64,000 nt of DNA from Macrostomum lignano (taxonomy: Eukaryota). Both the position numbers and the translations under genes were made by a program. The first letter of the stretch is position 1; every line of letters starts with the position of its first letter. This document shows positions 1 through 64,000 of this stretch, piece after piece. Where the stretch lies: assembly GCA_002269645.1 (NCBI GenBank), contig NIVC01002393.1:114606-178605 (forward strand), written 5' to 3'. The notes beneath the pieces are model-generated. The model searched no databases. It was given only the letters and a program-made list of their open reading frames with translations, and was not told the DNA's origin.

Positions 1-345
1 CCTACTCTAACGGAGTCTCTAACACCCTGTCTAACACACTCACTCTAACACAGTCTCTAACACTCTGTCTAACACACCCACTCTAACACAGTCTCTAACA
101 CTCTGTCTAACACACCCACTCTAACACAGTCTCTAACACTCTGTCTAACACACCCACTCTAACACAGTCTCTAACACTCTGTCTAACACACCCACTCTAA
201 CACAGTCTCTAACACTCTGTCTAACACACCCACTCTAACACAGTCTCTAACACTCTGTCTAACACACCCACTCTAACACAGTCTCTAACACTCTGTCTAA
301 CACACTCACTCTAACAGAGTGTCTAACACCATGTCTAACACCCAC
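1..345. repeat. 38-bp minisatellite in a UPB1 intron
   Basis: Unit ctaacacagtctctaacactctgtctaacacacccact, about 8 copies. Confidence 0.95.
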
Positions 346-398
346 AATTTTGTTTCTTATTTAATTAGAATATATTGTGTCTATCTTCTCTCCTACAG

Positions 399-1698
399 GA
401 GAATTTCGCTCACGAGTTCACTTCCGGTGACGGCAGGAGTGCTCACCATGATTTTGGTCATTTCTACGGTTCATCGTACGTGACTGCTCCTAACGGGGCG
501 CGGAGTCCTGTGAGTTCCGTTTCTGTGCAAGATAGATGATTTAAGATTATGCAAAATCACCCAACAGACAGGGACGCCCACCAACAGACAGGGACGCCCA
601 CCAAGAGACAGGGGCGCCCACCAAGAGTCAGGGGCACCCACCAACAGACAGGGGCACCCACCAAGAGACAGGGGCACCCACCAAGAGACAGGGGCACCCA
701 CCAAGAGACAGAGCACCCACCAAGAGACAGGGGCACCCACCAAGAGACAGGGGCGTCCACCAAGAGACAGGGGCACCCACCAAGAGACAGGGGCACCCAC
801 CAAGAGACAGGGGCACCCACCAAGAGACAGGGGCACCCACCAAGAGACAGGGGCACCCACCAAGAGACAGGGGCACCCACCAAGAGACAGTGGCACCCAA
901 CAACGAGACAGTGGCACCCAACAACGAGACAGCGGCACCCAACAACGAGACAGCGGCACCCAACAACGAGACAGTGGCACCCAACAACGAGACAGCGGCA
1001 CCCAACAACGAGACAGTGGCACCCAACAACGAGACAGCGGCACCCAACAACGAGACAGCCCCCCCCCCCTAAAACATAGGGATGCGCACCTAAGATAGTG
1101 TTAACTGAAAAAAATAACTTACGAAGATCCATAAATTTTTCAGTCACAGTAATATTGCAAATTGGATAAAATGCTATATAAAAATTTGTAATTGGTTCAC
1201 AACTGTGAGTTGTTGCATCTGATTGGGAATATTTTGTTGCAATTTTGATTGGAGTAATCAATTTTTAAAAAAATCAATTCCCCTCCTAAACTCTCAGGGC
1301 CTGTCGCGGGTGTCAGACGGCCTGCTGGTAGTCGAAGCAGACTTGAACCTCTGCCGCCAGGTCAAGGACCAATGGGGCTTTCGGGTGAGTATAAAGTACA
1401 GCGCGACCGCGATTTCAAATTAATGCGAAAAATTAAATAGATTAACAAAAATACAAAATAAAAAATTATTGATTATTAAGAATACTATACAAGCAGGGTC
1501 ATTTTCTGCTTACGACTATTATCTTTATGAACTGGATCGCATCATTGTGTTGTATTTTTAAACTCGCCCTTAGAAGGGCCGTTTTACTAATTTCAAAATT
1601 TTCTATTGCAGATGACGCAGCGATTGGATCTCTACGCTGAGAGTTTAGCCAAAGCCGTGAAGCCGGACTTTCAGCCGCAAATTATAGCGGAAAAATAA
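399..1698 (+). CDS. UPB1: Beta-ureidopropionase, last three coding exons (399-509, 1298-1384, 1612-1698); 5' part lies outside the window
   Basis: Hand-spliced across AG/GT sites, all phase 0: [37 protein letters not shown]|[29 protein letters not shown]|[28 protein letters not shown]. This matches the C-terminus of animal beta-ureidopropionase (EFTSGDG..AH.DFG.FYGSSY motif). Confidence 0.95.
560..1060. repeat. 20-bp minisatellite switching to a 21-bp variant, in a UPB1 intron
   Basis: ccaagagacaggggcaccca to about 890, then caacgagacagtggcacccaa. Confidence 0.95.
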
Positions 1699-2879
1699 AA
1701 AGATCAATTTGGCTTTGGCTAAAATTCAATTAATTACTTTGTTGCCAGTTTATATAAACGACATATAAAAGCTTTCTAGAATTTTTTGTATTGAAGCATT
1801 AATTATATATGATAGAAATCATGATCTTTGTTGCTAACAAATTACTTAACCAGTAAAATTTTAAAATATAACAGTATAATTAATCAATTGTTAATCTGGA
1901 TTTTAGTATCGGCGATTATAATGACAATAAAGGTCATTCGAAAGGTCCGGTGCTTTTTTGACTTTGTTTGATCCCTACGAGCGTACTTTAACGTATTGAT
2001 TATTGGAAAAATCAAAACGGCCCTTTTGAGGCACGCAGCTAATAAAAATTTACGTATTGAAGAAAAACTAGAAGGCCTGTTGATTTCACTAAAAATTTGT
2101 AGTAGAATATGTTATAGCGTATGGCTTATGGTCGGATGATCAGAGAGGAAAGTAAAAGATACGAGTAAGAGAAGAGAAGAGAGCTAAGAGAGAAGCTATA
2201 GGCGAGAGAGGAGATGAGACGAGGAGCTGAGGTGAGGTATGGGATGAAAAAAGACAGAAGATCAGAGAGAAGACAATAGAATAGAGGAGAGAAGATGAAA
2301 AGGGAGAGGGGAGAGATAAGGGGGAGAGGAGAGAGAAGAGATGACATAGATAAGAGGCGCACGCAAAAGACCACTGAGCTCTTGCGCATGTGGGAGGACA
2401 GGCGGCTGTGGTCTGGAGCGCCTGGAAGTCAGTCACAAAACAGTCAGTCAGTGTCACCGTTCGCCCTTGGCCAGGCCAACTTTAGGAAATCAAATTTTTT
2501 AAATACAAATCAACAAAATCTAAAATATGTCATTGTCTTATTGTCAAAAAATCACGATTTATTTCAATTTTTTTAAATTTTACAACTTTGTCGAATTTGA
2601 CTGAATAAACTACATTTGTTTCTTGACAATCAACATTTAAAGGGAAATCTTACCAGTTGAAGGAACTCAGGCAGTTTATACCTTGCTCAACTGCCGTGGC
2701 TTTCTGGTAGAAAGTTTTTTTAACCTATTTTCAACCCTGTACTCAGAAAGTTTTTAATTTTCACCCTCCCCAGATACTACTTAACTAGGTAGAGAGGCCC
2801 GACCTAACCTACAGTAAATTGTACTCACCTTAATTGATACAGTGAAAATTATCTGGGCTAACATCATTGATCCACGCTG

Positions 2880-3710
2880 TTACAGTCTCACCTCTCCATC
2901 TCCACCTTCCCTTTCAGTCTCACCTCTCCATCTCCACCTCCCCTCTCAGTCTCACCTCTCCATCTCCCTTCTCATTCTCACCTCTCCATCTCCCTTCTCA
3001 TTCTCACCTCTCCATCTCCCTTCTCATTCTCACCTCTCCATCTCCCTTCTCATTCTCACCTCTCCATCTCCCTTCTCAGTCTCACCTCTCCATCTCCACC
3101 TCCTCTCTCAGTCTCACTTCTCCATCTCCAACTCCCTCTCAGTCTCACCTCTCCATCTCCAACTCCCTCTCAGTCTCACTTCTCCATCTCCACCCCCTCT
3201 TACTCTCACCTCTCCATCTCCAACTCCCTCTCAGTCTCACCTCTCCATCTCCAACTCCTCTCTCAGTCTCACTTCTCCATCTCCACCCCCCTCTTACTCT
3301 CACCTCTCCATCTCCAACTCCTCTCTCAGTCTCACTTCTCTATCTCCACCCCCTCTTACTCTCACTTCTCCATCTCCACCCCCCTCTTACTCTCACCTCT
3401 CCATCTCCAACTCCCTCTCAGTCTCACTTCTCCATCTCCAACTCCCTCTCAGTCTCACTTCTCCATCTCCAACTCCCTCTCAGTCTCACTTCTCCATCTC
3501 CAACTCCTCTCTCAGTCTCACCTCTCCATCTCCAACTCCCTCTCAGTCTCACCTCTCCATCTCCAACTCCTCTCTCAGTCTCACTTCTCCATCTCCAACT
3601 CCCTCTCAGTCTCACTTCTCCATCTCCAACTCCCTCTCAGTCTCACTTCTCCATCTCCAACTCCCTCTCAGTCTCACCTCTCCACCTCCCTATCAGTCTC
3701 ACCCCTTCAC
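2880..3710. repeat. About 31-33-bp C/T-rich minisatellite
   Basis: Core cagtctcacctctccatctcca; same core as 13990-15200. Confidence 0.93.
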
Positions 3711-3769
3711 TACTAAGGGCCCCGTAACGGCGGTTTTTAGAGGTGGGGTGGGTGTTCAGGCGCCCCGAA

Positions 3770-3912
3770 ATGTATGCCACAGGCGCCCCGATATGTATGC
3801 CACAGGCGCCCGGATATATGTATGCCACAGGCGCCCCGATATGTATTCCACAGGCGCCCCGATGTGTAAGCCACAGGCGCCCCGATATGTATGCTACAGG
3901 CGCCCGGATATG
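3770..3912. repeat. About 23-bp minisatellite
   Basis: cacaggcgccccgatatgtatgc, about 6 copies. Confidence 0.9.
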
Positions 3913-4550
3913 TACTTATTGATTTTTTCAATAAGTTATCGATTTTTTAGTTATTAACAAAAGTAGACTAGTGAAAACTACTTATATTAGGTTAAATTAC
4001 GTATATTTACACAAAAAGTAGACAACACACACATTGTAGGCTGTACAAACATATTGACGCATATTAAACATATCGGTAGGCAAAGTACATATCGGTGCAT
4101 AATGCATAATACGAAACATATATAGACATAATACTCTTACAAAGCATATTTTCGATACATATCGCTTTATTAGTGTAGTAGGCGCATAATATTGTAGATT
4201 CAAGTAATAATTTCAGAAATAATGCAGCCGTATATAGATGTAGGCATAAGACATACACTGTAGATGCAAATACTGTAAGGCGTAAATTGATAAACTTTGG
4301 TACAATATGATACATATTGGAGTATATTGCAAGCAACTTTCGTTTATTATCGAAACATTGAACTCAGTCGCGAGGAATTAATGACACTATTTCAATTGCG
4401 CTATCGAGACGTCAATCAGCCAAAGGCCCCCTCCCAACAGAGGTAGGGGTGACAAATTGGGATTTTAACCCTCCAGGGAACCCCCCCCCAGTAGAAGGGT
4501 CCAAAGTACAGTGCATGCAGAGAGAAGTAACAGAGCACAAAGAGGAATAT

Positions 4551-4985
4551 GAAATTCAGGTGATGTGAATTGTGAAGGAGCGTGCAGATATTTTAGGTGT
4601 TGTGAAACTTAGGTGATATGAAATTCAGGTGATGTGAATTGTGAAGGAGCGTGCAGATATTTTAGGTGTTGTGAAACTTAGGTGATATGAAATTCAGGTG
4701 ATGTGAATTGTGAAGGAGCGTGCAGATATTTTAGGTGTTGTGAAACTTAGGTGATATGAAATTCAGGTGATGTGAATTGTGAAGGAGCGTGCAGATATTT
4801 TAGGTGTTGTGAAACTTAGGCGATATGAAATTCAGGTGATGTGAATTGTGAAGGAGCATGCAGATATTTTAGGTGTTGTGAAACTTAGGTGATATGAAAT
4901 TCAGGTGATGTGAATTGTGAAGGAGCGTGTAGATATTTTAGGTGTTGTGAAACTTAGGTGATATGAAATTCAGGTGATGTGAAGT
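4551..4985. repeat. 69-bp tandem repeat, about 6 copies
   Basis: gaaattcaggtgatgtgaattgtgaaggagcgtgcagatattttaggtgttgtgaaacttaggtgatat, near-identical copies with no spacers. Confidence 0.95.
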
Positions 4986-5387
4986 CATGTGCTTTAGGCG
5001 TTGTGAAATTTAGATCTTATGAAGCGCCCCCCCGGGTCTGTCTGGGTTATGGGGGCTAGATAACTCACCGGGTCCAGTTACAGATTCCGGTTGGGTAGGC
5101 GGGACAAACGAGTCTGAAAAAAAACACAAGTAGAAAAAAACCAGAAGAATCTGTCAATTCCTTAGACCCCTCCAACAGCCTACCCAGGCCCTAGCATGTT
5201 GCCCACGCAGCAACTCCGCCCGGCCTGTTCGAACTTGTCTAGATCGCACCCTGCCGCAGCCAGCAACTCTCAGCTCAGCCCTAGCCAGCTCTGTTTATGC
5301 AGCTGTCGCACTCCTCCCGCAGCGATTAGGCCCCCTCTCCCTCTCTCTCCTGCTGCAAAACGGCGCAAAGCTCCTTTCTCTCCTCTA

Positions 5388-5484
5388 GCTGGGGTGGCAA
5401 CCGCACGATTGGCCAGAGACTCAGAGAGACTGGGCCGAGAAAGGCCAACACCCCAACATGCGCCAGCTTATAGAAGGGTGTTAA
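5388..5484 (+). promoter_or_regulatory. Conserved upstream module, copy A (putative promoter or 5' end of the methyltransferase unit)
   Basis: gctggggtggcaac..gcacgatt..gactgg.ccgagaaag..ccccaacatg..agctta..ggg..ttaa recurs at 11684-11848 and 15471-15615. Function is inferred from position only. Confidence 0.45.
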
Positions 5485-5784
5485 TACCCTGGAACCAAAA
5501 TATGCTTGGCTGCGTTTCTCTTCGCTCTTCACCGAAGCCTTAAGCTGCAATTCAAGCACTTTAAAGCACTGTCGATCGTTATTGGCAACAGGTAAGTGGA
5601 AGTACGAGTACAATAAATACTCAGGGTTACTATATAGAAAACTGCTGCTGGTCAGATGGGAATTTATAATGCGTGCTCTGTATAAACTATATCTGTATAT
5701 ATTTAGTCTTGAGTAACTGAGTTTTAGGACAGCACTAATAATGCTACGGTCGTATTTAATATTTCCTTTTCAACAGGATACAAG

Positions 5785-6616
5785 ATGGCAGACGGCGGAG
5801 AGCCTGACGTGGAAGCCGTTGCAGAACAGCTGGCTGCCGTGAATATTCAAGACGAGCCCGTCGGAGAGCTTGTATGGGATGAATTTCCAGGTGAAATCAT
5901 AACTATCAATGAAGTCGAGTACCGTCGCATCAGACTGCGTTTAGTTCCACCGCCGCAGCCCAGCACATGCTACGTGTTCCTTGGAGACGGAGAGGGCGAT
6001 TCCAAGTTTAGCAGCGCGTTTGCAGCACTGCGCGGCTCGCCGTCGGGAATATTTTCTACTGAAATTTTGGGTCAAGAAGAACAAGAAAACACAAACGTCT
6101 GGCCCAGGCGACGGCATCTCAAGATAATAAGGGGGCCCCCCAGGTTTGAGGCCCGTGGCCCCCCCCCATCTGGAAGACAGAGAAGCGTTCTTAAATTGGC
6201 TGAATCTCGGTGTGAATCCAGATCACATCGTCCTGTGGTTCCAGTGTCCGTGGGCCTATCAGATGGGATATCCACAGGATGGGCGAGACCAGGAGCATTT
6301 TATAAGGGACATAATGGCAGCCGCGGCGAAGGTTCAAGAACCTGGCGAGCTGCTGCTCATCGGGCTGTGTGTCGTATCACCGTACGTTGAGCGGTACGGC
6401 TCACCGATAACAGCTGCAGAAGATAGCGGCTATTTATACGAGTGTCTCGGTGCCGACAAGGAATTTGTTGGCAAAATGCTGGATCGAAGATATCAGCACC
6501 AATTTAACGCAAATAGCGCAAATACACTGACACGAAACGAGCAATTCGCTACTCTGCTGTTCAAACGCCAAAACCCGCAAACAACACAGGCCCAGCACCT
6601 ACTCAAAGAAAAGTAG
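5785..6616 (+). pseudogene. BMT5/DUF2431-like SAM-dependent methyltransferase, copy A, frameshifted near 6120-6170
   Basis: ORF 5785-6390 (YVFLGDGEGDSKFSSAFAALRG) and ORF 6146-6616 (IVLWFQCPW, RDIMAAAAKVQEPGELLLIGL, RYQHQ) together are collinear with the intact copy at 15924-16769. 5'UTR intron 5592-5776 (gtaagt...caacag). The frameshift sits in G/C homopolymers and could be an assembly error. Confidence 0.7.
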
Positions 6617-6649
6617 AAAAGACAAACTCATGGCTGTTGTTTGATCATT

Positions 6650-8215
6650 AATGTAGCCGCTGTTAATTCCCTTTTTGTTATAGCCGCTGTTAATTCCCTT
6701 TTTGTTATAGCCGCTGTTAATTCCCTTTTTGTTATAGCCGCTGTTAATTCCCTTTTTGTTATAGCCGCTGTTAATTCCCTTTTTGTTATAGCCGCTGTTA
6801 ATTCCCTTTTTGTTATAGCCGCTGTTAATTCCCTTTTTGTTATAGCCGCTGTTAATTCCCTCTTTGTTATAGCCGCTGTTAATTCCCTTTTTGTTATAGC
6901 CGCTGTTAATTCCCTTTTTGTTATAGCCGCTGTTAATTCCCTTTGTTATAGCCGCTGTTTATTCCCTTTTTGTTATAGCCGCTGTTAATTCCCTTTTTGT
7001 TATAGCCGCTGTTAATTCCCTTTTTGTTATAGCCGCTGTTAATTCCCTTTTTGTTATAGGCGCTGTTTATTCCCTTTTTGTTATAGCCGCTGTTAATTCC
7101 CTCTTTGTTATAGCCGCTGTTTATTCCCTTTTTGTTATAGCCGCTGTTTATTCCCTTTTTGTTATAGCCGCTGTTAATTTTCTCTTTGTTATAGCCGCTG
7201 TTAATTCCCTCTTTGTTATAGCCGCTGTTTATTCCCTCTTTGTTATAGCCGCTGTTAATTCCCTCTTTGTTATAGCCGCTGTTAATTCCCTTTTTGTTAT
7301 AGCCGCTGTTAATTCCCTCTTTGTTATAGCCGCTGTTAATTCCCTCTTTGTTATAGCCGCTGTTAATTCCCTTTTTGTTATAGCCGCTGTTAATTCCCTC
7401 TTTGTTATAGCCGCTGTTAATTCCCTTTTTGTTATAGCCGCTGTTTATTCCCTTTTTGTTATAGCCGCTGTTAATTCCCTTTTTGTTATAGCCGCTGTTA
7501 ATTCCCTCTTTGTTATAGCCGCTGTTAATTCCCTTTTTGTTATAGCCGCTGTTAATTCCCTTTTTGTTATAGCCGCTGTTAATTCCCTTTTTGTTATAGC
7601 CGCTGTTAATTCCCTTTTTGTTATAGCCGCTGTTAATTCCCTTTTTGTTATAGCCGCTGTTAATTCCCTTTTTGTTATAGCCGCTGTTAATTCCCTTTTT
7701 GTTATAGCCGCTGTTAATTCCCTCTTTGTTATAGCCGCTGTTAATTCCCTCTTTGTTATAGCCGCTGTTAATTCCCTTTTTGTTATAGCCGCTGTTAATT
7801 CCCTTTTTGTTATAGCCGCTGTTAATTCCCTTTTTGTTATAGCCGCTGTTAATTCTTCTTGTTATAGCCGCTGTTAATTCCCTCTTTGTTATAGCCGCTG
7901 TTAATTCCCCTTGTTATAGCCGCTGTTTATTCCCTTTGTTATAGCCGCTGTTAATTCCCTCTTTGTTATAGCCGCTGTTAATTCCCTTTGTTATAGCCGC
8001 TGTTAATTCCCTTTGTTATAGCCGCTGTTAATTCCCTTTGTTATAGCCGCTGTTAATTCCCTTTGTTATAGCCGCTGTTAATTCCCTTTGTTATAGCCGC
8101 TGTTAATTCCCTTTGTTATAGCCGCTGTTAATTCCCTTTGTTATAGCCGCTGTTAATTCCCTCTTTGTTATAGCCGCTGTTAATTCCCTTTGTTATAGCC
8201 GCTGTTAATTCCCTC
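6650..8215. repeat. 27-bp minisatellite (25-bp variants distally) just 3' of methyltransferase copy A
   Basis: gttatagccgctgttaattcccttttt, more than 55 copies. Confidence 0.97.
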
Positions 8216-9854
8216 TTTATTGGCGCCAATAAATCTAAATCGAAAAGACTTGGTTTTCGTTTCTTGAACAGTAAACTCCACTTACGTCAAAAAGCTCGAA
8301 TAGTGTTCCGCTTTTTTCGGGAATGGGCTTGTCTATGGCCACACGCAAGTATCACTGGACCAATTTCTTAGAATTTTGGATTCAACTCTGATCAAATATT
8401 TAATTCAATCTGCTCAAATTTCAGACAATTCTTCCTTGTCTGGAGTTCTCCTGAATTTCCCATTATATATCCCCGAACTGTTTGATGAATATCCCGCAGA
8501 CACAGGCTGTGACTGCTTCAATTCCCCTGTGACTGAGTGCCAGATGCACCCAGGAAGTTTACTCTTTTTTAACTCATTTTGTTTATCTGCACCCAGGCGT
8601 TACCACATCTGTTTTCTCTGCCCCACCACTCTTTTACTCTCTGCCCTCCCTTAAGCTGCTCAAATTCCAATCTGTACTCAAGCTCTGCTAATTTGCCATC
8701 TGCTGCTGTTGCTAGCTAGTAGTAAATAATTATTTGCCCTAGCACCCACATCAGCAGATCAGAGCCCTTCTTAGCGGACCACATGACATCGCGCTGTTAA
8801 GAATGTGAATGTGCGCTCGAGATGGTGTCGATAGATTGGCTCAGTCCGTCCTCAGTTACAAAATTTATGGCCGAGCTCTCGAACAGAAGCTCGAGAGAGA
8901 TGCTCTCAATGTAGATCCCACACAGTGAATGCTGCTTCTCAAACCCGTTTCTCAAGCGCCCACCCCTGCCCAGCTGAACTGGGGAGCTCTGCCAACTCCC
9001 TATAGGCGCATGCAACGCAAACAAGAACGCCTCAACAATGGACTCGGGCATACACCAGAGCCTCCGATATAGCAGTATACAGGAGCCCATGCTCCTCTGC
9101 AATGCCACAGACAGCCACCAGCAGGATTTTTCAGCCCCCAGCTTGGCTTCGCTGAGAAATTGCCTCCTGACTGGCGTGGCGATCGGCTCTCCGCTCCGCC
9201 CTGCAGGTCCCGGGAGCGTTCAGAGCCCCTCTTTGGAGCACAGCCCGCATAATAATCAATACTGTGCCTGGGACAGACGGAGCTCCCAGCCAAGCATTCG
9301 TTACAGAAATTCCCAAGGCATTGCTTGGGCCACAGCATTCAGTACTGGGCAGTTGCTCAATTAGTCCAAGAAATGCAGTGAGACTCCAATTAAATATGAA
9401 ATTAAAAATACGGCAGAGAAGAGATTTTGTCAATTATGCCACTTAAGCAGTTGTTTTTGCAGATGCAGGAGTTCGCATTCCAGTGCCATAAAAGCAATGG
9501 CACCACTGTGCAACCGGCACCAATGCAGTGAACTCCCAGTCCCATCGCACTGACGGATTGGCGCAGGCCCGGAGGTCCGGGATCGAGTCCGGAGCCTTCA
9601 GCTCTTCACCCCTGGGGGTAGCCGAGCTGCTCCCAGTCACCTGAGCTCAGAGCGCGGCCAGCGATCTCACCAGAAGCACCTGGAGAGGCCAAGTAAAGCC
9701 GCTGCCAGTTGCCAGCCCGAGTGTCACCCCCATCAGGCCATAAAATCGGCATTCCTGGCGCACCTGGGAGCCGGGGGGATTCCCGCATTTACCTACGCAA
9801 GAGATGCACCGGCCGCTGCTGCCCAAGAAATGAAAAACAGTTCCCAAGCCAAAC

Positions 9855-10745
9855 ACCCAGTACTCAGACACCCAGCACTCAGACACCCAGCACTCAGACA
9901 CGCAGCACTCAGACACCCAGCACTCAGACACCCAGCACTCAGACACCCAGCACTCAGACACCCAGCACTCAGACACCCAGCACTCAGACACCCAGCACTC
10001 AGACACCCAGCACTCAGACACCCAGCACTCAGACACCCAGCACTCAGACACCCAGCACCCAGACATCCAGCACTCAGACACCCAGTACTCAGACACCCAG
10101 TACTCAGACACCCAGCACTCAGACACCCAGCACTCAGACACCCAGCACTCAGACACCCAGTACTCAGACACCCAGCACTCAGACACCCAGCACTCAGACA
10201 CCCAGTACTCAGACACCCAGCACTCAGACACCCAGCACTCAGACACCCAGTACTCAGACACCCAGCACTCAGACACCCAGCACTCAGACACCCAGCACTC
10301 AGACACCCAGCACTCAGACACCCAGCACTCAGACACCCAGCACTCAGACACCCAGCACTCAGACACCCAGCACCCAGACATCCAGCACTCAGACACCCAG
10401 TACTCAGACACCCAGCACTCAGACACCCAGCACTCAGACACCCAGCACTCAGACACCCAGCACTCAGACACCCAGCACTCAGACATCCAGCACTCAGACA
10501 CCCAGCACTCAGACACCCAGCACTCAGACACCCAGTACTCAGACACCCAGTACTCAGACACCCAGCACTCAGACACCCAGTACTCAGACACCCAGCACTC
10601 AGACACCCAGCACCCAGACACCCAGCACTCAGACACCCAGTACTCAGACACCCAGTACTCAGACACCCAGCACTCAGACACCCAGTACTCAGACACCCAG
10701 CACTCAGACACCCAGTACTCAGACACCCAGCACTCAGACACCCAA
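9855..10745. repeat. 15-bp minisatellite
   Basis: cagcactcagacacc, about 59 copies. Confidence 0.97.
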
Positions 10746-11683
10746 CCCTCACAGCCATCAGTGGCTCCCATTAGCCAAAGTTTTTGACCCCATCACAGCC
10801 AATCACTATGTCTGCAACGTACATCATGTACTTTAAAAGTGCCAGTTCAAAGTCACGTGGTTCTGCTTGGCTCCAGAGCGAACCCGCAACTCGCACTGCT
10901 CCGACTCTCCTGCAGGCTGCAGCCTGCTTTTGCTCAAAGTCTGCTCGGCTCAATGAACTCCTGTTGCATGCTGGTCTGCGCGCATTTGCCAGTCTCTGTG
11001 CTGATTTTGCATGCCAGTGAATCTGGTAAAACCGTGTGTGATTTCCGGTCAACGAAAATCATTGCTTTTTAAGAAAGAATGGTTTTTGAAGGAGCGGAAG
11101 AAAAGATACTTCGATGGACACTCGCTGTAAATGCGGTTTTGTGAATAGGGGATTGGAAGGCCGATTTTTGTTAGAGGGGCCCGCTGCATGAAAAATAGGG
11201 AAGGATTTTGGTTTGGATCATTTTTAGTTCGGCCGGATATACGCTGCATCAGTTCAGTGGGAGAATATCCGGTCATTTCTTCGGACAAGTGACACCAACT
11301 TTACATATCCGGATGTTTTGTTCGGATATTATAGTTCTGTTGGATTTGTTTGAGTGTCACTTTTCGATTGAGCATTATCCGCGCTGTTCCAATCTGCCAG
11401 TTCTTCAATCGCCTGTCTGGCTGCTGTTTGTGGAACAATCCATGTGCCAAGAACAGAACTTGAGTGTCTGAGGGTAAGGAATAAAACAAGTTCGGATCTC
11501 CAACCTGCAATGCTACTTCGGCGCGCAGAAATGCCACCGCAACTTTTCCTAAAGCTGTGCTTTCACATGTTGAGCACACGATGTAGCAGTAGCAGCAACA
11601 GCTGCAGCAGAGGCAGCAATCGATAGGAGGAGAGGGAGAGGAGGAGAGGGACAGGGGAGTACAGGGGACATCGAACAGGAGAG

Positions 11684-11848
11684 GGAGAGGGGAGTAAAGA
11701 GTCAAGCTGTCACCCCCCCCCCTCAAGCTGGGGTGGCAACACGCACGATTTGCCGGACAGACTGGCTGAGAAAGGGGGGAACTCATGAACGTACAGCTTG
11801 GCCATGGTACGACACACCCCAACATGTGCGAGCTTAGTAGGGTATTAA
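11684..11848 (+). other. Solo copy C of the methyltransferase upstream module, with no gene downstream
   Basis: ggagaggggagtaaagagtcaagctg...gctggggtggcaacacgcacgatttgccggacagactggc...ccccaacatgtgcgagcttagt is closely similar to 15471-15615. Confidence 0.8.
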
Positions 11849-12301
11849 CAGTAGAACTACCAAGAGGGGGGGGGAAATTCCCCCCCCCCTGACAATTTTT
11901 TTTGCTGCGCCGGAACGGAGCAACGCAGGCACACAAAATTCAAGAACACGGGCTAACTTTTTGTTGCGCACCTTCTCAAACAAGAATCAAGTCGCCAACC
12001 CTCCGGACCGTCGAGATATTCGACGATTCTGCCAGAAGGTCGGATTTTTCTCATAAGCGCTAGTGTATTCAGTACACCCCTGTGCGCCAAATAGCACTGC
12101 GCCTCAGTGCAGCTTTGCCAAGTCTCCAAATTTCATCAGCACGTCGACCAAATGTGTCTGCATCAGCTCTGACTTCGTTGGTTACTGGCCTTCACCGAGA
12201 CGGAGCTTCTAGACCTTCAACAGGTGGCACCAGGTGACTATGAACACCTTGATGCGAATTTCTCTAGTTTCACCGATCAAGCCTCGACAGTAGGCAAGCC
12301 T

Positions 12302-12802
12302 CAACTGCCGGACACCCTCAGCTAGTCTCCTAAGCATTTAGCCATCACCCCGACGCCGTCGGCTCCTTCAACAGGTGGCACCAGGGGAGTAATGACACGT
12401 GAGCGTGATTTTTTATCATGCTCTTAACATTTCTGAATCATTAAAAAATGAAAAAACCGATTGAATTTACTGGCTTCTTAAAAGCATAACCCTTTCTGCA
12501 TAAAAATTGGGTTCAATATTATAGTTGAATAAACTAAACAGCTTTTCGAATAAAATATGTATTATGCTCGTATGCATAAAAGTATGTGTAATAGTAATAT
12601 AAATATACAGCAACATGAGTTCAAGCTTAACTATAGCAATGTCCGTGCTTTAAAAATTTTGAGAGCTTCAGAAATGTTAAGAGCATGATGAAAAATCACG
12701 CTCAGGTGTCATTACTCCCCTGGTGCCACCTGTTGAAGGTGCCGACGGCGTCGGGGTGCTGGCTGAATGCTTGACTGACTAGCTGAGAATGTCTGGCGGT
12801 TG
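12302..12802. repeat. Inverted repeat: about 136-bp arms (12302-12437 and 12667-12802) around an AT-rich spacer of about 230 bp
   Basis: The right arm ttcagaaatgttaagagcatgatgaaaaatcacgctcaggtgtcattactcccctggtgccacctgttgaagg... is the reverse complement of the left arm with scattered substitutions. Confidence 0.92.
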
Positions 12803-12839
12803 TGTCTAACAGGCACACACTGTAACACCCTGTGTCTAA

Positions 12840-13120
12840 TTTCGGGCTTTTGAAATTTTGGGTTTGTGAAATTTTGGGTTTGTGAAATTTTGGGTTTGTG
12901 AAATTTTGGGTTTGTGAAATTTTGGGTTTGTGAAATTTTGGGTTTGTGAAATTTTGGGTTTGTGAAATTTTGGGTTTGTGAAATTTTGGGTTTGTGAAAT
13001 TTTGGGTTTGTGAAATTTTGGGTTTGTGAAATTTTGGGTTTGTGAAATTTTGGGTTTGTGAAATTTTGGGTTTGTGAAATTTTGGGTTTGTGAAATTTTG
13101 GGTTTGTGAAATTTTGGTTT
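12840..13120. repeat. 16-bp minisatellite
   Basis: aattttgggtttgtga, about 17 copies. Confidence 0.97.
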
Positions 13121-13989
13121 CTAATCTTTCCAGCTCATAAAAGACAGTGTCCTTCGACATCGAGAAAATTCGCTGTTCTTTGGAAACTTCCACGCCTCCC
13201 GCTCCCCCTGGCCAGCCTATCCATTGCTTTTGGGTGGGGCAGAGGTTCCGCTTTCCAATGTGCGTTTCGGACACGCTTCTCCTGCCAATGAGCAGTTGCA
13301 AGTTTTGCCACAGATCAATAAGTATTTCTAATAAGTTACTGGTGTGCGGGTAGGGGCCAACTCTGCTGTGCGTTTCTGTGCTGTGCCTTGACGTCTGGCT
13401 TTTCTCTCCCAGCCTTCCCTCCAACCAGCATTCGCCCTTCTGTAGCAGCTCTGCCTGAAATTTCTGCCCCTCTGTCTCTTCCTTTTATCTCAAGTACCGC
13501 GTTTGCTTGCTGCAGAACCGCCCGTCTGCTTTTGCGAGTTCCGCCTTCTCTGTGGCCTGCGAGTCTCTGCCTGCCGCTTCATCAGCTAACTGGCGAGTTC
13601 AAAATCATAACTGGTGATTGGTGAGTCTTGATCTGCCCTGCTTCAGTCTGCTGGGTTGGCATTGGAGTGAGCTGTCAATTAGGCTTGCGATTGCTCACTA
13701 ACCAAATGTTTTAAGCTGAATTTGCAGGCTACCCTTTGCTTTTTTCTAACTCCCTCCTTCTCTCCACTTGCAAGGAATCAAGGAAGCAAGGAAAAATAAA
13801 TAAAATACAACAGGGAAAATGTGCTGGGCCCCTGGTGCTGGCGCCCCTGCCCAGTGTCAAAATTCGAGTCCCTACCTACCTTCTCCCTTTCTCCCCTCCT
13901 TCTCCCTCCCTCCCTCTTTCTCCCTTCCTCCCTCTTTCTCCCTTCCTCCCTCCTTCTCCCTCCCTCTTCTCTTCTCCCTCACCTACTTC

Positions 13990-15200
13990 TCCCTCAGTCT
14001 CACCTCTTTATCTCCACTTCCCTCTCAGTCTCACCTCTTTATCTCGACCTGCCTCTCAGTCTCACCTCTCCATCTGCACCTCCTCTCTCAGTCTCACCTC
14101 TCCATCTGCACCTCCTCTCTCAGTCTCACCTCTCCATCTGCACCTCCTCTCTCAGTCTCACCTCTCCATCTGCACCTCCTCTCTCAGTCTCACCTCTCCA
14201 TCTGCACCTCCTCTCTCAGTCTCACCTCTCCATCTGCACCTCCTCTCTCAGTCTCACCTCTCCATCTGCACCTCCTCTCTCAGTCTCACCTCTCCATCTC
14301 CACCTGCCTCTCAGTCTCACCTCTCCATCTGCACCTCCTCTCTCAGTCTCACCTCTCCATCTGCACCTCCTCTCTCAGTCTCACCTCTCCATCTGCACCT
14401 CCTCTCTCAGTCTCACCTCTCCATCTGCACCTCCTCTCTCAGTCTCACCTCTCCATCTGCACCTCCTCTCTCAGTCTCACCTCTCCATCTGCACCTCCTC
14501 TCTCAGTCTCACCTCTCCATCTGCACCTCCTCTCTCAGTCTCACCTCTCCATCTCCACCTGCCTCTCAGTCTCACCTCTCCATCTCCCTCTCAGTCTCAC
14601 CTCTCCATCTCCACTTCCCTCTCAGTCTCACCTCTCCATCTCCACTTCCCTCTCAGTCTCACCTCTCCATCTCCACCTGCCTCTCAGTCTCACCTCTCCA
14701 TCTCCACCTCCCTCTCGGTCTCACCTCTCCATCTCCACCTGCCTCTCAGTCTCACCTCTCCATCTCCACCTCCCTCTCGGTCTCACCTCTCCATCTCCAC
14801 TTCCCTCTCAGTCTCACCTCTCCATCTCCACCTCCCTCTCAGTCTCACCTCTCCATCTCCACCTGCCTCTCAGTCTCACCTCTCCATCTCCACCTCCCTC
14901 TCGGTCTCACCTCTCCATCTCCACCTGCCTCTCAGTCTCACCTCTCCATCTCCACCTCCCTCTCGGTCTCACCTCTCCATCTCCACCTGCCTCTCAGTCT
15001 CACCTCTCCATCTCCACCTCCCTCTCGGTCTCACCTCTCCATCTCCACCTGCCTCTCAGTCTCACCTCTCCATCTCTACCTCCCTCTCGGTCTCACCTCT
15101 CCATCTCCACCTGCCTCTCAGTCTCACCTCTCCATCTCCACCTGCCTCTCGGTCTCACCTCTTTATCTCCACTTCCCTCTCAGTCTCACCTCTCCAGATC
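13990..15200. repeat. 31-32-bp C/T-rich minisatellite, same family as 2880-3710
   Basis: cagtctcacctctccatctgcacctcctctct and variants. Confidence 0.95.
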
Positions 15201-15470
15201 TACCTACCATTCGTAAATAATTCGTAAACAGCTGACATGGTATAAGGAGTACTAAAATTCTTGATTAGCAATTTAGAGTATCGAGAGCAAGCAATAAGTC
15301 AAAGGAAATGTACATAATTTGTAAAGGCTTGCCCATGGCTTTTCCGTGGTGAGTCCCTCAAAAAGCTTGACTAATCGAGAACGTACATATGTACGCTCGT
15401 GTTTTTTTAATGTGTCCTTTTTAGAGATGGAAAGGAGAGTTTGCGCTGTGTTTCAGCCTGCAACAGGGAA

Positions 15471-15615
15471 GGAGAGGGGAGTAAAGAGTCAAGCTGCCAG
15501 CCCCCCCCCCCCCCTCAATGGCTGGGGTGGCAACACGCACCCGCACGATTTGCCGGACAGACTGGCCGAGAAAGGGCCACATACCCCAACATGTGCGAGC
15601 TTAGTGGGATATTAA
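15471..15615 (+). promoter_or_regulatory. Conserved upstream module, copy B
   Basis: Homologous to 5388-5484 and 11684-11848; followed by 5'UTR intron 15738-15915 and the methyltransferase ATG. Confidence 0.45.
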
Positions 15616-15923
15616 TTGCCTGGAACCAAACGGATTTCTCATCTCTCTCCATCGAAGCCTTAAGCTAAAACCGTTCTTGTGACATTTAAGCGTTTTGTAA
15701 GTCCTATTCAAGCACTGTCGATCATTCTTGGCAACAGGTAAATGGAAGTGCACTAAATACTCAGGGTTACAAAATAGAAAACTGCTGCTGGTCTGATGGG
15801 AATTTATAATGCGAGCTGTGTGCATAAACTATATGTGTATAGATTAGTTTTGAGTAATTGAGCTTGACGTGTAGGAAAGCATTAACAATGTTATCTATCA
15901 ATTCCCTTTTCACAGGATACAAG

Positions 15924-16769
15924 ATGACACACTACGGAGGGCCTGCCGTGGCTGCCATTGAAGAACAGATGGCTGCCGTGAATATTCATGGCGAGCCGGT
16001 CGGAGAGCTTGGATGGGATGAATTGCCAGATGAAAAAGATATACCTATCAATGAAGACAATTACTCTCGCATCAGACTGCGTTTAGATAAACCGCCGCAG
16101 CCCAGCACATGCTACGTGTTCCTTGGAGACGGAAAGGAAAATTGCACGTTTAGCGGGGCGTTTGCACAACTGCGTCGCTCGTCGCGGGGAATCTTTTCTA
16201 CTGACATTTCGGTTGAGATAGAAGAAGAAGAAGAAGAAGAACAAGTAGAACAAGTAGAACAAGTAGAACAAGAAGAACAAGAAGAACAAGAACAAGACGA
16301 CTGGCCCAAACGACTGCGTATTGACGCTACAAAGATGGGAGAAAACAGAGGTGAATTTTTACTGAAGCTTTACCCCAATCAGGAGAAGCCATCTCGCATC
16401 GTCCTGTGGTTCCAGTGTCCTTGGACAGCCTATGGTCAGGACAATCAGGAACTATTCCTAAGGGACATAATGGCAGCTGCGGCAAAAGTTCAAAACCCTG
16501 GCGAGCTGCTGCTCATCGGGCTGTGTGTGGATACGTTCCTGTTTCATTTAGCATCGTACGTTAAGCGGTACGGCTCGCCGAAAGCAGCTGCAGAAGCTAA
16601 CGGCTACAAGTGCATGGGAGCCGACCAGGAATTTGTTGGTGAAATGCGGAGCAGAGGGTACGAGCACCGCGCCTCTACAGACAGGAAGTTGGGTCTGGAA
16701 AGAAACGACCAATTCGCCACGCTGTTGTTCCAACGGAAAAAGCCTGACCCGCACCCAACACAGGGCTAA
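15924..16769 (+). CDS. BMT5/DUF2431-like SAM-dependent methyltransferase, copy B, 281 aa, single coding exon
   Basis: Motif order matches DUF2431 as I recall it: YVFLGDGKENCTFS (cf. LLVGEGNFSFS), IFST, RIDATKM (cf. VDATKL), IVLWFQCPW (cf. IIFNFPH), NQELFLRDIMAAAAKVQNPGELLLIGL (cf. N..LL..FF..A...L...GEIHVTL), RGYEHR (cf. PGY.HR). ATG follows the acceptor cacag|gatacaag as in copy A. Needs HMM confirmation. Confidence 0.75.
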   Translation: MTHYGGPAVAAIEEQMAAVNIHGEPVGELGWDELPDEKDIPINEDNYSRIRLRLDKPPQPSTCYVFLGDGKENCTFSGAFAQLRRSSRGIFSTDISVEIEEEEEEEQVEQVEQVEQEEQEEQEQDDWPKRLRIDATKMGENRGEFLLKLYPNQEKPSRIVLWFQCPWTAYGQDNQELFLRDIMAAAAKVQNPGELLLIGLCVDTFLFHLASYVKRYGSPKAAAEANGYKCMGADQEFVGEMRSRGYEHRASTDRKLGLERNDQFATLLFQRKKPDPHPTQG

Positions 16770-16829
16770 CACCTGCTCGAGGAATAATTTAGAACAACAA
16801 ACTCACTACGAATTTTGTTTTTAACAATT

Positions 16830-17140
16830 GCTGATTCAGCCCTTTAATGTATTCACTGCTGATTCAGCCCTTTAATGTATTCACTGCTGATTCAGCCCTT
16901 AAATGTATTCACTGCTGATTCAGCCCTTAAATGTCTTCACTGCTGATTCAGCCCTTTAATGTATTCACTGCTGATTCAGCCCTTAAATGTATTCACTGCT
17001 GATTCAGCCCTTAAATGTATTCACTGCTGATTCAGCCCTTAAATGTATTCACTGCTGATTCAGCCCTTAAATGTATTCACTGCTGATTCAGCCCTTAAAT
17101 GTATTCACTGCTGATTCAGCCTTTTAATCTACTCACTGCA
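16830..17140. repeat. 28-bp minisatellite just 3' of methyltransferase copy B
   Basis: tgctgattcagcccttaaatgtattcac, about 10 copies. Confidence 0.95.
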
Positions 17141-17339
17141 TATTTTGCCTTCAATGTAGGCCGCAATTCTGCCAGTATCTGAGTCTAAATAAACTAAAAC
17201 GCTTCCTTAACACAAAGCTTACTTGATATGCAATTTATATTCAATCTAAAACAACACATGATTAAAACCTGCAAGGCTCTGTATAAAACTTCTTAAACCG
17301 AAAATTAGACCAAACAAAGAGGCCAATTCCCAAATCCCA

Positions 17340-19500
17340 ATATAACCACCCAAATTCTAATCATGATCTCCCAAATCCCAATCAGCATCTCCCAAATCCC
17401 AATCAGCATCTCCCAAATCCCAATCAGCATCTCCCAAATCCCAAAGAGAAAAGGGGAGGGGAGAGAAGAGGGGAGAGAAGAGGGGAGATCAGCATCTCCC
17501 AAATCCCAATCAGCATCTCCCAAATCCCAATCAGCATCTCCCAAATCCCAATCAGCATCTCCCAAATCCCAATCAGCATCTCACAAATCCCAATCAGCAT
17601 CTCCCAAATCCCAATCAGCATCTCCCAAATCCCAATCAGCATCTCCTAAATCCCAATCAGCATCTCCCAAATCCCAATCAGCATCTCCCAAATCCCAAGA
17701 AGTCCTTGAGAGGGAAATAGAGAGGAAAGAGAAGACAAGAGAGGGGAGAGAAAAGTGGAGGGGAAAGAAGAGGGGAGGCGAGAGAAGAGGGGAGAGAAGA
17801 GGGGAGAGAAGAGGGGAGAGAAGAGGGGAGAGAGAAGAGGGGAGAGAAGAGGGGAGGCGAGAGAAGAGGGGAGGGGAGAGAAGGGGAGAGAAGAGGGGAA
17901 AGAAGAGGGGAGAGAAGAGGGGAGAGAGAAGAGGGGAGAGAAGAGGGGAGGCGAGAGAAGAGGGGAGGGGAGAGAAGGGGAGAGAGAAGAGGGGAGAGAA
18001 GAGGGGAGAGAAGAGGGGAGGGGAGAGAAAAGGGGAGGGGAGAGAAGAGGGGAGAGAAGAGGGGAGATCAGCATCTCCCAAATCCCAATCAGCATCTCCC
18101 AAATCCCAATCAGCATCTCCCAAATCCCAATCAGCATCTCCCAAATCCCAATCAGCATCTCCCAAATCCCAATCAGCATCTCACAAATCCCAATCAGCAT
18201 CTCCCAAATCCCAATCAGCATCTCCCAAATCCCAATCAGCATCTCCTAAATCCCAATCAGCATCTCCCAAATCCCAATCAGCATCTCCCAAATCCCAATC
18301 AGCATCTCCAAATCCCAATCAGAATCTCCCAAATCCCAAATCCCAATCAGCATCTCCCAAATCCCAATCAGCATCTCCCAAATCCCAAATCCCAATCAGC
18401 ATCTCCCAAATCCCAATCAGCATCTCCCAAATCCCAATCAGCATCTCCCAAATCCCAATCAGCATCTCCTAAATCCCAATCAGCATCTCCCAAACCCCAA
18501 TCAGCATCTCCCAAATCCCAATCACCATCTCCAAATCCCAATCAGAATCTCCCAAATCCCAAATCCCAATCAGCATCTCCCAAATCCCAATCAGCATCTC
18601 CAAATCCCAATCAGAATCTCCCAAATCCCAAATCCCAATCAGCATCTCCAAATCCCAATCAGCATCTCCAAATCCCAATCAGAATCTCCCAAATCCCAAT
18701 CAGCATCTCCCAAATCCCAATCAGCATCTCCCAAATCCCAATCAGCATCTCCCAAATCCCAATCAGCATCTCCCAAATCCCAATCAGCATCTCCCAAATC
18801 CCAATCAGCATCTCCCAAATCTCAATCAGCATCTCCCAAATCCCAATCAGCATCTCCCAAATCCCAATCAGCATCTCCCAAATCCCAATCAGCATCTCCC
18901 AAATCCCAATCAGCATCTCCCAAATCCCAATCAGCATCTCCCAAATCCCAATCAGCATCTCCCAAATCCCAATCAGCATCTCCCAAATCCCAATCAGCAT
19001 CTCCCAAATCCCAATCAGCATCTCCCAAATCCCAATCAGCATCTCCCAAATCCCAATCAGCATCTCCCAAATCCCAATCAGCATCTCCCAAATCCCAATC
19101 AGCATCTCCCAAATCCCAATCAGCATCTCCCAAATCCCAATCAGCATCTCCCAAATCCCAATCAGCATCTCCCAAATCCCAATCAGCATCTCCCAAATCC
19201 CAATCAGCATCTCCCAAATCCCAATCAGCATCTCCCAAATCCCAATCAGCATCTCCCAAATCCCAATCAGCATCTCCCAAATCCCAATCAGCATCTCCCA
19301 AATCCCAATCAGCATCTCCCAAATCCCAATCAGCATCTCCCAAATCCCAATCAGCATCTCCCAAATCCCAATCAGCATCTCCCAAATCCCAATCAGCATC
19401 TCCCAAATCCCAATCAGCATCTCCCAAATCCCAATCAGCATCTCCCAAATCCCAATCAGCATCTCCCAAATCCCAATCAGCATCTCCCAAATCCCAATCC
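17340..19500. repeat. 21-bp minisatellite interleaved with AG-rich blocks
   Basis: ctcccaaatcccaatcagcat, about 80 copies; gagaagagggga-type blocks at about 17445-17487 and 17700-18067. Confidence 0.97.
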
Positions 19501-19822
19501 AGCAGTTGATTAAAAGCACAGATTAATCAGAAAGCCGAAAGTCAACACTACCAATTGAATGTGCATTAGTAGCAATTCTTTCTTTTCAAAATTGCCAAAA
19601 GAGACGTGCAATGAACAGCTAAAGGTTTATGCATTTATAGAACTGGGATCAACAATAGTAATTATATGATTATACTATCATTATAATATTGTACAGAAAC
19701 GAGACACTGCACAGGAACTCAACAGTGGGGTGGGTTGCGTAGCGGTGCGAGAGGATAACCGTTTAAAGAACAAAAATCACTTTGATTCCAAGGGATCGAA
19801 TAATCGAGAGGACAGACTGAAC

Positions 19823-20360
19823 CAGGGGTCGGCAGACTTTCTTACATTAAAGGGTCAGATGAGTCATGCAGCTCATGGCTGCGGGCCAGATGGGAGAGGA
19901 AGGGGGATAGAGATAAGAGTAGAGAAGAGGAGGGAAGAGAGAGATGAGAGGAGACAGACCTTGAGAGGGGAGGGGAGAGAAGAGGGGAGGGGAGAGAAGA
20001 GGGGAGGGGAGAGAAGAGGGGAGGGGAGAGAAGAGGGAAGGGGAGAGAAGAGGGGAGAGAAGAGGGCAGAGAAGAGGGGAGAGAAGAGAAAGGGCTCGGG
20101 AGAGAAGAGGGGAGAGAGAAGAGAGAAGAGGTAGAGAGAGATAGAAGAGGGGAGAGAAGAGGGGAGAGAAGAGAAAGGGAGAAGAGGGGAGAGAAGAGGG
20201 GAGAGAGAAGAGAGAAGAGGTAGAGAGAGATAGAAGAGGGGAGAGAAGAGGGGAGAGAAGAGAGCTCAGAAGAGCCACAAGCCTTGAGCGGGCCGGATTG
20301 CAATCGTGAAATGTCTCAAAAGACCCCCCGGCTTGGCGGGCTGGGGTCAGCCGACCCCTG
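19823..20360. mobile_element. Non-autonomous hAT (Charlie-like) MITE with an internal AG-rich tract
   Basis: TIRs CAGGGGTCGGC and GCCGACCCCTG, internal gcgggcc motifs. Flanking 8-mers gactgaac/gacaaagt match only partly. Confidence 0.75.
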
Positions 20361-21039
20361 GACAAAGTGAGGTTGAATAGCAGACAGACGAAGTTAATAA
20401 AGCATCTAAGGTGAATTTTAAAAAGCAAAAAGAACAGACAGACCCAATTAATGATCTGGAATTGATGGCACGGTGATCACAGAAGATAAATTAGTTTTGC
20501 AGTTTTCTCTGTTCGAACTGAGCATTCAACCGCTTGTGAATAACTCGAAACTGATCAAGATGTTAACAATATATGTTAGTATAGTTAATATATAACGCTA
20601 CACTAAAACTTCCACTTGGGCAATTCTGGATAGAAGATTGAAGTTTAAGGTCAGATTAATGGAGTCGCGGAGACAAAGCGAATAATATATTGAGTTGCAA
20701 TGCAAAAAAGCAATTGGTTTATCAATTTTACAGAAAATTAGCTAAGGAGGGCCTAGATTAATTGGTTAGTACTCTCATTAATAAATAATTAGTATGCGTA
20801 CGTAGAGGGATATAATCAGCAATTGTACACTAAAGCAAATATAGTAAATGATTTCAATGCTCTTCGCCAATGATTAACTTCATATAATAACTTTTTAATT
20901 AGTTTATTTGATGATGTAAACAGTTTGCCACACGATAAAGAACATTTGAAGGTCATCTGTTCTTCGATGAAACACTAGTGTTTATAATTTTTTTAATTAT
21001 GACCATAAACGATCGGTTTTTAGTATCCAAACAATGACA

Positions 21040-21370
21040 ATGACCTTGAATGACCTGTTATTAGTATCTGAACAATGACCTTAAATGATTTCTTATCAGC
21101 ATTTGAACAATGACCTTAAATGACCTGTTATTAGTATCTGAAGCTTGACCTTAAATGACCTGTCATTAGCATCTGAACAATGACCTTGAATGACCTGTTA
21201 TTATTATCTGAACAATGACTTTAAATGACCTGTTTTTAGCATCTGAACAATGACCTTGAATGACCTGTTATTATTATCTGAACAATGACCTTAAATAACC
21301 TGTTATTAGCAACTGAACAATGACCTTGAATGACCTGTTATTATTATCTGAAGCTTGACCTTAAATGACC
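21040..21370. repeat. About 35-bp minisatellite downstream of the HECTD1 stop
   Basis: tgaacaatgaccttgaatgacctgttattattatc, about 9 copies. Confidence 0.9.
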
Positions 21371-21588
21371 TCAAATTAGTGTCCTAACGATTTTATACCC
21401 AATCAAAACCCAATGACCCACCACCTGATTTCCACCCCCAATAATTACCTAATGATGCAGCAGCACATTAAACAGTTTCAAAAGCCAAAAGACAGACAGA
21501 TCCAACCCAGAAGCAACAATGACAGGGAAGGGCAACACCGATTCAATAAACAACAGCAACAAAGTTCAAGCCGTCATCCTCAACCGAC

Positions 21589-24500
21589 TCAATTGAGGTG
21601 AAATCCCTTCTCCAGAGTGGCCACAAGGATCCGATCTCGCATGACAGCTGAGCACGAGTACTCAGGCAGTTTCAGATAGTGCAGACAGGTGTTCACAGAC
21701 GGATAGGAGCCATCGCTAGAGTCGTGCTTGCGGACAATGGTGAGTCTGGGATGAAGATTTCTGAGTCCGCCCGGTGGCAGACTTGAGCAGCCGGTGGCGA
21801 ACTGCAGGAACTGCTTCCTCTCGGCTGGGTTAAACTCGGTGAGCACATCGGCCAGCATGAGCACAGTTGGATGGTCTCTATGGTAACCGTTCTTGGGTTC
21901 CGTGTGCTCCAGAATGTCTTCTCTGGTCCATTCGGGCGCCTGCTCGCCGCAGAGCAGAGAGCGGAGCTCCTCCGGGGTGAACAGCCTCAGGCGGTGCATG
22001 GGGAACACGGAGTCGAATCCGTTTTTGAGCGCTTCCAGCTGAGCGCGCAGACCGGTATCCAGCGCGTACTGGCGCGTGAGGGCAGCGAACTCAGCAAGGT
22101 TGGACAGGGTCACCGGTTCCGGGCTGGCCTCGAACAGGGTTGCCAGGGGGGCGGACTCGGCGGCTTCCGCTGGGGCTGAAATTTTAACAGGGGGCGGATG
22201 ATGGAGAGGTTGAGGGCGGATGATGGGGAGTTTGAGGGGGCGGATGATGAGGAGGTTGAGGGGCGCGATGATGGGGAGGTTGAGGGGGCGGATGATGGGG
22301 AGTTTGAGGGGGCGGATATGCCAGACAGCTAGGAAGCGGATATGCCAGACAGGTAGGGAGCGGATATGCCAGACAGGTAGGGAGCGGATATGCCAGACAG
22401 GTAGGGAGCGGATATGCCACACAGGTAGGGGGCGGATATCACAGGTAGAGGGCGGATATTCCACACAGGTAGGGGGCGGATATTACAGGTAGGGGCGGAT
22501 ATGCCAGACAGGTAGGGGGCGGATATGCCAGACAGGTAGGGGGCGGATATGCCACACAGGTAGGGGCGGATATGCCACACAGGTAGGGGGCGGATATGCC
22601 ACACAGGTAGGGGGCGGATATCAAAGGTAGAGGGCGGATATTCCACACAGGTAGGGGGCGGATATCACAGGTAGAGGGCGGATATTCCACACAGGTAGGG
22701 GGCGGATATGCCACACAGGTAGGGGCGGATATGCCAGACAGGTAGGGGGCGGATATGCCAGACAGGTAGGGGGCGGATATCACAGGTAGAGGGCGGATAT
22801 TCCACACAGGTAGGGGGCGGATATTACAGGTAGGGGCGGATATGCCAGACAGGTAGGGGGCGGATATGCCAGACAGGTAGGGGGCGGATATCACAGGTAG
22901 AGGGCGGATATTCCACACAGGTAGGGGGCGGATATTACAGGTAGGGGCGGATATGCCAGACAGGTAGGGGGCGGATATGCCAGACAGGTAGGGGGCGGAT
23001 ATGCCACACAGGTAGGGGCGGATATGCCACACAGGTAGGGGGCGGATATGCCACACAGGTAGGGGGCGGATATCAAAGGTAGAGGGCGGATATTCCACAC
23101 AGGTAGGGGGCGGATATTACAGGTAGAGGGCGGATATTCCACACAGGTAGGGGGCGGATATTCCACACAGGTAGGGGGCGGATATGCCAGACAGGTAGGG
23201 GGCGGATATGCCACACAGGTAGGGGCGGATATGCCACACAGGTAGGGGGCGGATATGCCACACAGGTAGGGGGCGGATATCACATGTAGGGGGCGGATAT
23301 CACAGGTAGGGGCGGATAGTACAGGTAGGGGGCGGATATGCCAGATAGGTAGGCGGCGGCTATTACAGGTAGGGAGCGGATACGCCAGACAGGTAGGGGG
23401 CGGATATCACAGGTAGGGGGCGGATATCATAGGTAGGGGGCGGATATCATAGGTAGGGGGCGGATATGCCACACAGGTAGGGGGCGGATATGCCACACAG
23501 GTAGGGGGCGGATATCATAGGTAGGGGGCGGATATCACAGGTAGGGGGCGGATATGCTAGACAGCTAGGAAGCGGATATGCCAGACAGGTAGGGAGCGGA
23601 TATGCCAGACAGGTAGGGGGCGGATATCACAGGTAGAGGGCGGATATTCCACACAGGTAGGGGGCGGATATTACAGGTAGGGGCGGATAGTACAGGTAGG
23701 GGGCGGATATGCCAGAAAGGTAGGGGGCGGCTATTACAGGTAGGGAGCGGATACGCCAGACAGGTAGGGGGCGGATATCACAGGTAGGGGGCGGATATGC
23801 CAGACAGGTAGGGGGCGGATATGCCAGACAGGTAGGGGGCGGATATGCCACACAGGTAGGGGGCGGATATCAAAGGTAGGGGCGGATAGTACAGGTAGGG
23901 GGCGGATATGCCAGACAGGTAGGCGGCGGCTATTACAGGTAGGGGGCGGATATGCCAGACAGGTAGGCGGCGGCTATTACAGGTAGGGAGCGGATACGCC
24001 AGACAGGTAGGGGGCGGATATGCCAGACAGGTAGGGGGCGGATATGCCAGACAGGTAGGGGGCGGATATGCCACACAGGTAGGGGGCGGATATGCCACAC
24101 AGGTAGGGGGCGGATATCATAGGTAGGGGGCGGATATCACAGGTAGGGGGCGGATATCACAGGTAGGGGGCGGATATGCTAGACAGCTAGGAAGCGGATA
24201 TGCTAGACAGCTAGGAAGCGGATATGCCAGACAGGTTGGGGACAGATATGCCAGACAGGTAGGGAGCGGATATGCCAGACAGGTAGGGGGCGGATATCAC
24301 AGGTAGAGGGCAGATATTCCACACAGGTAGGGGGCGGATATTACAGGTAGGGGCGGATAGTACAGGTAGGGGGCGGATATGCCAGACAGGTAGGGGCGGC
24401 TATTACAGGTAGGGAGTGGATACGTCAGACAGGTAGGGGGCGGATATCACAGGTAGGGGGCGGATATGCCAGACAGGTAGGGGGCGGATATGCCACACAG

Positions 24501-27500
24501 GTAGGGGGCGGATATGCCAGACAGGTAGGGGGCGGATATCACAGGTAGGGGGCGGATATCACAGTTAGGGGGCGGATATGCCAGACAGGTAGGGGACGGA
24601 TATCACAGGTAGGGGGCGGATATCACAGTTAGGGGGCGGATATGCCAGACAGGTAGGGGGCGGATATCACAGGTAGGGGGCGGATATCACAGGTAGGGGG
24701 CGGATACAATATGCCCCAGCGCGCACCCTCAGCCTCCTGCAGACGCCGCAGAGGTGTCACAGTCTCTCCGTACACCCGAGAAGTGGGCAGCCAGACGCAG
24801 TCCAGACACAGGTCCTCCAGCTCAGCGGCCACCGCAGCCCGATCCGGCTCAGACTCCAGCCGGTTGATGAGGCTAGCTCGCTCCGGATACAGACAGGCGA
24901 AATCCTGCGAGCCCAGGATGCCAGACCACCAAGCGGCACTGGAGTCCCTCTCCCCCGGCTCCTGAGCCTGGCAGAGCAGTCTGAGCAGCGGTGTGCTCAA
25001 GCTCACGTCCATCAGGCGACCGTCCTGCAGGCATTTGGCCAGCGACATGCCCAGCAGCCGGAACAGAGCCGCCACCCTGGGCGGGCAGGTGCGATATGGA
25101 GCCGGAAACAGACCGGAAGGCCGGGTCACATAGTAGCCAACCGGTTTGCCATCCTCGGCCACAGCATCCTCAGCCTCATCAGCGTTGGGATCTTCGCAGA
25201 TCCACATGCCCAGATCGCGCCGGGTGAACTCAGCGGCAAGCAGGCTGAAGAATTCGAGAGTCGGGCCCAGCCCGGTGCCCTGCTCGCCATCGAATTGCAC
25301 TTCGAGTTCGGCTTTGCGAGCGGCGTGAGTGTCGAGCAGCTGAGCAGCCCAGGCCAGGAGGGGATCGCCAGACAGGCGGGGGATTCGAACTCGCTCGCGC
25401 TTCAGTCGGCCCAGATCCACCTTGGATTTGGAGCGGTAGGTTTATAGTGAGATTTTTGCTCTTTTCGATACATATCGGCGACAATGAGTAAATAGTGTTT
25501 TATTTCGATACATATCAGCTGCATTGAGTAAATAGTGTTTTATTTCTAAACATATAGGCTGCATTGAGTAAATGGTGTTTTATTTCGAAACATATCGGCT
25601 ACAATGAGTAAATATTGTTTTCGATACATATCGGCTACATTAAGTAAATAGTGTTTTATTTCGATACATATCGGCTACATTAAGTAGATACTGCTTTTTC
25701 GAAACATATCGGCTACATTGAGTAAATGGTGCTTTTATTTCGAAACATATTGCCTACATTGTGCAAAATAGTTATTTTTCGATACATATCGGCTACATCA
25801 AAATTTAAACGAATGCATCTAATAAGCGATTTTCGATACATATCGTGACTCACCTCGCCCAACGGCAGCTGATCCTCCCTAACAGGCCGTTTAGTCTGGC
25901 CCTGCTGCAGCTCCTGAGCTCGCCGCTTCTGCGCCTGAATCCACATGAGCGCCCTGGTTGGCCCGAAAGCTACGCAGTGGAACAGCTGCAGCCGCAGGCT
26001 AAATGGGAACAATATAGGGCAGTAGTTGGCCACAGACTCGCACCAATCCGGCAGGGCTAAGCTGGCCAGCATCAGCGGCTCCTGAGCCTGCCGAGTGAGC
26101 TTCTGAGTGAGCTTCTTGGAGTGGAACAGCTCAGCAGGTACAGCGTTGGCAGTGTAGAAAATGTGCAGCAGGTTCAGAGCGTCTTCCACACCGGCGGTGT
26201 CCGCAGTCAGCGGCTCCGACTCGCTGGCCAGTCGCAGCGATGCCGTCCTTCGTCGACGCCGCTGACGCTCGGCAGGCGACGCGGCCGAAGCCGTCTGGTC
26301 CTTCAGCAGCTGGCGATAGGCGGAGAGGAGCTTGCGGCAGTTGTTCTTGCGCATCACATTGCGCCTGGAGCCGCGCAGGCGCCATTCGCGCATGAAGTCT
26401 TCGCTGGCAGAGGCGGCAATGTAGTCCAGCACCTGCGATTTGTGCAGGTTGCCCCGGTGTAGGCTCTGCTCTACCTGCAATTGTGGGGAGTTCAATTGGC
26501 TAACGATATGTATCGAAGTTTATGTAATGCATTGGCTTTTCTCTGCAATTAGCTAACGATATGTATTGAAGTTTATGTATTGCATTGACTTTTCTCTGCA
26601 ATTGGCTAACGATATGTATTGAAGTTTATGTAATGCATTGGTCAACGCCTTTTTTCTGTAATTTCGATACATATCGGTAAACAAAGACTCCGCAAAGTGA
26701 ACATACCGAATAATTATTGAACCCCTGAGAAAGTTTCACTCTATGTATCTCAACTTCCCTCTAATTAAATCTCACCCCACCAATCTCACGACAATGCATT
26801 TAATCTAATCTCTCACTCATAAATTTTACGTCCACCCATCCAATCCAGTCGCACCCTAACTATCCCCCAAACCCCTCTAATCTAGTCTCAGAGGCCTATT
26901 TATCTAATCTCACCCCCTCTAATTAGTTTTAACCAAACTAATCTCACGCCTACCTATCTAATTCAGTCTCACCCCTTCAATCTCACACCCTCCAATCTAG
27001 TTTCACCCTACCAATCTCACCATCTTCTTAATCTAGTCGCATCCATCAATCTCACCACCTAATCTAGTCCCACCCTACGAATCTCACACCCCTCTAATCT
27101 AGTCTCACTCCTTCAATCTCACCTCCAGTCTCACCCTATCTATCTTCTCTCATACAGATACACACCAATAACAAAGCAATGCAAACCTGAGCCGGGGTCA
27201 TCTCCTCAGGCGATCGGCCAACATCAGACGGAGCCGACCGACTCAACAGTCGGGCCTCGCTGCCAGTGGAATCCCGCTCAGCGCCTTTGACAGCAGCAGC
27301 AGCAGCAGCAGCAGGGCTCCGGCTGTCACTCAACGATCCCTCAGCAGCATCAGCCTCTCGATAAGCCAGCGTGAACGAAGTGTCCCAGACTCGCCTGAGC
27401 TGGTCTGAGATGGCAGAGCCGTTGCCGCGAGAAGCCGCCGACCCGGCACTGGCGCTGGAACGCAGGGACGCCTCCAGCATGGCCTGAACGATATACTTAA

Positions 27501-30500
27501 ACACGGAAGCTGACCGGTCCTGCATAGTCAGCTCGAGATCTGTGTGCTGAACAGATTTCACACTCAGCACCAGTTTTGTACTGTTGCTAGGGGCATTGTC
27601 TGACTCAGCGGCTGACTGTGGCAGCATTAGCGATATCAGCTTGTCCATACTGGCTGGGCTGGGATCTCCAATGTGGAAGTCCTGAGTCTGGTTCACGTTG
27701 GTCCTGCCTGGCACCGGGTCAAAGGCTGGCAGCAGGGCCGGGCACTGCCGCTTCACAATCAGCTCGTCGTCCCACGGCTGCCGACCTCCGCCGCCGCCGC
27801 CGCCGACAATGGCTGCGACAACTTCCGGCGGCGGGAAGTCCACATCGACATCCATGCCGGCTGAAGCTGCGGCAGCGGCAGCGGTGGCCGTAGCGTCATC
27901 CTCGTGATAGTCAAGAAACTCGTCATCGGGATGGTGAGCTGAGCAGAGCTGCATCATGTCGGAGTCGCTGTCAGACAGCACCACGGTGGTGGCCGTGCCG
28001 GAGACCGCAGCCGCGGCGCTGGAGGAGCCGCCGCTGCCGCTGCCGCTTTTCCGACGCTGCCGGCGACCGACCTGTGGCAGCGGGTTCGGCGCCTGGCTCT
28101 GCTGCTGCTGCTGCTGCGAGTCGGACCGCTGCTTCGGCGATGTCTCCGATGCTGTCGGCAGATTCGGGAAGCTCTGCGTTGAGTCCGGTGGCGGCTCCGA
28201 GCTGCCGCCTCCGCCGACGGATGCTCCGGCGTGACCGCCGCTTCCTCCGCCTCCTCCACCGCCGCCGCCGCCTCCGCCGCGGTGACGGGCGTGGCTCCAC
28301 AGCCGGGCGTACTGACGGCGGAGGTCCGGAGTTCGAGACCCCGCCGCGGCACTGGCGGCTGCGGCAGCTGCTGAAGCGGATGCCGAGCTGTTGGAGCCGC
28401 GAGCGCCGCTGCCATGCATCAGGTGGTGATACTGGGCAGCTGACTGCTGCATCTGGTGCTGCAAATGCTGCTGATTGTGCCGGCGCATCGAGCTTCGGAC
28501 TGCAGCGGCAAAGTTGTTGAAGAAGTCGGAGAAATCGCCAGGAGATGAAGCGTTTGCAGCTGCTGCCGCGGCTGCTCCGCCTCTTGATGTTGTCGAAGCC
28601 GCAGAGGATGGAGCTGAGGCGGAGGCTGAGCCAGCGGCAGCGGAACCAGCAGATGTAGCTGCGGCATCCGAGTCCAGGTTGGGATCGCTGGCGGTCAGGT
28701 GATCAGCCACGCCCATCACAGCTGATCGTCCGGCTCCAGCTGATGAGCCTCGCATCATCAGGTCTTCCATGTTCTTCAGCAGGCTGAGGTCGCCCCGATC
28801 GAGCACCTCGGACAGCCAGCGTTCTTCATCTTCAAATTTTTCCGCTTCGTTTAAAGCGGCCGAACTGCCGCTGTTGCTGCCGCCTCCGGCGCTACTGGGG
28901 CCGCTGAAGTCCAGAGCTGGGGAGCTGTTGCTCTTGCGCTGCGTCAAGTTGTATTGGCGGACCTGGGAGTGGGGGATTTGAAGGCCGGTTTTGTCAGTGG
29001 GTGAATTTGAAGGCCGCTTAGGGGATTTGAAGGCCGGTTAAAGGGTTTGAAGGCCGGATAGGCGATTTGAAGGCCGGTTAGGGGATTTTAAAGGCCGATT
29101 AGGGATTTAAAAGTCGGTTAGGGGATTCGAAGGCCGGTTAGGGGATTTTAAAAGTCGGTTAGGGGATTTTAAAGGTAGGTTAGGGGATTTAAAGGCCGTT
29201 CAGGGGATTTTTAAGGTCGGTTAGGGATTTTAAAGGTAGGTTAGGGGATTTAAAGGCCGTTCAGGGGATTTTTAAGGTCGGTTAGGGGATTTTAAAGGTA
29301 GGTTAGGGGATTTAAAGGCCGTTCAGGGGATTTTTAAGGTCGGTTAGGGGATTTTAAAGGTAGGTTAGGGGATTTAAAGGCCGTTCAGGGGATTTTTAAG
29401 GTCGGTTAGGGGATTTTAAAGGTAGGTTAGGGGATTTTAAAGGTCGGTTAGGGGATTTGAAGGCCGGTTAGGGGATTTGAAGGCCGGTTAGGGGATTTGA
29501 AGGCCGGTTAGGGGATTTAAGGGCCGTTTAGAGGATTTGAAGGCTGGTTAAAGGATTTGAAGACCGGTTTTTAAAACTATTACCACAAAGAAATTAAATG
29601 AGATTCAGAAGACTTTAACCTTATTACGGTAAAAACATTCCTACCTGCTGCTCATCATGCGACGGCGCCAAGGTGAGGTCGTACACATTGTCTCTCTTCT
29701 GCATCCGGTAGACCCTAATCTGGTCCGGCTTGGCGTCCCACCGGACCGCCACCTTGCCGCCAGTCAGCTCCTTGGTGACGGTGCCTTCGCCCAGGCTGTC
29801 CTGCGAGCCCCAGCACCAGTCGGGGCCGCGAACAACCCGAGCTCCCGGCACCAGCTGGTTCAGCGCGTGGTCCCGGATTCGACGCCTAGCCTTAGCCAGC
29901 TGCTGTTCCCGAGCTCGAAGTGCCGCGCCAACTTCAGCGTGAGCTCGAGTTATTCGGCCGTAGAGTTCGAGGCCTGAGCAGCTGAGTACGTGCATCTGGT
30001 TGCTGGCGTTCTTGCCGGTGACCTGGGATTGGCATGGTGGAATTGATCAATGAGTCAGTCTAGCTACTATTTAGCTATCTTAGCTGTCAATCAATCTTGT
30101 TCATCTACGCTTTTCAGTAGCAATATTAGCGTTTTTTGTCTATATATAGTGGTAAAATCTATATTCCATTCAATTTTTACAATATACATATATTAACTTA
30201 AATTAAACTTTTTAGCAAGATACTTCAAGTCGACACATTAATTTAGCCTTGTTAACATCCAATCTGCGCCTCAGAATTAAAATTATTAAAAAAGAAACTC
30301 TGTCAGTATGTCTGTCTGTCTTTCTTCCCGTTTTTCTGTCTGTCTGTCTGTCTTAGTGTCTGTCTGTCTTTCCGTTCGTCTGTCTGGCTGTCTGTCTTTC
30401 ATTCCGTTTGTCTGTCTGTCTGTCTGCCTGTCTTAGTCTGTCTGTTTGTCTGCCTGACAGTATGCCTGTCTGTCTTTCTTTCGGTTTTTCTGTCTGTCTG

Positions 30501-33500
30501 TCTGTCTTTCTTTTGGTTTTTCTGTCTGTCTGTCTGTCTTAGTGTTTGTCTGTCTTTCCGTTCGTCTGTCTGTCTGTCTTTCTTTCGGTTTTTCTGTCTG
30601 TCTGTCTGTCTTAGTGTTTGTCTGTCTTAGTGTCTGTCTGTCTTAGTGTTTGTCTGTCTTTCCGTTCGTCTGTCTGGCTGTCTGTCTGTCTTTCATTCCG
30701 TTTGTCTGTCTGTCTGTCTTAGTCCCACTAAAAACGGGTTATCGGATTGACATCGGAATCTGGCCGGATTTTAGCAGGGCAATCGGAATCTGGTGGAACT
30801 AGATTTGCAAGCAAAAAAACGATGAAAAATGTGCTCCAATGACATCCAAAAACTACACAAAGTATTTCCTGGCTTTCTTTGCTTCTCGGAAGCACCCCGG
30901 AAACATACCGGAATATGAGGCTCCATATTCCGACCGGAATTTACACTGCACCCGAGCCGTCACTTTCCGACAATAATTTTGAACGCAAGCTTCGCAAAAA
31001 TATCAGCATACTTATCAACTAGTATGATGACTGTCCACTTTGAAGAAAAAACTCTTTTAGACGGGAATTCTGCGCCCTCGCAATTTGCAAGAAGAACAGC
31101 TAGCAAGCTTTGTTTTACGCGATCAAGTGTTGAAGCTATTGACCAGTTTAATTTGCACACTTCCATTTTCACTAATTTGCGCTCGCTTGGAACATCAGCT
31201 CTTTTGAACACAGCTCCTTTAGCCAACACAGGACAGTGAGACCACAACTTTGAACTCTCTGCAACTTCATCTGTGGTTACACGCAAATACTATACTAGTA
31301 TGCTACTCCTTTCGTTCATTTAGTGCATTTCTTTAGTCTCCTATTATCTTGTATGCTTGAATTTTTTACTGGCGGACTATATAATCGCTAATTTCAGTAA
31401 TAAAATATATTATTATTGTTTATTTGTGATAACAGCTAGCCAAAACTATTATACTATACCTAAAAAGAACAATTTGGTATACTGCAATACTGCATAGTGA
31501 GTTTTGACCATAGTGGCACTTGCAGAAGCTTATTAATATTTGAGTACAGTATATGATAGGCACCAATTGTCCAGCTATACATAATATATACTGACATTGT
31601 ACTATACTCAGCCAGTTTCAATTCAGACCATCGCAAAGTAGTAAACAAGGGCCAATTCTATAAATTCTATCTAGTGCTAGTCCTAGATTTCTCATATTGA
31701 AAGAGACTGCAAATTAAAATAATTGACTACATTGTGTACTAAAAACATATAAGGCAAAAGCTAGTTCTAATAATAAATAAGTATTGTCATTTATTGATTA
31801 ATTTGATTTAATGGCTTTGCCAAGTCGTGCATCAAATAGACAGGTAGCCAGGGAAATGCAAGAAATACTACAAGAGCTTCCGACGATTGGGGCTACAAAT
31901 ATTGAGGCTAGGCTAGATCTAGAAAATGTGATGGGACAAAATGAAGATACAAAGAGCAATGCTGAGCCTGAAGAGACATTCTTTGATGCAGTGGGTCCAA
32001 TGCCAATGGACTTTGATAGCCAAATGCATGCTCTTTTTGAGGAAGAAATGGATGAAGAAGTTGAAGAACAAGATGACTCTCTTGGCTATAATAGACCTCC
32101 GCCACTTACTTTGGTGCAAGAGTTACTATTGTTTTACATAACATTCAATATTACTAGTGCTGCCATGAATTACCTACTTCGGCTTTTGGCTCGTTTCTTC
32201 ACTGACATACCCACTTCTGTCTACATGCTTAAGAGGCAGTGTCCAAGCACAGAGATCACGAGGTTCAATGTCAATAATGGTCATGTTGCCTTTCTCTCCA
32301 TTGTGGACAATTTGAAATTTTTACTTGATTCCAAAATCCTTACAATTCCATCTGGAATTACAAACTTCTTTGTTTCCTTAAGGGTAAATGTTGATGGTCT
32401 TCCTTTATTCAAGTCATCTAGAATCAATCTTTGGCCTATATTGATGCTAGTAAATAATTGTTTTAGACCTGTGCCATTTGGCCTTTTTTGTGGCATTGGA
32501 AAGCCTGACCTACATGTCTTCTTAGAAAGGTTTTGTTCTGAAATTGCAGGTCTACAGAATGGTTTTGACTATAATATGAAAAGAATTTTTATTAAGTCAA
32601 TTGTCTTTATCTGTGACACACCTGCTAGAAACTTTATTCAATGTTTGAAAGGTCATTCCAGTTATCTTGGCTGTAGTTGGTGTCGTCAAGTAGGAAATTA
32701 CACAGGTGACAGAATTTGTTTTTCTAATACCATTGCAGAGGCTCGAACAAATCAAGATTATGAACAAGGGCGTGAAAATAACCAACTTGGTATTTCTCCA
32801 CTAGCCAGGATTGTTCCAATGTATTCCAATTTTGTACCCGACCCAATGCATATTGTCTACTTAGGGGTTGTAAAGAAGTTGCTCAAATTTTACTTCCTTG
32901 GAGCAAAGCACATTCGACTTGCTTGCAAGTTGTCATCCCAATTAAAAGAGGAAATAAATAGAAAAATAATGTATATTAAGGAATTTGTTCCTTCAGATTT
33001 TCAAAGACGGCTTCGCACTTTTGCTGACATTGAATACTTTAAAGCAACGGAATTCCGCCAATGTCTTTTGTACTTTGGTCCGTTCCTTTTTAAGAATACC
33101 TTGCCAAAGGTCTACTTTAATCATTATCTATTATTGCATTGGTCAATTTCAGTCCTTAATTCACCTGAGTACTGTGAAATTTATTTTGATGCTGCTGAGG
33201 CTTGTTTGAAAAAGTTTGTTGCTGAGGCACCAAGCCTATATTACAACAGTGTAGTTTCTTATAATTGGCATGCTCTGTTGCACCTTCCTGAGTTTGTGCA
33301 AATGTATGGCCCACTTGACACGTTTTCAGCTTTCCCTTTTGAAAACTACTTGCAATTGATCAAGAAGAGAATTCGTTGTACCAATCATGTTTTTGCCCAA
33401 TCTGTCAACCAGTTGTTGAATGTGAGATTTTTATATTCTAATGACAAGTTGGGTGACATTGGTTTTACTAATAAGAGTCCTAATAACTGTGCTATTGTTG

Positions 33501-36500
33501 ATGGAAAGGTTGTCATTGTCACCAATTTAAATGATGGTCTTATTTCAGGCCAGGTTCTCACATTTGATAGAAGCCTTTATTCCTATCCATATCCATCAAA
33601 ATCAATTGGCATAGGCTACTATAAGCATTCAAAGACATTTGTATCCAACTTGCAACCTTCTAAGAAGGCCATTCTAATTCCCTTTGGCGGAGACTATCTG
33701 GTCATTCCTTGCATCAAGTAAATCAAGTTATTTGCCTGAAGTCCATCGTCCATAATTGTGTCTTGCCTAAGTTGTTTACAAATGTAATTGTGTATACAGT
33801 CAGCAAATATAATTTAATTAGGTCTAGAATAAAAAAATATATAATTCCATATATATTATATAATATTGAAGTAGTATAGCCATTATAGCCATTAACAAAC
33901 TAAAGCATTTGTTCGGATCATGGTATGAAATAAGATGATCATTATTATTTTTATTATTATTATTAATTAATTTTATTACAAAAAACAATTATTATTGTTT
34001 TGTATAATTTCTATGCTTTATTATAACCTTCCTAAGTGCTTGCAAATATGAGTACGTATTATTTAAGTAATGTGTCCTTCAATGTGAATGTCCTAGTCAG
34101 ACTATTTATGATTTTTGTGGCAGAATTCTAGTGTAAATGTATTTTGACAAGTTGTCTACTAGTAAGTTAGCAAGTAGCAATAGGCCCCTATGAACAATTC
34201 AATAAACATTTTTTGTGTATCCTCTAAATTTGTAACTCACTTGTTCCAATGGAATAATTACATGTTATGTGCCATATTATGCTGTAAAAACTTTAGTTAC
34301 TGCTTGGCCAACATTACACCACAATGAGTAAATAGTCCTTCTTAGTACATGCAGTGTCTTGTGCAGTTGCTAAATCATTAAATAATAAAACTTTAGTTCA
34401 GTAATCTTGTTGCAGTGACTCAATGAAGTTTATTGTGTATTTTACCTCTGACTATGAAGTAATAGAAGCTGATGAGGAAGATTGCCTTCTTGGCTCTTTT
34501 ACTAAGTGGACTATTGAGCAATGGAGGCAAGTGGACAAACTTGAAGAAGTTCATATTCAGGTAATATATAATGACAAGTTGGAAGATTGCATTGTTTTGC
34601 AAGTTGTTCCACATGCCTGTGACACCAGTGACACTGTTGCCATGCTACGAGCTGTGGTCAAAGAGAAGCACTATCGTCCAAGCAAGCTACTAAAGATTCT
34701 GCCAGATCGTGTTCGATCCAACAAAAGACAGACATTTCCTCCTATGAAGAATCTTGAGACAGACAATGATGCAACAGATATTGATGCTGTAAGTATAATG
34801 TAAAATAATATTTAATTTAATATTTAGTATACAACTAAGGTCTGCCACGTGCGTTAATATAAAATATAAAATAATATAATTGTAGGTTGCTGATGCAGCC
34901 AGCCATGGACAAGCCAACCGGGGTCCCACACAGAGAAGTGAATCATTGTCTGGGTCTTCTGGTGTTGTTTGCCTCCCTCCACTGCCAACTCTGCAAGCTT
35001 CGGGAATTGCAGAAGTACGTGCTTACATTTGTGTCTATTTAAAAATGTCAAGCATTTATAGTCTTTATGTATTCATGCATTTGGAGTACAGTATGCTTAT
35101 TAATTTCAAATTATTGCACTTGGCAGTTTGCCAGACATATTACAAAATGATTGAGACAGTTTTAATAGTTTGGATTTTATTCTTTTCTTTAATTTCTCTA
35201 ATCTAACACTGTCTTCACCTCACCCCAATGCCAGGCTAGCGTGACGGCTTGTTGTCACACATCACATTGTTATGTTTATATCTATACACCTCTGTTATGT
35301 CTGCATCATCTCATTCAATGCGTGTATGGTTACTGTTGAGTATATCATTTCTCCTACTATGTTACAGATTAACGTGCTGAGAAAAAAATTATCTATTCTA
35401 ATCATTTCTTTACCAACCCAGGCCTACGACGGCACAATGGCGCAGAGCACTGTCAGGAAACTTCAGAACCGCACCTCCATGGCACCTCCACCAGAACCGC
35501 AGTCGATCGACAGCCCAGCCTTTGAGCGACTGCACCCTCAAGCAGCTCTCAATTCGTCTGGAAGCTCGACGCCTACTCGACACCCGTCTAGGCAGTTTTC
35601 GTGCACTCCAACTTCAGCCCCAAGAGCCAGCTTCTCGCGCGAACAGCTGCGACAGCCTGCGCAGGTAATTTGTAAAACTCGTTTCATGAAGTCTTGCAAC
35701 AGTTTTTTTCAGAACTTGCCACGGTTTCTAACGAAAATTTAATCCACAGTTTTCAGCTCTGCCTCAGCTGGAAACGCAAGCCAGAAGCCAGGTTGAGGCT
35801 TGTGGGTACACGTGGGGATCTGTTGAAGGTAATGGAGTTATTGTTATTGACGCTGAGATAGCAGTAGTTGACAACAGCCGCAAAATGTAACTGGTGACCA
35901 GCGCACACTCGTTGCTTGAACAGCTAGGTGGATGAAATCGACAGCGTCTAGCTTGGAACTGGCACGTAAATTGAAGTTAATTTACTATGCAACTTTCAAC
36001 TCATTATTCAGGGCTCTACTGTCTGCAGCTCTTGAGCATTCGCGAACTCATGAAGCTAAAGGCCACGATTGAGTCGTCCAGTCTCCGGGGAGCTGCTGCG
36101 GCACCCACGCTCGAAATTCCATTCGGGCTTCCTGTCGCAAACGAGGCCGACCTCAACAGTGCAGTCGAGAAGATTTCTGCCAGTGCGGAGGCCAAGACTG
36201 CGCTGGTTAGTTAATATCTTATGAGCATTTCTCTTACTATTAAACTTCCACCATGCGTTCGGAACTTCGGTACTGTAGACTCGGGGAAATGGTCCAGACG
36301 CTTTCATGTGTGAATTTTAGACTTCGTTCATTCAGAAAAAGTGCCTGGGCCCTTCTGTGACTCAGTCTGTTCGCTATGCGATGAACGAGCTTCTGGCGCG
36401 AGACTTCCAGCAGCGCTTCAATCGCACTGGCGGCAAGGATGCCCGAGGCCGTGGCCAACAAGAGAACTCCAAGATGTCTTTCGACAAGTGCTTTGGAGGG

Positions 36501-38080
36501 ATTGTGAAGGGTAGGTTATGCTTTACTGTCGCATATGTACCAATTACCAGAGTTGATTCTTAATAGTGATATCAATAGTGATATACTGTCTGATACAACG
36601 TACTGATAAATGTACGGGGTGGGTACTGCCATAACCATACGTATTCATGCCGTAATTCATACATGTATTTCTCTCAGGTCAACAGTTGTGGACTTGACAA
36701 CCTGCTTATGTTGTGATTGTCAAATTTCAGACGCGTTGGGCTCTTCATTTACGCTGCACGACATCAATAAGGCAATCGAACGGTTCTTCGATGGCGTCCG
36801 GAAGCGTCGAAGCCACGAGGGATCAGCTGAATCGGACGTGGCCGGCGGGCATGGCGCCCCCACTCCAAGCAGGCGTCGCTCGACGATGCGAGTGCAACGC
36901 ATATCCGACAGCACTGACGAGGAAAATATGTAACTTGGTGGCATAGTAAAAAATTGTCCCTTTCGTCGAAACTTCGCGCTAACTTAAATTTTAACTGCTC
37001 CGAGACCGAAATGCTAGTGTAGTACAACTGGGTTTGAAGGCCGCGAATTTGAACAGTTTCACTACAGCAATTTAACGTCTTCAGTTCACTCGCAGCGCAG
37101 CGCCTTACAATTGTTCACTCGATTGCAGCGCGCTTTTCAAACTGGTGCGATTATATTTTAATTAGACAACGATTAAAATAATTTATAATTAATATTTGCT
37201 TTATTTTCAAGGGTCAAAAAAGTAGAAATTAATAACATAATAATGCTATTTGCAATTGCTATAGTTACTATATAGCAACAATTAAATATTTAGTGCAATT
37301 TTAACAGAACATTTTCAGCCGCACTACACTAGGCCTAATCAAATTGACCTAACAACTATAAAATACTTGTCGAACTGTCTCCAACCTGCACCCTATTAGT
37401 GACTGCTTTGGTGGCCCACCACGCGTTGCTGCAATGTTCTATTTTGTAAACACTAAATAAACACTTATTATTCCTTTCCATCTGCTGCCATTGAGCAATT
37501 TTGTATTTGATGTAAAATGATGCACACCCGGTCTTTGTGTCATTGAATTTTCAGACGGGATCGGGCTGTCTAAATGTACATGCGTGACTGCGTGTACACT
37601 GATCTTCGGCTACATTGTAGCACATGCATGTTTGTACTCGCTTTGTGCTTCGTCATTTATATCAGCTCGGAAAGTGAAACGAAAAGCTCTGGATGAGTCC
37701 GATCGTCAAATCCGATCAGAATCCGAATGGATTTCCCGGGACAAATTTCCACTCGGTTTCCGAGCTGCATTTCCGATCGGAATCCGACCAAGCTTTTTTA
37801 GTGGGGTGTCTGTCTGTCTTTCCGTTTGTCTGTCTGTCTGCCTTAGTGTCTGTCTGTCTTTCCGTTAGTCTGTCTGGCTGTCTGTCTGTCTGTCTGTCTT
37901 TCCGTTAGTCTGTCTGGCTGTCTGTCTGTCTGTCTGTCTTTCCGTTAGTCTGTCTGGCTGTCTGTCTGGTCTTTCATTCCGTTTGTCTGTCTGTCTGTCT
38001 GCCTTAGTGTCTGTCTGTCTTTCCGTTAGTCTGTCTGGCTGTCTGTCTGTTTTCTGTTTGTCTGTCTGACTTTCCGTTTT

Positions 38081-38127
<47 letters not shown>

Positions 38128-40032
38128 GCCTATCTATTTGCCGGGTTAGTGTCTCAGCTTCTGTCCTAGTGTCTACCTGCTAACCTGTCAATCAACCAAC
38201 AGCGAACGCCCAGAGTCCCCAGCGCCTCACCCTAATTTGAAAGTAGCGCCAGCCTCTGGAGCATCCAGCAGCCGCAGCTCCATCAGTCTCCAAATCGTGA
38301 GCAGTCGCAGATCTTAAATCAGCCAACTCAATCGGCCAAGTACACGTGGATCCGGGATCTCGCAGGCCCTCATCATTGACGTGCTTACTAATCACAATCC
38401 AATTAGTGGCATCGTGAGACGCCTCCAGTACCCAGTTGCGCAGCGCGGAGCGTGAGAACCCGCGGGCATGCCGTATGGTGTAAGCGCTAGGCAGGAGGTC
38501 AACTCCAACATCAATCTGTACAGCAGCCTGTCGGTCATCAGCCGTGTGACAATTCAACGGAGCATGATCTCTAGATAGGAAATGTTCCAATTTACCATAG
38601 GACAAATCTTTGCCATTCCAAGTTGTCATGACAACCACACCAGCTTGAACTGGATTGACCCAGCTAGGCTGACTACCAGCATTGGTGCCTAGCCAATAGA
38701 ACAGACCATTCTCATCGAAATCGTAGGCATAGGTTAGCTGCACAGCACCATCGGGGGCTGCAGACAAAGCTTGGAACATTCTAAACGTAGATCTATCAAG
38801 ATCGTGCCATTGTTTGCACACCCGCTTCAAAAGATACTGCTCCAGCTCGCCTACAGAGCACAGCGGTTCCACTCTAAGTTGTCGGCCTGTTAAATCTACT
38901 AAACCGTCGCTATTCTTAGCCGTGACAGGGCCAGTGCCAGTGCCGCATTCCAATTGTAATCGAAGCTTCTTAACCAGACTGGCCAGGCTCTGCTGATCGG
39001 CACTGCCGCCGTGTCGACCGGATCCCGATGACGAATTAGCGGAAGATGCAGCGGCAGCGGCTGCAGCAGCGGCGGCAGCAGCAGCAACAACAGCCGAAGC
39101 TGCGGATCCGCTAGCTGAAGCAGCTGCGGCAGCGGCGGCGGCTGCAGCTGCAGAAGAAGCAGACGAATTTGAAGCCACAGGAGCAGAGTCCAGCAACAGT
39201 AGGGGCAGACGCTCCACTAACTGAAGCACAGCAACCAGCTTAGCAACAAACAGCTCGGCTGGTTTACCCGAGAACTGCTTCAGAAAATGAGCCTGCCGAT
39301 TAGCAGCCACCTGCCTGTCCTCGCTATGCAGATACATCAGCAGGGCTGGCAACAGGCCAGACGTGTGCAATTCGTAAGCCGACACTGTGGCCTCATGGTC
39401 AAATAGTTGGACCAATTCTGCTACACCTGATTCGTTTATTACACCGCTGCTGCCTGTACTGGGTGGCTCGCCCGCTGCCAGTTGGTGCGGCTGGTTGGGC
39501 GTGGCGGCCAAGGCTCGGCCAACAGCGCGAAGCTTGTCGCAGACGCCCGTCTGGGCCGCGTCGACATCTTGCAGGTGGCGAAGGAACAGGGCGCTGGCTA
39601 GCGAGTTGCAGTTCGGCTGGTGCTGACTGGGCTGCTGCTGCTGGGAAGACTGGGACTGATGCTCACTCACGTACCTGGGGTAGGAGGGGGGGTTGTGGAA
39701 AAACATTAGTGAGGGTGGTTTCTGTAAATGCTTTATCTTTAAAATCATACGGAGGTTTTTAATTAGATAATTTCGAACGAACTTTTTGTATCCTTAGTAT
39801 ATAGGATTTTATTGAAAATGATACCCAATACCCACAGCAACAGAGGCAAATATTAATGAACCCATTTAAATAGGACAGACAGACAGACAGACAGTCAGAC
39901 AGACAGACACACAGACAGACAGACAGGCAGGCAGACAGACAGACAGGCAGACAGACAGGCAGACAGACAGACAGACAGATAGACAGACAGACACACAGAC
40001 AGACAGACAGACAGACAGGCAGACAGAGAGGC

Positions 40033-40083
<51 letters not shown>

Positions 40084-40218
40084 AAGACAGACAGACAGGC
40101 AGGCAGACAGACAGACAGGCAGACAGACAGGCAGACAGACAGACAGACAGACACACAGACAGACAGACAGACAGACAGGCAGACAAAGAGGCAGACAGAC
40201 AGACAGACAGACAGACAC

Positions 40219-40275
<57 letters not shown>

Positions 40276-40300
40276 AAGACAGACAGAGAGGCAGACAGAA

Positions 40301-40347
<47 letters not shown>

Positions 40348-40542
40348 AAGACAGACAGGCAGGCAGACAGACAGACAGGCAGACAGACAGGCAGACAGAC
40401 AGACAGAAAGACAGACACACAGACAGACAGACAGACAGACAGGCAGACAGAGAGGCAGACAGACAGACAGACAGACAGACACACAGACAGACAGACAGAC
40501 AGGCAGACAGACAGAGACAGACAGACAGACAGAAAGACAGAC

Positions 40543-40575
<33 letters not shown>

Positions 40576-43500
40576 GACAGACAGACAGACAGAAAGACAG
40601 AGACAGGCAGTCAGACAAGCAGTCAGCTTACTTAAGGTGCGTCTTCCTGGAGGTCTCGAACTCGAAGCCGGCCAGGCCGGGCCTGAGCACGGTAGTCTGG
40701 GTCCCGCCGTCCCGATTGCAGACGCGCAGCTCCGAGCCGCTGGCGGTCAGCTGCCATTTGCCAACTTCGGCCTGAAATTCGGCGAGTTTCTGCGAGCCGC
40801 TTCGATGATGCCGCAGCGCCAGGGCCTTCACCGACTGCAGGCGGCGGCTGAAATCGTCCTGCTGCTGCATGGCGGTCTCGCGCTGGTGTTGCGAGCGCTG
40901 AGGCGACTCCGACTCGGCGCTGCCGCTGCTGTACATGGTGCACACGCGAGAGTCCAGCTGGTATTTGAACCAGCCATTGCTCATGTTGGGCAGCTCGATG
41001 GCGCAGTGCCTGCCGAATAGGAATAGGCTCTCCCGGGTTCGAGCCAGGCTCCAGTCGAACCATTGGTACAGACGGTGCTGTTCCATCTCTTGCTGGGCTA
41101 TAGGGAGTAAGGGTTTGTGCGTGTGTGCAATTAATGGGTTCGCAGTGTGCATTGGGGGCAGAAATAATCTGAGGGGGTGAGTTGGAGGTGTACATTGGGG
41201 TAGAAAGAATCGGGAGGGGTGAGTTGGCGGTGTACATTGGGGCAGAAAGAATCGGGAGGGGTGAGTTGGCGGTGTTCATTGGGGCAGAAAGAATCGGGAG
41301 GGGTGAGTTGGCGGTGTACATTGGGGCAGAAAGAATCGGGAGGGGTGAGTTGGCGGTGTACATTGGGGCAGAAAGAATCGGGATGGGGTGAGTTGGAGGT
41401 GTACATTGGGCGTAGAAAGAATCGGGAGGGGGTCAGTTGACAGTGTACATTGGGGGTAGAAACAATCGAGAGGGGTGAGTTGGCGGTGTACATTGGGGCA
41501 GAAAGAATCGGGGAGTGAGTTAGCGGTGTACATTGGGGGGATAGAAAGAATCGTGGGGGGGGGTGAGTTGGCAATTGACATTGGGGATGGAAATAACAGG
41601 TAGTGCACATTAAGGACAGAATGAATCATTGGGTTATTCGCACATTTTATACAGAGTAAATACTGCATGTCAGCAAGTTGACTCACCAACTGGGCTGGTA
41701 GAAGCAGCAGGTGTGACTGCAGCAGTTTTAGATGACTCGGTACTATTACTGCCAGCGCTAGCAGATTGCGCCTGCTTCAACTGCTCCTTAGCTTGCTCTT
41801 TAGCTGCCCTTTTCTCCCTAGCCTTCTCTCGCAGATGCGCCTCGTGCATAACCCGAATCTGAGCAATGGCACCCAGCCGGAAGAACTGTTCACCAAACGC
41901 AGATTTAGCTTTATCTAACAATTGTTCAGCAATTCTCAATGCGGCATTTCTCTGACCAATATCGGATTGTTCATCTTGCAGAGCGTGAGCAACTAGTTGA
42001 ACTAGGCCGCTAGCCAACTCGCTGCCGCCTAAACTGGCAAGGAAATCTGCATCAGCGTAAGACAGCAGCTTCAACAGCAGGTGAATTGCGCACCTGCGTA
42101 TAGACGGGGCCATGCTGTCCCAGTAGAGGCCTAGCAGGGCCGGAGCGAATCGGTGCATGAAAGCCGGTCGGCATTCCGGATATCCGGCGGTGCCATTCGA
42201 AGCGTTAGCAGATGAAGGCGCATCTTCTGAGTCATCAGGATCGCCGACTGCGGCGTTTTCAGCGGCAGCTGCGGCGGCAGCGGTAGAGCCAGCTGGAGAC
42301 ATGTACTCTCTAGGCGAGGTGAGAATGCTAATAACCTCACGGTGACCGGCATCCTGACGCTCTCTAGCTTTATCAATCGGCAGCTTGTTCTCTTCATCTT
42401 TTAGAGTTGGATCGGCTCCGTATTTGAGCAATAGTTTGACAATTTCCGGCCGACCAAAACAGGCTGCGTAGTGCAAGGAGCTGGACCGTTTGCCAAAGTT
42501 GACATCGGCGCCTCTGGAGCAGAGAAACTTCACCATCTCTTTAGTACCGAAAGCTGCAGCCCAGTTTAGCAATGTCTGACCAACATCGTCCATATAGTTG
42601 ACATCGAATGCGCCAGATTCGATAGCGTCAACAACCGTCTCAGTGTCTTTGCTGCGAATTGCATCGATCAGCTGACGATGCGGTCGTTCGGCGCTTCCGC
42701 TTGCGCCGCCGCCGGCGCCACCACCGGAAGCGCCACGCAAGCCACCGAGTGCAGCGGCTACAACGCTACTGCCAGACAGCTGGACCAGAGCTGGCCGACC
42801 CTCAAACACCAGAGTCATGAGCAACTCGGACAAACGCAACGATTCCAAAGCGATCCGATCTTCTCCGCCAGAAGAAGCCGACAGTTTCAAAGCTTCAATC
42901 AGGGCGTCTGGCAAGTCCAAATCCTGACGGAGTAGCAGAGCTTGGGCCACTTCTGGCGAAGCTTTGCACAGCGAAGTCAACACGGCGGTGACGGCGGTGA
43001 AGTTACGTTCAGATCGGCGACGAAGCTGTTTCAGCAGCATCGACAGGACACCTTCTGGAGCAAGGGGCGCCGGATCTGCGTGACGTTTAGCAAACCGGTC
43101 AACTAGAGTGGCCAAGCAACGCAATGTGATGTCAACAACGCCGGAGTCCTGATGCTCCAGCAGGTACTGCAGACAGTCCACACTGGTAGGCAGGCTGTCA
43201 TCAGACGGTTCAACTCTGGTGCACAGTCTCGTAGCAGCGTTCATTGCCGAGTGAGTAACGTCCAGATGGCACTGGGCACCGTGAGCTTTCACAAAGGCTA
43301 GTAAGCATTGCAATCCGCCAGCTTCGTACACCGCGGCGTGCTCTCTCTGACAGATGCCCTCGATGATTTTAATGCACTGCTGAGCCAGCTCCTTGCTGCA
43401 ATAGTCAGACATGTCAGCAACCAATAGTCGAGTGCAGATAGCTTTCACAGCGCCATCGACCTGAACTATACGCCTTGAGCAATCATGCGACACGTCTAAG

Positions 43501-43751
43501 AAATAGGTGATGGCTCGAGCGGCAATCTCCAGGATCTCTTCCGGAGCGCTTTCATCAAGAAAGATGCGACAAAGCGCCGGCAAGAACACTCTCGGCGACC
43601 ACATTTCAAAGCAGCGATCGACATTGTCGGAGAACAGTAGCACTTCGCACAGTCGTTCAAGAGCGTCGCGCTGCATCAGGCGATTGTCGAGGTCGCAGCC
43701 GTGACCCGAGCTGAGCCAGTCCAGCAATGTGTCCGGATCAATTCGATCCAT
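21589..43751 (-). CDS. HECTD1: E3 ubiquitin-protein ligase HECTD1, 8 exons, 8031 nt, 2676 aa
   Basis: Exons 43751-41687, 41097-40632, 39674-38231, 30022-29645, 28962-27187, 26474-25854, 25420-24727, 22175-21589; all GT-AG and phases join into one frame. N-terminal DPDTLLDWL, ankyrin repeats ([15 protein letters not shown]), SUN/F5-8-like region ([14 protein letters not shown]), MIB-HERC2 ([13 protein letters not shown]), HECT ending [16 protein letters not shown]...GFHLN*. Confidence 0.97.
22190..24710. repeat. 18-24-bp minisatellite filling HECTD1 intron 7
   Basis: Core caggtagggggcggatat with gccaga/gccaca/ca variants. Confidence 0.97.
25460..25850. repeat. About 40-bp minisatellite in HECTD1 intron 6
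   Basis: gtgttttatttcgatacatatcggctacattgagtaaata, about 9 degenerate copies. Confidence 0.88.
28975..29560. repeat. About 20-bp minisatellite in HECTD1 intron 4
   Basis: ggttaggggatttgaaggcc and variants. Confidence 0.92.
30305..30723. repeat. (TCTG)n compound microsatellite, left part, split by the EnSpm insertion
   Basis: The same submotifs (cttagtgtctgtctgtctttccg) continue at 37806-38130. Confidence 0.93.
31811..33721 (+). CDS. EnSpm/CMC-type DDE transposase, 636 aa, uninterrupted
   Basis: [19 protein letters not shown]...[50 protein letters not shown]: the conserved motifs of CACTA-like transposases. Confidence 0.92.
   Translation: MALPSRASNRQVAREMQEILQELPTIGATNIEARLDLENVMGQNEDTKSNAEPEETFFDAVGPMPMDFDSQMHALFEEEMDEEVEEQDDSLGYNRPPPLTLVQELLLFYITFNITSAAMNYLLRLLARFFTDIPTSVYMLKRQCPSTEITRFNVNNGHVAFLSIVDNLKFLLDSKILTIPSGITNFFVSLRVNVDGLPLFKSSRINLWPILMLVNNCFRPVPFGLFCGIGKPDLHVFLERFCSEIAGLQNGFDYNMKRIFIKSIVFICDTPARNFIQCLKGHSSYLGCSWCRQVGNYTGDRICFSNTIAEARTNQDYEQGRENNQLGISPLARIVPMYSNFVPDPMHIVYLGVVKKLLKFYFLGAKHIRLACKLSSQLKEEINRKIMYIKEFVPSDFQRRLRTFADIEYFKATEFRQCLLYFGPFLFKNTLPKVYFNHYLLLHWSISVLNSPEYCEIYFDAAEACLKKFVAEAPSLYYNSVVSYNWHALLHLPEFVQMYGPLDTFSAFPFENYLQLIKKRIRCTNHVFAQSVNQLLNVRFLYSNDKLGDIGFTNKSPNNCAIVDGKVVIVTNLNDGLISGQVLTFDRSLYSYPYPSKSIGIGYYKHSKTFVSNLQPSKKAILIPFGGDYLVIPCIK
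34423..36933 (+). CDS. Multi-exon second gene of the transposon, DUF4806-like C-terminal domain
   Basis: First coding exon 34423-34788 (gtaagt donor); later exons encode [40 protein letters not shown]...KMSF and [17 protein letters not shown], typical of DUF4806 proteins. Internal exon boundaries are not fully resolved. Confidence 0.65.
37806..38130. repeat. (TCTG)n compound microsatellite, right part
   Basis: Continuation of 30305-30723. Confidence 0.93.
39875..40620. repeat. (CAGA)n microsatellite filling HECTD1 intron 2
   Basis: About 750 bp of cagacagacagac with caggc/cacac variants. Confidence 0.97.
41140..41590. repeat. 42-bp minisatellite in HECTD1 intron 1
   Basis: gagttggcggtgtacattggggcagaaagaatcgggaggggt, about 10 copies. 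Confidence 0.93.
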
Positions 43752-44574
43752 TTTCTCTTCTGCAGTTGCTTCTGATTTGCTGATCTGCTGCTGCTCACAG
43801 CTAAATCTGAGCTAGCGATAGTTTTGTGTCTTCTTCGATTAGTTATTTGAGTAGAGTTTTATTTGAAGTTCTTTAAAATAAAAAAGTTCAAATCACACTG
43901 AGAAGAATTTCATAAATTCGAAAGAGTATTGTAAATACAATACGATAATAATAATATGGCTATAAGGCTGTGGGCGACCTTGCTATTGTATTTTGAGGGG
44001 TCTTTTCTATCTGGGGGGGGGGTGCTTGCTGTTTAGGTTGCTTTCTATCTGGGGGGGGGGGGTGTGCTTGCTATCTGGGGGATGAAGGTTAGAAGCGTTT
44101 ACCACAAAGTCTCTCTGCATAATACATAAAAAACATCCCAAATAAAGAAACAAAGAAACAGTAAAAGAACTGAACTGAAGTACTTGACTTCAAATCAACA
44201 ATTTATTAAGCTTCATCAGAATGTAATGGAAGATATACAGATCGGCTATCAAAAATGAGTCACACTTGTAATAAAGTTACTAATTCTATTAATCTAGAAA
44301 TAACAAAACGCATTACGAATGATAACAGTGTAACCACAAAATAGTTTCGTATATGAGAAATAAATAACAGAAGGGAGTGTTATAAAAGTCAATGACGACG
44401 CTTAAAAAATTTCAAGGCATGATTCATTGTTTATAAAGTCACGGAGTTTGATTATAGAAAATTTTCCTTGAAAAGGGTTAAGGACAGTTCTTCTTTATTG
44501 GAAACTGTCAGGGACAGTCCTATATACTAAAATAATTTACTAAAATGGACAGGGCAGTTCTTTCTCAAAAAACT

Positions 44575-45310
44575 TTCAGGGACAGTTCTTTCCTAGAAAT
44601 GGTCAGGGCAAGTTCTTTCCTAGAAATGGTCAGGGCAAGTTCTTTCCTAGAAATGGTCAGGGCAAGTTCTTTCCTAGAAATGGTCAGGGCAAGTTCTTTC
44701 CTAGAAATGGTCAGGGCAAGTTCTTTCCTAGAAATGGTCAGGGCAAGTCCTTTCCTAGAAATGGTCAGGGCAAGTCCTTTCCTAGAAATGCGTAGTGCTT
44801 TCTTAGAAATGGACAGGGGTAGTTCTTTCTTGAAAATGGAAAGGGTAGTTCTTTCTTAGAAATGGACAGGGGTAGTTCTTTCTTGAAAATGGAAAGGGTA
44901 GTTATTTCTTGAAAATGGACAGGGGTAGTTCTTTCCTAGAAATGGTCAGGGCAAGTTCTTTCCTAGAAATGGTCAGGGCAAGTTCTTTCCTAGAAATGCG
45001 TAGTGCTTTCTTAGAAATGGACAGGGGTAGTTCTTTCTTGGAAATAGAAAGGGTAGTTCTTTCTTAGAAATGGAAGGGGTAGTTCTTTCTTGGAAATGGA
45101 AAGGGTAGTTCTTTCTTGGAAATGGACAGGGGTAGTTCTTTCTTAGAAATGGACAGAGGTAGTTCTTTTTTAGAAATGGAAGGGGTAGTTCTTTCTTGGA
45201 AATGGAAAGGGTAGTTCTTTCTTAGAAATGGACAGGGGTAGTTATTTCTTAGAAATGAACAGAGGTAGTTCTTTCTTAGAAATGGACAGGAGCAGTTTTT
45301 TCTTGGAAAT
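44575..45310. repeat. 27-bp minisatellite between TRMT10B and HECTD1
   Basis: ttcctagaaatggtcagggcaagttct and variants. Confidence 0.95.
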
Positions 45311-45481
45311 GGACAGGGATACTTCTTGGAAATATTATGATATTTGTTGGAAAGTTCCTTTCTTTTATGGCCTCCCCCAACGGGGGCTAAGATCGAAAGA
45401 GCATGATAACGAAGATGATTGCACTCAACTGTGTTAAAAAGTGCACTCGCAGTTACAAGAACCAAATCTGGCGCAAGCCAT

Positions 45482-47347
45482 TCAAGAATTCGCCAAATAG
45501 TTACCCTGTTTCGGCTGCAATTTCAGTCGCGGCGGTAGTCGCCCCATCAAAGCCTCAGTCCAAGTCGATCCGTTGACCAAATCAACAAGAACGCCGAATA
45601 CAATATTCACTGGCAATGGTAGTTTACGCAAAGACGCGGATGTTATGGTAGAGGACGTCACGTGACTATCAATCGGAAGTCGAACGGCTTTGCAGCCAAA
45701 CTGAGCAGCCTCGATAACAGACGCGCCCGGTTGTCTAGCTTCATCAACAAAGCCGCCAATGACGTAGACAGCGGATGGAGAAAGCTCATATAGACACTGC
45801 TCAGCATCCGGTGACAGGTAAATAATCTCCTTATTAGGAAAGCTATCAACTGGCGATTGAGGAAATAATGCAATACGATAGGCTTGCATGGAATATTTCT
45901 GCCTAGCAACAGTTGCTAAGCGAGACTCTAATTGATAATTGGTTAAACAGAGTTGAACCATATTAGGCTGAGAAGATCGGTGAATACCATAGAGTCTATT
46001 TAATTGTTTAGCCAATTTGTCCACCTCTTTATCGGACATTTTCGATTCATAGGTCAAGTCTAAGCAGATTGTCGGCTGGCCTTGGCTAAGAGCCAATTCT
46101 AATCGGGCGTCTAGCAGAGCTTTTGCATCGCGCTTGGTCACGTGATCGAGGCCGGACTCCACTGCGGCGGTAAAGGTAGGGGGTTTTAAAATTACTACAT
46201 GTACTTTAAAAAAACATTAAACCAAATGCAATAAAAAACTAAAATAACTTCTCAGCCCCCAAAGTCTAATTTATTATCTTTTACTATCTGGGGAATCCCA
46301 CCATTAACCACTTGGGGAATCCCACCATTAACCACTTGGGAATCCCACCATTAACCACCTGGGGAATCCCAGATTAACCACCTGGGGAATCCCACCATTA
46401 ACCACCTGGGGAATCCCAGATTAACCACCTGGGAATTCCACCATTAACCACCTGGGGAATCCCACCATTAACCACCCGGGGAATCCGCGATTAACTGCTT
46501 GGGGGAATCCCTTACTAACTACTGAGGGACTCCTCCATTAACTACCTAAAGAATCACCCATAAACCATCTGGGCGATCCCTTATTAACTAACTGGGAATC
46601 CCCACTAACTACCTGGGGAATCCCCCATTTAACCACCTGGGGAATCCCCCATTAACTACCTGGGGAATTCCCCATAAACTACCTGGGGATAGTGGGTAGG
46701 CTTTGTATTTATGTTTCTTTGTTAGTTATAGTTGTAGCTAGGTCTCATTTTCGTGTATCAAAGATACCAGGTATTTACGTCTCCGGACCCCGCCCCCATT
46801 ATCGCTTAGTGTACATGCAATCTCAGCCCCACCCAAATTTTTTGTGTCATTTAGCAGTTAAATATAAAAGGATCGACGGCTTGAATTTGTTCGTGAGAGC
46901 GCGTTGTGGCAATAGTCAAAACCTGCCGAGAGTTTGAGCAAAAGTTATTTGTCTTGAGAACAGGGGAATCTTCCCATTAACCACCTGGGGAATCGCTCCA
47001 TAAACCACCTGGGGAATCCCCTATTAACTACCTGGGGAATCTTACAATTAAACACCTGTGGAATCCCTCTATTAACAACTTGAGAAATCGCTTCATTTTT
47101 CTCTTGGGGTATCACCGCTTCAGAAAACTCAGATTAGCCTAAACAAACCAAATAAATTTGAACCATATCTTACTTCAGCTACTTAAAGTAGAAATGCAAA
47201 AATATATCCAAAACAAGTGAAAATGACAAAACCTTTTAATCGAACGGCTGCCCTGTGACGCTCACGTCGTCGCTCCTTCTCTTTGCGTCGCTTGTCCACT
47301 CGCCAGTCGGTGGACTTCAAGCTGTCACTGTCTTCGGCTTGGTGCAT
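45482..47347 (-). CDS. TRMT10B: tRNA m1G9 methyltransferase, TRM10 family (TRMT10B-like), 2 exons (47347-47233, 46161-45482), 264 aa
   Basis: Exon 1 MHQAEDS...KEKERRRERHRAAVRLK joins in phase 1 to ICLDLTYESKMSDKEV.KLAKQL, IIYLSPDA, YVIGGFVD, VRLPI, LPVNIVF, W.EAL...LPPR (SPOUT Trm10 motifs). Family is secure; the A/B paralog call is less so. Confidence 0.85.
46290..47080. repeat. About 21-bp minisatellite in the TRMT10 intron, two blocks (46290-46690, 46960-47080)
   Basis: ccattaaccacctggggaatc. Confidence 0.9.
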
Positions 47348-47473
47348 ATCGATGCTTGCCGCTCTGCTGAAGTCTGGAATACGTTTTAGGCGATCGCCAA
47401 TCGGTAAAAAATTCTTTAATTTCTTTATTCTCTCAATTTATCAATAAATATTTATCAGGAATTATTTTTAGGG

Positions 47474-48260
47474 ATGGCTGAGGGGCGATTTTCATTGATG
47501 ACTGAGGGGCGATTCTTATTGATGGCTGAGGGGCGATTCTTATGGATGGCTGAAGGGCGATTTTTATTGATGGCTGAGGGGCGATTCTTATTGATGGCTG
47601 AGGGGCGATTCTTATTGATGACTGAGGGCCGATTCTTATGGATGGCTGAGGGGCGATTCTTATTGATGGCTGAGGGCCGATTCTTATTGATGGCTGAGGG
47701 GCGATTCTTATTGATGGCTGAGGGGCGATTCTTATTGATGGCTGAGGGGCGATTTTTATTGATGGCTGAGGGGCGATTTTTATTGGCTGAGGGGCGATTC
47801 TTATTGATGGCTGAGGGGCGATTCTTATTGATGGCTGAGGGGCGATTCTTATTGATGGCTGAGGCGCGATTCTTATTGATGGCTGAGGGGCGATTCTTAT
47901 TGGCTGAGGGGCGATTCTTATTGATGGCTGAGGGGCGATTCTTATTGGCTGAGGGGCGATTCTTATTGATGGCTGAGGGGCGATTCTTATTGATGGCTGA
48001 GGGGCGATTCTTATTGATGGCTGAGGGGCGATTCTTTTGGATGCCTGAGGGGCGATTCTTATTGATGGCTGAGGGGCGATTCTTATGGATGCCTGAGGGG
48101 CGATTCTCATGGATGGCTCAGGGGCGATTCTTATTGATGGCTGAGGGGCGATTCTTATTGATGCCTGAGGGGCGATTCTCATGGATGGCTGAGGGGCGAT
48201 TCTTATTGATGGCTGGTGGGGGCGATTCTTATTGATGCATTGATGCCTGGTGGGGGCGAT
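47474..48260. repeat. 24-bp minisatellite between ZMYND10 and TRMT10B
   Basis: gatggctgaggggcgattcttatt, about 32 copies. Confidence 0.97.
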
Positions 48261-48615
48261 TCTGAGGATTGGTTAAATCACACGTTTTATTTCTATTTAG
48301 GAACGAAGTTACATGGCTAAGAAGTAAGCATTCACAAAATTACAGAACAGCGAAAAGCTTGCTTGTTTTTTCAACAAATATTTAACTAGAACTTTTAATA
48401 ATGTTCGTATAAACTTCAGTGACATAATTAATAGAACACGTATTGAAAAGTACTTTTTTGCTTTAAAAAACTTCACAGCTAAAATGGAATGATAGGAAAG
48501 TAAAGAAAACAAAAAACAGGACGGATTATTATAGGCAAACGCGTGTAAACTATTGAACAATAAGTAGGGCGAATGAAAATTAAGCAATTAAAAAGTCAGT
48601 AGTTAAAAACCGGCG

Positions 48616-50538
48616 TTAATCAGATTTAACTTCCTCAACGATGGCTCCAGCGTTGGGTTTATTCTGAGGAACCACCACCATCAAGTCGCACGCCGGCTTA
48701 TGCTTAGTCCAGTGTCCCACTTGGCACTCTCTTCGGCAGTACCATTCGTTCTGACAACGCGAGCAGCGTTTAACAGCTGGGGCGCCGCAGGCGGCGCATT
48801 TTGGCGGCTCAGCCAGCATGGCTTCAAGTACATCCAGATTATAAGTGTCCGACCAGAGGGCGGCTTGGGATTTGAAATCTGCCGCACTGATGTTGAACAC
48901 TGTGCCCATCTGGATGCGGGCGATGTCGGACCATTTGCCTGGGGGTTGGGGAATTGAAAGCGATTTTTCCCATTTTTGGTTGGGAATTGAAGGCGATTTT
49001 CCCATTTTTTGTGGGGAATTGAAGGCGATTTTTCCCATTTTTGGTGGGGAATTGAAGGCGATTTTCCCATTTTTGGTGGGGAATGGAAGGCGATTTTTCC
49101 CATTTTTAGTGGGGAATTGAAGGCGATTTTTCCCATTTTTTTGTGGGGAATTGAGGGCGATTTTTTCTATTTTTATTGGGAATTGAAGGCGATTTTTTTC
49201 ATTTTTGGTGGGGAATTAAAGGCGATTTTTCCAATTTTTGGCGGGAATCGAGGGCGTTTTTTCTATTTTTTGTGGGGAGTTAAAGGCGATTTTCACCATT
49301 TATGTTAGGGAATTGAAGGCGATTTTTCCCATTTCTAATTTATTACCGGAGTTACATTATTTATTCCGGCAGAAATGCCGACACTTTTTACTTGCAATCA
49401 AATGTGCTCTGGAAATGAGTAGATGAAACCAGATGCACTAACCTTGATACTTGTCAAGAATAGCAGCCCTGACTTCAGGCAGCTGTTCCAGCAACAATTC
49501 TTTCTTATAAGGCGCGGGCTCCAACAGAGCCATATGCTCCAAGCCTTGCCTTAGCGGCACTAGAAAGGACAACTGATCCAGCACAGTCTCGTGCAGATGC
49601 GAACGAAGCTTCAATAAGAAATTCTTTCGATAGTTAGTCATCTCATATTTACGCTGACACTCTGAGTTAGTAAGCATCTCGTACAGGGCTAACCAAACGC
49701 AGCCTTCTAATTTGACAATTCCACTGTTGAATTCCGCCTGGTCAACAGTCTGCCAACCATTGTCAACGTACTGATAGCACTGCCCAGTAGACGGATGCCG
49801 CAGTTTCCAAGGACGCAATTCGATCAGACTGGCAAACAGCAGTGGATAGTCGTGCACATTCAGTGCCCGAGTCAGAGCTGACAAAGACAAAGACTTGGAG
49901 TTAGTCAGCAAGTTGCTGGACACTGTGACACATTTCAATGCCAATTCAAATTCTAGACTGCGTCTCTGCTGCTCAAGCTCAGAGAGACTCGACCTGGCGG
50001 AGTCTCCGGTCTCATTTTCACCTGACAGACCGCTGTTAGTTTTACTTCTAACTGACAGCAGCCCATCTTCCAGCATGCTGCCTGACTGTGTCAGTTTAAC
50101 CAGCTTCCTGTGACAATAATCAATTAAGTCTAAAGCAACTTCGCCAAGACTCTCAACAACATCCGAATGAAAGCTCAGCGTCTCCAACAAATTTAGCACT
50201 GTAGCTTCATGATAGAGCACCAGATAGATAGGAAAGGTCACCTGCGGCTTGAAGTCGCTATTAGAAATCATCAATGGAAATATTTTCTCTTTCCAAACTT
50301 CAGTTACAAGCAGGTCGTGCATCAGTGTCTCCAATTTGCCGTGATTGACCACGAATTCGGGCACGAACTCATCTTGCTGCTTAGCAACTGACAGGACAGC
50401 CTGCATATTAAGCTTTTCAATGTACTGATGCTGCCTCTGCCATTGGGGATCGCCTATACGAGTCAGCTCTAGCGACTGGAGGCTCTGGACAAAGCCTTCA
50501 GCCTCTGAGGCAAGCAGCACTGCTTCCAGAAATTGCAT
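48616..50538 (-). CDS. ZMYND10: Zinc finger MYND domain-containing protein 10, 2 exons (50538-49443, 48938-48616), 472 aa
   Basis: EAEGFVQSL...WQRQHQYIEKLNMQA, EVWKEKIFP, LYHEATVLNLLET, DYCHRKL, and C-terminal MYND finger CAACGAPAVKRCSRCQNEWYCRRECQVGHWTKHKPAC; phase-1 GT-AG intron. Confidence 0.95.
48950..49335. repeat. 31-33-bp minisatellite in the ZMYND10 intron
   Basis: ggggaattgaaggcgatttttcccatttttggt, about 12 copies. Confidence 0.93.
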
Positions 50539-52219
50539 GGCATGATGTTGACTGCGGCATTGGCTCTAACCATCCAACCCCAGCAACGAGCCCACATCAC
50601 TGACAAAGACAGCATGGGGAGCCTGCATGGCCAGGCTCTGCATACACTGCCCCCAGATCAAGGGACTCTGTTGTTTCAAACAAAGACATCGTCTCTGTCC
50701 AAAAAAAGATGAGGCTCAAACTAGCTCCAGAATATTCATCAATAAATTAAAAATAGCAAATACAACTTCTACTACTGAATTTTCTTGATACTTTACTAAT
50801 AGTAGTAAACAATAGAAAAAAATGATAATAAATTAAACATATGTTTAATAATTGAATAAAAACAAGAAAATGGAAGCCAAACATTTTTTGTTGTTGAAGC
50901 AATTAAAAATTAATTAGCAGCTAATGAAAGATTCACAAAATTAAACTAAGTAAAATAATCATAGTGACTATTTAAAATACAAAAATTATATATGTATATG
51001 TATAAAAACATAGGTATTAAGAAACTGCAATAATTTCATTTATAGGGATAAAAAGGTCTCAGTCAGCTAAATCTATAAGCACTATCTGGTTCTTTGATTT
51101 CAAAATTATAGTTCCATTTGGCCTACTGGGTGCAAACTCAAGTTGCTAAATTAAGAACCAAGATGCTAGCTAATAGTAACCAAAAGTTCAAAATCAAATA
51201 AAATGCTAAATATACAAATTTCCTGTCAATAGGTTATTCAAAGTTTCAAACTAATAATAATAAGTCTTGAAATTACTTTTGTTCCATGTTAATAATGCAA
51301 GCTTACTTCTAAGTGCAAACACATTAATTTAGAGCTGAATTAAAATTTTGGTTTATGTTTACTTGCAAAGTTGCAGACTTGCAGACTTGGATTTAAGCTG
51401 TCAATGCATTTTTTATGATTTTGAACATAGGAACTATATATAGAATTAAAAAAAATACATAGAATCCAAATTAAAAAAAACTTTTTATAAATATGGTTTT
51501 TTTTTATATCAAAAGCTGAACACTAAGCCTGTCTCCTATTGAAAGTAATTTTTGTATAAAAAAAGTGAAAAACTCATCTCTGTAGTGTATTTTTTGGTAA
51601 AAAAATTTGCCTCCTTAACTAAAAAAAGGTTTCGTATCCTTGGCAGATATATGCTGAAACCTCCCTGTGGTGTATTCAAGGAGCCACACCTAACTATCAA
51701 GACTATCAAGCCTATCAAGCTATCAATATATGAAAGAAACACAATAGAAGTTACTACATGGAATTTTGCTATAATAGCATAATTGCCTAAGCCCTATAAA
51801 TCAAGCAACAATGACTATTATTCTTGACTTGCACTTTAAACTGTTACCACACCTAGATCCTATTTGTTAGACTAAGTATCAATGGACTTTTAGATATTTA
51901 GGCATCCTTCATTTCTCTAATGTTACCACTATAGTTGGCATATAAGTTATAGTTTATATAATAAACTAGAGTGTCATAGGAATCTTGAATGATATTTTAT
52001 TGTTAGTATTAAGAATAGTTTATATTTTCATCTTATACTTTGATAGACTGAGATAGACTATAATAGGCTAAAGTTAAATAGTTTAATTTTCAATGAACTA
52101 TGTTAAAAAGCCTATTTGAATTAATTCCTTTTCTTATATTTGAATTGTTGGCTAATATAGCTAATATTAGATTGTTGCATAGGATCAATAACATTAAATT
52201 AGTTTATCTTTATTTGATA

Positions 52220-53475
52220 TTGGGTTGTAAAAAAGTTCAAGTGTTTTCTTTAAACTTCTAGAACTTTCTCTAAAGAAATTTCTAGAATGTTCTATGGGGC
52301 TATATAAGAGTAACCAGTGTGCACTACCATATTGACTTGGTTATGATCAACCTTCACCTACAATGGCTATGCAATAACATGATCAACATTACTTCATTTG
52401 AGCATATTTACTTTTCTACTTCAAGCTAGGCAACTCAGCAGCTAAGGCATATTGCAAGTTATCTTAGGCATATGGCGAGGACTATCTGAGTGAGCAATAC
52501 TGCTATGCCTGGTTTGCGGAGTTCAACAAGGGTAAGGAATAACTTGAAGACAAGGAACACTCTAGTCACCCACCTAAGCTTGATATATAGCAGCTTGCCT
52601 TACTTGTTAAAGCTAAGCCAAATCTTACAATACATGAAATGGCAGAGTACTTCAAGGTCTCTACCATGACCATTGACTGCTACTTTCATCAACTCGGCAA
52701 AGTGCACAAGCTTGGTCAATGGGTTCCTCATAAACTTTCACATGAGAACAAGGATCAACATATTATCATATACATGCACCCAACTCTTATCCTATTGCCA
52801 CAACCCAGGATAGCTTGATAGCCTAGTGATTGGTAATGAGAAGTGGATGGCCAATTTCAACTATACACACAAGTGCCAATGGCTTGGCATGGGAGATTAG
52901 CCACAACCAATACCCAAACCTGATCCAAACCAAAAGAAAGTCATGTACTCATGTTGTGTATCTGGTAGAATTCCAGTCAAATTGTCCATTGGGAGCTCTT
53001 GCCTATAATACCAGCATCACTGCCAAAGTCTATTATAAACAGCTAGATAGACTATACTAGGCCTAGGCTATTGTCAAAGCAGCAGGGTGCTGGTGCAAAA
53101 ATTTGATTTTTTCACGACAATTCCCAACCTTATGTGGTGAAGAAGACACTGTAGAAGCTGCTTGAGCTGAGCTGGGAAGTCATGCCTCACTCTCCATACT
53201 TGCTTGACAGCCTCTAGATAGGCTAAGGAGATGACAGCTTTGCTTGAGCAATACTTTAAGTCACTATTGCCTTAGTTCTTTAAGAAAGGCATCTAGAATC
53301 TTATTGCCAGATTGGGAATGCTATTTTGGGTAATATAATAGTTTTTGATCCTATGATGGCAAAAGATCATTTATTAGGATAGTAATTATATCCTAGACTA
53401 AAAACTATTATGGGACTAGAAAACTGAATTTAAAGTTTGACTATATAAATGCTCAAACCTTTTATTACAACCCAA
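52220..53475 (+). mobile_element. Mariner (Tc1/mariner) DNA transposon fossil, 1256 bp, transposase pseudogene
   Basis: TIRs TTGGGTTGTAA.../...TTACAACCCAA with TA on both flanks; remnants WFAEF, GQWVPHKL, IGNEKW, KKVM, FHDNSQP, HSPYLLD with in-frame stops. Confidence 0.92.
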
Positions 53476-54840
53476 TAGAAGCATACAAGGTCAAATATTA
53501 AATAAAAATCTGCTTTAGGTTTAAAAAACTAATAGTCAAAAGATTTTGCCTTACAAGTTACTGCTAAGATATTAAACTTTGTAAGGAATTGCCAAGGTGC
53601 CAAAGCTTGAATTAATGAGAAAATATAAGTAACTATTAAAAAGAAAAAAAAGTAAATAGATTAAAAGTTAAATAAAATTTAATCTATTAATTATCATTAT
53701 AGATATATCACAATGTTAAACCAGTGTGTTAAGGTATATTCAAATGACTAGGGCCTACATTTCCTAATACAAATTATAATAAGCTCTTAGTCTTAGACAA
53801 TTATTAATTAAGCTACTTATTATACTAAATCAAATCTACTAGAATCCAGTAGGCCTATTCTAAATATCAAAGCTAACTAAAGCTAGGCTAGCTAAAAGGC
53901 CTAGCCTAGTCCAGGCAATAATTTGATCATTTATTATTGACACTTTCTTTCTATTGATACCATTAACACTATTGCTTACTAAACTTGTTATACAATTTTT
54001 TATTTCCGAAAATTCTTATAGGCCTAGGCCTTTTAGCTAAAATAAAACAAATAGACCTATAGGCTATAGCAATCTTATGATGCATATTATATGATAATTA
54101 GGCCATTGGGGTTGCATTGCATACTAATGTCGATGCTATTATCCCTGCTTACTAGTTACTACTCTAATAACCAAAACAAATATTTTATTGCTTTTTGTAT
54201 TGATTAAATGCTAAGATTCATTCATTTATGACTTATGATTGAAGTAAATTGTTTTACTGACATCACTTTATAGCTTGCACATTATAGTAGTATCATTATC
54301 ATTACTGGGCCTTTTATTTTAATTATTCTGGTTTTAGAACCAGATCCAATTTGTAAATTCAAATTATTGAATGGCAATAGCCAAGGAGTGAAAAATTGTG
54401 CAAAGTGAGGCTGTTCGGGCATGCAAACATTCAATAAAGTTAAAAAACAATCCTACAATGCTTTTTTCTTGGAAGATCCAAAGCCAGTCTGTTTTTGAAA
54501 TTGGGTAGGCAGTAATGTGAAAAGCCTCAGGATCAATTTTGTCCTAATTACGTATGGTCGTATACGTCAGAGTTTATAAAACAAACAAGCAGAAAGCTTT
54601 TTTTCTAGAAAATTCGTGAGATACAAAAATCATGCCTTATAGAAGAAAAATATGTCTTGTTTTGTTTTTACTAATTAACAGTAATATATTTCACTAATTA
54701 TTTATAAGTGTACAAGCGTTTTATGTACTTTGTTTTACTTTCACCATTTCTTATAAGTACGTTTTACAAGAAACCAGAAATTAAAAAAGTTCCTAACATG
54801 CAGTGCCTAAATTGCCGAAGTAATTGAACGAGGGCCTAGG

Positions 54841-57800
54841 CAGGGGCGTAGCCAGGAATTTTTTGGGGGTGATGATTAATGAATTAATGATTAATGAATC
54901 TACTCTACTAGGCTAATTTGATTAGTTAGGCCTATATAGTACTCAGTAATCAGTAATATTAAATGAATTTGCCATCCAGCCATCCTTTGCCCCAGTGAGC
55001 AGTGTCTTTCGACCAGCACCCATTACCTTGTGTCAACCATCTTGATATTAAAAAATGCTTGAAAAAAAAACTATGAAAACTGGGTTTTCAATGTATCTAA
55101 TCTTTGCTTTTTGCTCTTCCCAATCTCTCCTCAGCTAGCCCAACTCTGCAACTCTCATATTGCAAGTTGCATCACTCAAAAGGCAATACTGAGCTAGAAT
55201 TTACTCCTCACTCTCAAAGGTGGTGACTTTAATGTTGCTAAATATATATTACTCATGCTAATTCTAGGCTTATTATATTAAGACTTGACAACTAAAATTT
55301 TAATTTAGTTACTTACAGATAATCATGTCCCATGGAGACACCAGGGTTAGTACAATGCTTCCGTTGACACCTGACCTGGCATTGGTTTGAGGCTTTTATA
55401 GTGGCTCACCGAATGCTTTCTTAGCAGAATTGAATATCTTATTGAAATAGACTTGGCTATTATCAGAGAAGAGATCTTGAAGAACATCAATGATAGCAAT
55501 GACAGCCTTAATTTTATTGACACAATCAACAAGATTGAGATCTACATATTAAAATTTTTTTGATAATGGCTTTGTGATATTAAGAATAGCATTGATAATG
55601 TGGCCTGAAATAATTAAAATATTTGTTGTCTAGTAGGGCCTAGTAAAAGTTTAAGGTTGTTTTGAGCATTGTTGCCTGCCTTTCCTACCCATGTGCTGAT
55701 CTCCTATAGAGCTTCAATGTTTGTTGGTAAGAGTAGGTTGAATTGGATGAAAGCCTCTTACTTTTCAACCCATCTGGTCTTGCAGTTCTATAAAAGTTGA
55801 TGCATAGATAACTCTGGAACCAACTCTTAGATTTCTTTCAAGCAGAGCTATTTTTGTGGCAATCAGCAAATGAAAACTGTGACTATAGTCTATATTAATA
55901 GCAGTAATGGTAGCTTAAACTAAATCTAGCTTATAAGCATCCTGGAGAGATATGTTTAGATCATGTGCAGCACAGTGCATATAGATTGCTAGTTTTTTCC
56001 CAGTACTTGCAAATCACTGCCTGAATATCATTGAACTTGCCAGGCATGGTTAAAGGTCTAATGATCATAGCCTTGAGTAACAAATTATGCTATAATATGG
56101 AGAGAATCAAGTGTCTCAAGAAGCTTTGTTGCAAGCCCAATACCAGTCAGATCTTCAATATGAACAAAGCATATGAACTGTTTGTGAATAACTACACTTT
56201 GACCATTGATGTTGAGATACCTAACATAGATGGATATTTGTTCTTTGTATAAAGAATCTATAGTCCCATCTGTAAGCAGCACAAAGTAGCCTGCTTTGTT
56301 GATTTTTTTGCTAAATTTTGGGTAATAACATTAGACAGAGCCTGAATTATTTCATTCTGTGATTCACTGGAAGTGTATTTGGCATTTGATGGTCCAGTAC
56401 AAAGGTGTTTACATAGAACAGGATCATGTTTTGCAAGAAGCTCTAGAAATGCAACAAAGTTCCCTTTGTCATAGTCAATAGTTCCATCTAAATGAACTTT
56501 TATAAGTCCATAGTCACAATGTCCTTGAAAAAACAGACTACAATAAGCAAGAAATTCAATTGGTTGGTTCAATTACATGTTTTAGTCTTTCCCTATTTTC
56601 TTTCACTAGCTTTGTGCAACTGATATCCAGCATGTGACCAACATTCATTCCAGATAACAGGGCATCAACTTTGATCACAGTCACTTCTGTGATAGTCACA
56701 TTGCAAATGCTTCTTTAGCTTTGTTGTGATCACATTGAACTTAGTGCATGGAGTTCTCACAAATTCATCAACTTTTTGTCCATGGATGGCAAAGTTGGTC
56801 AAAAGAAAAAGAATGCAATACCTAAAGGAGAAAGAAATGGTTGAAATGGAAAGAGTAAGTATTAAGTCCATATGTCAAGACCAGATCTAGATAGCAAGAG
56901 TAGGATTTAGCAATATATGTCAATAACCTCATTAACTTCAAAATCACTTGCAAAATGCACTGCTGAGCTTAGCAGAATACTCAAAGCATGTGTTATAACC
57001 AGTTAGATATTGGTAAGACAAGTAGTGCTTGTGGACATTGCCCTTATTAGATTTAAGCAAGAATGGGAATGAGTACCTTAGACGGGGGCACCCAATAGTC
57101 CTTAAGCAATTATAATCAAGTAGTTGTATCCAGCTTTCCATTGCGACAAAGCTCAACAACATAGCCAATGTCATTGACATTGATCTTAGCAGCTGTTTCA
57201 TCTGCTTGATATTAGAGTTCAGACTTGTCAAACTGACTTGAAGAAGTAATTGTAGACAATTGTTGCTTGGGAGCTGTTGGAACTAAATTTGGAGTAGCCA
57301 AGTCTGGCAAACTGTCAGTAGCAATGTCACAAGACACAATAGATGACTGGCTATGTAGTGCTGGAACTAGGTTTAGACAGTTGCGCAAGATCAGGGTTTG
57401 GGCAGGACTGCTTTAAGTTCTCAAATAATGAGCAGATATCATGACCATGAGATTTTTGTTTGCTCATTTTGAATTTCACATGAACTCTTTGCAGATTTTA
57501 GTAGCAATCTAGAAATAAAAAATCTGCCTTAGAATTAATTATAAATGACTTGGAAGAGGTTATAGTTAATTATTTCCTTATTCATTTCCCTTCCTAGGGT
57601 GGTGAGGACAGCAGACAGATATTCTTAGTCTTCCTTAATGTATAACTCGTAGATTGCTCATTTAGCTCATTCCTTCCTACTAGTTCTCTGTATGTAATGT
57701 ACTAACCCCCTGAATTTTATTTTCTAGTTAATTCTTCTTCAATGACAGACTTCTTTCAAACAAATCAGAAGCTAATGAATTTTGCAGCAAAAACTGGCTA

Positions 57801-58178
57801 GGCACCCACCTCCATTGTCCATCACTAATTCCACTAGCTGACTACCCATGCCCTAGTACCACATTTCAGTTATCCACTTACCCCCTTCACCCCTAAATAG
57901 TTGGTCAGTTGGGTGAGTGAGTTGATAGTTATCCAAAGACCAAGTTATATGAATACAAAAAAATCAAAGACTTGAGATCCACTTTATATATTTCTAGTGC
58001 ATATTAGTGATATTATTACATATCATCACTATATTTGTTTGTTAATTGTTATTCTATCAATTCAGATAGCTTTCTCTTTTTAAATGATAACTTGCAACTG
58101 AAAAAAACGAAATAAAAAATTGCTTTGGAAATTTGGGGTATTGGCCAATACACTGATACCCTCCTCATTATGCTTCTA
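54841..58178 (-). mobile_element. hAT DNA transposon fossil, 3338 bp, ZMYM1-like/DUF4371 transposase pseudogene
   Basis: Identical 8-bp TSD ggcctagg (54833-54840, 58179-58186); left TIR caggggcgtagccagg; right end cctcattatgcttcta reads as a mutated cct.gctacgcccctg; minus-strand remnants QGH.D, KGNFVAFLELLA, AKYTSSESQNEII, LTDGT.D...KEQISIYVRY, MHCAAH.LN. Confidence 0.88.
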
Positions 58179-59251
58179 GGCCTAGGCCCTATAATAACTA
58201 CAAATGTACATCTCCTTGGGTCACTCTCTGAGGTAAAAAGGTTGTATCAAGGGGTCACTGTCTAAAGTACATGGGCTGCATCAAGGGCATACATGCGCAA
58301 CAGTCGGCCAAGTTGGCCGATCTGGCTGACTGATTTGGCGACCAACCAAGAAAGTCACAAAAATGCCCACCCAAAAAACACCCAAGTAGTAGTACTAAGT
58401 AGCTGACGAGGCATTTTGGCTTAATAAGAGAGTCATAGTTACTTCTGCCATTTACCCAAAGTTGCATTAATTTTGCTTTACAGTTTTTTTACATGCAAGT
58501 CGCATTTTTGTTAAAACTAAGTCACACAGCCAACCAAATTTTGGAGGTAGCGCATGTATGATCAAGGGGTCACTTTAAAAGTTGCAACACAAGTGATCAT
58601 TGTTTACTGTTTACCATTTTTTTTTCAAAAAACACAAGTCACAACTTTGTTACTATGTCATGCTGTACCATGCTGCGCTGCACCATGCCAAGCCACATTG
58701 CACCATACTGAGCTGCGCTGCACTGTGCCAAGCCGTGTTGCACCAAATTGCATTAAGTATTGCCTTACTGAAAATGCGCCGTGCCGCAGGGTCATTTTGT
58801 AAAAATGTGCCAGAGGGCCATCCACCATTTTGCAACTTATTCCAATAGGGTTCATTAATTTACTAATTCTTTGCACTAGTTTATGCCATTTTGACAAATT
58901 TTATTAATCTTATGCCTAATTATACCAATTTAATTCCAGGAAACAAGCTATTGAAACCCATAGATTTTGGGCATTTTTTTATCTTACAACCTACATTTTG
59001 CATCAAATTTGTTATATGACACCCAATGGAAAATAGTAAGGAATGTAAAGAAACAGAAGTCTTAAAATTAAAAAAACCAGAGGTTATATCATGGTAGTGA
59101 AGACTAAGGTTTATAGAATTTACTTTTGTTTTACAATGCCTATAATTAGAGATAGACATTGAGGGTATTGTATTACAAAAGTGAGGACAGAAATGTTAAG
59201 TCCAAAAAGTTGAGCCAAACTTTCAGTTTCCTATCTAGGCATAATCCTAAT

Positions 59252-59921
59252 TAGGGGTCCTAAATCCCCTTGGATCCGGGATTTTTTTTGTTACAATCCT
59301 AGGATTAAACGAAAAATTTATGGGAAGTTTTCCATTGTCTATAGAACAAGTACCAGCAGCAGTAAATAGAAATTTGCAACTGCACTGTTTCTGTGACATA
59401 AAAAACTAGCAACTCTGGCAAGTGATAGTGAGAGGTGACAGCTCAATTGTAAAAATTGTGAGCATACACAAATTGGGGTTGTTGCAACAGCACAAATAGC
59501 CATGAATGAATTGCAAATTGTCAGTATTGTTGCTTATATTACATGGCATTGGCACTATGGCAGTCAGCACTGCATCCTGCGGTGGGGCCTGGGCCAGTAG
59601 GCCAGTGTCTAGGCCATCGCCACTTAGACAGTTAGACTAGTCTAGACTAGACCCTTAGTCTAGTGACTAGCTAGTACATAGTGCTTGATACAGTTAATTG
59701 ATACTCTTACTGTCCTTCATTCTATAACTTCAATAACTTCATTCTTAGGATGCAATAATTCTCTCAAAACTGTTAATTGCTAACTCCAAAACAAAAAAAT
59801 ATTTACTTCTGTAGTGTGAATTCCAATCCCATGTTTACTGGATCCTGGACCCCTAATCCTGGGATCCTGAACACTAACAAAGCGCCAGGATCCTGGGATC
59901 TTGGGATCCCAGGGACCCCTA
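59252..59921. mobile_element. hAT-type MITE, 670 bp
   Basis: TIRs TAGGGGTCC and GGACCCCTA; 8-bp flanks atcctaat/gtcccaat (6/8); internal ggatcc repeats at both ends. Confidence 0.72.
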
Positions 59922-62899
59922 GTCCCAATCAATATTAAAGAAATGGTCATTAGAATGAATAGTTACAGGTCGCTAAAAGAAAGGCAGCAAAGATCTTAGC
60001 CTCAGACTAGATCTAATACATTGTCATAAGAGACCTGCAAAAATAAATAGTAAATGAACTAGGGCCTATTCATTAGCATATGAAATCCCAAGTTGAAACC
60101 CCTTTCACTTTCATTTTAAAATATATTATTAACAAATTGTCTATTTAGGGTATTGTAAATATAAAGTGAATATAAGGATTGTGCTCTAGTAAGCTACAAG
60201 TAGGCTTTTGCAATTGGCTACATCTGTTTCAATTCTTACTATTCTCTATTGGGTATTGTGTAACAAAATTGACACAAATAATCAATTGGGTTAAGGGTAT
60301 TATAAGACAAAAGAATGCCAGATTTTAACCTGCTATATTTTAATCCCTTGAACTATTTTTCACATACATTTTTAAATCTGAAGTCAAACTTGTTAATAGT
60401 TATAATGAAATCAAATTAAAATTCAAGGCAAGCTAGGGGTCAGACAAGATCTCAATCATAATCATCAAGATCTTGCCACTTTTTTCAATCTCAAACTTAG
60501 TTTCAAAATCTCAAAAGTTAAGATTTGTAAAGGCCTACATAAATATTTGTGACTATAATAATACAAGCATATCTAGTTATGGTGATCTTCCAGTTTGTTT
60601 CCTAATATTATTTTCAAGTTTGAATTGGTGCTGCAATATAGTGCCATGGTAGAAAATGATGTCTATAACCAAAAGGCATAGAAAATAGTATCAGAAAATG
60701 CTCCAGTCTCTAGCTCTCTAGCCCTATCTATTGCTCTATCTACCACTTTAGCTATTGCTCCATTTACTTATCTATAAACTGCTGTATCTAGTGTTCAGAG
60801 GCAATATGTTGTTGCACGCAATTCAAACTTGAAATAATATTGCAAAAAAATAAAAGCTTGTTTATGTTATTCAATATCATACTTATATTTGAATATATCA
60901 AGTTAATTAACAGGTTCAATATTAAATAATCATTGCTTTTCTTTCTATTATCATGATTGTGTATATTTTTAACAAGTAACAATATCAACATGGATGGATA
61001 GAATAGTGTAAATAGGCCTACTAGATGCAAATTAGGCTTAATCTCGAAAATGTGATATCATCCAACCTCTAAGGCAAGCATTGATCTTGTTCGTTAGGGT
61101 CGCATAGAATCACAGGCAACATCTCTAAAGCATGCATTGGCAAAATCTGGCCTCTTCTCTCCTCCTTATCTCTCATCTATCATCTCTTTCCTTCTTCTTC
61201 TCTCTTCCTCTTCTCTCCTCTCTTCTGTCTACTCTCTTCTCTCTCGTCTGCTCTCTCATCCTTCCTCTCTTCTCTCTACTCTCATCTCTGCTCTGTCATC
61301 TCTCATTTCTCATACATCGCAAAAATGCCCATCTGAAAAATACAAACGTACACTAATTAGATGATGGGGCATTTAGCTCTAATAATAGTCATAGTTACTC
61401 CTGCCGTTTACCTAAAAATTACGTTAATTTTTGCTTAGGTTTTTTCCACAGGTAAGTCGCATTTTTATCAAAAAAGTCGCACGCATTTGTAAACTAGGGG
61501 GTTTGCGCATGTATGTTCCCTCTCGCCTCTTATCTCTCTCCCTCTCTTCTTTCCTCTTTCCCTCTCCTGTCTCCCCTCCTCTCTCCTCTCCTCTCGCTTC
61601 TTTCTCCCCTCTTATCTTTCTCCCCGCTCCACTCGCTTTTCTCTCCCTCTTCTGCTCTCTCCTCTCGCTTCGCTCTTCCTCTCTCCTCTCTCCTCTCCTC
61701 TCTTTCCTTCTTTCTCCTCTCTCTCCTTACGCCCCCCTCTTCTCTCTTCTCTTCTCTCCCCCTTCCCCTCTTCTCTCTCTTCCTCGCACCTCCACCCTCT
61801 TCTCTCTATCTTCTCTCTCCTCACTCCCCTGTGAAGTTGAGAGTAAGATAAAGGACCTAAGAGTGCAATTATTGATCTAAAAGTGGGAACAACAAACTAA
61901 GAATGCAATTAAGGATCCAAGAGTGAGGTTAGTAACTGTAATGAAGATTCAAGATCTTCAAGGATATTTGGATAAGGGATTTGGGAGTTTTGGGAGCTTA
62001 AAATATGCGATTAAGGATCTAAAAGAATATTGAGGATCTGGTAAGAAAGAGATCCCTATTAGTAGTAAAGAAAAGCTGATTGAGGTATTGAGTGAGATTG
62101 AGAGTCATTGAGATGCTTATTACTTGTCTAGCCAATAAGAATGGTTGCTTGCTACTTGCTGCAAATACTAATTGACTGCTGCGTGAGTGAGCGACATTTG
62201 AGGTCGTCTGCTGCTGTGGCCAAAGCTTAGAAGCTCGGGCGCCATTGCTTCAACTATGTGGGAACCACAAGAGGGGTGGGTGGGTTGGTAGGAGTGGCAG
62301 TTGAGGGCTGTGTATTTATCTGCATGTGTCTAGACTAGTCCTGTATATTCATACTAAAGTATATACTTAGTGTCTAGTTCTCTTTTATCTTCTGTTCCCG
62401 CAGCCATTAGAGTCTAGTCGAGTCTAGTCTAATAACAACAAACCAGATGTAGTAGTAAAGTGAATTTAGTCTTTTTACTTCTTTCAGTTTCTTTTAGTAT
62501 AAAGAGCAATTTGTTGTTTTCTTACCCATACGCGAATTCTAAAACTCTGGCCGGGCTTGAAGAGTTTCAAGCGTCCTTTTTTTCTATTTTTATCAGCGCA
62601 TCTAAACCTTGGTCCTCTTCCCCTCGGATCCCTAGATAATATATAGAACTTGCATGAGTAGAAATAGGGAGTTTAAGTACGCTGGCACTCTAAAGAGGGT
62701 ACAATAAATTTTGTGTCGTATGCTGTTATTTATACTAGTCTTAGTCTATATATTCATAGAGTCCTATCTATATGAAGAGATAAGAGTGGAAACGGAAGGA
62801 GAATTCCACAAATTTTGATGCGAAATGGGCCATTTTACTTATATTCCATCCCAGTGTAAACTGATCTATCCTATGTCCACTTAATTGTATAGGGGTTCA

Positions 62900-63350
62900 C
62901 AGATGGGGAATGAGATTGATTAATATGGGAATAAGATTGATTGCAGTGGGAATGAAACTGATTGAGATGGAAAATTAAATTGATTGAGATCGGGGATGAC
63001 ATTGATTGAGATGGGGAATGAGATTGACTGAGATGGGGAATGAGATTGATTGAGATGGGGAATGAGATTGATTGAGATGGGGATGACATTGATTGAGATA
63101 GGGAATGAGATTTATTGAGATGGGGAATGAGATTGATTGAGATGGGGAAATGAGATTGATTGGGATGGGGGATGAGATTTATTGGGATGGGAAATGAGAT
63201 GAGGAATGAAATTGATTGAGATTGTGAATGAGATTGATTGGGACGGAAATAAGATTGATTGAGATGGGGAATGGGATTGATTGGGATGGGAAATGAAATT
63301 GATTGGGATGGGGAATGAGATTAAGAATGAGCTTGATTGAGATAGGGAAG
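62900..63350. repeat. About 22-bp degenerate minisatellite
   Basis: gagattgattgagatggggaat. Confidence 0.9.
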
Positions 63351-63526
63351 AATTAGGAAATAAATTGATTTGGATAAATTAAGGTTTTAAGGCAGTAAAA
63401 TTCGTTTTTTTGAGAACAAATCGTCAGAGAGTACATTAAAATAGCCACGTTTCCGCCTTATATTGAAACTGAACCCCCCTAGTCATTTTATGCGTTTTAC
63501 TGTCTCCGGCTAAACAACTAGTTAAG

Positions 63527-63847
63527 CAGGGGTTAGGACAACGTAACCTAGCGCATGACTGCGGTCCAGAGCCGGGGATAGAGGCAAGGGAATAGAGAAG
63601 GGAGATGGGAGAAAGAGAGGCGAGGGATAGAGAGGAGAGTTGGGAGAAAGGAGAGGCGAGGGATAGAGAGGAGAGTTGGGAGAAAGGAGAGGCGAGGGGA
63701 TAGAGAGGAGACAAAACGAGAGGAGTTCAGAGAGAAGGGTGCTGAGAGGAGACAAAAACCTTGAGCGGGCCGGATTGCTATTGTGAAGTTTCAAAAGACC
63801 GATAGCCAAATAGAGAGGCTTTTCCAGCCGGAGTTTGCCCATCCCTG
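63527..63847. mobile_element. hAT-like MITE related to 19823-20360
   Basis: Ends cagggg.../...ttgcccatccctg, internal AG tract, shared ccttgagcgggccggattgc...tcaaaagacc segment. Confidence 0.65.
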
Positions 63848-64000
63848 AGCTAAACCAACTTATACTGTTATAAAGTCATGCCATTGCACCCAGCCGCACC
63901 TGCCCAGCTACCTGTCTAGTGTAGCTCTCCACCATTGTCATAGTCATCAACCCAGTCAGTCCGGTTTACTAACCCCCTATTGTTGGGGGCCCTGCATTTT

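What the first reader, a model, noticed from the sequence alone, without database searches (positions are those of the whole stretch)
5388..17140. Duplicated divergent BMT5/DUF2431-like methyltransferases with a WFQCPW motif
Two single-coding-exon paralogs 10 kb apart share an upstream module, a 5'UTR intron, the gatacaagATG start and the 3' flank. The motif order fits DUF2431 (yeast Bmt5 25S rRNA m3U methyltransferase; N-terminal domain of FDXACB1), but with FQCPW for FNFPH and a GDGxx insertion in motif I. They are clearly diverged from each other and sit among repeats without recognisable conserved neighbours. Inference: a lineage-expanded, possibly mobile or horizontally acquired methyltransferase family of unknown substrate.
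Basis: partly seen in the sequence, partly recalled or inferred. Interest (0 to 1): 0.7.

Follow-up and report, generated by a model that had tools for sequence, protein, structure and literature searches.

The report
Flatworm tandem BMT5-like methyltransferase paralogues
Two neighbouring genes in the flatworm Macrostomum lignano belong to a large, unstudied eukaryotic branch of the Bmt5-type RNA methyltransferase family that carries a changed active-site motif (WFQCPW) and evolves fast by local duplication; there is no sign that they are mobile or foreign.

Summary
Two head-to-tail gene units lie 10.1 kb apart. They share an upstream non-coding exon, a 178-185 nt 5'UTR intron, the gatacaagATG start and a short 3' flank. 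Related minisatellites bracket each unit. The window is Macrostomum lignano nuclear DNA (contig NIVC01002393.1).

Copy 2 is an intact 281-aa ORF. Copy 1, as assembled, is frame-broken by a 37-nt G/C-rich segment. It has also lost the DAT motif.

The DUF2431/BMT5 reading is right at superfamily level. A 51%-identical paralogue passes Pfam PF10354, and 22 of 28 clade members hit it. Profile-profile probability against canonical BMT5-like domains is 97.8%, with FQCPW aligned to FNFPx. AlphaFold (pLDDT 80) gives a class I SAM-methyltransferase fold.

WFQCPW is not a local oddity. It marks a eukaryote-wide clade of 352 cluster representatives, including Mycena fungi and many unnamed eukaryotes, and no paper mentions it.

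I found no evidence that the genes are mobile or horizontally acquired. They have spliceosomal introns and no transposon features. No viral or prokaryotic relatives turned up. The assembly holds three collinear versions of the locus beside a conserved HECTD1-like gene.

The picture is birth-and-death evolution in a minisatellite hotspot. Substrate is unknown; an RNA base is the best guess.

The parts
2883..3709 (+). 31-bp minisatellite upstream of copy 1, homologous to the array upstream of copy 2
   Evidence: TRF; blastn about 85% identity to 13874-15212; also present in the paralogous loci L001/L005 and L008
5388..5591 (+). Copy 1 shared upstream module: putative promoter plus non-coding exon 1, ending at ...ggcaacag
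   Evidence: 75% identical to 15521-15737; exon 1 is inferred from the conserved donor, with no transcript evidence for this copy
5592..5776 (+). Copy 1 5'UTR intron (GT...AG, 185 nt)
   Evidence: 86% identical to the copy 2 intron, which is more than the CDS; donor and acceptor are conserved in all five M. lignano units read
5785..6143 (+). Copy 1 coding part A: ATG, motif I GDGEGDSKFS, and KII in place of DAT
   Evidence: Translation; 81% identical to P0084 of contig NIVC01000261.1
6144..6180 (+). 37-nt G/C-rich segment that breaks the frame of copy 1 (GT...AG ends; C9 run at 6159-6167). It could be a homopolymer miscount, a mini-intron or a real frameshift.
   Evidence: The same segment is 35 nt (C7 run) in L008. 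Both loci become in-frame either by splicing it out or with a C8 run. It holds the only indel between the two genes that is not a multiple of 3, up to 2 codons before the stop.
6181..6616 (+). Copy 1 coding part B: WFQCPW at 6236-6253, GELLLIGLC, GADKEFVG, FATLLF, stop TAG 6614-6616
   Evidence: The ORF is maintained against L008: P(no stop) 0.04-0.05, and all three indels in this part before the stop region are multiples of 3.
6654..8218 (+). 27-bp minisatellite (59 copies) starting 38 nt after the copy 1 stop
   Evidence: TRF; the unit is related to the 28-bp unit after copy 2; the same array follows the L008 gene
13496..13613 (+). Distal alternative 5' exon, joined to the copy 2 acceptor in public gene model A0A1I8GZW2 (donor actg|gtgatt)
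   Evidence: tblastn of P0002 residues 1-40, 100% identity; sequence
13874..15212 (+). 31-bp minisatellite upstream of copy 2
15521..15737 (+). Copy 2 shared upstream module: putative promoter plus non-coding exon 1
   Evidence: 93.5% identical to the module upstream of P0003 on NIVC01001764.1
15738..15915 (+). Copy 2 5'UTR intron (GT...AG, 178 nt)
   Evidence: the acceptor is used by gene model P0002
15924..16769 (+). Copy 2 CDS, 281 aa, intact. Motif I FLGDGKENCTFS 16116-16154; acidic low-complexity insert about 16212-16301; DAT 16323-16331; WFQCPW 16407-16424; stop TAA 16767-16769.
   Evidence: 123 bits / E 6e-39 against a family HMM built without Macrostomum sequences. AF2 model pLDDT 79.9 with a class I methyltransferase fold.
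16829..17139 (+). 28-bp minisatellite (11 copies) starting 60 nt after the copy 2 stop
   Evidence: TRF

Best explanation
The two features are tandem, head-to-tail paralogues in the nuclear genome of Macrostomum lignano. They belong to an undescribed, eukaryote-wide clade of the BMT5-like (Pfam PF10354, formerly DUF2431) class I SAM-dependent methyltransferases.

The clade hallmark is motif IV (V/I/L)WFQCPW in place of the canonical FNFP(H/Y). It comes with GEGNFTFS (motif I), DAT, GD-x-x-IGI, GAD...GY(K/R)H and H(V/I)TLVF.

Each gene is a small unit: a non-coding exon 1, a ~180-nt 5'UTR intron, and one coding exon. Minisatellites lie on both sides.

Shown: the family in M. lignano has diversified by local duplication, deletion and gene conversion in this minisatellite-rich hotspot. 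The recent genome duplication of the species then multiplied the locus. The three collinear versions in the assembly carry different gene complements. Protein evolution is fast (dN/dS 0.5-0.9).

Inferred mechanism: the protein binds SAM through the glycine-rich loop after strand 1, the acidic residue after strand 2 (TD) and the DAT aspartate after strand 3. It then transfers the methyl group to a flipped-out nucleobase held by the aromatic Q-C-P-W loop after strand 4. The most likely target is a ring nitrogen of an RNA base, as in Bmt5 (m3U) and in the structurally closest Kam/NpmA enzymes (m1A).

Copy 2 looks functional, although its SAM loop carries a 2-aa insertion. Copy 1 is degenerate in all three SAM motifs and frame-broken as assembled. 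It is either a pseudoenzyme or decaying gene, or it is intact if the C-run is miscounted or the 37-nt segment is spliced out.

The confidence of 0.8 applies to the identity claim: tandem paralogues of a WFQCPW clade of BMT5-like class I methyltransferases, evolving by birth and death, not mobile. That copy 2 is an active RNA-base methyltransferase I put at about 0.4.
For: Organism and copies.

Family membership:
- P0003 scores 30.5 bits against PF10354 (cut-off 24.7).
- 22 of 28 clade members hit PF10354, best E 5.9e-14.
- hhalign against canonical plant BMT5-like domains gives 97.8% probability, E 1.2e-12, with motif-for-motif alignment.

Fold: AF2 pLDDT 79.9, pTM 0.82, seven-strand alpha/beta topology. 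614 Foldseek PDB hits at E<=1e-3; all 50 listed are class I SAM-methyltransferase-fold proteins. Best TM scores are the KamB/NpmB1/Kmr-type rRNA m1A1408 enzymes.

Genuine members: all M. lignano paralogues score 109-123 bits against a family HMM built without Macrostomum sequences.

Birth-and-death evolution: collinear loci with different gene content and 88-99% identical flanks. Mosaic identity: module 93.5% versus CDS 70% for copy 2 against P0003. dN/dS 0.5-0.9.

Tandem clusters of the family also occur in unrelated eukaryotic contigs.

Coding constraint across the copy 1 break.

Background: M. lignano is a hidden polyploid with 15% tandem repeats (PMC10468722; PMC5730564). Bmt5 is the yeast 25S m3U2634 enzyme (PMC3950682). 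The Trp in the loop after strand 4 of KamB/NpmA is essential for positioning the target base (PMC2995053).
Against: - The window proteins themselves do not reach any Pfam threshold.
- Motif I of both copies carries an insertion in the SAM loop. This could abolish cofactor binding.
- dN/dS near 0.5-0.9 is also what relaxed constraint would give.
- No biochemical data exist for any WFQCPW-clade protein, and no paper mentions the motif.
- The canonical N and H of FNFPH are replaced, so substrate and chemistry may differ from Bmt5.
- Transcription is supported only indirectly, by one public gene model for copy 2.
- TM scores to solved structures are modest (0.4-0.55).
Confidence: 0.8

Rival explanations
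1. The pair is the ordinary Bmt5/FDXACB1 orthologue of the flatworm, with a local duplicate, doing the housekeeping m3U methylation of large-subunit rRNA.
For: The superfamily is the same. UniRef already labels paralogue P0003 a '25S rRNA (uridine-N(3))-methyltransferase' BMT5-like protein.
Against: - Motif IV is FQCPW, not FNFPH.
- There is no FDX-ACB or other extra domain.
- M. lignano has at least 7 diverged copies at 51-80% identity with dN/dS 0.5-0.9. That is unlike a housekeeping rRNA enzyme.
- In flies and humans the 28S m3U is made by a SPOUT enzyme, not by a Bmt5 homologue (title and abstract of PMC11641110).
Confidence: 0.05
2. The genes are cargo of a mobile element, or were recently acquired horizontally from bacteria, viruses or fungi.
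For: - The taxonomic distribution is patchy, with large expansions in Mycena fungi.
- Reverse-transcriptase ORFs lie near family members on two unrelated contigs.
- The coding sequence is a single exon.
Against: - Every unit has a conserved spliceosomal 5'UTR intron, and paralogue P0005 has a 0.7-1.4 kb intron inside WFQ|GPW.
- There are no inverted terminal repeats and no transposase in the units.
- Pattern-plus-tblastn scans found no relatives in IMG/VR or in 185,579 prokaryotic species genomes.
- Macrostomum sequences cluster together in a neighbour-joining tree.
- Three collinear loci sit next to the same HECTD1-like gene.
Confidence: 0.05
3. Both window copies are non-catalytic: copy 1 is a pseudogene, and copy 2 is a pseudoenzyme or a decaying duplicate. 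The cluster would then be neutral debris of a duplication-prone minisatellite region.
For: - Copy 1 is frame-broken and lacks DAT, and its motif I and strand-2 acidic residue are altered.
- A sister copy on L005 has a frameshift in an A-run and has lost its stop codon.
- Copy 2 has a 2-aa insertion in the SAM loop and a 30-aa acidic low-complexity insert.
- dN/dS is 0.5-0.9.
Against: - Between copy 1 and its L008 counterpart, every indel in the coding parts up to 2 codons before the stop is a multiple of 3. The 144-codon part after the break has stayed open (P about 0.04-0.05 for substitutions alone).
- Hallmark motifs (WFQCPW, GELLLIGLC, GAD..FVG, FATLLF) are intact in all copies.
- The motif I insertion is shared with a 377-aa protein from another sequencing project (P0009), so it is old and tolerated.
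- The assembly is PacBio CLR polished only with Pilon, so homopolymer frameshifts may be errors.
Confidence: 0.3
4. The WFQCPW clade has changed chemistry or substrate relative to Bmt5. For example, it may methylate a pyrimidine C5 through the conserved motif IV cysteine, or act on DNA, protein or a small molecule.
For: - Q164, C165, P166 and W167 are invariant or nearly invariant across 80 diverse members, whereas canonical enzymes have N-F-P-H/Y.
- The top Foldseek hits by E-value include small-molecule C-methyltransferases.
- From general knowledge, not tested here: a Pro/Cys pair after strand 4 is where DNA m5C methyltransferases carry their nucleophile.
Against: - The cysteine is replaced in some members (WFQGPW in P0005, WFQSPW in P0004, WFQMPW).
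- No second catalytic acid typical of C5 enzymes was identified.
- The best structural matches by TM score are ring-nitrogen rRNA methyltransferases.
Confidence: 0.12

Closest known systems
Bmt5 (YIL096C) of Saccharomyces cerevisiae and the Pfam PF10354 BMT5-like / DUF2431 domain (also the N-terminal domain of FDXACB1 and the multi-domain plant proteins)
   Same: It has the same superfamily and fold, and the same order of motifs: GxGxF(S/T)F(S/T), A-T-s, D-A-T, hydrophobic-F-x-x-P-aromatic after strand 4, and a C-terminal G-Y. Profile-profile probability is 97.8%. Clade members hit PF10354 directly.
   Different: Motif IV is WFQCPW rather than FNFPH/Y. There is a variable 20-60 aa insert between strands 2 and 3 and a conserved C-terminal GAD...GY(K/R)H...H(V/I)TLVF block. 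There is no FDX-ACB domain. The genes are multi-copy, tandemly clustered and fast evolving, rather than single-copy housekeeping genes. The window copies add a 2-aa insertion in motif I. No activity is known.
Kam/NpmA family of 16S rRNA m1A1408 methyltransferases (KamB 3mq2, 5bw4/5d1n, NpmB1 7ehf, Kmr 4rx1)
   Same: These are the best structural matches by TM score (TMt 0.50-0.55, Foldseek probability 1.0). They are compact class I enzymes that methylate a ring nitrogen of a flipped-out rRNA base. An essential Trp in the loop after strand 4 positions that base (PMC2995053), and the W of C-P-W sits in the same place in the model (inference).
   Different: There is no detectable sequence similarity. 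They are bacterial resistance enzymes, and the surface elements used for 30S recognition differ. The resemblance is one of fold and logic, not of membership.
WFQCPW-type proteins of Mycena and other Agaricomycetes (e.g. Mycena crocata C8R43DRAFT_906081, Rickenella mellea BD410DRAFT_855550)
   Same: They belong to the same clade and carry WFQCPW, DAT and GY(K/R)H. They are also expanded to many copies per genome, and all are annotated only as hypothetical proteins.
   Different: Their motif I is GES-x-x-RSLP instead of GEGNFTFS. Many are fused to other domains (PF21240) or are much longer. They form a separate branch in the neighbour-joining tree.

Membership tests
Pfam PF10354 BMT5-like (DUF2431) superfamily | The protein itself scores above the Pfam gathering threshold (24.7 bits) | tested here: not met
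   Copy 2 and both halves of copy 1 give no PF10354 hit even at E<=10. The cause is the insertions in motif I and between strands 2 and 3. Paralogue P0003 (51% identical) scores 30.5 bits.
Pfam PF10354 BMT5-like (DUF2431) superfamily | Homology to canonical members detectable at profile level | tested here: met
   22 of 28 clade members hit PF10354, best E 5.9e-14. hhalign of the 80-sequence clade profile against canonical plant BMT5-like domains gives probability 97.8%, E 1.2e-12, over 162 columns. Copy 2 scores 123 bits against a clade HMM built without Macrostomum sequences.
Pfam PF10354 BMT5-like (DUF2431) superfamily | Motif I G-E-G-(N/D)-F-(S/T)-F-(S/T) after strand 1 | tested here: inconclusive
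   The motif is present but interrupted: copy 2 has G-D-G-K-E-N-C-T-F-S and copy 1 has G-D-G-E-G-D-S-K-F-S. The L008 counterpart reads G-D-G-E-G-N-F-T-F-S, which shows a 2-aa (GD) insertion into an otherwise canonical motif. The effect on SAM binding was not tested.
Pfam PF10354 BMT5-like (DUF2431) superfamily | D-A-T motif after strand 3 | tested here: met
   Copy 2 has R-I-D-A-T-K-M-G, aligned to V-D-A-T of canonical domains. Copy 1 does not meet this feature: it has H-L-K-I-I-R-G.
Pfam PF10354 BMT5-like (DUF2431) superfamily | Motif IV F-N-F-P-(H/Y) after strand 4 | tested here: not met
   Both copies have W-F-Q-C-P-W in the aligned columns. The substitution is shared by the whole clade.
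Pfam PF10354 BMT5-like (DUF2431) superfamily | Class I (Rossmann-like, seven-stranded) SAM-methyltransferase fold | tested here: met
   The AF2 model has pLDDT 79.9 and pTM 0.82, with strand order consistent with class I. Foldseek PDB gives 614 hits at E<=1e-3, and all 50 listed are class I SAM-methyltransferase-fold proteins. The first shallow model gave the same answer.
Pfam PF10354 BMT5-like (DUF2431) superfamily | SAM binding and N3-uridine methylation of large-subunit rRNA (the activity shown for yeast Bmt5, PMC3950682) | not testable with these tools
   This needs biochemistry.
FDXACB1 orthologue | C-terminal ferredoxin-fold anticodon-binding (FDX-ACB) domain after the BMT5-like domain; single-copy gene | tested here: not met
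   No further Pfam domain is found and the protein ends just after the methyltransferase core. At least 7 copies lie on 5 M. lignano contigs.
Kam/NpmA 16S rRNA m1A1408 methyltransferases | Sequence membership in the family | tested here: not met
   There is no PDB sequence hit with the single protein or with the profile. Only the fold is similar.
Transposable element cargo or horizontally acquired gene | Element termini or a transposase around the unit; closest relatives in viruses or prokaryotes; no host-type introns | tested here: not met
   There are no inverted repeats. No relatives were found in IMG/VR or in GTDB genomes, although those scans rely on hallmark patterns. Spliceosomal introns are present, and the paralogous loci are collinear.

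The most novel reading that the evidence does not exclude
The WFQCPW proteins form a functionally new methyltransferase class derived from the Bmt5 fold. The invariant Q-C-P-W loop would give them a different target or chemistry from N3-uridine methylation. Fast evolution, tandem birth-and-death and patchy lineage-specific expansions (Macrostomum, Mycena, several unnamed animals and protists) would reflect a role in a genetic conflict, for example marking or disabling foreign or selfish nucleic acids, rather than ribosome biogenesis.
Probability: 0.12. Interest if true: 0.75.

Novelty: new variant of a known kind. Interest (0 to 1): 0.4.

Why it matters
Bmt5-type enzymes are known from a single characterised activity, yeast 25S m3U2634. 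This work shows that a sizeable eukaryotic branch of the family has replaced the catalytic FNFPH motif by an equally invariant WFQCPW. The branch comprises 352 clusters at 50% identity. It behaves like a fast-evolving, tandemly expanding gene family, not like a housekeeping rRNA enzyme.

No member has been studied, and the motif appears in no searchable paper. The clade is therefore a defined, testable candidate for a new RNA (or other) methylation activity. M. lignano allows RNAi and transgenesis, so it is a practical system for such tests.

The locus also illustrates how minisatellite-rich regions of this polyploid genome reshuffle genes between subgenome copies. It shows, too, how homopolymer errors or tiny introns can make live genes look dead in the Mlig_3_7 assembly.

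Tried and rejected
- **Direct Pfam and PDB sequence searches with the window proteins.** These gave no relevant hit. Paralogues and profiles were needed.
- **Organism names for the largest sub-clades.** Thirty proteins were looked up by cluster. Almost all come from unnamed ENA/Logan/JGI assemblies. Only Cuscuta (canonical BMT5), Rickenella and an EukProt transcriptome carried names. The third homologue search was swamped by Mycena sequences. The taxonomic range outside fungi and Macrostomum is therefore only roughly known; one contig also carries an EML-like gene.
- **The copy 1 frame break.** I looked up the exact proteins expected from splicing the 35/37-nt segment and from a C8 run, for both loci. 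None is in the 15-billion-protein collection. The only contig carrying the copy 1 C-terminal ORF is the window's own. The question is unresolved.
- **dN/dS as a test of pseudogene status.** It was not discriminating, because intact pairs show the same range.
- **Transposon hypothesis.** There are no terminal inverted repeats and no Rfam families in 1-22000.
- **Viral or prokaryotic origin.** Nothing was found. Two attempts failed for technical reasons because the alignment was too diverse.
- **Literature.** Searches for the motif, the gene ids and DUF2431 returned nothing on this clade.
- **A 33-nt GT..AG alternative inside the copy 1 segment.** I rejected it because it does not restore the frame.

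Full report
**1. What is in the sequence**

[quoted passage not shown] The 281-aa product of 15924-16769 finds itself, a 100%-identical UniRef fragment from M. lignano, and a 51%-identical M. lignano protein, BOX15_Mlig027600g1. The C-terminal ORF of copy 1 is on record only on contig NIVC01002393.1 of assembly GCA_002269645.1.

The region is packed with minisatellites of 15-31 bp units. This fits the published description of the genome, in which simple and tandem repeats account for 15% (PMC5730564).

- blastn aligns 5388-6087 with 15521-16232 (75%, E 1e-150) and 6214-6630 with 16385-16805 (70%).
- Each unit has an upstream module that ends in ...ttggcaacag|gtaa(g/a)tgg, then an intron of 185 nt (5592-5776) or 178 nt (15738-15915), then the acceptor ...acag|gatacaagATG.
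- The acceptor of copy 2 is used by an independent public gene model, P0002 (UniRef A0A1I8GZW2). Its first 40 residues map to a distal exon at 13496-13613 (donor actg|gtgatt), and it continues in frame into 15916.
- The duplication is wider than reported. A 31-bp array precedes both units (2883-3709; 13874-15212), and related 27/28-bp arrays begin right after both stop codons.

One thing was missed. Copy 1 is not a single open frame as assembled. Frame 1 starts at the ATG (5785), and frame 2 ends at TAG 6614-6616. A 37-nt G/C-rich segment, 6144-6180, separates them.

**2. Family assignment**

The window proteins give no Pfam hit and no PDB sequence hit. Their relatives settle the question.
- P0003 scores 30.5 bits on PF10354 BMT5-like, against a cut-off of 24.7.
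- P0006 scores 31.9 bits.
- 22 of 28 diverse relatives hit PF10354, best E 5.9e-14.
- A profile of 80 relatives aligns to canonical BMT5-like domains cut from a Cuscuta protein with hhalign probability 97.8%, E 1.2e-12, over 162 columns.

The alignment pairs the motifs as follows:

| WFQCPW clade | Canonical BMT5-like domain |
|---|---|
| GEGNFTFS | GEGDFSFS |
| IDAT | VDAT |
| IWFQCPW | IVFNFP(F/Y/L) |

AlphaFold2 with the 80-sequence alignment gives pLDDT 79.9 and pTM 0.82, with a seven-strand alpha/beta core. Foldseek against the PDB returns 614 hits at E<=1e-3, and all 50 listed are class I SAM-methyltransferase-fold proteins. The best TM scores belong to the Kam/NpmA-type 16S rRNA m1A1408 enzymes: 3mq2 at 0.55, 5bw4 and 7ehf at 0.51. 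A shallow five-sequence model gave the same answer.

**3. WFQCPW marks a large unstudied clade**

An exhaustive HMMER search of 1.84 billion cluster representatives, using a five-sequence profile, found 352 proteins at E<=1e-3 and 190 at E<=1e-10.
- Nearly all of the top 150 carry (V/I/L)WFQCPW together with GEGNFTFS, DAT, GY(K/R)H and H(V/I)TLVF.
- Across 80 members, G68, P166, Y216, G245 and Y246 are invariant. E69, D134, F163, Q164, C165, W167, D234 and H248 are nearly so.

Named members are mostly Mycena species, with many copies per genome, plus Rickenella. One comes from a EukProt transcriptome. Most are from unnamed ENA, Logan or JGI assemblies. One such contig also carries an EML-like gene. 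In those contigs the family again sits in tandem pairs.

No searchable paper contains the motif, and the four papers that mention DUF2431 do so only once each, in passing.

**4. Not mobile, not foreign**

- The units have no terminal inverted repeats.
- There are no Rfam elements in 1-22000.
- Every unit has a conserved spliceosomal 5'UTR intron.
- The more distant paralogue P0005 has a 0.7-1.4 kb intron inside WFQ|GPW.
- Hallmark-pattern scans confirmed by tblastn found no relatives in IMG/VR or in one genome from each of 185,579 prokaryotic species.
- Macrostomum sequences group together in a neighbour-joining tree, apart from the fungal branch.

The locus also has conserved neighbours:
- a HECTD1-like E3 ligase gene (HECT, Sad1/UNC and ankyrin domains) on the minus strand, 21589-43751;
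- a TRM10-like tRNA m1G methyltransferase, 45482-46162;
- a MYND-finger gene.

**5. How the cluster evolves**

The Mlig_3_7 assembly holds three collinear versions of this locus.

| Contig | Locus id | Gene content |
|---|---|---|
| NIVC01002393.1 | window | copy 1 and copy 2 |
| NIVC01001764.1 | L001/L005 | P0003, plus a second copy with a frameshift in an A-run and a lost stop codon |
| NIVC01000261.1 | L008 | a copy-2-type promoter without its coding region, then a copy-1-like gene, then the HECT gene |

The flanks are 88-99% identical between versions.

This matches the published picture of M. lignano as a hidden polyploid with a recent whole-genome duplication and redundant assembly blocks (PMC10468722; PMC5730564).

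Identity along the units is mosaic.

| Pair | Upstream module | 5'UTR intron | CDS |
|---|---|---|---|
| copy 2 vs P0003 unit | 93.5% | 70% | 70% |
| copy 1 vs copy 2 | 75% | 86% | 73% |

I take this mosaic to reflect gene conversion or unequal exchange between copies. The shared minisatellites are obvious substrates for it (inference).

Pairwise dN/dS among the four genes is 0.5-0.9, with dS 0.18-0.60. The proteins therefore change fast, yet all of them still score 109-123 bits against a clade HMM built without Macrostomum sequences.

**6. Status of copy 1**

The 37-nt segment has a C9 run. Its counterpart in L008 is 35 nt with a C7 run. Two simple readings restore the frame in both loci.
- (a) The true run is C8 in both. 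This gives 276- and 293-aa proteins.
- (b) The segment is removed as a phase-2 GT...AG mini-intron. This gives 264- and 281-aa proteins.

The assembly was made from PacBio CLR reads with Canu and polished only with Pilon. Homopolymer miscounts in multi-copy regions are therefore plausible.

There is evidence that the coding sequence on both sides of the break has been under constraint since the two loci split.
- The four indels in the coding parts up to 2 codons before the stop are multiples of 3 (12, 24, 6 and 3 nt).
- The one indel that is not a multiple of 3, before the stop region, is 2 nt long and lies inside the segment.
- The 144-codon part after the break is open in both loci. In a simulation of the 74 observed substitutions placed at random, only 4-5% of runs produced no stop codon.

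None of the four predicted proteins is in the public protein collection, so the choice stays open.

Whichever reading is right, copy 1 has KII for DAT, E for the strand-2 D, and a degenerate motif I (GDGEGDSKFS). Even if translated, it may not bind SAM (inference).

**7. Likely mechanism**

Shown: the fold, the homology, the motif equivalence and the pattern of conservation.

Inferred: SAM is held by the glycine-rich loop after strand 1, by T-D after strand 2 and by the DAT aspartate after strand 3.

The Q-C-P-W loop after strand 4 occupies the place of the (D/N)-P-P-(Y/F/W)-type motif IV, which contacts the target atom in amino- and ring-nitrogen methyltransferases (general knowledge of class I methyltransferases). 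In KamB/NpmA, the closest solved folds, a Trp in the loop after strand 4 is essential and positions the flipped adenine (PMC2995053). W167 may do the same.

The only characterised relative is yeast Bmt5, which methylates N3 of U2634 in 25S rRNA and loses activity when a conserved glycine in its SAM-binding motif is mutated (PMC3950682). An RNA base is therefore the most likely substrate. However, the invariant change N-F-P-H to Q-C-P-W, the multi-copy state and the fast evolution argue against the housekeeping Bmt5 function. A changed substrate or chemistry cannot be excluded.

**8. Verdict**

I found nothing to support mobility or horizontal origin.

The pair consists of new members of an undescribed variant clade of a known methyltransferase family. 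Interest is moderate. There is no surprise at the level of the fold. The clade is clearly delimited, widespread and unstudied, has an altered catalytic motif, and occurs in an organism where it can be tested.

Noticed in passing
window 6144-6180; L008 10372-10406: A G/C-rich segment with GT...AG ends and a C-run interrupts the copy 1 lineage. It is 37 nt with C9 in the window and 35 nt with C7 in L008. Either a C8 run or splicing as a tiny phase-2 intron restores the frame in both loci. It holds the only coding-region indel between the two loci that is not a multiple of 3, up to 2 codons before the stop.
   Followed up: partly
window 21589-43751, minus strand: A large multi-exon HECTD1-like E3 ubiquitin ligase gene (TRIP12-type N-terminal repeats, ankyrin repeats, Sad1/UNC, HECT). 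Its introns are filled with minisatellites. The same gene follows the methyltransferase cluster on contig NIVC01000261.1 at 90-99% identity.
   Followed up: partly
window 31811-33721, plus strand: An intact 636-aa ORF with no Pfam hit lies in an AT-rich (35% GC) stretch, apparently inside an intron of the HECT gene and on the opposite strand. Its cysteine/histidine-rich middle part looks transposase-like, but this was not tested further.
   Followed up: no
window 45482-46162 and 48616-50538, minus strand: A TRM10-like tRNA (guanine-1) methyltransferase ORF (PF01746, E 6e-18) and a MYND-finger gene. The 366-aa ORF upstream of the MYND exon has no Pfam hit and resembles ZMYND10 from memory only.
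   Followed up: partly
window 6654-8218 and 16829-17139; L008 about 10890-11700; L005 about 16800-17000: Every paralogue is followed within 40-60 nt of its stop codon by its own minisatellite. The 27- and 28-bp units after copies 1 and 2 are related to each other but homogenised within each array. In L005 the second copy has lost its stop and reads into the array (QGQFVSWGPPQTYG repeats).
   Followed up: partly
L005 8735-10006 versus window 14633-15929; L008 1718-2854 versus window 14744-15865: The copy-2-type promoter and exon 1 module is 86-94% identical between subgenome copies. The coding sequence behind it differs: it is P0003 (58% aa identity) on L005 and is missing altogether on L008. 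This marks a sharp recombination or conversion boundary near the exon 1/intron junction.
   Followed up: partly
L006 10001-12194 and L007 10001-11567: The more distant M. lignano paralogue P0005 (WFQGPW, two near-identical loci) is split by a 0.7-1.4 kb intron exactly inside the hallmark motif (WFQ|GPW).
   Followed up: no
P0002 (UniRef A0A1I8GZW2); window 13496-13613: The public gene model for copy 2 is labelled 'MYOF' although it has no similarity to myoferlin in the part seen. It is an N- and C-terminally truncated read-through of the 5'UTR, so the name looks like an annotation artefact.
   Followed up: no
P0009/P0152 (Logan transcript contigs, 377/383 aa): This relative, probably from another Macrostomum-like sample, has a 3-aa insertion in motif I (GDGDDESIAFS) and a tandem duplication of the DAT motif (RIQLDATRIQLDATQMG). 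It also has a 120-aa C-terminal extension with no match. The motif I insertion is therefore older than the window pair.
   Followed up: no
L009 10001-10741 and 18582-19304; L010 10001-11959 and 15560-17170: In unnamed long-read ENA assemblies the WFQCPW genes also occur as tandem pairs. Some are internally duplicated two- or three-domain proteins (P0010, 652 aa), and reverse-transcriptase ORFs lie nearby.
   Followed up: no

What the first reader, a model, noticed from the sequence alone, without database searches (positions are those of the whole stretch)
50800..61050. RIP-like, one-directional C>T/G>A hypermutation of a transposon island in an animal genome
Seen: this 10-kb block is nearly free of CpG and rich in TpA/CTAG (ctaggcctagg, gactagtctagactag), unlike the CpG-rich exons beside it. 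Its transposons keep their length, termini and TSD positions. Where I compare them with recalled family motifs, the differences are almost all C>T or G>A, and many are outside CpG, often at CpA/TpG (CAG>TAG, CAA>TAA, CAT>TAT, GAT>AAT, GTG>ATG). Established: dense transitions with few indels and a CpA bias is the signature of fungal repeat-induced point mutation, whereas animal 5mC decay is mainly CpG-limited. Inference: a repeat-targeted cytosine methylation/deamination process with broad context may operate here, which I do not know to be described for animals.
Basis: partly seen in the sequence, partly recalled or inferred. Interest (0 to 1): 0.85.

Follow-up and report, generated by a model that had tools for sequence, protein, structure and literature searches.

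The report
Dead transposons decaying by cytosine loss
This 10-kb stretch of the flatworm Macrostomum lignano is a nest of old dead transposons that have slowly lost nearly all their CpG sites and many other cytosines to C-to-T changes; this looks like decay of methylated DNA, not a fungal-style hypermutation burst.

Summary
The window is Macrostomum lignano contig NIVC01002393.1. The block 50800-61050 lies upstream of ZMYND10 and is a nest of dead DNA transposons: a Mos1-like mariner, a hAT, a MITE and a TIR-bounded element.

CpG o/e is 0.16, against 0.6-1.1 in host exons. I found four young genomic copies of the same hAT family and used their consensus as the ancestor. The island copy differs at 337 of 2620 sites. 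Of these, 70% are C>T/G>A, 9.5% T>C/A>G and 20% transversions, with 23 indel events. Of the C>T/G>A changes, 58% are outside CpG.

CpG is still the main target: 90 of 95 CpG dinucleotides are destroyed. Per-cytosine loss is CpG 0.53, CpA 0.17, CpT 0.13 and CpC 0.09, with CAG the highest non-CpG context at 0.27.

It is not RIP-like:
- The RIP substrate index rises with decay instead of falling.
- Changes are strand-symmetric and unclustered.
- Copies about 1% diverged show the same spectrum.
- Copies 98-99.7% identical coexist unmutated.

A rough non-transposon control (intronic minisatellites) shows only 35% C>T/G>A and no CpG effect.

Best reading: gradual deamination of targeted 5mC. M. lignano keeps DNMT1 and DNMT3. 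A non-CpG methylation component is possible but unproven.

The parts
50800..52219 (.). AT-rich unclassified DNA at the left of the block, almost free of CpG
   Evidence: GC 0.265. 1 CpG against 24.9 expected, o/e 0.04. No paralogue found in the window or the fetched loci.
52220..53475 (+). Dead Mos1-like mariner copy with TIRs, flanked by TA duplications at 52218-52219 and 53476-53477
   Evidence: The pseudo-protein matches mariner transposase P0121 at E=1.2e-37. It aligns to Mos1 taken from a PDB alignment. TIRs. At least 5 frame segments and 13 in-frame stops. CpG o/e 0.09. At 93 columns invariant in three reference mariners there are 20 one-step changes: 11-13 C>T/G>A, 6-7 transversions and 0-1 T>C/A>G.
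54380..54841 (.). Flank abutting the hAT 3' end that keeps its CpGs; its last 8 bp are one copy of the hAT target-site duplication
   Evidence: 9 CpG against 12.4 expected, o/e 0.72, versus 0.08 inside the hAT. TSD read.
54842..58178 (-). Old dead hAT copy (TTF zinc finger / DUF4371 / hAT dimerisation family). TIR is CAGGGGCGTAGC in young copies. 8-bp TSD CCTAGGCC at 54834-54841 and 58179-58186. Homology to the family is lost between 54870 and 55319.
   Evidence: 78-84% identical to intact M. lignano copies L003-L006, which encode P0123. Spectrum, context and codon-position analyses. CpG o/e 0.08.
58287..58560 (-). MITE copy with TIR GCATACATGCGC, partly CpG-decayed
   Evidence: 84% identical to a copy inserted inside the young hAT of L006 (9902-10189). 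CpG count is 22 in the young copy, 7 here and about 0 in an older L003 copy.
58997..60278 (.). 1.28-kb element bounded by 52-nt inverted repeats, unclassified, CpG-poor
   Evidence: Inverted repeat I1, 77% complementary. CpG o/e 0.14.
61317..61482 (-). Second, partial copy of the same MITE just outside the block
   Evidence: 75% identical to 58355-58527. 77% identical to the L006 copy.
48616..50538 (-). Host gene ZMYND10 (exons). It identifies the organism and serves as the CpG-normal neighbour.
   Evidence: 99% identical to M. lignano BOX15_Mlig027174g1. The window is identical to NIVC01002393.1. Exon CpG o/e 0.6.

Best explanation
The block is an old nest of dead DNA transposons in the intergenic DNA upstream of ZMYND10 in Macrostomum lignano.

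The copies have decayed gradually. This was not a burst. The mutation process adds a large excess of cytosine-to-thymine transitions to an otherwise ordinary background of transversions, A:T>G:C transitions and indels.

The excess is about ten-fold stronger at CpG, which has been driven almost to extinction. It falls off as CpG >> CAG > other CpA and CpT > CpC. It is symmetric between strands.

The most likely cause is spontaneous deamination of 5-methylcytosine in the germ line. The methylation would be laid down by the DNMT1/DNMT3 system that this flatworm retains, and directed at transposon or repeat DNA rather than at gene bodies.

Shown here: the spectrum, its direction, its context dependence, its clock-like accumulation, and its absence from exons, minisatellites and one adjacent flank.

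Inferred: that methylation is the cause; that non-CpG methylation explains the non-CpG excess; and that targeting is by element rather than by region.
For: ORGANISM AND ELEMENTS.

ANCESTOR PROXY: four young hAT copies at other loci, 98-99.7% identical.

ISLAND COPY AGAINST THEIR CONSENSUS
- 2620 sites and 337 substitutions: 237 GC>AT transitions, 32 AT>GC transitions, 68 transversions.
- C>T 115 against G>A 122. Runs test z=+2.0.
- Per-cytosine loss: CpG 0.53, CpA 0.17, CpT 0.13, CpC 0.09.

CpG FATE: 95 CpG dinucleotides became 41 CA, 34 TG, 11 TA, 4 other products, and 5 remain intact.

NON-CpG CONTEXT: CAG 29/107 against other CAH 40/292 (p=0.003). CHG against CHH odds ratio 2.0 (p=4e-4). 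Across the whole block, CAG/CTG is depleted and TAG/CTA and CAA/TTG are enriched.

POLARITY: GC>AT loss is equal at codon positions 1, 2, 3 and in non-coding DNA (0.23, 0.19, 0.20, 0.18). The changes therefore lie on the dead copy's lineage.

GRADUAL ACCUMULATION
- Singletons in the young copies are 38 GC>AT transitions, 8 AT>GC transitions and 12 transversions, with 20 of the 38 at CpG.
- This spectrum is indistinguishable from that of the old copy (p=0.58).
- The MITE family shows graded CpG loss, 22 then 7 then about 0.

TARGETING
- Minisatellite control: 35% GC>AT transitions, 19% AT>GC transitions, 45% transversions, and CpG not hypermutable (6/20 against 71/251).
- Transposon against control: p=4e-15 for all sites and 1.6e-6 for non-CpG sites. 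The ratio of AT>GC transitions to transversions is the same in both (p=0.78).
- Exons have CpG o/e 0.6-1.09 and GC3 0.44-0.71.
- The 462-nt flank has o/e 0.72 next to the hAT at 0.08.
- Other loci are a mosaic of CpG-poor patches and CpG-normal DNA.

LITERATURE: M. lignano keeps DNMT1 and DNMT3 and has low-level 5mC; its genomic pattern is undescribed (PMC11292947; PMC9246332; PMC10658182).
Against: - No methylation data were available, so 5mC on these sequences is inferred from mutations only.
- The non-transposon baseline is a rough proxy. It uses low-frequency variants among minisatellite units. It has an oddly high share of C<>G transversions (16%), so it may carry alignment noise or array-specific processes.
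- With a different baseline, the non-CpG excess (about 2.5-3 fold) could be ordinary AT-biased mutation or a lack of GC-biased gene conversion.
- The full spectrum rests on one family (hAT). The MITE and mariner give supporting but weaker data.
- The other hAT flank, 58179-58286, has 0 CpG. The sharp boundary is therefore seen on one side only.
- The CAG preference rests on 29 events.
Confidence: 0.6

Rival explanations
1. RIP-like hypermutation. A duplication-sensing, premeiotic system deaminates or methylates cytosines of repeated DNA in bursts, with a CpA bias.
For: - GC>AT transitions are 70% of changes and 58% of them are outside CpG, with CpA the commonest non-CpG context.
- The 5' TIR of the hAT carries 7 C>T/G>A changes in 20 nt.
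- TpA/ApT is 0.97, above the usual 0.89 threshold.
Against: - The substrate index is 1.42 and rises with decay, 1.39 to 1.55. The composite RIP index is negative.
- CpG is the main target.
- 30% of substitutions are not C>T/G>A, and there are 23-37 indel events.
- Copies about 1% diverged and about 13% diverged have the same spectrum.
- Four 4.1-kb copies at 98-99.7% identity coexist without heavy mutation.
- There are no strand-coordinated runs.
Confidence: 0.05
2. Ordinary neutral decay. The spectrum seen in the hAT copies is simply the neutral mutation spectrum of non-genic DNA in M. lignano: strong AT bias plus methylated CpG everywhere outside genes. There is no repeat targeting and no non-CpG methylation. 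Exons differ because of selection or biased gene conversion, and minisatellites because of their own turnover.
For: - Transversions accumulate in proportion to age, and the old copy carries many indels.
- AT-rich, CpG-poor patches with no recognisable transposon occur at other loci and next to genes.
- S>W relative to W>S transversions also lean further to AT in the transposon (28:5) than in the control (36:12).
- The control is noisy.
Against: - CpG is not hypermutable in the intronic minisatellites (6/20 against 71/251).
- A 462-nt flank that predates the hAT insertion keeps CpG at o/e 0.72 beside the hAT at 0.08.
- C>T is raised relative to C>A in the transposon, 137:28 against 71:36 in the control. 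Fixation bias cannot produce this (counts).
- The implied equilibrium GC of 11-15% is far below any part of the window.
Confidence: 0.25
3. Editing by a single-strand DNA cytidine deaminase (AID/APOBEC-like) acting on transposon DNA during transposition, transcription or replication.
For: C>T occurs in all dinucleotide contexts, and more than in the control.
Against: - C>T and G>A are equal in number and alternate more than chance (runs z=+2.0), so there are no strand-coordinated clusters.
- The 5' neighbour has almost no effect: AC 0.16, CC 0.15, GC 0.13, TC 0.13.
- The 3' G dominates, which is the signature of methylation rather than of known deaminases.
- The spectrum is the same in young and old copies.
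Confidence: 0.04

Closest known systems
5-methylcytosine deamination decay of methylated transposons (classical in vertebrates and plants; reported in some invertebrates with transposon methylation)
   Same: - CpG is hypermutable and decays to TpG/CpA.
- The process is strand-symmetric and accumulates gradually.
- Unmethylated compartments keep their CpG.
- The organism retains DNMT1 and DNMT3.
   Different: - Host exons are not CpG-depleted, whereas most invertebrates methylate gene bodies rather than transposons.
- There is an additional non-CpG C>T excess with a CAG preference.
- The methylation itself was not observed.
Repeat-induced point mutation (RIP) of Neurospora and other ascomycetes
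   Same: Repeats end up AT-rich, full of stop codons and dominated by C:G>T:A transitions, many at CpA.
   Different: - CpG rather than CpA is the main target.
- The RIP substrate index moves the wrong way.
- 30% of changes are of other types, and indels are common.
- Accumulation is clock-like, not a burst.
- Near-identical copies persist unmutated.
- There are no strand-coordinated runs.
Dim2-dependent 5mC mutagenesis of transposons in Zymoseptoria tritici (bioRxiv 10.1101/2020.03.27.012203; only its abstract was seen)
   Same: DNA methylation of repeats raises their mutation rate. This is a methylation-driven route to transposon decay that is separate from classical RIP.
   Different: It is a fungal system with a different methyltransferase family. 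The details of context preference are my own recollection and were not checked here.
Non-CpG (CpA, especially CAG/CAC) methylation by DNMT3-family enzymes in mammals, and CHG methylation in plants
   Same: The context order found here, CG >> CAG > other CH, matches the known preference order of such enzymes (my own knowledge).
   Different: Here it is only a mutational footprint of 29 CAG events in one element. No enzyme or methylome evidence is available.

Membership tests
RIP (repeat-induced point mutation) | Mutations are almost exclusively C:G>T:A transitions | tested here: not met
   237 of 337 substitutions (70%) are C:G>T:A. There are 68 transversions, 32 reverse transitions and 23 gap openings.
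RIP (repeat-induced point mutation) | CpA/TpG substrate depleted and TpA product enriched: (CpA+TpG)/(ApC+GpT) at or below about 1.03, TpA/ApT at or above about 0.89, composite index positive | tested here: not met
   Island values are substrate 1.42, product 0.97, composite -0.45. In the hAT the substrate index rises from 1.39 (young) to 1.55 (decayed). Thresholds are from my own knowledge of the standard RIP indices.
RIP (repeat-induced point mutation) | Duplicated sequences are mutated soon after duplication, so long near-identical copies do not persist | tested here: not met
   Four 4.1-kb hAT copies are 98-99.7% identical, with only 4-27 private changes each.
RIP (repeat-induced point mutation) | Depends on a RID/Dim-2-type cytosine methyltransferase and acts premeiotically | not testable with these tools
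No crosses are available.
5mC-deamination decay of methylated DNA | CpG cytosines mutate far faster than other cytosines, giving TpG/CpA | tested here: met
   90 of 95 CpG dinucleotides are lost: 41 CA, 34 TG, 11 TA and 4 other products. The per-cytosine rate is 0.53 against 0.14 at non-CpG sites. Young copies show 20 of 38 GC>AT singletons at CpG.
5mC-deamination decay of methylated DNA | Strand-symmetric, unclustered, accumulating with age | tested here: met
   C>T 115 against G>A 122. Runs z=+2.0. Young and old copies have the same spectrum. The MITE shows graded CpG loss.
5mC-deamination decay of methylated DNA | The organism has maintenance and de novo cytosine-5 methyltransferases | not tested
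   Taken from the literature only: DNMT1 and DNMT3 are conserved in M. lignano and 5mC is low (PMC11292947, PMC9246332, PMC10658182).
5mC-deamination decay of methylated DNA | The affected sequences are methylated in the germ line | not testable with these tools
   No methylome data were accessible. The primary paper (Wasik et al. 2015) is not held.
AID/APOBEC-type editing | Strand-coordinated clusters and a 5'-neighbour motif (TC or WRC) | tested here: not met
   Runs test z=+2.0, meaning more alternation than chance. The 5' context is flat at 0.13-0.16.
mariner/Tc1 (Mos1-like) transposon | Short TIRs, TA duplication, DD(34)D transposase | tested here: met
   TIRs and TA duplications. The pseudo-protein matches mariner transposases and Mos1. 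The catalytic motif is partly mutated, for example HDNARPH is now HDNSQPY.
hAT transposon | 8-bp target-site duplication, short TIRs, transposase with a hAT dimerisation domain | tested here: met
   TSD CCTAGGCC on both sides. The young copies encode P0123 with DUF4371 and Dimer_Tnp_hAT.

The most novel reading that the evidence does not exclude
Macrostomum lignano directs cytosine methylation at transposons and not at gene bodies, in CG and also in CWG/CH contexts. The resulting deamination works as a slow, RIP-like mutational disposal of transposons. That would be a plant- or fungus-like genome-defence pattern in a bilaterian, perhaps guided element by element given the sharp CpG boundary at the hAT end.
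Probability: 0.3. Interest if true: 0.7.

Novelty: new member of a known kind. Interest (0 to 1): 0.45.

Why it matters
[quoted passage not shown] M. lignano is the flatworm model that still has DNMT1 and DNMT3.

The mutational footprint found here makes three predictions:
- Methylation sits on transposon bodies.
- It spares exons and intronic tandem repeats.
- It may extend to CAG sites.

Most invertebrates are thought to show the opposite pattern. The predictions can be tested directly with existing bisulfite or long-read data.

The result also removes the more dramatic claim of a RIP-like system in an animal.

Tried and rejected
- The word-indexed protein search with the mariner pseudo-protein found only two distant mariners and none from M. 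lignano.
- The same search with the three concatenated hAT frames found nothing.
- An exact look-up of the intact 636-aa ORF at 31811-33721 found no record.
- The second genomic copy of this locus, L002, differs from the window only by indels (0 mismatches in 12.6 kb). It gives no substitution data.
- L004 and L005 share only the hAT, not their flanks, so there is no duplicate-locus neutral control.
- Within the window, the only paralogue of island sequence is the MITE pair.
- Protein-level inference for the mariner works only at 93 invariant columns. It becomes meaningless at 2-of-3 columns, where true lineage divergence dominates and transversions reach 62%.
- I considered that the excess C>T might be GC-ward evolution of the active hAT lineage. 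I rejected this because the excess is equal at all codon positions and in non-coding DNA.
- I considered that CpA-context hits were CpG sites mutated differently in the two lineages. I rejected this because only one CA>TG double change exists.
- I considered that CTAG richness was a product of the process. I rejected this for the hAT because the counts are 15 and 16.
- ORFs in CpG-poor patches of other loci gave nothing classifiable.
- Wasik et al. 2015 could not be read.

Full report
WHAT THE WINDOW IS

A 366-aa exon at 49438-50538 (minus strand) is 99% identical to Macrostomum lignano ZMYND10, BOX15_Mlig027174g1. Fetching that gene's contig showed that window 38616-60526 is 100% identical to NIVC01002393.1 of assembly GCA_002269645.1. 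A second contig carries the same locus with indel differences only.

The window holds three host genes, all on the minus strand. They are a HECT-domain ubiquitin ligase with long GC-rich exons, a TRM10-type tRNA methyltransferase, and ZMYND10. Their introns are packed with minisatellites. The finding covers the intergenic DNA upstream of ZMYND10.

CHECKING THE OBSERVATION

Composition of 50800-61050:
- GC is 0.34.
- There are 46 CpG where about 295 are expected (o/e 0.16). Outside two sub-blocks the value is 0.09.
- Host exons have CpG o/e 0.6-1.09 and GC3 0.44-0.71.
- CTAG occurs 68 times against about 32 expected.
- TpA is not enriched (o/e 0.90).
- CpA/TpG is in excess rather than depleted (o/e 1.21).

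Elements in the block:
- A Mos1-like mariner at 52220-53475, with TIRs and TA duplications.
- A hAT at 54842-58178 on the minus strand, with both TIRs and a perfect 8-bp duplication CCTAGGCC.
- A MITE at 58287-58560.
- A 1.28-kb element bounded by inverted repeats at 58997-60278.

The elements are not free of indels, however. The mariner frame is in at least five pieces and a conserved 24-residue stretch is missing. The hAT has 23-37 gap openings and has lost homology over its last kilobase.

GETTING A REAL ANCESTOR

I looked for genomic relatives instead.
- The word-indexed searches with the pseudo-proteins failed.
- An exhaustive HMMER search with a stop-free 103-residue piece of the hAT (window 56261-56569, minus strand) found P0123. 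This is an intact 846-aa M. lignano transposase, 76% identical.
- Its 90% cluster has four members.
- Their DNA gave four young copies of the same 4.1-kb element at four other loci, 98-99.7% identical to each other.
- The island copy is 78-84% identical to them.

THE SPECTRUM

Against the consensus of the four young copies, over 2620 aligned sites, the island copy has 337 substitutions:

| Class | Count |
|---|---|
| G>A | 122 |
| C>T | 115 |
| A>G | 19 |
| T>C | 13 |
| Transversions | 68 |

That is 70% GC>AT transitions, 9.5% AT>GC transitions and 20% transversions. Per site, a C or G was lost at 0.20 and an A or T changed by transition at 0.022.

The direction is secure. GC>AT loss is the same at codon positions 1, 2 and 3 and in non-coding DNA (0.23, 0.19, 0.20, 0.18). 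This is what neutral decay of the dead copy predicts. It is not what sequence evolution of the active lineage predicts.

The mariner could only be compared with three distant transposases. It agrees qualitatively. At 93 invariant columns there are 20 one-step changes, of which 11-13 are C>T/G>A, 6-7 are transversions and 0-1 is a reverse transition.

CONTEXT

CpG is the main target. Of 95 CpG dinucleotides in the consensus, 5 survive. 41 are now CA, 34 are TG and 11 are TA.

Per-cytosine loss by context:

| Context | Fraction lost |
|---|---|
| CpG | 0.53 |
| CpA | 0.17 |
| CpT | 0.13 |
| CpC | 0.09 |

Because CpG is nearly exhausted, 137 of the 237 GC>AT transitions (58%) lie outside CpG.

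Two bases downstream there is a further effect:
- CAG is lost at 0.27 (29/107) against 0.14 for other CAH (p=0.003).
- CHG against CHH has an odds ratio of 2.0 (p=4e-4).
- The whole block carries the matching composition: CAG/CTG is under-represented, and TAG/CTA and CAA/TTG are over-represented.
- The 5' neighbour hardly matters.
- C>T and G>A alternate slightly more than chance (runs z=+2.0), so there are no strand-coordinated clusters.

BURST OR CLOCK

The private changes of the four young copies, each only about 0.5-1% from the consensus, are 38 GC>AT transitions, 8 AT>GC transitions and 12 transversions. Twenty of the 38 are at CpG. Among the rest the order is again CpA > CpT > CpC, with 10, 6 and 1 events by my own count of the contexts listed; one further event lies in a poorly aligned cluster and was not assigned.

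This spectrum cannot be told apart from that of the old copy (p=0.58). Several young-copy changes are at the same CpG sites that are mutated in the island copy.

The MITE family shows the same gradient. A copy that jumped into a young hAT has 22 CpG, the island copy has 7, and an older copy has about none.

The excess therefore accumulates steadily, in fixed proportion to transversions.

STANDARD RIP DIAGNOSTICS

- (CpA+TpG)/(ApC+GpT) is 1.42 for the block. It rises from 1.39 in the young hAT to 1.55 in the decayed copy.
- The composite index is negative.
- CTAG is 15 in the young hAT and 16 in the old one, so it is native and not a product of the decay.
- Four long copies at 98-99.7% identity coexist.

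RIP as a mechanism is not supported.

IS THE PROCESS SPECIAL TO TRANSPOSONS

I had no duplicated unique DNA to use as a control. I therefore used the 21 minisatellite arrays of the window. Variants carried by at most 25% of the units were polarised against the array's majority base.

Results for 218 variant types:
- 35% GC>AT transitions, 19% AT>GC transitions and 45% transversions.
- Per-site GC>AT over AT>GC ratio of 2.2, against 8.6 in the hAT (6.2 outside CpG).
- No CpG effect: 6/20 against 71/251.
- The result is the same in clean and in noisy arrays.

Comparison with the transposon:
- All sites: p=4e-15. Non-CpG sites: p=1.6e-6.
- The ratio of AT>GC transitions to transversions is the same in both (p=0.78). 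This suggests that only C>T is raised.

The control is imperfect. Its C<>G transversions are unusually common (16%), so the size of the non-CpG excess (about 2.5-3 fold) is uncertain.

Independent pointers to targeting:
- Exons are CpG-normal.
- A 462-nt flank at 54380-54841 ends in the hAT's own target duplication and so predates the insertion. It keeps CpG at o/e 0.72 beside the hAT at 0.08.
- At the four other loci, CpG-poor patches alternate with CpG-normal DNA.

Against element-level targeting:
- The hAT's other flank has no CpG.
- Some CpG-poor stretches cannot be assigned to any transposon.

MECHANISM

The pattern is the expected footprint of 5-methylcytosine deamination. CpG is hit about ten times harder than other cytosines. 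The products are TpG and CpA. Both strands are hit equally. Accumulation is steady. Exons and tandem repeats are spared.

According to reviews, M. lignano retains DNMT1 and DNMT3 and has low overall 5mC, with the genomic pattern undescribed. Low overall 5mC would fit methylation confined to a minority of the genome.

The graded non-CpG excess, with CAG on top, matches the known flank preferences of DNMT3-type enzymes and of plant CHG methylation (my own knowledge). That is an inference from few events.

Alternatives:
- A generally AT-biased neutral spectrum in non-genic DNA (plausible for the non-CpG part).
- A single-strand deaminase (disfavoured by the symmetry and the lack of a 5' motif).
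- True RIP (disfavoured as set out above).

VERDICT

The RIP interpretation is not supported.

It is best described as ordinary methylation-driven transposon decay in an animal where the methylation pattern has not been described. That is a new member of a known kind, of moderate interest, and directly testable with a methylome.

Noticed in passing
window 31811-33721 (+): An uninterrupted 636-aa ORF sits in an AT-rich, CpG-poor (o/e 0.30) stretch inside an intron of the HECT ligase gene. It looks like a transposase-type protein to my eye, but it has no Pfam match and no exact record in the protein collection.
   Followed up: partly
window 54380-54841: A 462-nt patch inside the CpG-poor block keeps 9 CpG (o/e 0.72). 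It includes a near-palindrome, acgtatggtcgtatacgt. It directly abuts the hAT end and contains one copy of the hAT's target duplication. It could be an unmethylated functional element. No explanation was tested.
   Followed up: partly
L006 9902-10189; window 58287-58560 and 61317-61482; L003 about 6640-6900: A roughly 280-bp MITE family with TIR GCATACATGCGC is recently active. One copy has inserted inside a young hAT copy and still has 22 CpG.
   Followed up: partly
window 53060, 53890-53905, 54020-54040, 54831-54841, 58178-58190 and others: Palindromic AGGCCTAGGCCT-like motifs recur through the block. GGCC is 3.2x and CTAG 2.1x over expectation. One motif is the hAT target duplication, another lies inside the mariner, and 53889-53904 / 54024-54039 form a perfect 16-nt inverted repeat. 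This may be a preferred insertion target or the ends of an unrecognised element.
   Followed up: no
window 1-49400 (21 arrays, e.g. 6654-8218, 9853-10744, 18067-19504, 22307-24706): There is an extreme density of minisatellites, with periods of 12-69 nt and up to about 100 units, in the introns and spacers of the host genes. Many have strong strand skew, and some are shared between distant sites (2883-3689 with 13993-15196).
   Followed up: partly
L002 (NIVC01002219.1) against window 47879-60529: A second contig of the assembly carries the same locus with 0 mismatches and 24 gap openings in 12.6 kb. It looks like the same locus or haplotype assembled twice, with long-read indel errors. Small indels in this assembly should therefore be read with care.
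   Followed up: partly
window 5388-6630 and 15521-16805: Two diverged paralogous protein-coding segments, 70-75% identical at the DNA level, lie 10 kb apart, each followed by related tandem repeats. This suggests a local tandem gene duplication. The ORFs begin MADGGEPDVEAVAEQLAAVNIQDEPVGELVWDEF...
   Followed up: no
L005 3087-5965 and 9168-13273: One of the young hAT copies lies about 3 kb from a PAZ/Piwi-domain Argonaute gene. Between them is a 2-kb AT-rich patch with CpG o/e 0.11.
   Followed up: no
L003-L006 hAT copies (alignment): Private mutations are unevenly shared among the young copies. L006 has about 22 GC>AT transitions and 5 others, while L003 has about 8 and 8 (my own count of the listing). 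This may reflect different local methylation or age.
   Followed up: no
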